Shown piece by piece: positions 1 through 64,000 of a DNA stretch of 64,000 nt. Every line of letters begins with the position of its first letter. Position 1 is the first letter of the stretch. The position numbers were made by a program, and so were the translations under genes. The stretch is taken from the NCBI GenBank assembly GCA_007224835.1, contig SRMA01025500.1:85870-149869 (forward strand). The letters run 5' to 3'. Source of the stretch: Danionella cerebrum (Eukaryota). The notes under the pieces were generated by a model. It searched no databases, was not told the origin of the DNA, and saw only the letters and a program-made list of their open reading frames with translations.

Positions 1-3000
1 GCCAATGATGTCAACACCAAAAATGCTCAAGTACCAAACTGACCAATCACAGAGCCTATAGTCCCTGTTTACATGCATAAATTAAAATTTTTCAGACGTG
101 CATGTCAAGCTTTTGTGGAGAGAGGGGTTTATGGCTTTCATACGTTTCTGGCGTAGGATGTGCAAAGCATTGACGGAGAGTTTAGGTTTCACTCTATTAT
201 TTTGTAGAATCTGCTGCCGGTGACGCTGCTCTTTTCAGCTAGTTTGTGGATCAACCTTAGTTTAGGTTTCTCTGCCTAGCGGCCATCTAAAACACATTTT
301 AACACACATTTAATATTAACTCGTATCTCTATGTAGTTGTATTGATAAATTGAACAGTAAAAACGTGTCTTAATTTAACACTATTATCATTGCAGAATCC
401 CTTACCTGATACTTGAAATGCTGGTGATTTTAGAATTTAAATCTGTGCACAAAGTTGATTTTCAGGCCCCCACATGATTATGTAAATGCATGTGTATTTT
501 AGGAAAAGTTCTGGGAGCTTTTTGAAATGGTCATTAGCTTTGCTGCGGATTATTGACTTATACTCAACATTAATACCCTTAAATGCTTTCAGAAAGACCC
601 TACACCAGATGTCACAAGGGAAATGCTTCTTTGTCTGAGCTTAATTCGTTTCAAGTACAGTGAACATAATTATCTTTTCATGCGGAGGGAAATTAAGGCA
701 GCTTGTTTAAATGATGAAGTTGGCTGGAAGCTTTGGGAAGAAAAGACTGAGCATTGTTTGAGATTCTTTGAATAAATTCGACCCAACGCTGTGCATTGAG
801 CACTTTGCAGAGAGGACCTACAATAGGGAAATATTCTACATTTGCATAGTGGATTGTGTGCCTTCGTACCGTTACACAGCACAGAATAACACCCAGCGAT
901 TCAAATCTTCCAGTGGTCACTACTGCAACCATTCAAACATGTTGTTTTTGGCAGCCATCGACGGTTTAGCCTTAGTCACTTCAACGAAAATGATTTTAGT
1001 TTTAGTTACATTTTAGTCATTTAAAAAAGTAAAAGTTTTAATCGACAAAAATCTAAATAGTTTTAATCTAGTTTTAATCACCAAAAAATAAAAAGGTTTT
1101 AGTCCTTTAATACACTAATTCAACTCTTTAAATATAAAAAATTGTGCATTTAAACATGAATCAATGCTCCATTTCACATTGGGACATTTTCATCCAGAAA
1201 TACAATGATGCATATTTATGATCAAGATAAATATTTTGAAGGCATTTTAATTTGAAAACACACTGGAATTTATCTTCCGTACTTTAAAAAAGCCAAGAAC
1301 AATAACATTCTGAATTTAGCAAATGTGGCTTTTTTTTAACCTAAAACACAATATGTTGCCAAAAATGAGAGCAATGGCAAAAGAACAGAGACTTGCATAT
1401 TAAAAAGCCACAAACTCGGTGGAAAAAACAGCATTAATCTCGAGAGGCACCTGATTGTTCATTGCATCTTAAAGTTTTGCACGTAATTCCAGACCAAAAC
1501 AGGCTTCTAACTTTATTAGCAAATGTCCGTCGCAGCCTATGATCTTTTAGCTTGCGTGTCTGTTATTACCACAGTTCCTCGGGTGTGTTAGCAGCAGATA
1601 TCACTTCATCGTTTCCCACCTCCACAAAGCCCCTTTGTTGATGCTGCTGTCATGTTTATTGACTGACAGATGACATTTTGAATGACAGATTACAGCCAAC
1701 ATGTTACGGTCCAGTCATTTACCTTCTCATCCACTCTTGTTTATCGCTAATGAAATCTTATGTGTCTCGTCATGTTTTCGTCATAACCGAGACATTTTTA
1801 ACTCATCAGCGTCTTGTTGTCGTCACGAGAAAAAGGTTCCTCCCACAAAATATTTTCGTTATTGTTATCATCATCGACAATGAAAACAACACTGGTTGTC
1901 AAGGCAACCCACTACAACAAATTTTTGAGTTTGGAGGAAAAACTGTGACAAAAGTTTTGCCAACTAGCATTTCAGTTTAAAACACTAAGCTGCAAAAGCT
2001 ATGAAACTCAGTATTGTTTTCATGTAACCCCACAAAGTTTTGAAAACACTGAGCAGTGTTAACAAAGACAAGGCTTCCGATTGGCTGTTATGAGTCTTTG
2101 GAGCAATTTATGGCGAAATTTTGTCCTTTCGTGTGGAAACTATTTGTTTTGTACATGGTGTAAGAAAAACAAAAGCAATCAGAGCCGCGCCCATGCACTT
2201 TTGACCCCCTGCATGGTTGATTTGGCCTATGTGAGTGCCTGTTTTGATGACCCTGGCCTAGTTTGAAGAGGTTTGGTAGAGCGTGGATCGGTTGGCTCAG
2301 GCTAATCAGCCAAGTAGTGTAAATCTAACATAAAATACAAGCGACTACTGTTATCAAGGGATACATAACGGAGGAAAGGGGAGTTTTTGGAAATCTATGC
2401 ACGACCATAGATTTCTTTCACCTTTTTTTCGTTGGAGAAAATAATTTTTAAACAGGTGGAAAAGATGCTTTATGGTGTGGTGAAGGGGTGAAGGTGTGGA
2501 AGGTTGATCAAACACTGCCGTTACTCTGGCAGAAATCCACTTCTAAATGATAGGAAGTGCTGAGTCAAAATTGTAGGCGGAGATGGGTGATTGGCTAATC
2601 CTCTAAGCTCCTCCCGAACTTTGTTATATAAACGTCTTTGTGAATGTTCAATGTTGTCCAATACAATAATGAACACTAGTAATATACATTCATAGCACCA
2701 CCAGTTGGCACCTTAATACTCTATTTTGTGGTTTTCATTATTTAAATAACAGATCACGTTTGAATACATTGCCTGAAAAACTGTAGTTTTTGTAGTTGCA
2801 AAATATTGGCCACTGAGGGGCTACGGCGCCTGAGGTGTAAGATCTTTAATTATGAATTAATTTATCAAACATAACTAAAAGCAGCCATTGAAATACCCTT
2901 GATTAGTTTGTAATCACACAAATACAAGGATTTGTGTTTGTCTCGATGATAATTCTTGTACTTTTTGCCAGCAAACTAAATCTTGAGAGAATTCTTGGAT

Positions 3001-4299
3001 GTTATGAACCAAAAAATGAATAAATAAACCACAAGAGAGTTTGTTGGGAAATGAAGGAAAAGCTATTGAGACGTCTCTAGACTTGGAAGGTGGGATTACT
3101 AGATGACAAATAAAAGAAAGGTAGGCTGTGTGATAATGACCCGTGTTAAGGTGTGAAGAGGAACGTGTGACAGATTTTTATAGACATTCTGTACATATGC
3201 TGTGAAAATAGCAGAGCGTTATGCAATAGACCTGGATTTCCAAAGGTTTTTGCATATATTATTGCTTTACGCTCCGTTAGAAAGCATAGATTCGTTTCTG
3301 TGTCACATCCACCATTTCTGTTTCTAAACGAAGAACATTTTATTGCATCAAATACTGTGCTAAACCAGTGTAACAATTATATGTAAATTTAATTGCGTAT
3401 ATAGCTGGGTAAAATATAGCTCCCATGACAGAAAGGAATGTGGAGCGAGGAGAAAACACCAGAGAAAGAGAGAAATAGGGGTGAAATCAGAGGCAGGGAA
3501 AATGAAGGAACTGAAGCAGCGTGTAAGTGAAGAACTGAAAAGGGATCAAGGCCTGAGAAAAGATGAGAGAGAATGAGCTTTGAATGCATGCTGATGTGAG
3601 TGCGCTGTCTTTGGAGACGGATGAACAGAGTACCGGGAGATATAAAGCAGACCTTCTTGGGGAAAACAAGGAAGTAAATGTTATAATTTTGTACTGCCCA
3701 CAGACAAAGAAATGTCTTAATCTTCAGACTCAATGGTAGATTTATTTCAGAGTTTCAACAAAAAGATCCTGACATGTCTTCTTTCATTTGAGTGAAAAAC
3801 TCAATAGGGCAGAGGGCACACGTTTCTTGTAGCTATCGTTTGCACTCCTCTGCAGATCCTCTCAAGGGGCGCCATGAACTAACACTTGTGTGGATGTCTC
3901 ACTAAAAGCTGGAAATGCACTTATAAATTCATTTATATATTATGCACAAATTATTCAGATGCGCACATATGTAGATTTTTTTTGTGCATGCAAACCAACA
4001 TGAAAAAAGAGCACACATGCAAAAGCAGAACACCCCACCTCTCAAATTGGAGGAAATGGAGACAGGTGATGGACGGTAAAAATCTGTGCAAATTCAGAGT
4101 TTTTGACCCATATCTACTTCCTTTCATTCTCTTTCTCTCACCTCCTACAGTACGGATTCGAAACAGTCCCTGAGAGAGTGAGATAACGAGACGCTCTGCA
4201 TTCCTTTTTCAAGGACCCTATGTTTCTCTCAATCATTGACTGCAATCTGAATTCACAGTGCTTTTTTTAAATCCTTTCCAGTTTAAGTGGGAAACAGCA

Positions 4300-4900
4300 A
4301 CAAAACAGATGTAAGTGATGAAGGTTTATATAACTTATAGTGACAAAGGGAACATTATATTATGTTACTGACCCCTTCATAGGAACCAGATTGTTTACCT
4401 TAGCAAACATTTTTCAAATCATAGAGACATGGGGGTTGTTTATATTACTCATGTTGGCATTGGGAAATGTGTATGATGTTACTGACGCCTCCATAGCAAC
4501 CAAAAATTCTACCTTAGTAACCTTTAAATTTTGCTAATATCAAATGCCACTTTTGCAAGCCAATATGAACGTTTAGCACAAACTTTAGCCAACTAGTTTA
4601 TCTTAAAATCAATATTATGTTACGGACACCTCCATAGCAACCAAAAATTCTACCTTAGTAACCATTAAATTTGCTAATATCAAAAGGTACTTTTGCAAGC
4701 CAATATGAACGTTTTTGCACGAACTTTAGCCAACTAGTTTATCTTAAAATCTATATTATGATACTGATGCCTCCATAGCAACCAAAAATTCTACCTTAGT
4801 AACCATTAAATTTTGCTAATATCAGAAAGCACTTTTGCAAGCCAATATGAATGGTTTTGCACAAACAAACTTTAGCCATCTAGTTCATCCTAAAATTATG
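4300..4900. repeat. Tandem repeat, ~145-bp unit x ~3.5 (same family as the block in parp4 intron 40.2-44.2 kb)
   Basis: Units beginning gttactgacgcctccatagcaaccaaaaattctaccttagtaacc at ~4470, 4615 and 4760. Shares the ccatagcaacc / cctagcaacc motif with the 40741/42798/43966 units. Confidence 0.7.
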
Positions 4901-7562
4901 TCTAATAAGGGGGCCACAAGGGGGCGCTTTTCAGAATCCTAGGGGTCTGTATAGTAGTAGATGTGGCATGAAAATTAAAAACACAATTTAATCCACCATT
5001 AACTGTGTGTTGAGGAACCATAAGCTTGCAGCAATAGCTTCCCCAGACCTTTTACAGCAAAGCCTAGTGAACAGAATCCCTAACCGAATGCTCTTTCTAA
5101 TGGCCCTGAATCAATCCCCATGAATCTTTTGGCTCTGTGTGTTCCTGTTTAGTCTCCAGTCACTACAGCCTTTAAACTCACAAATTATTCAAAAGCAAGC
5201 TCCCTTCCATTCAAAGAGCTCAAAGAAAGACAATGAGAACTGTCCTCAAACGTGATAGTACAGAACCAAAATCATCATTTGACACGACAATACAGAAATG
5301 TGGCTTATTGCAAATTCCACAATATTAGATCAAATCAAACCAGTTGAAAATTAAATATTGATATTTTTTAGGATGATAGTTTTAGGAACTACTGCATTCT
5401 GGCTTAATAAGCAGCAAACTTGAAAATCATCCGTACAACATTATGTAACTTTTTTGTCTCTGCTCCTGGCTCCTTGTTCTCTCGTTAGCCTCTCTATACC
5501 TGCTGGTGTCTTTCCTTCATGCTCACTAGCGTATTACTCTCTCTATCTCTCTCTCTCAAGCTCTACAGCTCACAACTGTTCCAGTCAAGTCTGTGCTAAT
5601 TCGGTTTTCTTATTTCTCTTTTTTTAGTTGTTCCTGTAGGACTCGGTTTTCTTTCATCTCAGACACCCAGAAGAAGGTGGTTCTGTAGTTTTCGTTCATT
5701 CATTAAAATTATAAAACAATATTACCTTGATTCCTTCAGTGATTTCTCTAATCCGATTCACTGATCTATGCTAAGCTAAACTAAGCTAAAGAGGCAAAAT
5801 GTAAAATAGCTGAATACTATTGGCTAGAATGAAGGCGGATCTGTAACTTGACCTAATAATATAAGTAATATATGTACCTATATAAAGAAAAAATTGGATT
5901 TCATCAAAAAACAAGCAAACAGACATGTTATATCTCACAATTATGATTTTGGTTACTACTTTTTGATTCATTTGCGATGGTTTACCTCAAAAACGATCTA
6001 TAATTCAACAATGATTCTTTTTGATTCGTGGTACAAATGAATTTTCTGTTCAAATTTACATCAAAAAAACGCAAGCATTTCTCATCTCAGACACAGATGA
6101 GCTTTTCTTTATTTATGCCAGAGTCACTTTCAATTTTACCCATCTCAACAAGTTCAAAGAGAAGCTGTTCCTGGTGGTAAGACACACATTTCTCTAGGCG
6201 CACACATCTCATTCTCTCTCAAGCTTTGTTGAAAGGTACGGAATGGTAAACAAAGCCATTGTGTTTTTTTCTTTGCGCTAACCTCACTATTGTGATACTT
6301 TTACTCACACACTAATTTGCTAACGGTAAATGTACATAATATTGTGTATAGAGCTTTGCAGGCCATCAGTATCTCAGTTAAAGGTGATGCTAATGAAGCA
6401 CACAGAGAGGATGTGTGAACTCAAAACTGCTGAAGGGGCATCCAACACGTACGCCAGTGTTCCTTCAGGATGTTCGTGATGAAACGCTAATAAGATGTTC
6501 CTGATTGCACTCTGTCCTCACCCACACGTGATGCAGTGTGCAGCCTTGTCTCCTTGTACCACTTGAGAGGGAAAAAAATGGAGTTTGTTCAACATACATC
6601 TGAACACACAATCTTTCCAACCTTCCGACTATTCTTTTAAATCACATGCTGTGTGTGGTATTGATCTGCTCTCCATTGAATTCACATTACACACAAGCCG
6701 GGTTTGTTCTTTCTATAGAGCACCCTGAAGGCTTATATTATATTTGTATAGCTAGGACTTTATTGTGTGTTTTTATATATTTGTAACAGCACTTTCTCCT
6801 GGTTCTGCTTTGGACTTGTTTTTGTTGCTTTCACGAGCCTTTATGCACCAAGACTTTGATCGGAAGACTTTTTTCTCGGGAACACATTTAAAAGAGAATA
6901 AAGATTTGGATGTGCAGCCTATGAAACAGCTTCAGAAAGGAGTTTGATTCAGAAAAAGTGGTGGTGACAGAAAGAACGACAAACATAGACATGGTGTAGG
7001 TACTTTGATCAGGCACACGGACAAGATCTGGCTGCACAAGAGAAGAAAATGTACATGTAAATGAAAGTGATGAATACTCCTTTTTAAATAATGCAGAGAA
7101 AACAAGCTCTTTGATACAGGAACAATGGGATCTTGTTTGACTCTATAATCAATAACACCTGTAGAAGACTCTGAGTTGAGGAGATATTGGGATATCAATC
7201 CCTAAAATAAACAATATTACTTTGTAGCAGGCATTCAACATGAACCAATTGTAAAAGTTCTTTGGATCAATTACACTGGGAAATTGTTGGAGAATGATCA
7301 TAAACCCAAAGGATGCTAATCAAGCAACACCTACAGGACTCTGGAGCTCAAAAGTCTACCGGCTGTTTTGAATTAGGTAGGAATGACGCGACCCAGCTAT
7401 TGTTTGATTTTGATTTCAAATATAATGTGTAGGTTACAAAAAGGTTATTAGATTTTTTTATGACACATACTTTGCAAGGTACCGTAATTCAAATTAAAAT
7501 GTGAGAATGTCTTTCAGATGCATTTTACAGATCCCAAATAGTGGAATATAGTAGTGAAAAGA

Positions 7563-8023
7563 AGGTATAACCATTGGAAGTACAAGACCTGTGATATGAC
7601 TTGTGTTTTTCAAAATTCTAGCACAAAAAAAAACACACGGGCACAAAAACTTCTTGGAACAATGTATACGTTTTCTGTGATTTTCTCCTCGTTTTTGATG
7701 CAATTTTCTTATTGTTTTACCTTGACTTTGTTTTTGGCAATTTCATGAATTTTTAATTTCATTAGATTTTTGTTAAGAAACCATAAAACTATATACTCGT
7801 TTTTGCTGAAAAAATATATTTTTGTACAATTTCAGTTTTATTGTAGAATTATTGTGTAATGTAATTAAACATTTTTGTAAAAAGAAGCTGGGATAGAAAT
7901 AAAAAAATTTATCAAGCATTGTCACAAATAATTTTAACTATTTTAAAGATGATTTATAAGAGCAAATTGTAAAGTAGTAACAACACAGAAAAATACCCCA
8001 GACTTCTAAGGGTAACAACTTAC
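7563..8023. repeat. Interspersed repeat copy (second copy 12094-12250)
   Basis: Both begin attggaagtacaaNacctgtgat..cttg.gtttttcaaa.ttctag and end ccccagacttcta. Confidence 0.5.
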
Positions 8024-9449
8024 CAAGCTGTTATAGGCAAAAAAAATGTGTTTGTATACTTTATAACACTGCGGGTGTCCTAAATGTTTAAATTTGCTTC
8101 AAATTGAGTCATTAAAACTCATGCAAATGACCTCTCCAATCTGGTGGCTCAAATCTCTATCAAGAGTTGCGAGCAGAACACAGCTTATGTCCGTCCCGAA
8201 TAAGTCCGATACCAGAAGGACACAGCAAAGTCAGGCCCAGAGCTTTGTCAAACACGCCCTTTAACTAATTTGAAAATTAGATTTCCATATATGGTTAGAG
8301 TTTGACAAATTCGGAGCCTAACTGTGCTGTACCTAACAGTGCAGTGTCTAATGAGCCCCCACTCCAGCATTACAGCTAAATGCTAACTTCCTTGTCAGCA
8401 CACGATCTGAGCATCTGCACAATCTGCAACACGCAAACACTTCTGAATAATCTGCCTAACCCTAATAGTACGTAGACGTCTGCGTAGATCTTGCGGATGC
8501 TCGGATCATAAACTGATAGCCCTCACTGTGGACTGGAGCAAGGCGACGTCATAGTGATAGTGATGTAGATTGTCACAACATCATGATAGTTTAGATAGGC
8601 ATGTGCGACCGCCATCTTAACCACTCAACAACAGAAACAAAGATGTTTTAAACTTTCCTCCTCTAAAGAACACAATAGTAATGGTAAGAGTGAATAGCCA
8701 ACATAAATCTTATATATTTTCCAACGTCTTATGTGCTCATCTGCTGTTTGCTTATGTTAAATCCTGATTTTCTTTAAAGAAATGGATTATTTGGTAAAAC
8801 TGTAACATTACGTTTCATAAGAGGGTCAATAGCTCCATCTAGTGTTAGAATCTCATTAGGAGCAACTGATACGCTACAATTACTCATTGGTTAAACACAA
8901 TTCAATTTAATATTTTCCATTCAATAAATTTAATGGTTCAATAAAAATTAAATACATTCATGCACTTCAATCAAATTGAGTTGGGCTACAAGTTTTTTTT
9001 TCATCAAATGCAAGAACTGTAAAAAATAATACTTTTTAAAATTATTAATCAATGTCAAATTTAATTTATTATAAGGTATCTGTAATGACCACAAAATAAA
9101 ACGCTTGCCTGAACACATTAGATCGTATCCCCGCCTCTCGCCCATTGTGCACCGGCAGACCCCCAAAAAGGAATAAGCGGATTGGAAAATGAATGGATGA
9201 ATGAAAACGTTGATCTGTAGTCGTAGTCTGGTCCTCGAATGGTTTTCGGAATCCTTTTGTGGAAAAAAACGTAAGAAAAAAAATCTGTAAAGTCTGGCCA
9301 AATGATGGCCATTTATAAAAATGGAAAGCGTCCCCAAAACACGAGGTAAACGGTCCATGTGGGGTTTATACCATCGGCATGCTTCTGCTCAATGCAACAT
9401 TGTGAGAAATATCAAAGGAGTTTGAATCCACCTGCATTGAAATATAAAC

Positions 9450-10095
9450 AGCTGTATGACATGACTTTAGTCCAGTTATTAGAATTTACTGACGCTTCGT
9501 TTAGGAGAATTGCAAACTTCTTTCATGTTTAAACATCTGAGTTATGAACAAGGTTCTGGAAATTCCTCTGCGAATTTGGTTCATACTGACCTGATAGAAT
9601 CACATGGTCAACAATGGTCATTTACATCAGGGAGGCTGTGGCGTTGGCATGATGCTCAATTGGTACTAATGGGCCAAAGTGTGCCAAGACAATACCCCCA
9701 TACCATTACACCACCACCACCAGCCTGAACCATTGATACAAGGTGGGATGGATCCATGCTTTCATGTTGTTGATGCTACGTTCTGACGGTACCTTTCAAA
9801 TTTCGCAGCAGAAATCGAGATTCATCAGACCAAGCAACGTTTTATTTCCCCAATCTTCTACTGTCTCATTTTGGTGAGTTCTGTGCTTTTTGCCTCAGTT
9901 TCCTGTTCTTATCCAACACCCGAATTGGTTTTTGCAGCGGTAGACCATTCACCTCAAGGTTCGAAGTGTTGTGCATCCAGAGATGCTCTTACGCAGATCT
10001 CGACAAGCAGTCATTCTCCTCCGACCTCTCCCACAGAACTGGGTATTTGTGTGATTGGCTGATTAGAAAATCTGCATTATTAATGAGCAGTTAGA
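9450..10095 (-). mobile_element. Tc1-like DNA transposon remnant
   Basis: Minus-strand translation gives HESMDPS.LVS.VQAGGG, Tc1 transposase-like. Terminal caggtgtacctaattaagtggcc at ~10072-10094, characteristic of fish Tc1 ends. Confidence 0.55.
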
Positions 10096-12511
10096 CAGGT
10101 GTACCTAATTAAGTGGCCTATAAGCATATAATTATTATATGAACTTTGTTGTAGATTTATTTTCACTTTATCTAAAACACAACAGCTAAAAATATATTAA
10201 TAAATAGCTGTGATGGGATTTAACTAAAGTTTTCTTTCTAAGAGTAAAATGTTTTTATGAATAAATTAGAACTCACACTGATTTGGAAGAAACCAAATCA
10301 TTTAGATTTTTAAGAAATCTGCTCTTAGCTCCAGTCAAAATACAAATTTCATTCTCACTTTTGTCCCCGCTGTAAGAGAAAAAGAAGATATCTGATGCAA
10401 AGCCATCAGGAATAAAACCACCAAACCAGAAAGGACACCAAACAATCCTAAGGTTTATTTATATCTGAACAGAATACAAAAGTGTTTTTTAAAAACTCCA
10501 GTTCCACCTCGAATCCCTGAACACAACATGTGGTTCATATACACAACATTAAAACATTTATTCAACATGTACAGCAGCAAACTTTGGTATAAACTGTAAT
10601 ACTTTGTCGGAATTCTTTGAAATATACAATGTAAAAAGCTGCAAATATGATTTTGAAAAACTCATTGAACATTATAAAAATATATTTTCTTTCCACTTAA
10701 CAAACGTTTTATCTTCCGGCAATATTCCGGATTTTTGGACATTTCAGAAAGCTTTTGAGTAACAGTATGCACCAAGATAGTACTTTTAATCTTTTAATAT
10801 CGTTTCGATCCTTAGTGTGGTTACTTTATTACAGTTTGAAATTCAGAAATTCTCAGCTAGTGTCACATTACTCCCCAGTGGCCAATATAGCCACAGAGGT
10901 TCCTGTTTGTTTTGCAAATGTGACCTCTAGTGGCAAAATAGTACATATTATTTTTTTTTATTTAAAATAACCTTGCAATACTTCCATAACTGCAACAAAA
11001 ATAAAACAACAAACAATTGATATGGAGGCAACACAATGGAAAGGCAAGTGAACACATTTTGATGTGAATGAAGGCAAAAGGAGCTAAAACTAATTACATT
11101 CAAATGGTTTTAACCCTATGAAAAGGTATCTGCATGATCTGGCTACATGCATGTGTATCAGAACCATCTGACCAACCCCAAACCCGGCCTTACGTACATG
11201 TCTGTGCACCACATGATGCTCTGAAACTTCGACCTTAAAGGGGCGCTGTAACCAGCACTGATGACTGGCACCAAGTCAGAGTAAACTGAATTCATCAGAG
11301 CGTTAAATGAATCTTCTATCGACATGAAACTTTTACTAGAAATGTCTGAGGGTGTTCTGATTTGAATTTAGTGAGGAATCGACAAACAATCTAAGAGAAG
11401 TTTGAAAATTAGTTTTTTGACCTAATTCAACATGGCAGAAAGAGAGAAACTATGTTGATTACATTTATATCTGTTTATGTATGTACAAACATATCAAAAC
11501 CAACTAAATTATTTTTGTTTTACCAAATAAAGGACTGATTTTCAATTTTTACATCCCCAGAGTGCTAGTAGCCACTGTGCATGGAACTTCGTAGTATGGT
11601 TTTTGCAAGAAAAAAAACAGTTCAGGTGTCATACATATGACCGCCGTGCCAGACTTGTCCAGATAATGGGTTTAATCCAGCCACAAGATGATTTTGTGCA
11701 TCATAAAAATTAGCTGCAATTTTTCAATAAAAGAAACTGTTGTTCCAATTGTGTCCACTGGATGGCACTATAGAAATTGTGTTAAACAAATAAACTGTTT
11801 ATAACAGTGCAGAGCAAGTAGGTCACTTTTCAAGTGCAACCAGCCCGGAAGAGCTATTTTGCACTCACATCTGAATGATCTGGCCAAACAAACACTAGTC
11901 TTACGTAGACTCAACCTATATTAAGAATAAAATGGTCCACTATGTAGACCAATCACGCGATGCACCGTGACTTTAAAGTGACTTCACTCTGACCTTAAAG
12001 TGGCACTATTATCAGCACTAGGTACTGATGACTTAGTTTGATGTGATTACAGCAAGCTGTTGAAATACAGCTTCAGAATAAACTAGCAATTGGAAGTACA
12101 ATACCTGTGATGTGGCTTGAGTTTTTCAAAGTTCTAGGGGAACAAAAACCACAATGGCACAAAATGTCCTTTGAACAGTGTGACAAAATGTCAAAAATGA
12201 CAAAATACACTGTTCAGAATTTAATAAAAAGCCCCAGACTTCTATTCGTGATTCGTCTATTTTGGACACATTATCCTAGGCCTTCAGTTTTATGTTGGTC
12301 AAAAAAAATATCTGTTGTTTTTAAGATGTATATATATATATATATATAACATGAGTTTTGCAGTCTGGCCCACCTGAGAAAAGATTTTCCTCTGTGCGCC
12401 TGAGATAAAAATGTAGAGTTGACGGCCATTTTAGTGTTACCTTAAAATTATTTGCAGGCTTATCAAAAACAGTGTGACCCATAAACTTGACTGAAATACC
12501 TTTAGACAGCA

Positions 12512-12700
12512 CAGTCAAGGGAAGATTTGGACCAAATTGGAATTCTGAATCGGAATAATGGGTACAAACTTATTTCTACGACTTCTATGGTAAATTTTCA
12601 TAACTTTCACGCAAGTGGTTCTATTGGTTGCCATTGACTTCCATGGCAGAAAAACAAAAGATGAATAAAAACAGAAAAAATGTAACAGAAACAAGTGCTT
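12512..12700. repeat. ~190-bp dispersed repeat copy A (direct repeat of 13988-14178)
   Basis: acagtcaagggaagatttggaccaaattggaattctgaatcggaataatgggtacaaacttatttctacg...caagtgcttc, about 93% identical to the copy at 13988-14178, same orientation. The pair brackets the terminal CALHM-like exon. Confidence 0.75.
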
Positions 12701-12764
12701 CGTAGCCTCTTCGTAGGCCCCTAATAACTCATTTGGCTTGCTAGTAACCACAAAGCTGAAAGTC

Positions 12765-13082
12765 CTACAGTGGGTCTTTTAAATGGAAAGCTGGGTCTGA
12801 TATTTTGTGCCAGACGTCCTCTTCAGCGTTCCCCAGTCGCTGATACCGAGCAGCGCCATCAGTGTTCACACAGAGAGTCGATTCACTCTGCAGCGAATGC
12901 TCAATCACATGCTTGGCTCTCTCCACTGCTTTCTCATGTAGTTTGTCCTCCAGAAGTGCAGCAGTCTCCCACTCAAGCTGAGTCTCATAAAGCGACTTGT
13001 AATATGGCTTCCATCGACTCTTGAGGCACACGCTCACTGAGAGCAAAAACGATAGCCCGAGAATAAGAAGTAGACCAATGAC
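12765..13082 (-). CDS. CALHM/FAM26-like four-TM protein, copy 1, terminal coding exon (TM4 + cytoplasmic helix tail, includes stop)
   Basis: Minus-strand acceptor ttccccttcgtctgttctcctatag|GTC at 13083-13088 (in-frame TAG inside the acceptor). Encodes VIGLLLILGLSFLLSVSVCLKSRWKPYYKSLYETQLEWE..HEKAVERAKHVIEHS, stop at 12765-12767. Phase 0 matches the upstream exon donor. The tail resembles CALHM1/2 post-S4 helix (KSKYWSHY...HAKAFAKV). Confidence 0.6.
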   Translation of the reverse strand, partial: VIGLLLILGLSFLLSVSVCLKSRWKPYYKSLYETQLEWETAALLEDKLHEKAVERAKHVIEHSLQSESTLCVNTDGAARYQRLGNAEEDVWHKISDPAFHLKDPL

Positions 13083-13987
13083 CTATAGGAGAACAGACGA
13101 AGGGGAAACCATAGACAAAACAAATGATGACCTACAGATGGATTAGAGGGCCGTCTATATTTAGTATTTTTATCACCTTGTTACATGATCATTACACAAC
13201 AAGTTAAATATTTTAACCCTTTATTAAACTCAAATGTATTGAAACCAACTTTCAATGCAGTGTTTCCTGCCAAGAAAAGTTAAAGTATTTTTCATAGACT
13301 TTTTGATTGATTAATCAACACTCTGCATTTCTGCATACGCTGATATGATGCTCCAGATCACCATAAGAGAGCCCCTCCCTCTCTCGAATATGATTAACTA
13401 AAGCATCGTGGAGGGAGAGGCTCTTGTGGGGAAGCTTACATAACAATAATTATGTTTTTAACAATTAAATTGTCTTATAATGATAACATTAATGACAACA
13501 GAAACAAAATACCATATAAAAAAATACAATAATTTTATAAATCTAACTTAAATGTTTGACACGAAACAACAGTTTTTAACCCAACCGAGCCACACAAACA
13601 ATATCTGCAACAAAACATAACTTTCTTTACGCCTGAGTAAACCACAGAAGATGCAGGTTGGATTTTTTTCCTTTCTGTCCCGAATTCCATGAACAATCGC
13701 TTTAATCCATGTTTTGTTGCAAGTCACTCTTTTTCACTTTTTATTGCCAGGAGTTCTTTAACAATTTGCACCACAGCGCCCCCAAACCTTGATGTTCATG
13801 AAGAGTAATAGGTTAGTTATGGATTACGTTTTCCGTTTTTAACACTGTATGGTTCACAATTACGATATTTATTTAAAACCCTAAACTTCAACGTGTGCAA
13901 ATTTTGGAGACCCACCAAAATTTCACAAATCAAATTTTTCAGGGGACCCCATAATAATTCAGGAATTCACTCTCTGACTAAATCTCA

Positions 13988-14178
13988 CAGTCAAGGGAAG
14001 ATTTGGACCAAATTGGAATTCTGAATTGGAATAATGAGTACAAACTTATTTCTACGCCTTCTGTGGTAAATTTTCGTAACTTTCACACAAGTGGTTCTAT
14101 TGGTTGCCATTGACTTCCGTGGCACAAAAACAAAAGATGAATAATAACAGGAAAAAAATGAACAGAAACAAGTGCTTC
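13988..14178. repeat. ~190-bp dispersed repeat copy B
   Basis: See 12512-12700. Confidence 0.75.
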
Positions 14179-14716
14179 TGATAAATCCCGCTCAGTGCAA
14201 ACTCTCTCAAAACACGAAGTCTGTGTTCTTTAGAACCCTCAATGTCTGTTTTTCATAATACAGGTTTAGCAAATTGTAATTTAAAAATCGCTTTTTTGTT
14301 ACATACTCGATGCGGCCCAACCCCACCGAGACCATTGCTGTTAATAAACCCATAGCGCCCTCTGTTGTCTCTAACATCTGTAGGTAACAACTGTCAATTG
14401 TTTTTTGCAAATTGGTTTCACTTTGTTTGCAAGTTGTGTTCATTTTTTTCGTTTCAGATACAGATACAGTTGCAATATTGAGAAGCATTGTCATTGTCGT
14501 CCATTTTTTTTTCAGTCATTGAGCAGACCCAGGATGGACTCAAACCAGTATGATGTATTTAAAGCGCTTTTTAGAACAGGTATGATGTTTTATGATCCCA
14601 AAAACAGAACTAAAACACTAAATATGAAGATCTTTGTATGTTTAAATAAACAAATTAGATTTTCATTCCAAATTTGGTTTTCTAAATTAGGGTGCCCACC
14701 CTTGGGAAAAACTTAC

Positions 14717-15196
14717 CCTCGATTCGCTTTCAAATCTCCGGAGAGTCTCCGCTTCGTCTTTAGTGGGGAATTCTTTGCAGGCTATTTGTTCCCCCGTTTC
14801 GTTGATTTTAACGGTGCGCAGGCAAACATACCAGCCCCCTTCCATAAAAACAACGACCATCCAAACTGATCCCAAGAAACAAACCCCCAGCACGTGCTTC
14901 CAAACTACAGCACAGCAATACCCCCCATACTGACCGCAGCACACGGGCTGTCGGGAGCAGCATTCAGGGCTGCCGCAGGTCTTCAGGAGCTGAGTGTCCA
15001 TCAGCATCAGGAGGAAGAACAGGATGCCAACCGGAAGGCTCAGGTAGAGCCAGCAGTGCAGCCTGGTTTGCTCGGGGGTCGTGCAGGGACACATGAACAC
15101 GAACTTGAAGAAGATAAGCATGATGATGATAAGGATGGCTGTTCTGATTGGCGCGTTTCTGAACACATAAGTCGTCAAGACCGCGTATGCAGTCAT
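14717..15196 (-). CDS. CALHM/FAM26-like four-TM protein, copy 1, first coding exon (TM1-TM3, 160 aa)
   Basis: ATG at 15194-15196 (revcomp) with A at -3. The 160-codon ORF ends at a perfect donor ...FESESR AGG|gtaagt (forward acttac at 14711-14716). Three hydrophobic helices, FVFMCPCTT (CPC motif as in CALHM FNCPCLP/FHCPCSP), a Cys-rich CGSPECCSRQPVCCGQYGGYCC loop, and MEGGWYVCLRTV (cf CALHM LLDGKCFLCAF / LLRGEAYVCAL). Two-coding-exon structure, like human CALHM1. Confidence 0.6.
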
Positions 15197-15244
15197 TTCG
15201 TTATGTTTATGTTAATAAGGTCAATTGTTGTGAACTAAAATCTC

Positions 15245-15370
15245 AGCTGTTAAATAACAGGACACGACGTTTCCCTGATATCCGCTGCTTTCTCCTCTCA
15301 TTGGATGAGACGGAGGAAAGGGCGGGACCAGCAGGATTCTCCCTCTAGTGAAAGCCTCTGATTGGACGAG
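15245..15370 (-). promoter_or_regulatory. Core promoter of CALHM-like copy 1: two CCAAT boxes, GC box, TATA-like TATTTAA
   Basis: Minus-strand reading upstream of the ATG: cgtCCAATcag (forward attgg 15361-15365), CCCGCCC (forward gggcggg ~15321-15327), catCCAATgag (forward ~15299-15305), TATTTAA (forward ttaaata ~15250-15256), about 55 nt before the ATG. Confidence 0.45.
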
Positions 15371-16166
15371 AGCTTGTTTACATGCGTGGACCTGTGCGTG
15401 GACTGGATGCATGGATACATGGCATCCCTTTGGGTCTCGTTTCACTTTTAACCTACTCTTCAGTGATAGAGATGCCTTTTAAAACAATTCCCTTACCAGG
15501 GTTATAGTATGTAGTCTGGTGGAGAGTCAGTGGACTGCACACTGTAAAATAGTTTTTTTTTTTTTCAAATTAATTGTATAAGTTGTTTAAGCTTTGCAAT
15601 ATTAGTTAATATTAAGCCAGTGGTATGAAGTGTCATCACATGGGGCACAGCAGCCATTTTGTTTATATTTTCTACGAGGAGTCGCGCTTGAATTGTTTTG
15701 GGGTTAAATATTGACAATTTTTTTTAAAAATAAACTGTTTTAATGTCAATATTAGAGCATTGATTACAAAATATTGAGAAAGTGTCAGTGATGTCACCCT
15801 TTAGTTTCTGGAAAAGAGGCTCAGAGTGGGCATCACCAGCAATCATTAAAGTGCGTCACGTAATTGAAAAAGGGAAAAGATCCACAAAGACACGACATGG
15901 GTGTAGAAACCACACTAAATGATAAATTTGTTAAAATAAACAAACGGCAGTAAAATGACAACCTTCTCGCTGGAAGGCCACAGTGCTACCCACTGCGCCA
16001 CCGTGCCTCCTGCGCCATGTTCAAAGTCACTTAAATATAACAGATTTATATTTCTTATCTTTGTTGATTTATTTACGTATAAAATTGTTTTATGTCTTTT
16101 CTGTGAAGAAAATGAGCAAAGCATAATCATTTATCTTCAGCTAAAGAGATGAAGGGTTTTGAGTTC

Positions 16167-16180
16167 CTGTCTCAACCGCT
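16167..16180 (+). promoter_or_regulatory. CTCF-like motif ccgctagatggcgc between the divergent CALHM-like and parp4 starts
   Basis: Matches CCASYAGRKGGCRS at 13 of 14 positions. Sits between the head-to-head gene 5' ends. Confidence 0.35.
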
Positions 16181-16189
16181 AGATGGCGC

Positions 16190-16375
16190 TTGACTAATGT
16201 TTTGATTCTCAGGAAGAAACGGGGGCGTGTCTTTACTGTAATGTGTGTGTCACTCCGGAGAGTCAGGAAGCGTCCTTTTACCGAACTTAAGAAAGACCAC
16301 AATTTATTGTTGTCCACAGCTTTTACTACATTTTCATCAACTTTAACGTGTCATTCGACTCTGTCTCCGTCCACC
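16190..16375 (+). other. parp4: Putative parp4 non-coding first exon (5' UTR), donor CC|gtaaga at 16376
   Basis: GC box gggggcgtg at ~16228. gtaaga donor at 16376. Strong acceptor ttacatatctcctctggtttag|ACCATGG just upstream of the start codon. No EST evidence available, so speculative. Confidence 0.3.
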
Positions 16376-16625
16376 GTAAGATATTTTTCCTTCTGTTAAT
16401 GACAGGACCGCACGAGAAAGAAAACGCAGCAAGTTTTGTTTTTAGCTAATCACGCCAGCTGTTGAATTAATGTCGTCGCTACATAGAACACGTACAGATT
16501 TGCGCTATCCATTGTTTTTAACTAATTTGCAATCCCTATGCTTTAGTTTCAATTACAGCCGTAGTTAAATCGTTTGCTATTTATTATTTGTTTAACATTA
16601 TTACATATCTCCTCTGGTTTAGACC

Positions 16626-16751
16626 ATGGCAGTGTTTGAAAACTGTACTGCGGTGTTAGATCTGAAGAATGTACCCTTTAAAGAGAAGCAGAAGCTGAAG
16701 AGAGCTCTTCTGGAGAATGGAGGAAACCTCTCATTCGTCATCAACAAACAG
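16626..16751 (+). CDS. parp4: parp4 exon with start codon (BRCT domain N-terminal part)
   Basis: Kozak gaccATGG. MAVFENCTAVLDLKNVPFKEKQKLKRALLENGGNLSFVINKQ aligns with the human PARP4 N-terminus MVMGIFANCIFCLKVKYLPQQQKKKLQTDIKENGGKFSFSLNPQ. Donor CAG|gtttgt. Confidence 0.85.
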
Positions 16752-16818
16752 GTTTGTATTCTCCCTTTATGTTATATAAAAGAATCAAATCAATTAAGAT
16801 TGTCTCTCTGTTCTCCAG

Positions 16819-17014
16819 TGCTCTTTTGTGGTCATCAGCAGTTTCAGTGACTTGAGCAGTAACCGGCAGCGCAGTATCCAGAAGCTCCAGATCCCCGTGG
16901 TTGAGACCCAATATATCTGGAGCTGCCTGGATGAAGAACGTCTTCTACCTTTGACGGAGCACAATCTGATCTCAAGATTGTCAAATCCCACTTCGGAATC
17001 TTTCTGGCAGCCAG
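16819..17014 (+). CDS. parp4: parp4 exon (BRCT domain C-terminal part)
   Basis: Acceptor ttctccag. CSFVVISSFSDLSSNRQRSIQKLQIPVVETQYIWSCLDEERLL matches human THIILDNADVL...HIANPDFIWKSIREKRLL. Donor G|gtacag, phase 1. Confidence 0.8.
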
Positions 17015-17539
17015 GTACAGCATTCGCGCATTCACTTTGCAACCACCGTGATCACCAGATGCCCATATTCTAATATTGGTGTGTATTTCTTACTAAAGCT
17101 TTCCTTACATAAAAAACTGGAAATGTACTTGCACAAAAATAAAAAATTCAGATGTTTGCAAGTCCCTGCATCACAATAAACGTGACAGTGAGCGCACATA
17201 CAAAAGCAGAACACCCCAAATAACTCAAAACCTGTTTGCATACATTTAAATTTGTAAATGAGGTCATGTCCCGTGGAGGAGGGCGTTGTGTTCTAGAGTA
17301 GCCTTTCCCCCTCGCTTTCTGTCCTTCTAAATAAAGGCTACGACTAAGACAAAATCTTTCAAAAATATGGTAATGAGCTCACTTGTAATGAAAAAATGTT
17401 TAAACTGAACGGAGAACGCTTTTGGCAGCCGAAAGGGAAGGGAAATGTTTTACTTTGTAGAACAAAGTATCTTTTTTGTTATCAATAAAATAAAAAATCT
17501 AATTTGAAAGTTTGGTCGGGTCGTCACATTGGATGTCTC

Positions 17540-17790
17540 TCAGTTGGTAGGGTTGTCAGTTCATCAAGTGGGTGGGTGGAGTTAGCATGTTCTCTCCCCT
17601 TGGTTGCATGGGCTTTCTCGAGGTACTCCGGTTTCCCCCACACATGAAATTAAGTACATTAAATACTCTACATTTGTACTTAGGGGAGAGTTTGTCAGTG
17701 AATTTGTGTGTGTTGCCCTGTAATGGACTGAAGACCTGTACAGGGTCCACCCTGCTTTTCGCCCAATGTGTGCTAGAGAACCCTTAAATA
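17540..17790 (+). mobile_element. tRNA-derived SINE (DANA-related core)
   Basis: gcatgttctctccccttggttgcatgggctttctc...ggtttcccccacacatg and ...tgtacagggtccaccctgcttttcgcccaatgtgtgctagag are conserved teleost SINE core and tail motifs. Confidence 0.55.
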
Positions 17791-18486
17791 TTAAGCAGGT
17801 GACAAAAGTAAATGATTAAGTTTCTCTGATGCTATCAATGCTATGTTCTGAAAACTGCTGACTCAATAAAAGTGGTCAGATGTTTGGATTGAATTCAAAA
17901 AGAGAAGCACTTTGCTCTTACGAAGTGCTTTATGTCTCAAGAGTTGGTGTATGACAAATTAAAAGTCTCGTATTCTCATGTAAATTAACCCTGGTGCCAA
18001 AGCTAATAGGGATGTGAACCTTGTGAACAGAATCCTCAGTTCCTCATTTGAATAACTCCTGTATAAATTATTTTTAGTGTCACGTGTGAAAAGGCAGATG
18101 TCAGGTAATGAAACACACATCTTTTTCTGCTGTACAAAACGTAGTCATCTTTTATACTCTAAAGAAGGCTGGAAGTATTCCAGATTTATCAAATTATTTT
18201 GGTATTCTGAAAGATTGCATTTAAACGTAGATTTGATTGAGGCTCACAATCTTTGCTTCTAGAGCAGATGTCAAACGTTTGTTTTAACTGATAGTGTAAC
18301 TAAGGAACAATGTGTAGGCTGTGTTTGCTTACATTGGGTGTGTTTGTGTCTTGTTGCACAATTTATGGCCATATGGTGCAGAGCATTGTGTTGAGAAAAA
18401 ATGCATTTTTTTAAAAAAAGATATATGTATATATTATTAATGTATTTTGCGGAGAGGTTAACTCTGTGCTGTTTTGCCCCTTACAG

Positions 18487-18601
18487 AGGTTATAGTATCG
18501 ACTCAGAAAGTTGATAAAAAAGTGACCAAAGGTCAGGCTGAGCTGCGAAAGACTGAGGCTGGGATTCCTGAGAAGGGTGGAGTCTGGCCTGGCAAATTCA
18601 A
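18487..18601 (+). CDS. parp4: parp4 exon
   Basis: Acceptor ccccttacag, phase 1 in, 2 out. EVIVSTQKVDKKVTKGQAELRKTEAGIPEKGGVWPGKF. Donor AA|gtatga. Linker region, weakly conserved. Confidence 0.65.
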
Positions 18602-18684
18602 GTATGAACAGTGTATTCATTTTGACTAAGTCCTGTTTTTTGTGGTTGAGCAATCAATTAATCTTTTTCGGTTTCAATTTGCAG

Positions 18685-18760
18685 AGTCTTTAAACAAGGC
18701 GACCATTTGCCTGAGTTTCCTTCTTCTTTTCAAGTGGCCAAGTTTTCAATTTCTGAGAGA
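18685..18760 (+). CDS. parp4: parp4 exon
   Basis: Acceptor tttcaatttgcag. KVFKQGDHLPEFPSSFQVAKFSISER matches human HLPQDFEVAKYNTLEK. Donor AGA|gtgagt. Confidence 0.7.
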
Positions 18761-18799
18761 GTGAGTGAAAGGATAGTTTTCATATATGTACTGTATTTC

Positions 18800-19170
18800 A
18801 AGTCATGCATTCTTTACATAACTTTGATTTGTTTTGGAGAAAAAACAGTTTAGCACAATTCAAGTTTAAAATTTTTAAAAGTTTAAATCAGAAAGTTTCA
18901 AGTAAAATCAAAAATATTTCCCCAAAATTCCGAAATTTTCAATTGAATGCAAAAAAAATCCTCCAAAGATTAGACAATTACAAGTGAAATCAAAAATATT
19001 TCCCAAACATTCGGAAATTTCCAAATAAAAATAATACAAAATTTATACATTTTTAAGTGGAAGCACAAATATTGTGCCAAAAAGTCAGAAGTTTTCAGGT
19101 GAAGGCAAAAATATTTCACATAAATGCTGAAATTTTCAAGTGAAAAAAAAAGTATTAAAAACAAAACCAC
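18800..19170. repeat. Degenerate tandem repeat (~60-70-bp A-rich units) in parp4 intron
   Basis: Repeating caagtgaaatcaaaaatatttcccaaacattcggaaatttccaaat-like units. Confidence 0.55.
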
Positions 19171-19390
19171 TCTTAACAGACTTTCTCCGTTTAGCAACTA
19201 AACGACACGCTCCTTACACAGAACAGCCTCTAGCAGCTCGATGCTGCGAAGTTAAAAATCTTTTGTCTATCTTAACGTGTCAGAACACTTCTTTGCGATA
19301 TTAACATGTATACGTTATTCCCCGTCTGATGCTGACTGAGCCTTTTACGTTATTTTCAACAGTAACAGTGTTCATTTTCCATTTTTAGGT

Positions 19391-19453
19391 AAATTTGGTA
19401 CTTCCTGTTTCAAAAGGAAACGTGCCTCAGTTTCTTTTAAGACAATCTTACGT
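19391..19453 (+). CDS. parp4: Candidate small parp4 exon (weak donor), would encode VNLVLPVSKGNVPQFLLRQSY
   Basis: Acceptor ttcattttccatttttag|GTA. Only a phase 0/0 solution uses the weak donor TAC|gttgcc. The peptide would fill the human segment ...DCPFLISSHFLLDD missing between neighbouring exons. Could equally be absent in fish. Confidence 0.25.
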
Positions 19454-20739
19454 TGCCTGGTTCTGTTAGTATGCATGGAAAACATCTCAGAACGTGAATG
19501 TGCTAGAACACCTGTATCTCCCTTTGTTTCTTCCTGACACGACTCATAAATATTCCTTTCATAAAAGCTGTAGTAAAGCTCCCTGCTGAGTCACAGGGGT
19601 GTCGCTAACTTTAAATCACGTTGCGATGAGTACTGTGAGAAGTTTTTGCTTTCAGATGAAAAAGTAAGCATTTGTTTATTCTTTCAAATTTTGCTTTCCA
19701 TTTTTTTACCCAAGTATACCAATTCTGATGACATGGAGACAGTGTTGTGTCTCAATTTCACACACACAATATTTTCACTTAAATAGTGCTAAGAACAGCA
19801 TTGGTTTGTTTGGCAAGATATTAAACTGAATATGGGGTTGCAAAGATGGGGTTTTAAATGTAGAAAGCTATCTTCCTGATCAACATGAATTGATTAATTG
19901 AAATGTCGTTATATAAGATATGAAAGCTACAAAGCCTTTTGGCTCCAGAGACAAAGCCCTACTGTGTTTTTTCAGCTTTACAAGCAGAAGTGGTGAACAG
20001 TACAGTTTTAACAAGAACACCAGAGTGTTACGCCCCAAATTGGATGGTAAATAAATGGCTCATGGAGCGCACAGTGAGAAGTAATAAAAATAAGAGTGAA
20101 ATGTCTGGTTGTGGTGTTTTGAGTGTCTAAAAATCCCTTAAATCCCAGACAAAAGTAAAATGCAAACTTGGCTAAACTATTAAAAGATAAACACTAATAA
20201 ATTCACAAACACAAACACGCTGCACAAACCGGAACCCAAATAAATAATAATAATACTACTAATAATAATAATGATATAACTGGAATATGTTTAAGGAAGG
20301 ATTCTCTCACTCAACTCAACTAAAGTTACTAGAAAGACACACTCAATTCTCGCGATAATCACCCAGACACACACACATTGCTGATTACATACACACTGGT
20401 GGAAAAATACGCCCATGTGGAGTGATGCCACAGAGCAAAGGAAATGGGTTGCGACTTAACAGTACGACTTAACGTCAAAAGCTCCCCAAAGAGGAGCATG
20501 AATCACGAGCGGCAGAGGAGCAGCACTCATTGGCCAGAGGGCACTTCAGATGAGAGGGGCCTTGTGTGTTTTATAGGCCCGCCCCTTCCCGTGATTGGCA
20601 GACAACTCTCCATCCCCATTCAATCCTCCAATCCACTCACACATAGACATAAAAAGGAAACTAGCGTGAGTACAAAAACATGGAAAAGAATAATAAAATC
20701 ACTATGTAATCCATATACTAAATAATATAAACAAAACAA

Positions 20740-21130
20740 CACGATCCCCTAGGAATCGTAACAAGAGGCATGACAGTTATTATTAAATACCTTCACATAA
20801 TGTGATTTCGTACTTGGTGGAATAATCACAGATGTTGGATATTTCTTGTAGTTGGCACCAGGTTTGCCCCACTCCTCTGCTGATTCTTTACCAGTTGCAG
20901 CTTGAACCGTCAGCTCACTACACAGATTTCTCATGGAATTAAAGTCTGGACACGGGCTCATCCGCATTGGACACTGATCAGCACTTCTATTTTTAAATGA
21001 ATTATTGTTGCAGCATTTTTCTCCACTACCATTTATGTTATAGGTCCACCCTAAAACTTTGGCAGTTGTGGAGTTACAGCGTGCCAGAGGACCAGGAGCC
21101 CAACAGTATCGTGTACTCTGTTCAACCTTA
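20740..21130 (-). mobile_element. Tc1-like transposase C-terminal fragment (in parp4 intron)
   Basis: Minus ORF ...SPCPDFNSMRNLCSELTVQAATGKESAEEWGKPGANYKKYPTSVI matches the Tc1 transposase PDLNPIENLW.ELK...EEWAKIP...L...Y.KRL..VI tail. Confidence 0.5.
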
Positions 21131-21217
21131 GATGAAGCACAGGTTCGATCGTTGATTTTTTATAAAGTAGTTTGGGTTCATTTATTCTTAAGTGTTGAAT
21201 TCGTCTTGTGGTGACAG

Positions 21218-21376
21218 ACTACAGTGGTCCAGGACAGACTTGTGTTCTGTGAGACGTCTGAAGATGCTTTGGAAGCCTATCTAATGCTGATGAGGGATAT
21301 GGAGAATCAGGGATTCAAGAAGACTATCAAACTTCCTTCTGAGGTTGAGCGCTTGGCATCTTACAGCTTGCAGCAG
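21218..21376 (+). CDS. parp4: parp4 exon
   Basis: Acceptor tcttgtggtgacag. TTVVQDRLVFCETSEDALEAYLMLMRDMENQGFKKTIKLPSEVERLASYSLQQ matches human RRQFAIKKTSEDASEYFENYIEELKKQGFLLREHFTPEATQLASEQLQA. Donor CAG|gtcata. Confidence 0.8.
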
Positions 21377-21462
21377 GTCATACAAAATCTGACCTAGTTT
21401 TTTTTATTTTATTAATGCAAAGTATTCATATAATAGTGTGATGTTTCTGCTTTCGTTATCAG

Positions 21463-21600
21463 CTTTTGCTGGAGGGGAAGCTGAACAGCAGTACATTGTC
21501 ACAGGAAGTTGGAGTCTTTGTGGAACTGATCTGGACAGAAGCTCTCGGCTCTCTTGTTAACATCCTGAAAGTCCCGATCTCCAAGATCAGCCTCAATGAT
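21463..21600 (+). CDS. parp4: parp4 exon (PARP regulatory/helical region)
   Basis: LLLEGKLNSSTLSQEVGVFVELIWTEALGSLVNILKVPISKISLND matches human LLLEEVMNSSTLSQEVSDLVEMIWAEALGHLEHMLLKPVNRISLND. Donor GAT|gtgagg. Confidence 0.85.
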
Positions 21601-21673
21601 GTGAGGATGAGCTTAGGGGTCGACATTTGTTACGGTTTCATGTGTAACGTATTTCCTGCTTGTGCTGTCACAG

Positions 21674-21832
21674 GTGAGCAGGGTTGAGGGATTGTTACTG
21701 CAGGCACAAAAAACACAGAATGAGGAGGAGGTCAAGGCTCTGCTGGAGGAGGCCAACACTCTTCTTCCTCTAAATATGGCAGACCCTCCTTCCAAAAACA
21801 AGCTTGTGTCTCAGAAACTAGACCTTTGCCAG
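21674..21832 (+). CDS. parp4: parp4 exon
   Basis: Acceptor tgtgctgtcacag. VSRVEGLLLQAQKTQNEEEVKALLEEANTLLPLNMADPPSKNKLVSQKLDLCQ matches human VSKAEGILLLVKAALKNGETAEQLQKMMTEFYRLIPHKGTMPKEVNLGLLAKKADLCQ. Donor CAG|gtaagg. Confidence 0.85.
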
Positions 21833-23689
21833 GTAAGGGATTTATTAATTGTGGGGCAAATATATACTGATTTAAATTTTTTTGTTAGTTTGTTTTAATC
21901 CCTTAAAACTTCATTTTTTTCACGTGAAGTCTACATTAGTGATGAGAAGTTTGATGTAAATTCGCAGTTTCTAAAGCACCTGCCGACATTGGCTGATAAC
22001 ACCAATTTAATCATAGCTAAGATTCGAACTGGAGGCCACAAATTATTTTTACCCAAGAGCAGAAGTGTGTAAAACAAAATGGAGTAAGTGCCTATTATGT
22101 CTTAGACCCTACAAATAAATAACAGGAAAGTAGTTCTTCTTCTCTCATGCACCACCAGTAGTTGACAAAATGACTTATGGTTTGAACTGCATGCTCTAGA
22201 AACAAAATACTTTGTTTAGTTCTTTCATTTTTCAAGCTTGTGCCAATTCCAGTGGATTTTGTGTTAATAATTTAATGAATAATAGTAACACAATGCTCAC
22301 CAAAGTGGTCTTAAGGCTTCATCTCAGTAATGCGTTAGTATTTTGTCTCAAAACTTGGTGAATTTTATAAGGACCACGTTTTTAGATTGTCTGCTCAATT
22401 TCAACAAAGTGCCCACTAGTGGTCAGGAGATTTGAAAAATCTCCATACCAGTTTGTCTTATTATAATCGGATGATTTCTAGTTTTACTGTGAGCTGTTTC
22501 ATTTGCAATATTTTGCAAAAGTATCATTATATCAAAACTTGCCTTGTATATTTGTCACCATGTCCTAAAGGGAATTAAATTAAATGAACAAAAATTAACT
22601 TTTGCTATTTGTAGAGTATAAGAATCTTTTCCTTTCGGCTATTCATAGTTTAGGGGTCGCTGCAGCGAATCATCTGTTTCCTTAGTAACTCTTTCCTCAG
22701 TATCCTCTACTCTTGCACCACTAAATTTATGTCCTCTTTCAGCACATCCATATCTGTTTTTTTTTTTTTACACATTTTTTATCATAATCAATGGACTTCC
22801 TGACTGCCATATGCAAAGTTTCACAAAACATTTAAGTGAATAAGGAAATCTCTCACTCCGCACTTTTGGTAAACGTTTTCATAAGACGGTTTGGGTAATG
22901 AGATGCCATGGGGACGGCTTTGGGTAAAAATAGGCGTGTAATAACCACTGCTCATTTCCTCTTACGTGTAATTTAATAACTGAGTGTTTGTGCTTCATAT
23001 AACAGATTAGAAATAAATGATTTGCTCATATGCTTCTGAACTTTGTTAATTATGGTGATCATTGTTTACAGTGGGAACACAATGAAATAGCTGCAGATAT
23101 TGTGGTCCGGAAATAAGGCATCCCGTATAATTTAGGTCTGTTTAGTACAGCTGATGAAATCTTAAATAGCTCAGATGTAATTACCAGCGTTACTGCCTTT
23201 GTCCACAGCTGCGTGGTAATTAAATCAAGGCTTTTCTGGATTTATCAAAAGTTTTGTACAGGTTGTATTTTAATCACTGCAGAAATTAGATAATAGAAAC
23301 ACTTAAGTGATCAGCTATTAGAACACCGCCTTTCTCCAAAAACAAATGTGCCAGGCCACTCACCACTCACCACTCACTGATTGGATTGTTTCTCAAGCAT
23401 TTTAACAGACCGTGTTTGCACCATATTTTTGCCCTTTAAAATAATACGAAATTAACAGTTTTATTATTTGAAATAAAGTAAACGGAACAGTTTTCAGTAG
23501 ATAGTGATCAATGTATGCATGCTAATTTAAAGTGTTTAGGGTGTTGTGGCATTTTATTTCAGTCAAATGTCAACTTTTTAACTCCTCCTAGACTGTTGAC
23601 TTCCACAAAATTTGTTCCTGATTGTCGTTATCAAAAATAAATTACATTTGTGACATTTTTTTCAGATTAAAAAGCAATCATAATGTAAT

Positions 23690-23825
23690 GGTATATTGCT
23701 ACAACATCTCATTGTATTGCCCTTGCCTTGGTGTACCCCTGCCTCTCGCTCAATGTGCGCTGGAGACCCCCGTGACCTCAAAAGGGAATAAGTGTGTTGG
23801 AAAATGAATGAAGGAATTTTTATTG
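23690..23825. mobile_element. DANA-like SINE 3' fragment
   Basis: cccctgcctctcgctcaatgtgcgctggagacccccgtgacctcaaaagggaataagtgtgttggaaaatgaatgaaggaa resembles the DANA terminal region (..GGCGACCCC..AATAAAGGGACTAAGCC..AAAATGAATGAATG). A second copy is at 9120-9205. Confidence 0.45.
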
Positions 23826-24029
23826 TATTGACACAAAACTCGGTGTCTATTATAATAACCATGAGCTGATGTTGCTTACACAGTTTCAATGATTTCTGGT
23901 TCCCTTTTGGAACTCTTTTTTCCAGTGGCTGCTTCCATGATTCATGGTTTTAATGAATTAAAAAATACAATGGTTTTATAACAAGCTCACATTTATTCTC
24001 AAGTAGCATCACCTTTCTGGTTTCTGCAG

Positions 24030-24181
24030 CTGATCAGAGATATTGTGAATGTGAGTGAAGCGTCTCAGGGAAGCCCATTCCTCTCGTCTTTGGGGAAGTA
24101 TCGAGCTCTGAGGTGCAGCATTGAGGCAGTTCCATCACAAAGCCCGGAGTTTTATACAGTCTCTCAACTTCTTCACGACAG
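24030..24181 (+). CDS. parp4: parp4 exon
   Basis: Acceptor tttctgcag. LIRDIVNVSEASQGSPFLSSLGKYRALRCSIEAV... matches human LIRDMVNVCETNLSKPNPPSLAKYRALRCKIEHV. Donor AG|gtgaac, phase 2. Confidence 0.85.
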
Positions 24182-24264
24182 GTGAACTGAAACCTGACTT
24201 TTTTTATGTTACGTGCATTACATTTACTCTCAGAATGACTCTGCTACAATTGTGTCCTCTTCAG

Positions 24265-24396
24265 GCCAGTTCAAATTCAAAAGATTATGCGTGTAGAAAG
24301 AGGGGTGGAGCTTCAGATGTTTAGGCAGGAGTTAGGCAACATTAAGCCCCTCCTCCACTCCACGAGTCCTAGTAGTTTGGTTGGAATATTATCAAG
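24265..24396 (+). CDS. parp4: parp4 exon (start of PARP catalytic domain, H of the H-Y-E triad)
   Basis: Acceptor tcctcttcag. RPVQIQKIMRVERGVELQMFRQELGNIKPLLHSTSPSSLVGILS matches human ...VRPLLHGSPVQNIVGILC. Donor AG|gtaaca. Confidence 0.85.
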
Positions 24397-24507
24397 GTAA
24401 CACATCCTGCTTTGTTTTAAGTTTAAAATATATATTCATTAAATGATATGTAAATATGAATTTTTAATTAATTGTAATGAATTCAATGTGTTTTATTGAA
24501 TATTTAG

Positions 24508-24606
24508 AGGTCTCTTGCTGCCCAGAGTTGGAGTCGAACTGCACGGAATCGAGAGAACTGATATTGGGAATCTTGGAGGAGGAATCTACTTCAGTGACTC
24601 CCTAAA
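24508..24606 (+). CDS. parp4: parp4 exon (PARP catalytic, GIYFSDS motif)
   Basis: Acceptor tatttag. RGLLLPRVGVELHGIERTDIGNLGGGIYFSDSL matches human RGLLLPKVVEDRGVQRTDVGNLGSGIYFSDSL. Donor AA|gtcagt. Confidence 0.85.
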
Positions 24607-25029
24607 GTCAGTAGAAATATGCATTTATAGACTAAATGTACACTACTGCTTTAGACCAAACCACACTCTTTATGCAACATTTAATATTGCACGCACGTAT
24701 AACAAAGCATTTTAATGTAGTATTGTAATTTAATTTGACGATACAAGGCTAATTTAACCCTTATATCCCATATTTTAGGGTTATTTATTGGAATTATGTC
24801 AGTAGTATTTGAAGAAAGCACCAAAAAATATGTTTTTATCTCTCCTAAAAAAAGACGTGTTCTAGCTGTATCTCTCAAGTTTGGGAATGTAAAAAAAGTT
24901 GCACAAAATAGTTTTAACCGCAGCAGATTTATTTTATTTTTTCCTGTACAGTAGATGGCGATATGCACATAAGGGTTGTAATTCGCCAAAAACAAAAGAA
25001 GAATAAAAAGAAATTGTTTCATGATTTAT

Positions 25030-26360
25030 GGAAATGTTCATGATTAATTAATCGGAAGTTCTGTGAACACTTGCTGTCTGGTTTACAGTTGTGCTCATGT
25101 GTTTTCATTTCTTTTTCAGAAAAGAAGATATGCAGTGGTTGGGTGAAGCCATTTTTTAGTGAAACAACTGTATTTACTCTGTTTAAACCATGATCACAAC
25201 AGAAACTTCTACAAAAGCTTACACACACCAGCTCTTAATATATTGTATTCCCCTCTTTAACATCAATGACAGCTTTAAGTTTCTTGAGGTAGTTGTTGAT
25301 GAGGTTCTTCTCAGTTTGTAAAGCAGCACATTCTTCTCTGCAAAAAGCCTCCAGCTCTTGTAAATTCTTGCAAGAACTTCATATTGGAGTTCTCCCCAGA
25401 TTGGTTCAATGAAATTGAGGTCAAGAGACTGCGATGGCCACTTCAGAACCTTCACTTTTGTTCGGGTGTAAGGAGGGAACGTGGCCTTGTATTTTGCATC
25501 ATTGTTGTGTTGGAATGTCCAGTAATGTCCCATGCACATCTTCCAAGCTGATAAGTGCAAAGTATCCTTTGCAATTTTGCTGCATTCATCTTCCTATCCA
25601 TTTTGAACAAGTTTCCTATGCCTTTGGAGCTCAAACATCCCAAACATCAGTGACCCAGTAATCTTTACTCTTGTAACGTCATCTAAGGTCTCATCACTCC
25701 AAATAACGTGTTTGGCTTATTGTAATTGGGCTCCTTTATGGCATTTTCTTCTGGAAACTTGACCATACAACCTATTTTTCTTCAAGCGGCGGCTCCTTTT
25801 TGAGTTCCTTAAAAGAGCTGTGCCATATTTTTTCAGAGAACCCTGTATTTCAGCTGAAGTTTTTTGGGGTGTTGTCTTTGTATCCCCAACAAATGTTGTG
25901 GGCTGTTGTAGCAGAATTTTTAGTTTTTATTTCAAGAGAATTTCTCACTTTCCACTTCATAATCAGAGTTTGAACAGCTGATTGTCATCCCCATTTCTTT
26001 GGAAATATTTCCCTTTCCTTTTTTTGTAGTTTCTTTATGTTTTCCTGTAGATCATTTGAGAGTCTTTTGCTTTCATCATTGGCTGAAAGGCAAGGGTCTT
26101 TCAGGAGCCAAGAATGCACAAACATTGATTACAAGCAAACAGGTCGAGGTGAGGATGGTTACCTTTACCAGCCAATCGAATGCTTTTTTTGTCTATATTA
26201 TGTGAATGTTATAAGGTCAAATTCACCAGTGTATGTAAACTTTTGATCAGAAACCATTGTTTCACAATAAATGGCTTCACTCAACCACTAACCATGAGTG
26301 CACAAAATGCTTTTGTATAATCATATCAGAAAATTTGCCTGGGTATGTAAACTTATGAGC
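25030..26360 (-). mobile_element. Tc1-like transposon (degenerate) in parp4 intron
   Basis: Minus ORF 25219-25560 has ...HNNDAKYKATF...KVKVLKWPSQSLDLNFIEPIWGEL (DDE-region transposase). Terminal gtatgtaaacttttgatcag / gggtatgtaaacttatgagcac motifs at 26220-26350. Confidence 0.6.
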
Positions 26361-26583
26361 ACAACTGCGTGTTATTTTGAATTTGTACTGTCTTTTATTG
26401 ATTTTTACTTTTTACTGGGTTTCAACACATCCACTGGTGTAAGAGAATAGCTCTTTAAGGCACGATGTGTAAGTGTAACTCCTCTAGTTAAAAAATGTTT
26501 TGCTCTATCGTGTGTGTGGTTGCTGCTTTAGAAATGTATCTGCTTAAAGGGTTTAAATAATATTGATCATTTCCCTCTCAAAG

Positions 26584-26767
26584 GACCAGTGTGAAATACT
26601 CCAAGCCCAGTGCCACTGATGGCTCTCGGCTGCTGCTGGTGTGTGATGTTGCTTTGGGTTTGTCCAAGTGCCTCCAGAAGAAAGACACCAGTTTGACATG
26701 CCCACCTTACGGCTTCCACAGTGTGCACGGAGTCCGCCGGACACTCCATAAACGCTCTGATTTCGAG
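26584..26767 (+). CDS. parp4: parp4 exon (PARP catalytic)
   Basis: Acceptor ttccctctcaaag. KTSVKYSKPSATDGSRLLLVCDVALG...YGFHSVHGVRRTLHKRSDFE matches human STSIKYSHPGETDGTRLLLICDVALG...GYDSVHGVSQTASVTTDFE. Donor GAG|gtattt. Confidence 0.9.
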
Positions 26768-26869
26768 GTATTTTCATATGTTACTTCTATTCTACCAAAT
26801 GTTCTGCCTGCTGTAATGAAGTCTGAAGTCCTTGTGTTCCTTATGTTTGTCTTCTGTGGTCGTGTACAG

Positions 26870-27011
26870 GATGATGAGTTTGTGGTCTACAACACCGAGC
26901 AGATCAGACTGAAGTATGTGGTGCAGTTTACTCTAGAGGGTGACGAGTTAAAAGAATTCAATCCACAAATCAACACATCTGAAGATCTCAAGGAAATTCC
27001 AACGGATGTCT
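26870..27011 (+). CDS. parp4: parp4 exon (end of PARP catalytic domain, catalytic Glu in DDEFVVY)
   Basis: Acceptor cgtgtacag. DDEFVVYNTEQIRLKYVVQFTLEGDELKEFNPQ... matches human DDEFVVYKTNQVKMKYIIKFSMPGDQIKDFHPS. Donor T|gtgagc, phase 1. Confidence 0.8.
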
Positions 27012-27866
27012 GTGAGCATCGAGTTTATAAGATGTCTATAAGATACAGTCCCCCAAATAGCTCCTCAGTGTCCTGACTTCTAATTCCTTTCTTATATAGT
27101 GTAATTATAACTATATCGAGATGATTCTGATGGTGTCCATGAGAATAACACGAAAACTAAACTCCTCTACAGAAGAAATCCAAAATATTTTACTCCGTTG
27201 CACTCTATAACAGGAGGCAGGACTGGCCCGCATCAAGTATTCCATATATTACAAGTTCAATTAAGTTTGCAAGTAGCGATGGGTGGGCCCCTCACACGAT
27301 GTGGTCCATGGGAGCCAAAGCCCCCACCCCCTGGTCTTAAGTACAGGTTATAAAAGTACATCAAAACACAATTCATGAAGCCAACAGGTGGCACTATGAG
27401 TGTTGCTTCAGAATGTTAGGGTCATCGTTCCATCGTTCATCGTAACAAGTTCATTTATCCCTATAGGTTTGACATAGGGGGCCACAGGAAACGATGTGAC
27501 GAACTTCTGCATTTTATTTATAAGTTTTAGTCCCTAATGCCTTAAGAGCAGCCAGAAAAATTTAAACTCGAAGCAGTTTCTCTACGAAGAGTTTGTTAAA
27601 GTGCAACAAAGAGCATTTTCACATTCAAGGGGACGCTGCTGAGTCAATATGCAGTCGCGCTCATGGTGTCAGATTACCATCTTTATCAAGCATGTCATTT
27701 TGGGCAAAATTTGGTGGGATTTCTAATGGGCAGTGGGCAGTGAGTTTATCAAGTTTATCAGCAGGATGGCGAGGACCGTCACAGTCAACCCACAGACCAG
27801 CTCAACATTATCTTGCTGCTGATGGTTTATCACTGTTTTTGAATGCAGTTATGTTTTTCTTGTCAG

Positions 27867-28009
27867 TGTCCTTTGATGACAGTGACAGTTTGGAGTCTAC
27901 TAAGAATCCTCTAAAGGAGATGGACGCTGGCTTACTGGACAGTAGGGGCCAGAAAGTTCCTCTTAAGGCTGTCAACGTTAGGTGCAAGATGATAGACCTT
28001 CTGTGTCAG
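27867..28009 (+). CDS. parp4: parp4 exon (linker before VIT domain)
   Basis: Acceptor ttttcttgtcag. LSFDDSDSLESTKNPLKEMDAGLLDSRGQKVPLKAVNVRCKMIDLLCQ matches human ...AGLQDASGNLVPLEDVHIKGRIIDTVAQ. Donor CAG|gtgtgt. Confidence 0.8.
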
Positions 28010-28124
28010 GTGTGTTTCTAAAACCGTGAACAAGGCTTTCACTTTGCAAAGGCCCGTTTCAGATCAAAGACGTCAAGAACATTCGTAGAATTCATAAACA
28101 TAACTTTCTTTGCTCTTTCACCAG

Positions 28125-28256
28125 GTCAACATTTTTCAGACTTATACCAACCAGAGCGCTGTTCCCATCGAAGCAAAGTATGTCTTTCCATTGGAGGAAA
28201 CGGCTGCTGTGTGTGGGTTCGAGGCCTTTATCAATGGAAAGCACATCATTGGAAAG
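28125..28256 (+). CDS. parp4: parp4 exon (VIT domain)
   Basis: VNIFQTYTNQSAVPIEAKYVFPLEETAAVCGFEAFINGKHIIGK is near-identical to human VIVFQTYTNKSHVPIEAKYIFPLDDKAAVCGFEAFINGKHIVGE. Donor AAG|gtgaaa. Confidence 0.9.
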
Positions 28257-28328
28257 GTGAAAGCATTTAGGTGTTCATCACATGCAGCTTTTGCTCTAGA
28301 AACTCATGGATCACTTCAATGTCTGTAG

Positions 28329-28415
28329 GTAAAAGAAAAAGAGCAGGCTCGTAAGGAGTACAAGCAAGCCATAGAGAAAGGCCATGGTGCATATCTAATG
28401 GACCAGGATGAACCT
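28329..28415 (+). CDS. parp4: parp4 exon (VIT domain)
   Basis: Acceptor tgtctgtag. VKEKEQARKEYKQAIEKGHGAYLMDQDEP matches human IKEKEEAQQEYLEAVTQGHGAYLMSQDAP. Donor CCT|gtgagt. Confidence 0.9.
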
Positions 28416-28489
28416 GTGAGTGGCAGAACACCCTTTTCTATTGCTTTAAGCCCCATAATGAAACTGATGTTGTTGCGTGTCACTTTAAG

Positions 28490-28654
28490 GATGTGTTTAC
28501 CATCAGCGTGGGAAATCTTCCTCCTGGAGCCACAGTTTTGATTAAAGTAACGTTCATCACTGAGCTGGTGGTCAGATCGGGCTCTATACTCTTCTCGTTG
28601 TCTGGGAGCGTGGCACCATGGCAACAGAGTGCCGCACTTAATCAAACAACTCAG
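28490..28654 (+). CDS. parp4: parp4 exon (VIT domain)
   Basis: Acceptor cactttaag. DVFTISVGNLPPGATVLIKVTFITELVV...VAPWQQSAALNQTTQ matches human DVFTVSVGNLPPKAKVLIKITYITELSI...VAPWQQDKALNENLQ. Donor CAG|gttgat. Confidence 0.9.
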
Positions 28655-29746
28655 GTTGATCTTTTGATATTCAGTTTACAGTGGTATGCAAAAGTTTGGG
28701 CACCCCAGTAAATTTCTGTTAAATATAAAACGTAGTGAAATTTGAGAAGGTAATATGATTTAATGAAAGTGTGCAATAGTCACTCATAAAGTAAAGTTAA
28801 ATAAAGTTAGGCATTTGCATACATTTAGGCACTGTATTGATTTCATTGTATATATCACCGTATTGATATTCGAGCTCAAAATTGGTTTGGTAACCCCAGT
28901 GACCCTTGACCTCCACACACAGGTGAATCCAATCTTGAGAAAGAATTTCTCTGCTTTGCTCTAAAGAGTCGCAACACGGGAACCTCAAAACAACTCTCAG
29001 ATGAGCTAAACAATGATTGTTGAACATGTTTAGGGGAAGGATACAGAAAGCTCAGTTGTTACTGTGAGGAACATTGTGAGGAATTGGAAGACCAGAAGTA
29101 CAGTTCTAGTACTTTTGCCCAAAGTGGCAGACCAAGAAAAATCTCAGATCAGTAGAGATGCAGGATGGTGAGAAGTCACAGTCAACCCACAGACCAGCTT
29201 CAAAGACCATCTTTCTGTCAGTTGGCGTCACCTGTTCAACTATTCAGCACATTTTACAGAAGGAGATGCTTGGCCGAATAATGTGGAAAAATATTTTCCT
29301 CTGCACTTGCCACGAACGTTGTCGCTTGAGGAATGCTGAAGCACATTTGGAAAGGTCAGCTTCATTTTAAATAAGGTGCTATGGACTGGCAAATCAAGGA
29401 GGATGCATGGAGGAAAAACAACACAGCCTTCCCAGATGGGTATTCATTCAGAGGAACAAGTACAATGTTCTGAACTGTAGATGTTTTGTAAAGAATCTAG
29501 AATCCAGTGTAAGCTGTAGAAAGAGGCTGTTTCTGCATTAGGACGCTGCACAAAATATTTATTTTTTTAGTGGTGCCTACATTTATCCACCTGCCTAATT
29601 GTGTTTAAATAATTCTTGCGCACTTTCCGTATATCATATTAACTTTATTTCACTTCTCAAATCTCATAACATAACATTTATTTTCCATGGCTCTGTAGTT
29701 TCGCCTTTGGATGTATTTTGGCTGATACAGTTTTGTCATATTTCAG

Positions 29747-29790
29747 ACAACTGTTCAGAAGATCGGGGTGTTGGAGCTTCAGACAGAAGG
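29747..29790 (+). CDS. parp4: parp4 small exon
   Basis: Acceptor catatttcag. TTVQKIGVLELQTEG matches human DTVEKICIKEIGTKQ. Donor GG|gtgaga, phase 2. Confidence 0.75.
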
Positions 29791-29934
29791 GTGAGAATTC
29801 TCAAGAAAACTCACTTGAACAGGAAACAGAAGTGCTTTAATTAATTCATGCTGCAAACCCAATAGTGTCTTTTTAATGCTTTGCCCTAGATACATAGTTG
29901 TTACTTGCTGTTTGTTTCTGTTCTCTTTCTCTAG

Positions 29935-30013
29935 GGAGTTTTCTCTGTCAATGTCCATTGAAATGCCGTATGAGATCATCAACATGACTTGCTCACATCG
30001 CATCAAAACCAAG
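29935..30013 (+). CDS. parp4: parp4 exon
   Basis: Acceptor ttctctttctctag. EFSLSMSIEMPYEIINMTCSHRIKTK matches human SFSLTMSIEMPYVIEFIFSDTHELKQK. Donor AAG|gttctt. Confidence 0.85.
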
Positions 30014-30029
30014 GTTCTTTGAGCTTTTT

Positions 30030-31500
30030 TTAATCAAGAATTCTTGATACACACAAGAACTTGCCACCAGTGATTTTGTTTCTGGAAAGTATTCATAGCG
30101 CCTCACTTTTTATTCCAAAATGGATTAAATTCATTTATTTTCTCAAAATTCTACACACATTACCCCATAATGACAATGTGGAAAACGATTTTTTGAAATT
30201 GTTGCCAATTTATTAAAAATACAAAACCTGAAAAATCACATGTACATACCGTATTCACAGCCTTTGCCGTGAAGCTCTAAATGGAGTTCAGGTACATTCT
30301 GTTTCCACTGATAATTCTTGAGATGTTTCAGCAGCTTCATTGGAGTTCACCGGTGGTAAATTCAGTTGATTGGACATGATTTGAAAAGGCATACACCCGT
30401 CTATATAAGGTGCAGGTTTGATGGTGCAAGTCAAAGCACAAACCAAGCATGAAGACAAAGCAATTGTCTGTAGACCTCCGAGACAATATTGTCTTGAGGC
30501 ACAAGGCTGGGGAAGGTTACTGAAAAATTTCTGCTGCTCATAGTTCCAATGAGTGGCCTCCATCATCCGTAAGTGGAAGATGTTTGGAACCAACATCTTG
30601 TGTAGTAGTCAAAGTGAAACAAAATGAAGACAGAAAATCCTAAATTCTGTTTAGTAAAAAAGACATAAAAACCAAAAGTACTCACAGTAGGGAACCCCTC
30701 TTTAGCCAACACTTGATATTGGGAATATACACAAGAGAAAGCTTTACATTAAACTTTCAGGAATTTGCTGAACTGCTACAGGAATGTACCACAATGTGAC
30801 TAAAACAAACCAACAAGGAACAGATAATTGGCTTATCATGAGTGAGCAAACTAGGGAGAGGTCATGCTAGCTAAACTAATCTCATGATGAACTGATGTAA
30901 TATGTCTCATAGACATAATGACCCAGCAGCTAAGTGCCATTTCTGAGCCCTTGGCTGTAGAACACAAAACACAACAAAGATAGAGACATCTATTATTTTG
31001 TAGAAGCACCGTAATTTTTAAAGACGGCACCAAGTCTTCTAGGTATGGAATGAACAAGTTTCCCCTTCGCCCTGTTCTTCTTCAGAAATGCTGCAGTAGC
31101 TTCAGATGTGTGTTTTGGATCATTGTCATGTTGGAGAAGTGCTCAAGACCAAGTGCTCGGGGTGATGGCAGCATCTTCTCCTGCAGTATAGAGTAGAACA
31201 TTGTCGAGTTCATGAAATGCAGCTCCCCAACATCAGCAGCACCCCTACAGTCCCACATAATGACACTGTCACCACCATGTTTCACTGTAGGCACCAGGCA
31301 TTTTTTTAAAAATCCTCACCTTCACGATGCAGTACAGTTTCCTAAAACAGTGATCATCAGAAGAAGCTCCTGTTGAGACTTCCATGGAAGTGGACGTATC
31401 TGTAAGATGGTTGAACTTCCATCTTTCTTACATTTTTGGATAGCATTTTCGCTTCAGTTTTCTTCCATGGGGAGTCATTGCTGACAGCATGAAATGGGAA
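30030..31500. mobile_element. Tc1-like transposon remnant, rearranged (both orientations)
   Basis: Plus strand 30430-30600: MKTKQLSVDLRDNIVLRHKAGEGY.KISAA (transposase N-terminus). Minus 31082-31294: PTVKHGGDSVIMWDC (middle of transposase). End motif aaagtattcatagcgcctcac at ~30085. Confidence 0.55.
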
Positions 31501-32276
31501 GGGCTTTTTTTTCTAAGGAATCCCCTTTTATAGTCACCTGTCAGCTCCTAAATTCTTTCTGTTAATTAGAATTGTATAGTTGTAAGACTATAATTGGGGT
31601 ATACTGATTTTTTGATTGAATTCGTTTTTGTGTGTGTCCAAGTGAACAAATCTTGTTTGTAATCAATATTTGGTAGTATAGGATAGTTTATATATACTGT
31701 ATAGTTTTGTACAGTTTCCAATGGTATTTACAGTTAATAAATATATGTGTAGGGAGGTTTGTCATTGCTTAGACAACACATAAAATGTTTTTTGAAATGA
31801 GTTTGGGGTCACATTAGCCAGTCTACTGCAAAAATAATATAATCTCTGAAAAGAACCTCTTCCAGAATATCCTTTAATTCTTTTCAACAGTTAAGTCCTC
31901 ATCTCTCATTAACCTTGTTTTGAATCAACGACCAAGCTTTCCAATATGCAAAACACCTGCAGTTGCACTGGGTCCAGTCCGAACTCCAATCACAGGTTGA
32001 CCAAAAAGATATAAAACTTTTGTTTTTCTTTTAAAATTAAAAATCCCATAAACAAATGATTGCTGCTGACTGCTCCAGTCGGTTTACACTGTGTGTGTGT
32101 GTGTGTGTGTGAACTGTGGACGTGTATGGGTGAAATGCTGAGATTTCAAATTCACAGTATGGGTCACTCCACAAATGGTCATCGTTTAAATTTCAGTGCA
32201 CTTCAAATCAACTTGCGTCCAGTTTAAACCAGTTCACAGTAGTAGTATTACCGTTATTTGTGATCTTTCTTACCAG

Positions 32277-32414
32277 ATGACAGACTGCAAGGCAGTGATC
32301 AGCACATTGCCTGGACAAAATCTTGGATCAGAGGGTTTACAGCTGTCCTTCAGCTTGTCAAACATTCACATGCCCAGGATGTGGGTTGAGAACCATCCAG
32401 ATAAATCTAGTCAG
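32277..32414 (+). CDS. parp4: parp4 exon
   Basis: Acceptor tctttcttaccag. MTDCKAVISTLPGQNLGSEGLQLSFSLSNIHMPRMWVENHPDKSSQ matches human RTDCKAVISTMEGSSLDSSGFSLHIGLSAAYLPRMWVEKHPEKESE. Donor CAG|gtaaaa. Confidence 0.9.
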
Positions 32415-32530
32415 GTAAAAAAAAACAGGTTCATCTGTCTTCAAAGTACAGCATATGTGCAATGAGCTAGAGAAGACCTCTTCTTCATCTAATACAAAAT
32501 ACATAACTTATGCCCTTCTGTTGTCTGCAG

Positions 32531-32738
32531 GCCTGCATGCTGGTGTTTTACCCTGACTTTAAGCCAAGTGGCATCTCAGTTTCCGACAGTTTGTCTAGTG
32601 TCAGTGATGTGGTGATTCTGCTGGACTCCTCCATGTCCATGCAAGGAGACGCCATGCTGAACGCCCGCAGGATTGCTATTCAAATCCTCAAATCTCTGGA
32701 GCGCTCCCTTAAGATCAACATCATCTCCTTCAGCACTG
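32531..32738 (+). CDS. parp4: parp4 exon (vWA domain, DxSxS MIDAS motif DSSMS)
   Basis: Acceptor ttgtctgcag. ACMLVFYPDF...VVILLDSSMSMQGDAMLNARRIAIQILKSLERSLKINIISFST matches human ACMLVFQPDL...VIICLDCSSSMEGVTFLQAKQIALHALSLVGEKQKVNIIQFGT. Donor G|gtctgt, phase 1. Confidence 0.9.
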
Positions 32739-32817
32739 GTCTGTGCTCACTGAAGATATTCATTCGTTCACTTTTAATCTAGTGATGCATGCTATAATAA
32801 TGCTATAATAATTACAG

Positions 32818-32888
32818 ACTATAAGGAAGCATTTCCTGCACCAATTCCCCTGACTGAGGCATCAGAGGAGGCCAGAGCATTTATTATG
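32818..32888 (+). CDS. parp4: parp4 exon (vWA)
   Basis: Acceptor ataataattacag. DYKEAFPAPIPLTEASEEARAFIM matches human GYKELFSYPKHITSNTMAAEFIM. Donor ATG|gtgagt. Confidence 0.8.
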
Positions 32889-34468
32889 GTGAGTAATGTT
32901 TCACAAAGAAAGTTCTCTAAGGTTTACACACAACGCCTGCTGAACCTGACATTGGCAACACAGAGGACCTGTCTGAACTTCAATATCTTCCTTTATTTGC
33001 GCAAGTGTAAGTAATCGTGTAGCATCAGCCCTTTGCATCACTTCGATCGTCTTCGAAATCTTACATACAGTACGTTAAAATCCTAAACCACAAGTATATG
33101 AATATCTTGAAAGATTTCATCATGTGTACACATCTCAAATTACTAACACTGTTCAAACAAACAATTCATTACACTCTCTTTTTCATTCAAGATTATGTTC
33201 TGTCAAAATAAAGCTAGACAAAATTAGCATTTCCTTAAGGATGTGGTAGTGCATAATACATATATCCTCCATAATTGTGTGATTTAGTAGCGATTCATAA
33301 GTGCATGATGGAACAACTTCCAAGAAATCAGAAAAGCTAGAGATAAGAGATTTGAGATTAGAAAAGGAGATTTTTTTTTTTAAACCGGAACGACCAATAA
33401 ATGTTTAAAGTAGGACTAACAACGAGGTACCAGCCAAATAACCATTATCTCAGAGTGTAAACCTATTTCCACCGACCGTCCACCAACCGCAGTGACTGCC
33501 AATGTAAACGCAGATTATGGAAGCGACTCTATCTTTCACAGAAAGAAATTCATCCAGAAAATTAGGCGCGATGATGCATTTATAGCTTACATGTATAGCA
33601 TTATTTAGAGTTCAACAGAGTAGGTTTTCTGCCTAAATTAATATGGTGGACAAGAAATTTAGCTGAATATGGTGAAATTAGTACCTATGTCCTCACCAAA
33701 GTTCTGATTCAAGTTTTTCTAGTCAACAGCTTTTTGATCATAGCATTTTTATAAATTTAGTTTATTTCTTTTTACAATAAAGTGGCGGTGTCACAAAACT
33801 TGTTGAGCATACATTTAAAATGGCTCAGTAAGCTTGGCAGAACATATTGGGACCAGCTTTATTATCTTTTTTATAAACTGATATGTAATAACAGACAATA
33901 AGCCAATTTGTATATCTCCTTGCCACTAGGGGACACTCTGCTGAAATGCAAAAGGCAAACCCAGATCATTCTTTTAATAACATATGCAAAAGTTACTACC
34001 ATTTTCTTAAACGTAATTTAATTTTGTTGGGTACATTCAGGACATGTTCCCAAACATGCAAGCCAACTTTTGTAAAGATATGTTGTTGCATTTGCTTTTG
34101 ACTAAATCCAAGATGGCCGACATTTAAAATGGCTGACGTACTAAAAATGTACATGATTCGACTCAATGATGGTCCAAAAGCATAAAATTGAGACCAATTT
34201 TATGATGAACATAAGAATAACAGAATAATAAGGCAAAAAAGCTATTGCATCCCTTGATCCCTAGAGGGCACTGATCTATTCAGAAACACTTTTCTTCATG
34301 AGATGCATCTCAGTACTTATTCATCTCAACACTCAGCCCAATGGTTCCAAACTATGTACTATGAGTTCAGTCAGTTTAAAATGGACACATTCAACTTAAA
34401 TATGTTTTTGAGTATTTAACAGATTTTCAGATTTCTTTATTACAGTATTTCATTTGTCCTGTCCACAG

Positions 34469-34656
34469 ACCTGTGGAAACACTGGTGGCAGCACTGATCT
34501 CTGGCGTCCACTGCGTAGCCTGAGTTTGCTGCCTCCCAGTCGTGGCATGAGGAACATTGTGCTGCTTTCTGATGGGCACATTCAGAACCAGCCTCTGACC
34601 CTGCAGCTGGTCCAAGAAAACTCCTCCCACACACGCTTCTTCACCTGCGGACTTAG
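34469..34656 (+). CDS. parp4: parp4 exon (vWA)
   Basis: Acceptor tcctgtccacag. TCGNTGGSTDLWRPLRSLSLLPPSRGMRNIVLLSDGHIQNQPLTLQLVQENSSHTRFFTCGL matches human TMGNTDFWKTLRYLSLLYPARGSRNILLVSDGHLQDESLTLQLVKRSRPHTRLFACGI. Donor AG|gtctga. Confidence 0.9.
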
Positions 34657-34739
34657 GTCTGACTTTAAGTAAATCTCACTGACTCTTTGTTTTGATTAAC
34701 TTCTAAATTCTAAGCTTCATTCTGCGGGTCTTTGTCTAG

Positions 34740-34839
34740 CACGAATGCTAATCGTCATATGCTGAGAGCTTTGGCTCAGGCAGGTGGAGGAACATATGAG
34801 TATTTTGACACAAAGATGAAACACACTTGGATGGAAAAG
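34740..34839 (+). CDS. parp4: parp4 exon (vWA end)
   Basis: Acceptor ctttgtctag. STNANRHMLRALAQAGGGTYEYFDTKMKHTWMEK matches human GSTANRHVLRILSQCGAGVFEYFNAKSKHSWRKQ. Donor AAG|gtaatt. Confidence 0.9.
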
Positions 34840-34919
34840 GTAATTGTGCCTGGCCAGCTTGTTGGTTATCACCTGTATCTGGGCAACATGAGTTGAACAT
34901 GAGTTGCTGCTGGTTTCAG

Positions 34920-35090
34920 GTGCGCTCTCAGGTTCAACGGATGGAGTCTCCTGGATGCAGATCAGTGGCTGTTAAGTGGCAACAGTTTAATCCTACAGCA
35001 CCCCCTCCTGTTCAAGCTCCGTCACAACTTCATGCCCTCTTCAGTGACTGGCATACTCTCGTTTATGGCTTTGTTCCACATTGCACTCAG
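34920..35090 (+). CDS. parp4: parp4 exon
   Basis: Acceptor ctgctggtttcag. VRSQVQRMESPGCRSVAVKWQQFNPTAPPPVQAPSQLHALFSDWHTLVYGFVPHCTQ matches human IEDQMTRLCSPSCHSVSVKWQQLNPDVPEALQAPAQVPSLFLNDRLLVYGFIPHCTQ. Donor CAG|gtaaac. Confidence 0.9.
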
Positions 35091-35529
35091 GTAAACTTGC
35101 TTCTGTATAGGTTGATCGTTTGCTTGTCAGGTTTCTGTTGCTGATAGTTAGCTTTGGTCATCAGTTTGTTTCACTTAATTATGTGATTTGTACAGTGCTG
35201 GTGAGTGCTTGTTTGCTGATTGGTAGCTAAGCCCTTGCACCTGTAGCCTGCACGTTAGCACCTGATCACCTGACTGTATGGTGCTGAAAAGTACAAAGTT
35301 GAACAATTTCTCTTTGTAAAAAATGGATCCTATATGGAAATCCAAATCTCTTTTTTTTGACACCATTCATTTTTTCCGATGTGTTGTCATGTACAGGACT
35401 TTAATAAGAGTAAGAATGACTAATAAGAAACATTTCTTTTCAATTGTTCTGATTAGTGTTTGAGGTTCTCTTTAAAATATACATTTAACTTAATTTCTCA
35501 GTTATTTTCTTATTTAATTCCTTCTTTAG

Positions 35530-35610
35530 GCTACACTGTTTGGTGATTTGAGTGGACAGGAAATCAAAACAATGGTTTCCACTACAGAACTACAGAAGAC
35601 AAAGGGAACT
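35530..35610 (+). CDS. parp4: parp4 exon
   Basis: Acceptor ccttctttag. ATLFGDLSGQEIKTMVSTTELQKTKGT matches human ATLCALIQEKEFRTMVSTTELQKTTGT. Donor ACT|gtaagt. Confidence 0.9.
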
Positions 35611-35689
35611 GTAAGTGAACATCTGATATAGTTCATAAAATATATATGATATAGATCAGGTGATTGAGGGTTTGTGCTTGCTTGGGTAG

Positions 35690-35770
35690 TTTCTTCACAA
35701 GTTAACAGCAAGAGCGATCATCAGAGACTACGAAGATGGCATTCTTGGCAACAGTGAAGCTGAGCACGAG
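35690..35770 (+). CDS. parp4: parp4 exon
   Basis: Acceptor cttgggtag. FLHKLTARAIIRDYEDGILGNSEAEHE matches human MIHKLAARALIRDYEDGILHENETSHE. Donor GAG|gtttgc. Confidence 0.9.
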
Positions 35771-35843
35771 GTTTGCTTTTCGTTTGGTTCAATCTTTGTC
35801 TGGTTTCTGTTGACTAATCGCTGTAACTTCACCACTCTCTCAG

Positions 35844-35939
35844 GGGAAGAAAGCAGAGCTGAAATCCTACATCATCGAGCTAAGCAAAGAGTTCTCCATC
35901 TTGTCCCAGTTCACAAGCTTTGTTGCCATCGAAGAGAGG
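35844..35939 (+). CDS. parp4: parp4 exon
   Basis: Acceptor accactctctcag. GKKAELKSYIIELSKEFSILSQFTSFVAIEER matches human MKKQTLKSLIIKLSKENSLITQFTSFVAVEKR. Donor AGG|gtagga. Confidence 0.9.
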
Positions 35940-37704
35940 GTAGGATTATTGTTAAGTTTGTGAAAACAAAAATTCACGTCAAACTACTGAAAACCAACCC
36001 CCCATTGATTCTAAACCAAGTAAAAAGACTCTGAAAGCAAGGATTAAGAAGATTTAACAGAAAACCCACCTTTATTTTGCTTAAACATGACAGTGAGCTA
36101 ACAAGAAGCACTGCTAAGAAAGAGAGGAAAGAAGAGCTGAGAGAGCTTTGTAGAACATAGTTGTACTACTTTATTTAACCCGTAGAAGTCTGGGGTCTTT
36201 TTGAGCGTTTTTATTACTTTACAATTTGCTCCAAAAAATTACAATTATAACAGTTTTTACTGCAGTGTTTGATATCGTTTTTTAGTACAACTCCAGCTTT
36301 TTTTCACAAATATTTTTTTCATTCAATTACACAATAATTCCAACGTAATTCAGTCTGTTTTATACAAAAATCAAAAGTGTTGACAAAATAAAAATTCATT
36401 AATATCTATGTAAAGATTACTTTTCCAAGCACTTTTTGTGCTTTTTGTGTCAAACTTTGAAAAATACAAGCTATATCACAGGGTTTGTACATCCAAAGGT
36501 TTTGCTTTTCTTTTTTACCACTAGAAGACACTGATGCCATTTATTTGCGGTCCGTAAAATGAAACTGAAAGTTTCTCACATTTTCATTTTAATTAAATAT
36601 CACAATCCAAATTAAACAATAGCTGGGTTGCGTTATTCCTAAATATTTCAAATTCGAAATGTTTATTTCTATTACAAAAATATGTCAAAGCATATTTTTA
36701 AAGTTGCAAAGCTGCACAAGAGCACTGTGTGCTGACTTCTAAAGTTAAAGTATTTTTTTAAATTGTAAAGTATTTTTTTTACTAAACTATTCACATATAC
36801 TCATATTTTGAAAAATATATATATTATTACATATATTAAATGCTAACAGTTAATATTTTCTTTTTCTTTTTTTTTTAAATTAATGCATTTCTTACGTGAT
36901 TTCTATACTTTAAATAAAATACACACATAAGCAAATATAGTTGCCATACCACATACAATCTGTCAATCGTTGCATATTGTTCAAATACACTACCTTTTTT
37001 GCGGCTGGTAATAGCTACTAAATTAAACTGCTGTACAAATCTTATCAGATCAACATATTTTCACAAATCTCTTTATTTTCCTCAGTTCGAATCAAACTAG
37101 TTGTTGACCCTTTAATTGCAAAGATCTTAGATGATGTCACTGATTTCTGAATTTTATTTTATTTTTTATCTCTTATCACAGTCCTGAACATGTCAAACAT
37201 TAGTAACAACACTGGCAATGATGGATTTGTAGTTTTTGTGCAGCACCAGATTTAATTTTTTTTCTCCCTCATTTATTATTAGTGCCCCACTGGCTTCCAT
37301 TATAACAACATTTTTGGATCGCAATGCCATGGCACCAAATAATCATACATTCTTGATTGTTGTTGCTCTTTCCTGTTGGTTGATCACCATTTTGAACCAC
37401 AAACCCTGAGAGATAGCCCTGTGCAACTTGAAAGGGTGGTACATTTTGAGTGCATTTTTGAAGTTTTGTAAATTTTAAAGCATTTTCTTAAAATATGTGT
37501 AAAAATCTCCAAAGATCATTCAATTTGATGAAAAGTTTTGACTCAAAATAACTGTGAAGTGGCTGAAACATCCCCAACAACACATAAGGGTTTAAAATCC
37601 CATTATATTCATAAATTAGAATGATTACTGTTATAGTAGAATCTAGTAGAATGATTACCAAAATTATTTTAGATGAATAAGAGTCATTAATTTGGTGTCT
37701 GCAG

Positions 37705-37845
37705 GACCCAGATGAGCTGGAAACTGGGTTCACAGATATTGATAAAATCATATCTGAAGAGGATGTGGACATTTTGCCTTACATGGGCTGGAGAGAAGAG
37801 ACGCTGGAGAATGAAGAGTCCATGTGCTTTGACGATGAACAATTT
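37705..37845 (+). CDS. parp4: parp4 exon
   Basis: Acceptor tttggtgtctgcag. DPDELETGFTDIDKIISEEDVDILPYMGWREETLENEESMCFDDEQF matches human DENESPFPDIPKVSELIAKEDVDFLPYMSWQGEPQEAV. Donor TTT|gtaaga. Confidence 0.8.
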
Positions 37846-37950
37846 GTAAGAGTCCATTACAGCTCCAGTCAGTCGACAATATTTTGCTCTACAGTGTTCA
37901 AATGTGCTTTTATGTTCAGATTTATTGTAATTGTAACATTTCTTTTTCAG

Positions 37951-38470
37951 TTGTTTTGTCAGCCTCATGCTTCCCGTGAGACCCCATTAGCTCTCATGGA
38001 TCTGGATTTAGGAGAGTGGCCTATGAGTTCGGAAAAATGTCTCATTGAACCTGCCATGTCAGATGATTATTCAGATGTTGATGCCTACATGACCAGTGCT
38101 GTTGACTATGAATTCTCTAACAGCTGCGTGACCAAAAGTTCAGTTCCTGCTGAATCATGGATCAAGGAAAGGACACATTTGCACAGACTTTCCCAAACTC
38201 CAGCTCCTCCTCCTCCTGCTTTCAGCCTTATTTCTTTGTCCTCCAGCATATCAGATGATCCCCTACCAAGGGCAGTTTCCAGTGTACAGTTTAAGAAGCG
38301 TTCTATTCGTAAGGATCTCCCTGCTTCTGCTCCAGTCCCTCCTCCTCCTCCTCCACCTCAGTTCAGACTTGCCACATCAATATTATCTTTTGACTCTTCC
38401 CCTGCAAGCATAGCTGCTTCAGCATCTCCACCCTTACATCATCCTGGCCTGCCCACGAGCTACTTTGCAG
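37951..38470 (+). CDS. parp4: parp4 large proline-rich exon (173 codons)
   Basis: Acceptor tttctttttcag, uninterrupted 520-nt ORF in the phase fixed by the previous exon. Low-complexity P/S-rich sequence (PAPPPPAFS..., APVPPPPPPPQF). Human PARP4 also has a long P/S-rich exon here. Donor G|gtgacc. Confidence 0.75.
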
Positions 38471-38557
38471 GTGACCACACTGTTCTGAAATTATTAAAGC
38501 AATTCATAACATCTTCTATTTTCTCAGGGTAAAACCGTTGTTGATCTCTATCTACAG

Positions 38558-38638
38558 GTTCTGCCGGGAGTGCTTTGAGTGAAAGCAGTGGGCAAATGTT
38601 TGATGAACAAATGCAAGATTCCGCTCCTTTAACATTTG
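38558..38638 (+). CDS. parp4: parp4 exon
   Basis: Acceptor tctctatctacag. GSAGSALSESSGQMFDEQMQDSAPLTF matches human ...FQSSDTESDELSEVLQDSCFLQI. Chosen donor G|gtatgg (phase 1). Alternative donor CG|gtacaa 10 nt downstream not excluded. Confidence 0.6.
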
Positions 38639-40229
38639 GTATGGGACGGTACAATTTGTTTCAGACAGATTCACAATTAGCTCAACCAGAGAAATTCGGC
38701 ATTGGATCAACCTTTTATTTGGAACTAAAATGACACATCATCCTGCTAATGACCGACTGGTCAGATGTTGAGTTCATTGGTTTGTCGCACTCAATTTTAA
38801 ATGAGGAAGATCTAGAAAAAAAAGATTCTGAACCAAATACTGTAGTAAAACATTTTATATCAGCTGTGTAAAAGTTAACAGCAGTTTAAAGAACAATTAT
38901 ATGCCAAACAAACAGTCAGTAAACAGTAAAAGTAAAAAAAAAGGCTGTAATGTTTCATACCTGCTCCTTACAATCCGCGCTATGGTAGGGCGATGACGTC
39001 AGCGCGCACCTTTGGCTCCGGTGTGTGATTGGAATTTTCCTATATAATACTACCATCTAGTGGTCATTTAGAGAAATGTAATTTGAGAAACTTTTAAGAG
39101 CACACATCATACTTCAGTCCCGCCCTTCTTCCGGCGCTTGTCTCTTTGAGAGGCTCGAGGTTCTTTTCCAATGCGGATAACACATGTGTAGGAAATGCGT
39201 TGAGACTGCTAAATCTTTACAATAAATAGCTGCATTTGCTGTGTTCTTTCTCAAACGGTCTCCAGTGTCTATTATCAATTGAGAAGGTATATTTTTACGA
39301 TAACAGGAGCTAGGCTGAAGCCGCTGCCTCTCTTACACCTCTCCTACGGCCGTGACCGCCCTCCGCTCCGTGGCGCTCTGCATTCACCGTATAAGACGCT
39401 CCAACTTTTCCCCCCTCAGTTTTGGGGAAGAAAAAGTGCGTCTTATACGGCGAAAAATACGGTATGTGGATATTGTTATTCGTCTTTTGCTTCGGACCAA
39501 ACATTCTAAACACCTTCTAGACCAGTGGTGTCAAAAATGTAGCATTTAAATGAATGCTATATTATAATAATAATTGCGTATTAATTGCTTTGCTAATAAT
39601 TTGTTTGTAACCAAGTATTTAGCCTCGCAGCAGCGTGTTAATATGACAGGTCTATTTTTGAGCAGAACGGGCACCGGCAGTCTCTATGTGCCTCTGACTT
39701 TGGTTTCCTCTTTAAGTGACGATGATTCGTTCTGCAGGAGGCAAAACCGCTAACAATATCATCGCTGTTGTGCTGCTAAAAGCTTGTCGTTTTTTAAAAT
39801 GATAACTTTCTGAGGCTGAACTCTCAGTTTGAAGTTAGTTCTTGTCTTAAATCAGAGGCAGATTTTGTGTGGAAAACAAAACAGTAAATCAGCAAATTCA
39901 TTAGAATTGTTTTTTTAATCCTATGTTTATTTAAAACTGCAGTGTAATGTTGCTTACTTCCTTTACCAAACATTACAAGAGTTATTCCAACTAATCCACT
40001 GTTTAGTTTAGTAGTTAACTGGGAGCTCAATATGAAGAGTTTCAATATGAAGTGAAAGGGTTGTTCCTGAGAATATTCTTTTTGACTGTTTTGGTTTTCT
40101 CAAAACATTCTTTGTGGAAATATTTGTTCCTACAAATGATTTACTTTCACAATCTGGTTATTTGCTGGAAAAAAATACAAACTATTAATAGGAATAATAA
40201 GATGTGTTTAATGAATTAATCAATTAAGG

Positions 40230-41273
40230 CAATCAATGATTATTCTACGTGATTTGTCTGATCCGGCCCCTAGAAGCTCAAATGGGTTTGACACCCCTGC
40301 TCTAGACCGTCCAAGTTACAGCCACCAAACTTTGCCAAGGCATCCAAACTGGTCTTACTCAGGATGCTATATCTTTCAGACTGGTACCACAAAAGGAATT
40401 CTGGGAAATCACAGAGAATGCTGCGAAATTTTCATTGACCTAACATGGGGTCAAACTTTGTTAAACTGTAACTCAAATGTAAAACCTCAAAGAACCATTG
40501 ACTCATCACGACCATTGAAAAGCATCGAAGATATCTTCAGGATGCATTATCATAGAGAAATGTGGATTTGATTATGTTAATCATAGCAACCAAACTGTTT
40601 ACCCTAGCAACCATATTTTCTGAACTCTTAACTTTGGTGTGGACATCTTTTATTTGCTCAGAGTATAACAGATGTTTTCTCTCTATCTTCAGGTTTAGCT
40701 CGGAAAAGAAGCTCTCAGCCGATGCTTATGAGACAAGAGGGTAGGTTTATATACTTTATAGTGACAAAAGCAACATTAAAGCATGTCACCGACCTCTCCA
40801 TAGCAACCAGACAGCTTATCCTAGCAACCGATTTGCCAGAACCGTAGCCCAGATTTGGGAAATCATAAAGACATAGGTGTTGATTTGTCACCACCATGAC
40901 ATAATGTACATGTATTCTGTCACTGACCCCTCCATTGCAACAAGACCATAGCAACCAAATTTACAGATACATAACTCCGCTTATGAACATCAAAGTGACA
41001 TGGGGGTTGATTTGTGTTACTTATTGTGGCTTTGGGAACTTTGGTTTAAACAGCACTGTTACAAGTTTGTGTGGAATCTTTAGCTTTTAGTTAACCTCGT
41101 TTCTTATTAATAGATCTTCATTCTTATTTTCAATCCAATGCCCAAAACACATTGTTTTCCACTCATTAATTTTATTCAAAAATCTAATATTAATCCTTTA
41201 AATATGAGTGAAATTGAAAACAACTTGAACAGCTTTTTAACCCTGTGTAATTTATCTTTAAATGGTCTCTATC

Positions 41274-41307
<34 letters not shown>

Positions 41308-44210
41308 ATTTTAATGACATCATCATAAGGCCAATTTTCAATTCCCCCAAAACACATAGTTACAAAACTGACAGCAATAATTACATCAAATATTAGCAGT
41401 CATCATAAACCATTGGTTAGCACACAGTATGTCACAAAAGTGAGTACACCCCTCACATTTCTGCAAATATTTATTTATATCTTTTCATGGAACACTGCAG
41501 AAATGACTCTTTGACACAATGAAAAGAAGTCAGTGTAAAGTTTGCAGTGTACATTTACTGTCCCCTCAGCTGTCCAATAATAGCTGAACCGCTGACAACA
41601 AAAGCGAAAAGTGTCAATATTTTGTGTGGGCACCATCATTTTCCAGCACAGCTTTAATTCTATTGGCCGTAGAGTTCCCCAGAGCTTCACAGTTTGCCAC
41701 TGGAATCCTCTTCCAGTCCTCCATCACAACATATCAAAGAGGTGGTGGGCGTTTGACACCTTGTGCTCCCCCACATTGCTTTTCAGGACACCCTAGTTCA
41801 ATGGGGTTTAGGTCTGGAGACAAGCTTGGCCAGTCCATCACCTTTACCCTCTTTAGCAAGCTGGTGGTCATCATGGATGTGTGTTTGGAGTCATTATCAT
41901 GCTGGAGTACTGCTCTGTGGCCTAGTTTCCAGAGGGAGGGCCATCATGCTCTGCTTCTTTACATTTTAGAATTCATGTTTCCCTCAAATGAATCCCAGCA
42001 GAACTCAGATCATGACTCTCCCACCACCATGTTTAACAGTAGGCAAGACACACTTGTATATGTATTCCTCACACACGCTTGACACCATCTGAACCAAAAA
42101 GGTTCCTCTTTGACTACAGGATGCGGTTCTAGTTCCTGGTCCTTAGTTTGCATGTCAGCAGCAAATAGTTTGTGAGGTTTCTTGTGCACCATCTTTGGAA
42201 GTGGCTTTCTTCTAGGATGAAAAACATTAGGGGCAATATGATGCAGTGTGATACGTTTGGTCTGAGCATTGGCAGGCTGACCTCCCATCCCTTCATCTCT
42301 GCCTCAATGCTGGAAGCACTCACCCGATGAACTTTTGCCGAGGCATCCAAACTGGTCTTACTCAGGATGCTATGTCTTTTCAGACTGGTACCACAAAAGG
42401 AATTCTGGGAAATCACAGAGAATGCTGGGAAATTTTCATTGACCTAACATGGGGTCAAACTTTGTTAAACTGTAACTCAAATGTAAAACCTCAAAGAACC
42501 ATTGACTCATCACAACCATTGAAAAGCATCGAAGATATCTTCAGGATGCATTATCATAGAGAAATGTGGATTTGATTATGTTAATCATAGTAACAGCTTT
42601 AAAAAATGTTATGACATCATTGAGAGTTGCCTAGCAACCAAACTGTTTACCCTAGTAACCATATTTTCTGAACTCTTAACTTTGGTGTGGACATCTTTTA
42701 TTTCCTCAGAGTATAACAGATGTTTTCTCTCTGTCTTTAGGTTCTGCTGTTGAAGATTTTGCTCAGAGCAGAAGCTTTCAGCTTATGAGACAAGAGGGTA
42801 GGTTTATATACTTTTATAGTGACAAAAGCAACATTAAAGCATGTCACTGACATCTCCATAGCAACCAGACAGCTTATCCTAGCAACAGATTTGCCAGAAC
42901 CGTAGCCCAGATTTGGGAAATCATAAAGACATAGGTTTATGTCTCTCAACCTGTCAACAACTTTCAGTGGCCAGGTTGAGAGAGTGGAAGAGCTTTTATA
43001 CCAAATTGTACTCAGCTGTTCCCAGGGGTTTAGCTCTTATTGTCTGTTTTTTTTTTGTTATTTTGAGAGGACAATAAATGTACAAACTTTACACTGACTA
43101 CTTTTTATTGTGTCAAAGAGTAATTTCTGTGAAAATATATACATTTAACAAATTTGTGACATTGTAGTTTTCATTTGGTCAAAATATGTTTTTTTTTTTA
43201 TCAATAATGTACAGGTTATGTTCAGTATCTCTATCTAATACTGTTGAAAACTTAAACATTTCCTATTTCCTCACAGTATAACAGTTGTTGCTCTCTATTT
43301 ACAGGTTTTGCTTCTCGCCGTCTTAATTACTTTTCTAGGAAGAGTGCATGTTTAACCCAAAGATTTGAACAACACGGTGAGAAATGTTTCAGATAGTCAC
43401 AATCAGCTCAAACAGAGAAATTTAAATCGAAAATTGAAACAGTCTTTTATGTTGATGTCTCTGGTTTGCCAGAGTCTAATTATGTTGACTTGTAAAATCC
43501 AACATATTCTAAACCAAACATTGTTAGAATGCCAAGGAGACCCAAATGCAGGAGGGGAAAAAACAATGTCTTTGAGCAGCCAAAACAGAAAATACTCTGA
43601 AGATAAGGAACAGAGAAGAGTGGAGGGGTCCTCACGCCATACAGGAGTCCAATGCAAAAGGCTATCTGGAGAAGGTACAAAAGCATTTGTGGAGAAACAT
43701 ACTGTGCAAGAACATACCAACCACAGCTCAAAGGTCTTTTCTAGAAGGGGTTAAATATTTGCCATTGAAAAATAAATAGGAAAGGCAACAAAGATATCTT
43801 CAAGATGAAACATCATAGAGGAATATAGATTTAATTATGTTAATCATAGGAACAACTTCCAAAAATGTGTGACATCAATGACTGATGCCTAGCAACCAAA
43901 CAGTTTACCCTAGCAACCACATGTTCTGAACTCTTTTATTAACTTTGGTAAATAATGGACATGAGGGTAGGTTTATATACTTCATAGTGACAAAAGCAGC
44001 ATTAAAGCATGTCACTGACCCCTCCATAGCAACCAGACAGCTTATCCTAGCAACCGATTTGCCAGAACCGTAGCCCAGATTTGGGAAATCATAAAGATAT
44101 AGGTGTTGATACTGACCCCTCCATAGCAACAAGACCATAGCAACCAAATTTGCATATACAGAATTCAGTTTAGGAACATCAGAGACATAGGGGTTGGTTT
44201 TATGTTACTT
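40230..44210. repeat. Tandemly triplicated ~1.2-2.1-kb segment filling the large parp4 intron; each unit carries an exon-like piece flanked by ag|G...AGG|gtaggt
   Basis: Near-identical stretches at 40300-40760, 42300-42800 and 43790-43970 (..tcgaagatatcttcaggatgcattatcatagagaaatgtggatttgattatgttaatcatag..). Each is followed by gtaggtttatatac... at 40741, 42798 and 43966. The first two units are separated by a Tc1 fragment. Confidence 0.7.
41400..42310 (-). mobile_element. Tc1-like transposase fragment inside the tandemly repeated block
   Basis: Minus ORF 42010-42288: ...RRKPLPKMVHKKPHKLFAADMQTKDQELEPHPVVKEEPFWF, similar to the Tc1 transposase KKPLL.KKHKKARL.FAK.H...W..VLWSDE region. The plus-strand ORF at 41624 is its antisense. 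Confidence 0.5.
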
Positions 44211-44271
44211 ATTGTAAAAATTTGTAAAAAGGCTTTAGTTAACCTCATTTCTTTTATATTTATGCATTTAG

Positions 44272-44402
44272 CAGTTATGCATTCTACAGATTTGGAATCA
44301 GCCTATAGATATAAAACACGCAGAGGCAGAAAAAGTGTGAGTATTGATTATGTCACCAGACCAGAACCTGCGTGGAATGTACTGTTTAAGCATCAGCAAC
44401 AG
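44272..44402 (+). CDS. parp4: parp4 exon (MVP-interacting C-terminal region)
   Basis: Acceptor tatgcatttag, phase 1 in. AVMHSTDLESAYRYKTRRGRKSVSIDYVTRPEPAWNVLFKHQQQ matches human ...EVKEEDEIVCIQHWQDAVPWTELLSLQTE. Donor CAG|gtgcgc. No intervening exon detected in 38639-44271, but small exons could be missed. Confidence 0.6.
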
Positions 44403-44487
44403 GTGCGCATGCTTACTTTGATACTGTTGCTTATATTAATTGACATTTGCTGAAATGTGACAGTTTGTGGTCTGTTTTGTTATGTAG

Positions 44488-44590
44488 TACGGATACTGGG
44501 AGTGCACCAGCATCCTGAGCAGCTTCCTCAACCTGGATATGGAGTTTTTTGCCAACGTCTTCCTTACGGAGAAAGGCATTTGTTCATTTG
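44488..44590 (+). CDS. parp4: parp4 exon (C-terminal region)
   Basis: Acceptor ttttgttatgtag. YGYWECTSILSSFLNLDMEFFANVFLTEKGICSF matches human DGFWKLTPELGLILNLNTNGLHSFLKQKGIQSL. Donor G|gtaaga, phase 1. Confidence 0.8.
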
Positions 44591-45234
44591 GTAAGAAGTT
44601 TTTTTATTGTTAAGTTGTCATTTTCACACATTCATTGTTGATACATTGTTGCAATCGTCTACAGATTTAGTCATCATTCACCCCGTACTGATCGCTCTGG
44701 TCCGCACTAGTGGAAAATAGATCCATGTGACATCATACAGGCCACTCATTTGTCACATTTTACGTCTTTTTTAGTCCAAGCTTGAGGCACTTTTATTCGT
44801 ACCCATTTGGGCAAGGGTCTAAAAGGAGGTTGAGTCATTCTATGGTTATACTTTTCTCTGATTGGAAAGAAAAGTGTGACGCAACATCCTGCTAAACGCT
44901 GACTAGTCAGATGTTGAGCTGTTTGGTCGGCCGAAAGAATCAAAATTAGTTTTTGGACGGCCACTATACGCACATAGTTTAACAAAGTCAAAAAAGCTTC
45001 GGAATTTAACATCCCATATGCCTTAAATTAAGACTGATGAAGTCGGAAATGAACGATATATTCTCTAGGAGGAGTTTTTTAAAGTATGACATGAGCAAAA
45101 GTGGACATTTTAAGAGGCTTTTGTAAAATAACGACTTGCTGTTGAATTTGGAAATACTTTGACTTAGTCTTCTTACCCTGCTCATGTCTACCAACACATT
45201 AGGTGGCGCTATATAGCCATTTTGCCACATCCTC

Positions 45235-45375
45235 TTTTGTAACCCCAGTTAGACAGTTTTCGTCTCAGATGCGCACGGGGAGAACGTGCAAACTCCTTCC
45301 AGGAAGGTCACCGGCGAGCTTCGAAACGACAACCTTCGAAATGGAATGCCACAGTGCTACCCACTGAGCCCATCA
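45235..45375 (-). mobile_element. tRNA-derived SINE head (reverse orientation)
   Basis: ggagaacgtgcaaactccttccaggaaggtcaccggcgagcttcgaaacgacaaccttcgaaatggaatgccacagtgctacccactgagcc. Same motif at 53525-53695 and a fragment at 15955-16020. Confidence 0.5.
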
Positions 45376-45545
45376 GTTAACTATTAATTTAGCTTTAATA
45401 ATTTTTACAGTTAACAAAACTTTTTTAGTTTTTGTTCGTTTCATTTGTTTTCGTTAACTTAGATTATCTTCCTGCATTTTCGAAAGTAGTCACTGGTTTT
45501 CACTTGCTCTGGTTCACTAATCATGTGATGATTTTGTTTAATTAG

Positions 45546-45678
45546 GTGTGAAGGCTCGCGCTGATATTCTGCGTCTGTTGGCGACTATGCTGGTTCTACA
45601 GCTGATCCGGGTGAAGAATCCTGAGGTTGGACAGCTGCTTAAATCTCTCCTCCGAATGAAAGAGTGCCAGGAGCCCAG
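45546..45678 (+). CDS. parp4: parp4 penultimate coding exon
   Basis: Acceptor tttgtttaattag. GVKARADILRLLATMLVLQLIRVKNPEVGQLLKSLLRMKECQEP matches human GVKGRECLLDLIATMLVLQFIRTRLEKEGIVFKSLMKMDDASISRN. Donor AG|gtacag. Confidence 0.85.
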
Positions 45679-48242
45679 GTACAGTTACAGTGTAACGAAT
45701 CGTCACTCGAGTTGGGATCCATAGGCGGGCTTTATTGGAGGTCAGACAAGCAAAGTTCAGGCACCGGCGTATCTAGCAATACAGGACAGACAGAGGCGTA
45801 GTCAGACAACAGGCTAATGGTCAGGGAAGGCAGCAAACAATCTGAATCCAATGACAGAAATGGCAATACAGCAGGCAGGTAGCGAGAATCGTAAACGGTA
45901 AACAGGCAGGTCACAACAGGTAAGCATGCACAGGTAGTAATCGCTCAGAATTGCAGCAGTATGCAAACAAGACTTCGCAAAGTGTGATCAGTTTAGATCT
46001 ATTTAACCTCTTAAGCCCAAGAGTCCCCGGTACCGGGGACTTGCCCCCTTGTGCGTTACATTTTCACTCATAGCTCACGAACCCTGAGAATAACCCACAC
46101 ATATTAAATACTGTTGTGTTCAGCGGAAACTCCTCTAAAAACGTATCTAATTCAATTTCATATCCGTTAACCACAGCTCGAACGCCATGCAAATAAACAA
46201 CAACATGTCCGGAGTATAATTCATGACCACGTTTTTGTTTATGTGCGATATGTATCCACAATATAAACGGAAACACCCAAACCATTACATTAAATGAAAG
46301 CTAACAACCAGCTGAATCCAGTGATATGCAACTCATTAACATTGCATGAAGTATTTCAGAGCAGGGAGCGAAAGTTCCACGAAAAAACGCCAGCGAAAAC
46401 CAAGCAAGCATGTAAATCTTGTCTTACCTTTGCCGTTTTTTCAACAAAAAGTTATTTCCATAGCGATAAAAGTCCGTTTGTTGTTATGTCCGGTCGATAG
46501 CTTCGCGCAAACGCCATTTTGGATTATTTCTGTAGCTTTGTGGCGTCATTACGTCACCAAATATGGAATGACTCCCCGTGCGTAAGAGGTGGTCTCTCCA
46601 CGCTGCGCGTCGTGTGATTCGTCTGCGATCCCGTCAGACTCAAAATGGTTGAGCTGATTGGTTTCCATAGAATCAGAGCTTTCCAGCGATATATAGATCT
46701 CCCGGATTGGACAGATGGTCGGGGGGGTAGGGACACGCAGAAGCTCGACGTCAAAGCGTTTGTGAGTGAAACGTTCCCAAAAGCGCAGCAAGATGGCGTA
46801 AATGAGCTTCTACCCCCCTTTTACAGCGTTTCTTTAGGAGTTTTTTTTGCTGAAATCATGTCCCATAAGCAAGAAAAGAAGACTATGAACGTAGCTAAAG
46901 CTTTGGACAAGATTTTTTCCATATTTCAATTATTGTGCCAAATTGTGCCAAACTGTGCCAACATGGATTGCGCCTAAACTTTGTTCAATCAAAACCTTTA
47001 CAGAATATTAGTTTCTTGTAGTATGAACACCAAACTTGCTACAGATGTTCTTGACATGTAGTGGTTACAATTGATTGTGTTTATTTTCTTCGTTATAAGT
47101 AAAATAAGGAGATATTGGAGGAAACATGTGTTTTTTTTTAGGCGGAGTTCATTTTTGGCCATTCCAACATCAATTACTCTTACCCAGTGTTCTTGACTGT
47201 CAAATTAACTCATCCACACCACTCCCCAAGAACCTATCTTCATTTTGATATCAAGATTTGCAGTTTAGGCCTTGTAAAAGCTGAGAAATGCCTTAAAAAG
47301 TAAAAGTATAGGATTTTCGGAAAATAGGCCTCAGGGCTTAAGAGGTTAAGTAGAGGGGTGAAAGGCTCTTCAGCTGGGGGGATAATCAAGGTGGACTTGG
47401 GGATCGTGGGAAATGTAGTGTAGAAGGCAGAAGTTAGTGGGGCGATGGTTCCCTCTGTTGGTCAGAGAAGGGAGTTACGGGGTTTGTCTCTGTGACATAC
47501 AGATAATCAACACTAATAGAATTTAGAGAATGGTTTACATTTAGAAAGTGGCGAGAGATTGCCATTGGCTTAATACTAGAAAAATACTGTTTTCAGTTGT
47601 AGGCAGCATATGCCTCAAGGACTATGTTCGAAATGCTTAACTATGCAGTAGGTGCTATGTACGTACTCTGCAAAAAGAGCAAACCCATGATTTATGATCA
47701 AAGTTTCAGCACCTTTTACCATCGTCTGTGTGATGGAAGGACTCTGTTCCTTTCTGTCTCGAGACAAAGTTTTCCGGGGCCCCAGAGGTGACATGGAAAG
47801 AAACACGACACGGAGATCATGCATCAACCAGTCACAAATTTATTGGTAGTTTGTTCTGGGTTTTTATACAGTTCAGAACAGTGGGTGTTAATGAACTTTT
47901 TACAAGAAAAGGGACGAGAGGCATGCTGACTTCAGCATTCAGGAGTGGTGGGGGCGAACCCAGGTCAGCCTGACCTTGGGCCTGTGTACGCCTGCACACT
48001 CCTGAATGCAATGAGAAATGCTGCAGCTGGAGAAACTATGGGTTTCCTGTATCTGAATGTCTGTATTTCTATCACATCTGTCAACGGGAGAGTGGAGTGC
48101 CAGAACCCGGAAACGCAACACGATCAAACACATTGCTTAAGCATTCTATAAAATACTGGGATTTCACAACTTGCTGGTGTTTACAAGTTTTGACAAAGTC
48201 CACAAACTCTAAGTGTTCAGTATATGTTTTTCTCGTTTCAAG

Positions 48243-48444
48243 GCCTATGTACTGGGGGGATGTAAAAAGAGCCGTGGAATGGGCCCGTCAAACTGACAGA
48301 CAGTATCCATGTGTGTGCAGCCGACTGGAGATCGGCTGGGATTGGGAATCATCTACCCGTCAGTTACTGGGCTATGACCCTCCGCACCCATGTTCCTCTC
48401 TCAGATCTGTTCTAGCGAGAGACATGAGCATCTCTGTCCTGTGA
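48243..48444 (+). CDS. parp4: parp4 last coding exon with stop (TGA 48442-48444)
   Basis: Acceptor tctcgtttcaag. RPMYWGDVKRAVEWARQTDRQYPCVCSRLEIGWDWESSTRQLLGYDPP... matches human IPWAFEAIKQASEWVRRTEGQYPSICPRLELGNDWDSATKQLLGLQP... 3' UTR follows. ATTAAA near 48676. Confidence 0.85.
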
Positions 48445-48594
48445 AAAGTGACAAGCTCTTCTTTGCTCTTTTACTGCACGGCTTCATAGATGATTGGTGG
48501 CAGCAGGGTAGCTGTCTCTCTGCAAGACCTTTCTTTGAGGTTTAGATTTGCCATATTTTATAACTCATAACAAAATCTTTATTCAATGTACTTC

Positions 48595-48640
<46 letters not shown>
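48595..48640. repeat. (AT)n microsatellite
   Basis: atatatatatatat... read directly. Confidence 0.9.
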
Positions 48641-48646
<6 letters not shown>

Positions 48647-48779
48647 TAATTTGCCTGAAATGATGTAAAGCTTGATATAAAATTATTAAAGCTTTTATTC
48701 AGTTCCAAACTTCCGATTTATTTGATTGTGTATTTACAGAAATACAGAATACTTCTGGCTTCTTTAAACATTTTATTTA

Positions 48780-49320
48780 TTTATGTATTATACCTATGAC
48801 TCTTTCAAACAAAATATTACTTTATTCATAAATATTGTACTTCTAATTCCTTTAAAGTATTTATTTATTTATGATTATCGTACTTCTAATTCTTTTAAAG
48901 TATTTATTTATTTATGATTATAGTGCGTCTGATTTCTTTAAACAAATTATTTATTCATTTATAATTATCATACTTCTAATTCCTTTAAAGTATTTATTTA
49001 TTTATAATTATCGTACTTCTAATTCTTTTAAAGTATTTATTTATTTATGATTATCGTACTTCTAATTCTTTTAAAGTATTTATTTATTTATAATTATCGT
49101 ACTTCTAATTCTTTTAAAGTATTTATTTATTTATGATTATCGTACTTCTAATTCTTTTAAAGTATTTATTTATTTATTTATGATAATCGTGCGTCTGATT
49201 TCTTTAAACAAATTATTTTTATATAAATATCGTACCTCTGACTCCTTTAAACTAATTTTTTATTTATAATTATTGTACTTCTAACTCCTTTAAGGTATTT
49301 ATTTATTTTTGATTATCATA
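48780..49320. repeat. Minisatellite, ~45-50-bp unit x ~10, downstream of parp4 3' end
   Basis: Repeating cttttaaagtatttatttatttatgattatcgtacttctaatt units. Confidence 0.8.
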
Positions 49321-49559
49321 AAAAATATTTTATTACAATACTATAATCATATAATTCGTGTGGTTTTAACATTAATTCATGTATTTGAATCCAATCAGGT
49401 GTTAATCCCTTCTAACAGGTGTCCATCTGTTTGATCTTTTATTTTTTCCTTTTGTTATTTATTTGTTCATTAAAAAAGCTTCTCTAAACCCATAGATTCC
49501 TAGCCCCCGACTCAAACGAACATTTCTAGATAATGTTAAACAAACCAGATTCAATGCCT

Positions 49560-49925
49560 TTACCAAGTTGCATCACAAGTTGCCATTTCATAAAAGTCCC
49601 GTCGAGAAATATTATCCCAAGGACTCGCATCACAGTTCTGATCCAGTCTATCAACAGACTCAAGTTCTTCAATGAGAAGAATATGATTCGAGCATAACCT
49701 CTCTGCTCTCTTTTTGGCTATTTCCCGCAATTTTGTATCCAAGAATACGTCTGTCTCCTCAGACAAGAGCTCTTCATAGCGTGTGCGGTAGAATGGCTTT
49801 CCTTTGCTGTTCTTCAAACACGGGCAACAACATTTCCAACACCAAATACAAATCATAACAATCTTGGTGTTTGATACCAGCCACCACCCGATGAAACCAG
49901 CCGTGATCATGATGTAACCATAGAA
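49560..49925 (-). CDS. CALHM/FAM26-like four-TM protein, copy 2, terminal coding exon (TM4 + tail, includes stop)
   Basis: Minus acceptor tgttctttctctttgcag|TTC. Encodes FYGYIMITAGFIGWWLVSNTKIVMICIWCWKCCCPCLKNSKGKPFYRTRYEELLSEETDVFLDTKLREIAKKRAERLCSNH...*. Collinear and similar to copy 1 exon (KSRWKPYYKSLYETQLEWE..KAVERAKHVI). Confidence 0.6.
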   Translation of the reverse strand, partial: FYGYIMITAGFIGWWLVSNTKIVMICIWCWKCCCPCLKNSKGKPFYRTRYEELLSEETDVFLDTKLREIAKKRAERLCSNHILLIEELESVDRLDQNCDASPWDNISRRDFYEMATCDATW

Positions 49926-50159
49926 CTGCAAAGAGAAAGAACATCAAACAAAACAGTCTGTTAATATTGAATTAATGGCACTTTTTAAAACCATTTTAAC
50001 AGAAAAATGAACAACTTTCCTCAAGTAATCTCTGTATAAAACGCTCATAATTGAACTAGGCATGAAGTAGCTAAACATTTGACGTGTGGAGGCAGCTAAA
50101 TTGCTCCAATCCTCTCAAGAACAGATGTTTTCAATGAACTTCGGCAATGCTTTCTTTCT

Positions 50160-50500
50160 CATTTGTACACAGTAAAATCCTAAGAGTTAAATTAACTCTA
50201 CTCAGAGTGTATTTGGTCCCACTCTATATAGAGTTAAACCAACTCTGAAGAAGAGTTATTTAAATAAGTCAATTTGAACTAAACAGTCTATTTTTGTCTG
50301 TTTTTACTCTTTCTGGAGTAGACTTGGTCCCTCACTGAATAGTTAATATTTTCCATGCAGATTTGGAAAAACATGAAGAAAATAGATTATTAAATTACTC
50401 TTTCTTAGAGTCGGTTTAACGCTATATAGAGTGGGACCAAATATACTCCGAGTAGAGTTAATTTAACTCTTGGGATTTTACTGTGTAAAGCCCCAGGATC
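50160..50500. mobile_element. MITE-like non-autonomous element with ~75-bp terminal inverted repeats, in the intron of CALHM-like copy 2
   Basis: Left arm cacagtaaaatcctaagagttaaattaactctactcagagtgtatttggtcccactctatatagagttaaacc (50170-50243) is the reverse complement of right arm ggtttaacgctatatagagtgggaccaaatatactccgagtagagttaatttaactcttgggattttactgtg (50413-50487). No coding capacity. Confidence 0.55.
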
Positions 50501-50756
50501 AGACCCAAGATGGGCTGCGCAAAAGCCCACCAGCAGCCACTGGGGTTGTATTGCAATATTAAAACATGACATAAAATTAGCAAGCTTTACAAAACAACCA
50601 TTTTATTAGCAATTTATAACGATTATGATTGGACAGTTACAAATAGAAATTATAAACATAAAGATGTAGAACTCTATGGAGCAACGTAACAAATGCATTT
50701 TACTTAAGTGGAATTCTCAAGAAAAAACACACTTGAAGTAAAAGCCGTGTGCTCAC

Positions 50757-51194
50757 CTGTGACCAGTTTTTGTAGACGGTGATGATGCTGTCTTCGTGTA
50801 GACTACGATTTGACTTGCATGGAATTTCACGCTGGTTTTCTATTTGTTTGGTCATGATACAAACGTAAAGGTCTCCGTCTAAAAGGACACATCCTAACCA
50901 GAACAAACTGATTCCAAAAAGCTGCACCAACTGAGGACACACACCGTAGCAGCATGTACCACTGACCTTCGTCCTGGTTTGATTCATCAGTTTTAAAATA
51001 AAAAACAATATTACAGGAACAAGTAGAACGTAGATGAACACAATCATGTGTACAGTTTCCACACAGGAGCAGGAAAACTGGGAGTTAAATATGTACTGAA
51101 AGATGTAAATCATCACAACAACCAGGAATAAATTGGCAGCCTGTGAGAGAACCATGCGCAGTTTGTTGGGAAGATCAGAGATGAAATGAGGCAT
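50757..51194 (-). CDS. CALHM/FAM26-like four-TM protein, copy 2, first coding exon (146 aa)
   Basis: ATG at 51192-51194 (revcomp) with A at -3. ORF ends at donor WSQ CAG|gtgagc. SQFSCSCVET (cf CPC motif), three hydrophobic helices, LLDGDLYVCIMTKQIENQ (cf CALHM1 LLDGKCFLCAF). Paralogous to 14717-15196. Confidence 0.6.
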
Positions 51195-54100
51195 TTTAGA
51201 TAGTCTGCTGAAACTCGTTTCCTCTCATGAAATCCAAAATGTGGCTCCAGATTCGAAACCCCTGTGCTTTTAAGCAGTTTGCTTTTACCACAGAAGTATC
51301 AGGTTCCCATTTGGAAGGCTGAAAGAGACCGCATTTGAGAAATCGCTTAAAAAACTGCTGTGTTTTTTAGTTTCAAAATCACTTGAAAGCCACACTTGTT
51401 TGTATATTATTGGAACAGTGCAATGAATTAACATAAACATGAAAAACACGACCATTGGGAGCTGGGACTTTCGGAGCTGGTGAAACCGTGTCACGTTCCT
51501 TGTCCTGGAACTATTTAGATTTCGCAATAAAATTGTGAGGTTTGAATTAAAAGTACTTTTTTTTAACTAACCCTTTATTCAAATTCACTGTCATCCCGGA
51601 CAATACTCTCTCATTCCAATCACACATTGATAATATCACAGGCACTGCTCACCTCAGAAATATTACCATCTCCTTCCTTCGCTCATTCCTCACACAGCCG
51701 CCAATCTCACGTCTTGACAACTGCATTTCTCTACTATGTGGTCTTCCTCAAAAAACTACTCCAAAAGCTGTTTTCTGCCCGGATCATCACCAAAACTCCC
51801 TCTATTCACCACATCTCCCCAGTCCTGCAACAGCTTCATTGGCTCCCCGTTCAGTCCAGTACAAACTCCTACTCATTACATTCAAATCCATCCGTAACCT
51901 GGCTCCCACTTATCTCACTGAACTTCTTCATGTCCCAACACACGCCGGCTCACTCAGGTGTTCCTCCTCGATCCACCTCACAGTTCAGCCACTCTGCTCC
52001 CCATCTATAGAACTCATGCCCCCCAGGCCTTCGAAGCATTGAAACTTTCAATTTTTAACTCCAAACTTAAGACGCATCTTTTTAAAATAGCACTCAATCA
52101 TGTCGTAGTCTTATTTGTATTATATTGTCTTTTTTTCTTGTTTGTTTATATGTTGCTTATTTTTAATTGTTCAACTCTGTACGGTACCCTTGAGTGTCGA
52201 GAAAGGCACCTTGAAATAAAATGTATTATTATTATTATTATTACTACTACTATTATTATTATTAATACCCTTGTTAAATATTATTGTTTATAAATGTATT
52301 TTTTCTACATTTTGTTTTCTATCCTGTCAAATCCAATTGCATACGAAGAACGATCCCCCAAAAATGAGATGTCGCGAATGTAACCAATCCAATAGAAATA
52401 GAAATTATTTTGCAAGAACAGATTGTTTACTTTCTTTTAACGTTTGGTAGATCATTGAATGTTTAATTATGTAGCAGTTATTCTTTCTTGTGATAGCACG
52501 TTAGAAGTAGTTGTAACTAAAAGCAACAAAATAGGCATGATACTTGTTTTGAATCATTTAAAAAAGTGTTCATAGTCTCTCCAGCATCACATGGGCCTTT
52601 CCCGGGGTCTCACCAATGGCTGGAACACCCCTAAAGGGGATCCAGCTTCAAGAAACACAGTAGTTTTTAGCAAATCTAGCAACTGAGATGTTAGTCTCTG
52701 ACGATTCTCAGCACAAAATGCTTGATTGGGATGTGAAAAACAACACATTAAAACATCTTTTAAGCATCTTCAATCAGAAACATTGTAAATTTAAAAAAAA
52801 AAGTGATGTTTAGAGGGCAGAAACTGAACTGAGCTGGAATTATGAAGTTCTTGCTCTCAAACCTCAAACTAACTCAGTTTAAATGAAAGAAAATCTTCAT
52901 GCTGCACCTGAACTGGATCGGAGTCAGTGGCCATTCCTCAGGTCCATCAGAATGTTCTGAAGCGATGACATCATGCTCTGCAGTTCTGTAGTGAGGTGGA
53001 GATTGAGGTGAGTGTCTGCTTTTTACATTCACTCTGAGAAACTTATTTTAAGTTTATAAAAGTTATTTTAATTTAATGTTGATTTAATTATTCACAGAGA
53101 TAATTGAGAATAGAAGAAGCTGAACACTTTGTGTTTCACTATATTAATCAAGTTTGAACAAATGACGATATCAGTTATGTAAATAATTTGTTTTTAAAGT
53201 GACACAAGTATGTTTTATCAGTTCACTATAGGCAAAGGGAAATATTTCAAGCATTTTTATGGACATAAACATAATAAAACATTTTTAACAACACGAAATG
53301 ATCTTAAGTTGTATCCTCAGTATTTTGTTGATCTCCTTTTGCACTTTTTTTTGCACAATTATAGCATTTTGCAGCAATATATATATTATACTATATATAT
53401 AGTACTTTTCTGAAACATCCATCTTTCCATTTTCCAACCTGCTTGGTACACCCTGGACAGGTCGCTAGTCAGTCGCAGGGCAACATTCACTCACACATTC
53501 ACAATGAGAGAATTTAGATTATTCATTTAGACCTAACCACACGTTTTTGGAATTGTGGGGAAACCGGTATACCTGGAGGAAACCCACGCAATCATGAGGA
53601 GAACATGCAAACTCCTTCCAGGAAGTTCACCGGCAACCTTCTAACTGTAATGCCACAGTGCTATCCACTGCGCCACCGTGCCCTAAAATAAAGGGGGCAT
53701 ATTATACAATATTTAAATAAAATATATATTTTTTTATGTTTTAGTTAGTTATAAATGAGAATTAAGAGTTTTCTGTGTGTCACTTGGGCTTGAAAGGGAC
53801 ATAAATAAAGTTCAAAGTGCTCAAAGAGTTCTGTGTGAGTTTCATCACTTCATAAACTAATGAATCCACCATAAACATGTAGAAATAACAACACGCTTCA
53901 TGCAGTTCGGTGCCAGTGTATGCTAACAAGCTCTCGTGAGATAAAGTTTGGATTTAAATTTCATGCAAATACTGTTGGGGTTTCAAATCAGGAATGTGTT
54001 TATCATTTCTAATGGTGTTTTGTTTTACATTATTAATTTCAGGTGTTTTGTGCTATGCTGGGTTGGTTAGCATAACCGCTAGTATTGCTTCGGCATCATA

Positions 54101-54639
54101 TATTAGGCAGAAATACTCAAATAAAAGTGGGTTATTGGGATTATTTCATTGTGATTCCCATTGGACATCGTCGATGCCTATATTGCCTGACATCGCCCAA
54201 CCCTTACGCCTATTACATAAACAACAGAAAACACTCTCTGCATTGTTCTTCAGTGGGAGGGTATGACACTAAAAGGTGCTTGGAATGTCAGAAAAGTTGA
54301 GTTTAATAAAGAGAAGGGAGATGAATGTGAAGCAGCTCTCACTGCTTTCTGAACTTTGTTGACGTTTCAAGGAAAGGGGAAGTACCTAAAAGGGAAATAG
54401 AAGATATCATTTGATGGCTCTCAGAGACCACAACTGCAAAATATGTTTTCCAGCATTTTTGTTAATCAAAGCAGTTTTGCAGAACAACAAGAAAGAACTT
54501 TCTCTCTTAAACCTGATGAAATCCTCTCAATTATAGAAATACTAATCTTAAACTGACATTTTACTGCAGCCTTTATACAGAGAATATACCCTGCGTTCTG
54601 CAGCTCGGGGATCTTTGGAGAAGAAGTTGCCAGGTGGTC

Positions 54640-54930
54640 CAGGTGGCCTAGTTGTGGCGGTCGTGGCCTAGTGGATCAGGTGATTGGAGATCAAAAGGTC
54701 GCCGGTTTGATCCCCAGGAGTTGAAGGTGGGATGAGTGTTGAAACTCTCTCCCTCCTGAGACAACCATTACTGTGGTGACCTTGAGCAAGACACCAGTTA
54801 CCACAGGACGCCGCAGCCATGGCTGCCCACTGCTCCCAGTGTGTGTTCATTCACTGCTGTGTGTGCACTTGGATGGGTTAAATGCAGAGCACAAATTCCT
54901 TGTATGGGTCACTCCATACTTGGTCGTAAC
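54640..54930 (+). mobile_element. tRNA-derived SINE (tRNA-like head ggtggcctagtgg..ggtttgatcccc, conserved core ..cacttggatgggttaaatgcagagcacaaattcc..)
   Basis: tRNA-like A/B-box region followed by the conserved cyprinid SINE body. Lies upstream of the vtcn1-like leader exon. Confidence 0.5.
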
Positions 54931-55504
54931 GTCACTTTCACTTGTCTTCATCTGCATGTTGTCTTCATCCACATCTCCATTCTCTGTATGGAATGTGACC
55001 TCGGACTGAACAGAAATTTGTTAAGTTGCCCTTTCAAGTTTATATTTGAGTACCCTTGTCATAGACTCTATCAAACAGTAATGTGGCGATTGGAATGTTG
55101 TAGCTGTATTTTTGTCTATTCAGTCAAATCCTTCTTCCCTCTCTGGAGGGAACACGTTTGATACCTGATAGTCAAGTACACCTGTGTTTGTTTGTGTGGA
55201 TGAAGAAAACTACTTGATGCAAGTCTAAGAGATTTGCCATTACACACCTCTACAAGGTAATATTGACTCAGGGAGGAGGTGCTGATGTCTTTCAGATGAA
55301 AGGAAAACTTGGAACAGGTCTGGGTGCATTATATAGTCTCAACACAGACCCCAGAGATGCTGAGATCCTCCATCAATTCACCAGAGAAGATCAGTTCTTC
55401 AGAATGGCTTCAATCGGACAAATAATTTTTGGAAGGTGGAAACATCGACAATTTCTAAAGCTGTGTGTTTAACCACTACTGAATGTTCCTTAAATGTTTG
55501 CAGT

Positions 55505-55568
55505 ATGATCTGTCTCATCGTAGTCATTTCTGGAATCCTCATTTTCATTTTGGCTGTTGCTTTTTCGG
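55505..55568 (+). CDS. vtcn1: B7-family (VTCN1/B7-H4-like) gene, signal-peptide exon
   Basis: ATG with A at -3. MICLIVVISGILIFILAVAFS hydrophobic leader. Donor G|gtgagt in phase 1, as typical for Ig-superfamily leader exons. Confidence 0.6.
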
Positions 55569-55633
55569 GTGAGTAGAAGCTTAACGGATCATTTTGCACT
55601 GCATTCAACATTTATTGCAATGTTTGTTTTCAG

Positions 55634-55993
55634 CATCTAAAGGGAACGTTGAGAGCACCACTCCATCTCTTCTGGGAGACCTTGAGGATGATGTCGTCCT
55701 CGATTGTAGGTTCATCGCTTCCAGTTCCAGTGGGCAGATGAGTGACGTGTCGGTGACTTGGCTGAAAGATGCTCTCAGTGGTGTGGTCTACGAATACAAG
55801 AACAAAGCCCCTCAGCTTCAGCAGCAGAACCCACAGTTCAAGAACAGGGCTCAACTGTTTCCAGAGGTTCTTTCAACTGGGAATGTGTCTTTACTGCTGA
55901 GAAACGTGAAACTGGAGGATGATGGCGTATATCATTGCGCTGTCGATGCCGCACAAGTAAAAGGCACTGCCAGCATTGACTTCAGAGTGGCAG
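55634..55993 (+). CDS. vtcn1: VTCN1/B7-H4-like IgV domain exon
   Basis: Acceptor gtttgttttcag, phase 1 in and out. ...VLDCRFIASSSSGQMSDVSVTWLKDALSGVVYEYKNKAPQLQQQNPQFKNRAQLFPEVLSTGNVSLLLRNVKLEDDGVYHCAV... parallels human B7-H4 ILSCTFEPDIKLSDIVIQWLKEGVLGLVHEFKEGKDELSEQDEMFRGRTAVFADQVIVGNASLRLKNVQLTDAGTYKCYI. Donor G|gtatat. Confidence 0.8.
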
Positions 55994-56429
55994 GTATATA
56001 TACCTTTAAACTGTGTAAATGTAGAATTATATAGTGTTTAAAATCAGATGAATGTTAAAATATCGGGAGGGGGTTTAGTGCAGGCTTTATTTTATTTACA
56101 AAAGGGTGCTCTGTGTCTTTCGTGGTGATCGGTGGTGAATGTGCTCATGATCTTCTGTGGCGGTTGAGGATTGGTGCTGGTGATCGGGATCCGTTCTCTT
56201 CTTCGTGGGGTAACCTATGTGCAGTTGTGAGGGAATCAGGTGGTCCAGGCTTAACGCAATCAGACATCAGTGGGCTCTTGGAGTACAATACTCTTTGTTG
56301 CTGTTCTCCTTTTATTCCCGTTCTACTGATGGAGTCAGGTGTGCCTGGGCCACGCTAATTGTGTTACCCAGGTGTGTGTTGTTTGGGAGAAGGAGAAAGC
56401 TGATATGAATGGACACTGTCACACTATGT

Positions 56430-57342
56430 AGGTACACTTGTGCTCATAAGTTTACATACCCTCGCAATTTTTTTTGCCCATTTTTTCTGAAAATTTTAAT
56501 GATAAAACTCGTAGCCGGTGGTTGGGTGAAGCCTTTTAATGTCAAACAGCTGTGTTTACTCTTTTAAAATCATAACGACAACAGAAACATTCCAAATGAC
56601 CCTGATAAAAAGTTTACACACCCCAGCTCGTACTGTTTGTACCCCTCTGCTTTTTGTATTCAACGAACATCTCTTGAGGTAGTTGTCAATGAGGTTCTTT
56701 ATCTTCTCTGTTGGTAAAGCAACCTCAGATTCTTGTAAATTCTTGCATGAACTGCACGTTTGAGTTCTCCTCAGAGTGGTTCAATGATATTGAGGTCAGG
56801 AGACTGAGATGGCCACTCCAGAACCTTCACGTTGTTCTGGTGTAACCTATTACACGTGGACCTGGTCTTGCGTTTTGGATAATTGTTGTGTTTGAATGTC
56901 CGGTAACGTCTCATGCGCTGCTTCTGGACTGTCGAGAGGAGATTTTCCTCTGGTATCCTTTGATAACATGCTGCATTCATCTTCCAATTAGATTCTTGTG
57001 CCTTTATGGTAACTCGACCAGTCAAACCACTTTTCTTTCTTTCTTTTTTTTTAATGATCAACTTGATTTTAATATGGAACAAGATAAACGAAAACACAAC
57101 AAAGTCATTTACAAGGCTACACCCAACACCCAATCAGCCCAAATGGACACCAACAAATTCACCCCAGGCCACCTCGAGAATCCTTGCAGCCACTAGTCAT
57201 CACCAACCCACTCCCGCAGCCACTGGTATCCACAGTGCTCACTATAAATAGGAAGGAAGGAAGGAAGGAAGGAAGGAAGGAAGGAAGGAAGGAAGGAAGG
57301 AAGGAAGGAAGGAAGGAAGGAAGGAAGGAAGGAAGGAAGAAA

Positions 57343-57431
<89 letters not shown>

Positions 57432-58170
57432 GGATGAATGGAAGGAAGGAAGGAAGGAAGGAAGGAAGGAAGGAAGGAAGGAAGGAAGGAAGGAAGGAAG
57501 AGTTGGGGGGAGAGGGTGAAGAAAGAGTTGAAAAACCACTTTTCTAAAAGTGTCTCCTCGTAGTGCTCCATGAAAGAGCCATGCCACAAGTTTTGAGAGG
57601 CCTGACTTCAGCTCAAGTTATTTGTGGGTTTTTCCTTGCATCGCTTACAGTTTTCTGGCAGTTATAGCAGATCTTTTGGTTGGTCTACCTGACTCTTGTT
57701 TGGTTTCAACAGAAACCCTCACTTCTTAATCAGAGTTCAATTCCCAGTTCCTTTGATATTTTTTCATATCTTGTTCCTGTTTTGTACCTTTTCCCGTAAA
57801 TCCTTTTACAGCTCTTTTACGTTCCCTGTCACCCAGAAATGTCAGTGCATCATGATGACAGAAGCAAGGGTCTATCAGGACCCAGAAACCTTTTCTGCGC
57901 AAATATAGATTATCAGCAAACAGATTGCAGAGGAGGAGAGTTCACTTTAGCAGCCATTCGAACCCTTTTGTGTCAGTTTTTGTGCATGTTATCGTGCCAA
58001 AATCACCAGTGTGTGTAAACCTTTGATTAAGGTTATTTGGAAAGTTTCATTGTTATTTATAAAGAGTTGTTGGTTTCACCCAACCACTAGCTTTCGCGTT
58101 ATCATTCATATTTTCTGAAAAATGGAAAAGAAATCAGAAAATTTGCCAGGGTGTTAAACTTTTGAGCACA
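56430..58170 (-). mobile_element. Tc1-like transposon in vtcn1-like intron, interrupted by a (GGAA)n/(GAAA)n tract
   Basis: Ends cacttgtgctcataagtttacataccc (56440) and ccagggtgttaaacttttgagcacaactg (58140). Minus ORF 56771-57133 contains NNVKVLEWPSQSPDLNIIEPL (transposase). Confidence 0.6.
57248..57520. repeat. Long (GGAA)n-(GAAA)n-(GGAA)n compound microsatellite
   Basis: About 270 bp of ggaaggaagg... then gaaagaaaga... then ggaaggaa. Gives rise to spurious KEGRKEGRK / FLPSFLPS ORFs on both strands. Confidence 0.95.
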
Positions 58171-58759
58171 ACTGTATGTGGTGGTAGTTAATATATAATA
58201 TTTAAGTAGGAATTTAGAAATCTGAGCTTTTATTTATATACCACCACATTCATTTACATGAAACTTTTAAGAAAATATGGTCTAAAGTGAGGGTTTTCAG
58301 AAATAAGGGTTCAGTGCTGGCAGCAACAATGTCATTTTCAGCTTGTCTGGAGCCAGTAACCCTTTTAAGTATAATTATAGTCCAAGAGGACTGCAGAGTT
58401 AGAATTAAATCAGTCTCTTTTGGACTCCTACTTCAGAGATTTGGGTACTTGGGTACAAGGTAAACAAAAATAAACGTGGATGTTGGCGGTAAAACGTAGC
58501 CTTACATGTTCAGACATCTGTCAGGTAGATAAAAACCTTCAAATAATGAGAAGGGATACACAAAAATAAATCAGATTCACAAATATCTTTTCAAGAGTCA
58601 CAAAAATACCCCATAGACATACTGCTCCTCCTTTTGATGCATAACAGGAAGTGACTGATCTAGAAGCGTGATACCCCTATGGTTTTCTTTCAAGGAAGAG
58701 ATAAAGGATTTAGGTTGTGTTTCAGAAAACTGCCTATTATTAATTGTGTCTATGTGCAG

Positions 58760-59014
58760 CATATTCAGCTCCAACATTCACTGCAGCTAACGGGTCCCTG
58801 TGTGCTAAGGCTAAGAGATGGTTTCCGCAGCCCGAGGTTCTGTGGTTCAATGAGAATGGACAGATTCTAAACAGCAGCACCAGTTTTATCAATAAAAATG
58901 CAGGAATTGTACAAGTGACCAGCGTCCTTCAAGAGCAGTTGCAGCAGAATTTCTCATACACCTGCAAGATCCAGAACGCTCTTGTGACTGGGATCTCAGA
59001 AGCTACTGTCACAG
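58760..59014 (+). CDS. vtcn1: VTCN1/B7-H4-like IgC domain exon
   Basis: Acceptor tgtctatgtgcag, phase 1/1. ...SLCAKAKRWFPQPEVLWFNENGQ...NFSYTCKIQNALVTGISEATVT matches B7-H4 LRCEAPRWFPQPTVVWASQVDQG...NTYSCMIENDIAKATGDIKVT. Donor G|gtaaaa. Confidence 0.8.
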
Positions 59015-59139
59015 GTAAAATAGAAATGCTTTCGGGATACGAAGTGAGAAAACTATTTTACAGAGGGTATGTAAGCATCAATCTGTCATTTATTAAGCCT
59101 AAAAGGAAATTCAGTTCCATACATTGGAAGCGCAGCATA

Positions 59140-60330
59140 AACATACAAGTCCTTCTCAAAAAATGTGAATATTGTGATAAAAAGTTCATTATTTTCTGTC
59201 GATAAACATTAGACTTCCATATATTTCAGATTCATTTATACACAACTGAAGTAGTTCAAGCCTTTCATTGTTTTAATATTGATGATTTTGGCACACAGCT
59301 CATGAAAACCCAAAAAGTCTAAAAAAATTATCATATCATGAAAATGCTCACTAAACGAGCTATTAAACTAATCATCTGAATCAACTAACGAATCGGCTGT
59401 TCCCAGAGTGCTGTATCAAGACATCTCAGTGGGAAGGAAAAGTGTGGCAGAAAACGTATATGATGTATAAGAAAACCCTGAGGAAGATTGTGGAGAAGGA
59501 GAGATTCCAGACATTGGGGGACATGCGGGAGCAGTGGACTGAGTCTGGAGTAGAAACATCCAGAGCCACCGTGTACAGGCGTGTGCAGGAAATGGGCTAC
59601 AGGTGCCGCATTCCCCAGGTCAAGCCACTTTTGAACCAGAAACAGCGGCAGAAGCGCCTGACCTGGACTGCTGGTGTTGGTCCACTGTGTTTTATCAAGG
59701 GCGGGGTCAATGCCGCGAGCTATCTGGAGATTTTGGAGCACTTCATGCTTCCATCTGCTGAAAAGCTTTATGGAGTTTAAGATTTCATTTTTCAACCTGA
59801 CTGGCACACCCGCTTACAGTGCCAAAACCACTGGTAAATGGTTTTTTGACCATGGTATTACTGGTGCTCAACTCTCCTGACCTGAACCCCATATAGAATT
59901 TGTGGGATATTGTGAAGAGAAAGTTGAGAGACTCAAGATCCCAACACTCTGGAGGAGCTTAAGGTTGTTACTGAAGCTTCCTGGGCCTCCAGAACACCTC
60001 AGCAGTGCCACGGGCGGATTACCTCCATGCCACACCGCATCGAAGCAGTCATTTCTCCAAAAGGATTCCTGAACAAGTATTGAGGGCGTAACTGAACAGA
60101 ATTATTTGAAGATTGACTTTTTCTTGTATAAAAAACACTTAGTCGGAAGAAATATGCTAATTTTTAAAGATTTTTTTTGGAAGTTTGAGTTTTCATGAGC
60201 CAAAATCACCAATATTAAATCAATAAAAGGCTTGAACTACTTCAGTTGTGTGTAAATGAATCTAAAATATATGAAAGTCTAATGTTTATCAGTACAGAGG
60301 TATGGAAATGTCCAGAGGACCAAATGGAGA
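59140..60330 (+). mobile_element. Tc1-like transposon with recognisable terminal inverted repeats and a transposase pseudogene
   Basis: Left end ...catttatacacaactgaagtagttcaagcctttcattgttttaatattgatgattttggc... is the inverted complement of the right end ...gccaaaatcaccaatattaaatcaataaaaggcttgaactacttcagttgtgtgtaaatg. Internal ORF 59442-59780 has a Tc1 transposase middle part, then frameshifts. Confidence 0.65.
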
Positions 60331-60885
60331 ATTGTCAATTTAGAAATTGGCAACTGACTGGAAGGTCAACCAGAGCCACACCAGTCACATAGACTTTTTG
60401 CTCTTAAACAGTCTTTAAACTCTACTCTCTCCAGTTCAATTAACGTTTGCAAAGTTTGCTTAAATTTGGTCTTTTCTCTAACAAAATTCACTATACAAGC
60501 TATAAGTTCTGAAAAAAAATGCATAGGGTGAATTTAAAAACGTTAATCATTTAAAAGTGTGATCTTTAAATAAGGCCAAGTCTGTGTTTCTGTGCCAGCA
60601 CATAAGGAAGGCTTTTCAATTAGACTAGGAAAACGAGCAAAAAACCCAGAGTGTGAAGTGTTTTCCAGAAGCACTCGGATGAATTTAAGTTTAACTGGAG
60701 ATACCCACAATCACAATATTTACCCAGACAAACACCAATTGTTGACTCGTTCCGATCTGATTAAACAAATGCAATATCAACCCACCAGGACAAACATACA
60801 CGATGTAAAACATGAAGATCAAATAAGCAGCATACATACTATACCTTCTGTCATAAAATATTGTGTTTTTCTTACTATTCCTCAG

Positions 60886-60995
60886 CAAACAATGTGACGC
60901 AGAAGACATACTTCGAATTCAGTGATGCCTCTGCAAACATGCCATCACCAGGACTTGTGCTCACATTCCTCTTCAGTCTCTCTGCGCTCCAGTAG
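60886..60995 (+). CDS. vtcn1: VTCN1/B7-H4-like terminal exon with GPI-anchor-like hydrophobic C-terminus and stop
   Basis: Acceptor cttactattcctcag in the correct phase 1. Encodes ANNVTQKTYFEFSDASANMPSPGLVLTFLFSLSALQ*, small residues followed by a hydrophobic tail, resembling the human B7-H4 C-terminus LCVSSFFAISWALLPLSPYLMLK. First in-phase exon downstream of the IgC exon. Other small exons not excluded. Confidence 0.45.
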
Positions 60996-61470
60996 ACACA
61001 TGTCCTCATGTACTCCACGACCTCTTTTTATCAGCTCTTCTTAGACTTGTACTCATAAGTTTACATAACCTGTAGATTTTTTTTTTATTATTTCTGAGAC
61101 ATTTTTCACAAAATTATACAATAACACCATTTGCCACTCATACGGTGAAGCCATTTGTTGTCAAACAACTGTTTTTAACTCTTTTTAAATATCATCAAAC
61201 CACTGTTAGGAAAACTCAAACGTGCATTTCATGCAAGACAGCCAAATAATTGACAACAGTTGGAGGCTTTTTTCCATGAAGAAAGGTCTGCTTTACCAAC
61301 AGAGAGGAATAAAGAACCTCATAGACAACTACCTCAAGAGACTTCAGGCTCTCGTTGATGGTAAAGGGTGAATACAACATATTAAAAGCTGGGGTATGTA
61401 AACTTTTGGTCTGGGTAATTTGGAAAGAGTAAAGTTGTGTGAAAATCAATGGCTTCCCACAACCGATAAC
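60990..61470 (-). mobile_element. Tc1-like transposon fragment
   Basis: cttgtactcataagtttacataacc and ggggtatgtaaacttttggtctggg end motifs of the same family as 25030-26360 and 56430-58170. Confidence 0.45.
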
Positions 61471-62189
61471 CATCTTTTACATTAATATTCATATATTCTG
61501 AAAAATATTAAAACTTGACACCACAATATTTTTGAAAACTGAAATTTTACTATTATATTTGATGAACCAAGATGACTATTATTTTGTTTTGCAATATGAC
61601 AAAATGTTTAAAATTAAATTGATTGTTTTGTTGTCACAAACGTTTCATTAGTCAATATTTTATGATCATAGTCATACCATTTTAAGCCCCTGCAAATCTT
61701 TATTCCCTTCTGATCTTTTTGTTCTAATTGTTTTTTAAGCATCAGAAAATGTGACTTTTTATATTTTACTTTGCTTTTGGCTTTTTTTATTTAATAAAGT
61801 ATGATACAAAAAGAAATCATTGTGCTCACCCAGCTCTGTTTTAATCCTATGCACACCTGTGGTTAATTAAATACAGATTTTCTTTTGCTTTAAAGCTTGC
61901 CTTGCTGGTGGAATTACATATTAAATATAATAAAAAATGCAACATTTTGGTATATGCAAATATAATAAATCTAAGTAAGATAATGTAAGATAAATTTCCC
62001 TAAATAACTTTAAATAACTATAAATAAATTTATAGTTGCCCCTAGGAAACATTTATAGACATAAATATAAATATATACATATACATATAGACATTAAACA
62101 TAAATATTTTTTAACTTGTCTAACTGTCTTTGTAAATTAATTTAGGTGGCTTTTATGTAGTTTTCTCACTGTTTACGCCGTAATGTTTG

Positions 62190-62207
62190 TGTAACGATTC
62201 TATTAAA

Positions 62208-62249
<42 letters not shown>

Positions 62250-62436
62250 AGCGTCTTTTTAGCCACGCCCCTCAAACCTACGCGTGAGGTGATTGGACGG
62301 TGCCAGGCTTTCTCAGATTACGCGAGAAAAAGTTTAGTCTGGACTGGAAGTTTGAGTCGAGAACCGATTTTAGTTTATATTTCCCCGAACCTTCTATTAA
62401 TAGAATTAATTATATCGTGAAAAAGAATCTACAACT
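62190..62436 (+). promoter_or_regulatory. trim45: trim45 5' region: (GA)n tract, GC box (ccacgcccc), inverted CCAAT (gtgattggacgg), 5' UTR
   Basis: Motifs read directly from sequence, immediately upstream of the trim45 ATG. TSS not determinable. Confidence 0.35.
62205..62250. repeat. (GA)n microsatellite just upstream of trim45 start
   Basis: gagagagagagagagagagagagagagagag. Confidence 0.9.
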
Positions 62437-62915
62437 ATGTCGCTTTGCCAAGAAGGGATAAATGATATTAAACCGTCAGAAACTGTTTTTAAACCAAGGA
62501 ATGACGAAACTAGAGATGAGTCAGACGCTATGGGAATTTTAACGAAGTCCAGAGCGGTTTGTGCGGTGTGTAATCGTTTGTATCGAGAGCCCAAAATCCT
62601 GCCTTGTTTACACACGTTTTGCTCGGATTGCATTCGCCAGCTCGAGCCGTTCTCGGTGTGCCGCCTGGACGGAGATCGAGGCTCGCCCGAGGATGGCTCC
62701 GCGATCCTGTGTCCCGAGTGCGATTCAGAGGTGGATCTGCCCCCGTCAGGAGTGGACGGATTGAGTACTGATCACCTTGCTCTGGACGAGGTGTTCGCGG
62801 AGACCCTGCGGGTAGAGAGCAGTGTTGTGTGCGACCTGTGCAGCGACGGCGAGGCGGGGAAGCGATGCGAGGTGTGCTCGGTGAACCTCTGCGACTTCTG
62901 CAGCCTGGCGCACAG
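62437..62915 (+). CDS. trim45: trim45 first coding exon: RING finger + B-box 1
   Basis: CAVCNRLYREPKILPCLHTFCSDCIRQLEPFSV..ILCPECDSEVDLPPSGVDGLSTDHLALDEV...VVCDLCSDGEAGKRCEVCSVNLCDFCSLAHR matches human TRIM45 CPLCLGLFKAPRLLPCLHTVCTTCLEQLEPFSV..ILCPVCDAQVDLPMGGVKALTIDHLAVNDV...LVCDLCNDREVEKRCQTCKANLCHFCCQAHR. Donor AG|gtacct at 62916. Confidence 0.8.
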
Positions 62916-63289
62916 GTACCTTCTGCTGGACTTCTTTCATCCACACCCTTTATCCTTGATTGTGTGTCTGAAACACAAAATATGTTGTGGTAGGACATCA
63001 CCCTCAAAATTTTCCCGCTTTGGAGCCATTCAAGTGCCCATATACAGTTGAGGTCAAAATTATTCCCTCGCCGTGATTTTGCGCCTCTTTTTGTTATGTT
63101 TACAATTCCAAAACTTGATGTTAATTCAGGATATATTGTTGTGTTTGAAATTAAACAAGCAGTAAACTATTTAAACAAGAATAAAACACCTGGTCAACAA
63201 TATTAGCTCTTTGATGTTAATAGTCGATAGATAATCCCCTTTACTGTAGTTCTCAGCAAGTCTCAAGCATATCACCTGGAGAATAAAAT

Positions 63290-64000
63290 CCAAGTCACTA
63301 CTTTACAAGCCAAGTCAAGTCCCAAGTGAGAACATGGCAAGTCTGAGTCAAGTTCCAAGTGAAAGCAAAGAAAGTCAGAGTTAAAGCAGGACAAGTCCAA
63401 GTCAAGTTCCAAGTCAAGGCAGGGTAAGTCCAAGTAAAGTCTAAAGTCAAAGCAGTGCAAGTACGAGTCAAGTCCAGAGTGAAAGCAGGGCAAATCTGAG
63501 TCAAGTCCCAAGTCAAGGCAGAGCAAGTCTGAATCAAGTCCCAAGTCAAAGCAAGGCAAATCTTAGTCAAGTCTCAAGTCAAAGCAGGTCAAGTCTGAGT
63601 CAAGTCCCAAATCAAAGCAGGGCAAGTCCCAGGTCAAAGCAGGGCAAGTCTTAGTCAAGTTCCAAGTCAAAGCAGGGCAAGTCCCAGGTCAAAGCAGGGC
63701 AAGTCTTAGTCAAGTTCCAAGTCAAAGCAGGGCAAGTCCCAGGTCAAAGCAGGGCAAGTCTTAGTCAAGTTCCAAGTCAAAGCAGGGCAAGTCCCAGGTC
63801 AAAGCAGGGCAAGTCTTAGTCAAGTTCCAAGTCAAAGCAGGGCAAGTCCAAGTGAAGTCCCAAGGCAAGGCAGGGAAAGTCTGAGTCAAAGCAGGGCAAG
63901 TCCCAAGTCAAGTCCCTAGTCAAAGCAGGGAAAGTTTGTGTCAAAGCAAGACAAGTCCAAGTCAAGTTCCAAGTTAAGGCAGGGCAAGTCAAGTGTAAAG
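63290..64000. repeat. Minisatellite in trim45 intron 1 (55-bp unit x >=4 exact, within a ~21-bp periodic caagtc..agcagggcaagt array); extends beyond window end
   Basis: gtcaaagcagggcaagtcccaggtcaaagcagggcaagtcttagtcaagttccaa repeated exactly at 63640, 63695, 63750 and 63805. Generates spurious ORFs 63272-63570 on the minus strand. Confidence 0.9.

What the first reader, a model, noticed from the sequence alone, without database searches (positions are those of the whole stretch)
49560..51194. Second CALHM-like paralog on the other side of parp4 (same strand, same two-exon structure)
Exons 51194->50757 and 49925->49560 encode a 267-aa protein collinear with the upstream copy. Shared features are SCSC vs CPC, LLDGDLYVCIM vs MEGGWYVCLRTV, and CWKCCCPCLKNSKGKPFYRTRYEELL vs CLKSRWKPYYKSLYETQLEWE. 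Amino-acid identity is roughly 30-35%, so the duplication is old. The two copies bracket the entire 32-kb parp4 gene and are both antisense to it.
Basis: seen in the sequence. Interest (0 to 1): 0.55.

Follow-up and report, generated by a model that had tools for sequence, protein, structure and literature searches.

The report
Unannotated divergent CALHM-like gene beside parp4
The finding is a real, intact two-exon gene in the fish Danionella cerebrum, missing from the protein collection searched, that encodes a very divergent member of the CALHM channel family; it is an ancient relative, not a close twin, of the CALHM-like gene on the other side of parp4, so it is a useful annotation fix rather than a surprise.

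Summary
Observation confirmed. Exons 51194-50757 and 49925-49560 (minus strand, GT/AG intron of 831 nt, phase 0) encode 267 aa. The protein passes Pfam Ca_hom_mod (28.4 bits, cutoff 25). It aligns collinearly with the copy at 15196-14717 / 13082-12765: BLASTP E 5e-13, and the Smith-Waterman score lies 14.7 sd above shuffles that keep local composition. Identity is 24-25%, not 30-35%.

parp4 (about 16623-48444, plus strand) lies between the two copies. The window is Danionella cerebrum. Copy A is the deposited protein TRY93764.1. Copy B is absent from a 15-billion-protein collection, so it appears unannotated.

Copy B looks functional:
- dN/dS against cyprinid orthologues is 0.27-0.33.
- An orthologous spliced mRNA contig has the same exon junction.
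- The four loop cysteines and the Asp-Gly of TM3 are conserved.
- The best fold matches are CALHM5, 1, 6 and 4.

The same gene order (parp4, B, B7-like Ig gene, RING/B-box gene) occurs in Labeo rohita and one other genome, of unknown species but closest to Labeo. A sits head-to-head with parp4 in Puntigrus, Astyanax and Prochilodus.

A and B are not sister paralogs (0/200 bootstraps). B is closer to uncharacterised acanthomorph genes at the same Ig/TRIM position. Both belong to a large, unstudied fish CALHM-like group outside CALHM1-6. Channel function is inferred, not shown.

The parts
50757..51194 (-). Copy B, coding exon 1 (146 codons from ATG). It encodes the N-terminal helix, TM1-TM3, extracellular loop 1 (FSCSC) and most of loop 2 (DGDLYVC ... 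IPCK).
   Evidence: The start MPHF/LxSDxPxK is conserved in all orthologues. Exon 1 is 67% identical to Labeo by tblastn.
49926..50756 (-). Copy B intron, 831 nt, phase 0, GT...AG.
   Evidence: The junction is at the same alignment column as in copy A. It matches the contiguous junction KNWSQ|FCGY in the orthologous mRNA contig L008.
49560..49925 (-). Copy B, coding exon 2 (121 codons plus TAA). It encodes TM4, the Cys-rich juxtamembrane stretch CIWCWKCCCPC, the C-terminal helix (KPFYRTRYEELLSEETDVFLDTKLREIAKKRAE) and a variable tail.
   Evidence: helices 132-165 and 191-237. dN/dS by region.
49438..49463 (-). Two AATAAA hexamers (49463-49458 and 49443-49438), about 100-120 nt downstream of the stop. 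Candidate polyadenylation signals.
   Evidence: Read directly. This is weak evidence because the region is A/T-rich.
50166..50487 (.). MITE-like insertion inside the copy B intron: 98-nt terminal inverted repeats, 91% complementary, 126 nt apart.
14717..15196 (-). Copy A, coding exon 1 (160 codons).
   Evidence: The spliced product is 100% identical to Danionella cerebrum TRY93764.1 / DNTS_023455. Pfam Ca_hom_mod 51 bits.
12765..13082 (-). Copy A, coding exon 2 (105 codons plus stop).
16623..48444 (+). parp4, lying between the two CALHM-like genes. It is head-to-head with copy A and tail-to-tail with copy B, about 1.1 kb stop to stop. The ends are approximate: the first and last tblastx-matched exons (16623 and 48420), with the last open frame running to 48444.
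   Evidence: and the Pfam content of the collinear genes.
55585..61000 (+). B7/butyrophilin-like Ig gene (V-set plus C2-set_3), head-to-head with copy B. I take it to be vtcn1-like; that name rests on my memory of the human TRIM45-VTCN1 neighbourhood, not on a test.
   Evidence: V-set 43.5 bits, C2-set_3 36.4 bits. Collinear with Labeo and L011. The same neighbour is seen in Channa and Epinephelus.
62437..63051 (+). First exon of a RING/B-box TRIM gene. The collinear genes elsewhere carry a Filamin domain, so I call it trim45-like by inference.

Best explanation
Window 49560-51194(-) is an intact protein-coding gene of Danionella cerebrum that is missing from the protein collection searched. 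It encodes a 267-aa, four-transmembrane subunit of the CALHM (calcium homeostasis modulator, Pfam PF14798) fold.

Shown here:
- The gene model and its splice sites.
- Family membership by HMM, and fold similarity to solved CALHM structures.
- Conservation of the four extracellular-loop cysteines that form the two disulfides in solved CALHM structures, and of the Asp-Gly in TM3.
- Purifying selection.
- Transcription and identical splicing of an orthologue in another fish, species unknown but closest to Labeo.
- Conserved gene order parp4 / B / B7-like Ig gene / RING/B-box gene in Labeo and one further genome, species also unknown and closest to Labeo.

Evolution: copy B and copy A (12765-15196) belong to two different old subfamilies of a large, uncharacterised, almost entirely fish CALHM-like group that is not orthologous to any one of CALHM1-6. 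B groups by similarity, by the FxCSC motif and by position (next to the Ig and TRIM genes) with unnamed acanthomorph genes. A has orthologues in all three otophysan orders sampled (Cypriniformes, Characiformes, Siluriformes), and where I looked (Puntigrus, Astyanax, Prochilodus) it sits head-to-head with parp4. The split therefore predates the otophysan/acanthomorph divergence.

Mechanism (inferred, not shown): like solved CALHMs, the protein probably oligomerises through TM2/TM4 and the C-terminal helix into a large-pore, non-selective channel. The N-terminal helix and TM1 would line the pore, and two disulfides would staple the loops. The seven cysteines just after TM4 are probably S-palmitoylated, because CALHM1 carries a palmitoylated Cys at the equivalent position.
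For: Gene model.

Pfam Ca_hom_mod: 28.4 bits for B and 51 bits for A, cutoff 25.

A versus B: BLASTP E 5e-13 and a shuffle z of 14.7.

Species and annotation status: copy A equals TRY93764.1. The exact B protein is not in the collection, and the best hit to B is only 58% identical.

Selection: NG86 dN/dS is 0.27-0.33 against four orthologues. It is about 0.2-0.3 across residues 1-225 and about 0.7 in the tail, residues 226-267.

Orthologous spliced mRNA: Logan contig L008 carries an ORF from nt 61 with a contiguous junction KNWSQ|FCGY.

Sequence comparison with solved structures:
- The profile hits CALHM6 (4.6e-12), CALHM1 (6.2e-12), CALHM5, CLHM-1 and CALHM2.
- In the alignment, B C42/C44/C112/C126 fall on OlCALHM1 C41/C43/C126/C160, and D106-G107 fall on D120-G121.
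- These are the disulfide and TM3-kink residues described in bioRxiv 10.1101/2020.01.31.928093.

Fold:
- The AF2 model has mean pLDDT 71.8, with helices at 10-40, 48-74, 85-117, 132-165 and 191-237.
- The top four Foldseek hits are all CALHM6, CALHM4 or CALHM2/4.

Synteny.

Subfamily placement.
Against: - There is no expression data from Danionella itself.
- The Pfam score is only 3 bits above the cutoff.
- The structural model is of moderate confidence (pTM 0.55). Foldseek TM-scores to CALHM chains are low (0.32-0.38), so fold support rests on ranking rather than on a tight superposition.
- dS to the orthologues is about 1.0-1.3, so dN/dS is approximate.
- Deep nodes of the neighbour-joining tree are poorly supported (B plus acanthomorph B-like: 20/200). 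The B-acanthomorph link therefore rests on BLAST scores, the CSC motif and synteny, not on a resolved tree.
- Several solved human CALHMs (4 and 6) gave no currents in the heterologous recordings I recall, so a CALHM fold does not guarantee channel activity. This last point is my recollection of PMC7242029; I listed that paper but did not read it here.
Confidence: 0.85

Rival explanations
1. Copy B is the direct sister duplicate of copy A. On this view, a local duplication placed one copy on each side of parp4, and the 24% identity reflects fast divergence afterwards.
For: - Both genes lie within 36 kb on the same strand.
- Both have the same two-exon structure, with the phase-0 intron at the homologous position.
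- Both belong to the same fish CALHM-like group.
Against: - Copy B scores about 120 bits against acanthomorph proteins and 53.5 bits against copy A. Copy A scores 92-100 bits against Megalops and Prochilodus 'C-like' proteins.
- A+B was an exclusive clade in 0 of 200 bootstraps.
- The FxCSC motif is shared by B and the acanthomorph genes but not by A.
- Channa and Epinephelus B-like genes sit next to the same V-set Ig gene, and in Channa next to the TRIM/filamin gene as well, exactly as copy B does.
- The two-exon structure is shared by every relative examined, so it does not discriminate.
Confidence: 0.07
2. Copy B is a decaying or non-functional relic (an unprocessed pseudogene), which would explain why it is not annotated.
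For: - It is absent from the protein collection.
- The B family evolves fast: cyprinid pairs have dN/dS 0.46-0.57, and the C-terminal tail is about 0.7.
- The Pfam score is marginal.
Against: - The 267-codon frame is open across both exons, with canonical GT/AG sites.
- dN/dS is 0.27-0.33 overall and about 0.2-0.3 across residues 1-225.
- All invariant family residues are retained: F40, C42, C44, W99, G107, C112, C126, the KPxY motif, EET and W249.
- An orthologue is transcribed and spliced.
- Failure to annotate is not evidence of decay. The Labeo orthologue is also mis-modelled, and several B proteins have no precomputed Pfam hit.
Confidence: 0.06
3. The ORF pair is a chance open frame, or a transposon-borne fragment, that resembles CALHM only through hydrophobic composition.
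For: - The region is A/T-rich and carries transposon debris nearby: a MITE-like element in the intron and Tc1-like fragments elsewhere in the window.
Against: - Shuffles that keep local composition never approach the observed score.
- Orthologues occur at the syntenic position in several species.
- A family HMM hit and fold hits are present.
Confidence: 0.01

Closest known systems
CALHM family (CALHM1-6 / FAM26; Pfam PF14798 Ca_hom_mod), closest by profile to human CALHM6 and medaka/zebrafish CALHM1
   Same: - Four TM helices plus an N-terminal helix and a long C-terminal helix.
- The FxCxC motif in loop 1 and two Cys in loop 2, aligned to the two conserved disulfides.
- The Asp-Gly in TM3.
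- Cysteine(s) at the cytosolic end of TM4, where CALHM1 is palmitoylated.
- Two coding exons.
   Different: - Only about 15-23% identical to the solved CALHMs in the structural alignments.
- Equally distant from CALHM6 and CALHM1 (E 4.6e-12 vs 6.2e-12), so it is not an orthologue of any named member.
- Shorter (267 aa).
- The loop-1 motif is CSC instead of CPC.
- It has an unusually dense Cys cluster (7 of 11 residues) after TM4.
- No functional data exist.
Cyprinid 'uncharacterized protein' LOC131539422 (Onychostoma macrolepis), LOC113053756 (Carassius auratus) and the Labeo rohita protein labelled 'Calcium homeostasis modulator protein 2'
   Same: - Orthologous family: 53-58% identity by BLASTP to the deposited proteins.
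- Same exon structure, same N-terminus and same motifs.
- In Labeo, the same position between parp4 and the Ig gene.
   Different: - The Danionella gene is not in the protein collection.
- The Labeo name 'CALHM2' is not supported. The deposited 236-aa model is also truncated and mis-spliced; the true model is 271 aa.
- The Onychostoma and Carassius genes have no parp4 or Ig exons within 10 kb.
Copy A in the same window (Danionella cerebrum DNTS_023455 / TRY93764.1) and its otophysan orthologues
   Same: - Same superfamily, same strand and same intron position.
- Shared invariant residues.
- Adjacent to parp4.
   Different: - 24-25% identity.
- A has FxCPC, a 4-residue deletion before the motif, a long Cys-rich TM2-TM3 loop in most species, and no Cys cluster after TM4.
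- Different nearest relatives.
- A evolves more slowly (dN/dS 0.16-0.23).
Acanthomorph uncharacterised genes (e.g. Poecilia LOC106923608, Channa striata Q5P01_013913, Epinephelus LOC144466894)
   Same: - The nearest relatives of copy B outside cyprinoids (about 30% identity, about 120 bits).
- They share the FxCSC motif.
- In the two genomes examined (Channa, Epinephelus), they share the position head-to-head with the V-set/C2-set Ig gene next to the TRIM/filamin gene.
   Different: - No parp4 immediately downstream in the two genomes examined. Epinephelus has a C-type lectin gene there, and Channa has no called gene within 10 kb.
- Orthology versus older paralogy is not resolved by the tree.

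Membership tests
CALHM / Ca_hom_mod (PF14798) | Match to the curated family HMM above its gathering score | tested here: met
   Copy B scores 28.4 bits against a cutoff of 25 (E 1.1e-6, residues 23-223 on profile positions 21-242 of 252). Copy A scores 51 bits. The margin for B is small.
CALHM / Ca_hom_mod (PF14798) | Four transmembrane helices preceded by an N-terminal helix and followed by a cytosolic C-terminal helix | tested here: met
   The AF2 model has helices at 10-40, 48-74, 85-117, 132-165 and 191-237. pLDDT is 80-95 over most TM blocks, with an overall mean of 71.8. This is a prediction only.
CALHM / Ca_hom_mod (PF14798) | Two conserved disulfides between extracellular loops 1 and 2 (OlCALHM1 C41-C126 and C43-C160) | tested here: met
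   B C42, C44, C112 and C126 align to those four cysteines. They are invariant or at least 90% conserved across the A and B families and their relatives. Bond formation itself cannot be tested here.
CALHM / Ca_hom_mod (PF14798) | Asp-Gly at the TM3 bend (HsCALHM1 Asp121 / OlCALHM1 Asp120-Gly121) | tested here: met
   B D106-G107 (LLDGDLYVC) aligns to LMDGKSFLC of OlCALHM1. G107 is invariant and D106 is at least 90% conserved. Copy A of Danionella has Glu-Gly at this position.
CALHM / Ca_hom_mod (PF14798) | Fold similarity to solved CALHM structures | tested here: met
CALHM / Ca_hom_mod (PF14798) | Assembly into a large-pore oligomer (heptamer to about 13-mer) that conducts ions or ATP | not testable with these tools
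   This needs biochemistry, cryo-EM or electrophysiology.
Orthologue of one named vertebrate CALHM (CALHM1-6) | Clearly closest to one named paralog | tested here: not met
   The profile E-values are nearly tied and weak: CALHM6 4.6e-12, CALHM1 6.2e-12, CALHM5 2.3e-8, CALHM2 1.7e-7, CALHM4 0.014. Of the 20 cluster representatives I looked up by name, 15 carry a name: 14 are teleost 'uncharacterized' or 'hypothetical' proteins and one is a stingray 'CALHM6-like' protein.
Sister paralog of copy A (a simple duplicate pair flanking parp4) | A and B are each other's closest relatives | tested here: not met
   BLAST ranks about 30 other representatives above A for B, and several above B for A. The exclusive A+B clade appears in 0 of 200 bootstraps.
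Cyprinoid 'B' orthologue group (LOC131539422-like) | Monophyly, shared gene structure and shared genomic position | tested here: met
   The B family is monophyletic in 200 of 200 bootstraps. Exon boundaries are the same. The order parp4 / B / Ig gene / TRIM gene is collinear in Labeo, and parp4 / B / Ig gene in L011, which does not reach the TRIM gene. The position is not conserved within 10 kb in Onychostoma and Carassius.

The most novel reading that the evidence does not exclude
Copy B and its acanthomorph counterparts may form a distinct, ancient 'CSC-type' CALHM lineage. It would be held next to the B7-like Ig gene and the trim45-like gene in otophysan and acanthomorph teleosts, would have no tetrapod counterpart, and would be one of several such lineages in a fish-specific expansion. 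That expansion has 381 50%-identity cluster representatives at E<=1e-3, and nearly all of those looked up are unnamed. If so, fish have additional large-pore-channel-like subunits beyond CALHM1-6. The dense juxtamembrane cysteine cluster suggests heavy lipidation and a specialised localisation. An immune role is conceivable, given the B7-family neighbour and the role of CALHM6 at the immunological synapse (PMC10068325, listed).
Probability: 0.45. Interest if true: 0.4.

Novelty: new member of a known kind. Interest (0 to 1): 0.3.

Why it matters
The practical value is for annotation. Danionella cerebrum is a neuroscience model, and this gene is missing from the protein collection searched. Its cyprinid orthologues are unnamed, truncated or wrongly labelled 'CALHM2'.

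More broadly, the two genes in this window are entry points into a large group of fish CALHM-like genes that sits at the edge of Pfam detection. I found no coverage of it in the CALHM literature I searched. The conserved microsynteny (A|parp4, and B|Ig gene|TRIM gene) gives a framework for naming these genes.

This does not change how CALHM channels are understood unless function is shown.

Tried and rejected
The look-up of P0015's contig returned nothing. Annotation status therefore rests on the exact-sequence cluster look-up and on the absence of any hit above 58% identity.

2. phmmer of copy B alone against PDB sequences gave only E 0.25-1.7 to CALHMs. The family profile was needed.

3. I considered a third cyprinid paralog ('B2': Onychostoma and Carassius, versus 'B1': Labeo, L008 and Danionella).
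   - For: the tree groups DcB with Labeo and L008 in 193 of 200 bootstraps, and the Onychostoma and Carassius loci lack parp4 and Ig exons within 10 kb.
   - Against: dS values are 0.25 within each pair, 0.46-0.55 between pairs, and 0.96-1.34 from Danionella to all four. That fits the species tree equally well, with a single gene that moved or has longer intergenic spacers.
   - Left unresolved; not claimed.

4. The neighbour-joining tree could not resolve the deep order of subfamilies (B+acanthomorph 20/200, A+C-like 15/200), so no branching order is claimed.

5. Literature searches for a described teleost CALHM-like expansion found nothing relevant.

6. I could not test whether one non-Danionella species has both A and B flanking parp4.

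7. I could not check zebrafish directly. No Danio rerio protein appeared in any hit list for A or B, which is odd but untested.
Full report
**1. Observation**

Reading the minus strand of 49400-51400 shows the following.
- An ATG lies at 51194.
- The open frame runs to 50757 and is followed by GTGAGC.
- A pyrimidine-rich tract ending in AG lies at 49927-49926.
- The frame continues from 49925 to a TAA ending at 49560.
- The two pieces translate to 146 and 121 residues, 267 aa in total.

The coordinates, the length and the quoted motifs are all correct.

The other copy has the same layout. Exon 1 is 15196-14717 (160 codons, followed by GTAAGT). Exon 2 is 13082-12765 (105 codons plus stop). Both introns are phase 0.

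**2. Is the similarity real?**

- BLASTP of the two products gives one collinear alignment (B 40-258 on A 34-260): 24% identity, E 5e-13 with compositional adjustment.
I shuffled copy A within 15-residue windows, which keeps the position and composition of each hydrophobic segment.
- The observed Smith-Waterman score is 188. The shuffles give a mean of 46.6 (sd 9.6, maximum 91), so z = 14.7 and 0 of 1000 reach the observed score.
- In the multiple alignment with orthologues of both genes, 28 columns are invariant. They include F40, C42, C44, W99, G107, C112, K127, P190, Y192, E203-T204 and W249.
- The intron falls at the same column in both genes: SQ|FYGY in B and SR|VIGL in A.
The value is 24-25%.

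**3. What the genes are**

- Both proteins pass the Pfam gathering score for Ca_hom_mod (PF14798): B 28.4 bits, A 51 bits, cutoff 25.
- A profile of both families hits solved CALHM6 (4.6e-12), medaka CALHM1 (6.2e-12), zebrafish CALHM1, CALHM5, C. elegans CLHM-1 and CALHM2.
- In the printed alignment:
  - B C42 and C44 align to OlCALHM1 C41 and C43;
  - B C112 aligns to C126;
  - B C126 aligns to C160;
  - B D106-G107 align to D120-G121.
- Demura et al. (bioRxiv 10.1101/2020.01.31.928093, read) describe C41-C126 and C43-C160 as the two EL1-EL2 disulfides conserved among CALHM1, CALHM2 and CLHM-1. They describe Asp120/Gly121 as the TM3 kink corresponding to human Asp121. They place a palmitoylated Cys at the intracellular end of TM4.
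- Copy B carries seven cysteines in eleven residues (CIWCWKCCCPC) at that last position.
- An AlphaFold2 model built from an 18-sequence alignment has mean pLDDT 71.8 and pTM 0.55. It has helices at 10-40, 48-74, 85-117, 132-165 and 191-237, that is NTH/TM1, TM2, TM3, TM4 and the C-terminal helix.
- The four best Foldseek matches in the PDB are all CALHM chains (CALHM6, CALHM4, CALHM2/4), with probability 0.99-1.0 but TM-scores of only 0.32-0.38.
- Membership of the CALHM superfamily is therefore supported on five independent criteria. Oligomerisation and conductance cannot be tested here.

**4. Source and annotation status**

- Copy A is 100% identical to TRY93764.1 (DNTS_023455, 'hypothetical protein') of Danionella cerebrum, formerly D. 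translucida.
- The copy B protein is not present in the 15-billion-sequence collection.
- The best hit to it among 5.8 billion clusters is 58% identical.
- Copy B therefore appears to be unannotated in the deposited genome.

**5. Is copy B functional?**

- I built codon alignments with four orthologous CDSs: Labeo rohita re-modelled from L005, the L008 mRNA contig, Onychostoma and Carassius.
- Nei-Gojobori dN/dS is 0.27-0.33 at dS 0.96-1.34.
- dN/dS is about 0.2-0.3 over residues 1-225. The tail, residues 226-267, is near-neutral at about 0.7.
- Copy A gives 0.20-0.23.
- Logan contig SRR13709128_680603 (L008, 1075 nt) carries an uninterrupted ORF from nt 61 (MPHLFSDIPDKMRV...). The junction ...KNWSQ|FCGY... 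is contiguous and an AATAAA lies near its end. It is a spliced mRNA of an orthologue, using the same junction predicted for Danionella.
- Two AATAAA hexamers lie 100-120 nt after the Danionella stop codon.
- A pseudogene is therefore unlikely.

**6. Neighbourhood and synteny**

In the window:
- tblastx and Pfam define parp4 on the + strand from about 16623 to about 48444. It has a PARP catalytic domain hit at 26591-27076 and partial BRCT and VIT hits below Pfam's cutoffs.
- It is collinear with genes that carry WGR-like_PARP4 and PARP4_MVP-ID in Astyanax and Labeo.
- Upstream of copy B, on the + strand, lie a V-set plus C2-set_3 (B7/butyrophilin-type) Ig gene at 55585-61000 and a RING/B-box gene from 62437.
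- Only two CALHM-like genes are present in the window.

In other species:
- **Labeo rohita (L005):** the order is parp4 3' end, B orthologue, V-set Ig gene, RING-B-box-Filamin gene. It is collinear with window 24015-62937.
- **L011 (GCA_977066385.1):** species unknown, about 80% identical to Labeo at the DNA level. It shows the same order from the Ig gene to parp4; the locus does not reach the TRIM gene.
- **Puntigrus, Astyanax, Prochilodus:** the A orthologue is head-to-head with parp4.
- **The two characiforms:** a third CALHM-like gene follows A.
- **Channa striata:** the gene nearest to copy B sits head-to-head with the same V-set Ig gene, next to the TRIM/filamin gene.
- **Epinephelus:** the B-like gene sits next to the Ig gene, but with a C-type lectin gene downstream.
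- **Megalops:** two CALHM-like genes lie in tandem next to the TRIM/filamin gene.

Naming the Ig and TRIM genes vtcn1 and trim45 is my inference. It rests on domain content and on my memory of the human TRIM45-VTCN1 neighbourhood.

**7. Relationship of A and B**

- An exhaustive profile search of 1.84 billion representatives found 381 proteins at E<=1e-3.
- Of the 20 representatives I looked up by name, 15 carry a name. Fourteen are teleost 'uncharacterized' or 'hypothetical' proteins and one is a stingray 'CALHM6-like' protein.
- For copy B, about 30 representatives score higher than copy A. Examples are Poecilia, Channa and Epinephelus proteins at about 120 bits and 29-31% identity, against 53.5 bits for A.
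- Copy A is closer to a Megalops protein and a Prochilodus protein.
- In neighbour-joining bootstraps:
  - the B family and the A family are each monophyletic in 200 of 200 replicates;
  - A+B is never an exclusive clade (0 of 200);
  - deeper nodes are unresolved.
- The loop-1 motif is FxCSC in cyprinoid B and in the acanthomorph B-like proteins. It is FxCPC in A, in the C-like proteins and in classical CALHMs.
- Together with the shared Ig/TRIM position, this makes B the counterpart of the acanthomorph genes and places the A/B split before the otophysan-acanthomorph divergence.
The picture of a simple pair bracketing parp4 is too simple.

**8. Mechanism**

- **Shown:** a conserved CALHM-type sequence and predicted fold.
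- **Inferred from the solved CALHM structures** (and the titles listed):
  - assembly into a ring of subunits with NTH/TM1 lining a wide pore;
  - extracellular loops stapled by two disulfides;
  - the C-terminal helix contacting neighbouring subunits;
  - probable S-palmitoylation of the post-TM4 cysteine cluster.
- I put about 0.4-0.5 on actual channel activity. As I recall, some human CALHMs gave no currents when expressed heterologously.

**9. Verdict**

Copy B is a new (unannotated) member of a known kind. Interest is modest. The value lies in fixing the annotation of a model fish and in pointing to an unstudied fish CALHM-like expansion with conserved microsynteny.

Noticed in passing
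window 50166-50487: A MITE-like element sits inside the intron of copy B. It has two 98-nt arms, 91% complementary and 126 nt apart. The arm sequence occurs only once elsewhere-free in the window at up to 3 mismatches.
   Followed up: partly
window 12510-12680 and 13986-14156: A 171-nt direct repeat, 94% identical. One copy lies just downstream of copy A's stop codon and the other inside copy A's intron. It is probably a dispersed repeat.
   Followed up: partly
L005 9920-10935 (Labeo rohita): The deposited Labeo protein (P0004, 236 aa, named 'Calcium homeostasis modulator protein 2') is mis-modelled and mis-named. The locus encodes a 271-aa product. Exon 1 is 9920-10363 (MPHLFSDIPNKMRV...KNKSQ|GTAAGT), and exon 2 starts after CTCTTGCAG.
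   Followed up: yes
L001 (Onychostoma) and L002 (Carassius auratus), whole loci: The B-family genes of these two cyprinids have no parp4 or Ig-gene exons within 10 kb on either side. In Labeo and L011 those neighbours are 2-3.5 kb away. Either the gene moved or these are a separate paralog; dS values do not decide. In Onychostoma, a 323-aa gene called on the opposite strand spans the locus.
   Followed up: partly
L011 13359-20190 (GCA_977066385.1, species unknown): Only the 5' and 3' parp4 exons match (window 16810-24427 and 44473-48420) in about 5.6 kb. The catalytic, VIT and VWA exons seem to be missing. A second fragment of B exon 1 (88% identical to Labeo) lies beyond it at 20064-20190. 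This could be a rearranged or partly deleted parp4 with a local duplication, or an assembly artefact.
   Followed up: no
L004 16736-17448 (Astyanax); L007 18092-19007 (Prochilodus); L009 10001-16267 (Megalops): Characiforms carry a third CALHM-like gene ('C-like', P0058/P0188) downstream of the A orthologue. Megalops has two tandem CALHM-like genes next to the TRIM/filamin gene, and the second is fused in annotation to a TCTP domain. This points to an ancestral tandem cluster. No C-like gene is present in the Danionella window.
   Followed up: partly
window 15196-16623: Copy A and parp4 are head-to-head, with about 1.4 kb between the start of copy A and the first matched parp4 exon. The same head-to-head arrangement holds in Puntigrus (about 0.9 kb), Astyanax (about 4.2 kb) and Prochilodus (about 3.8 kb). 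They may share a bidirectional promoter region.
   Followed up: no
window 48444-49560: parp4 and copy B converge, with only about 1.1 kb between their stop codons, so their 3' UTRs may overlap or abut. Labeo has about 2.1 kb between them.
   Followed up: no
window 57250-57500; 25219-25560; 41617-41928; 56711-57133; 59442-60083: An (AGGA)n microsatellite of 62 units creates long artefactual ORFs on both strands. Several Tc1-like transposase fragments are scattered through parp4 introns and the Ig-gene region.
   Followed up: partly
hit lists: No Danio rerio protein appears among the relatives of either copy A or copy B. Zebrafish is the closest well-annotated relative, and more distant catfish and characin orthologues were found. 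This could mean loss or missing annotation in zebrafish, or a limit of the word-indexed search.
   Followed up: no
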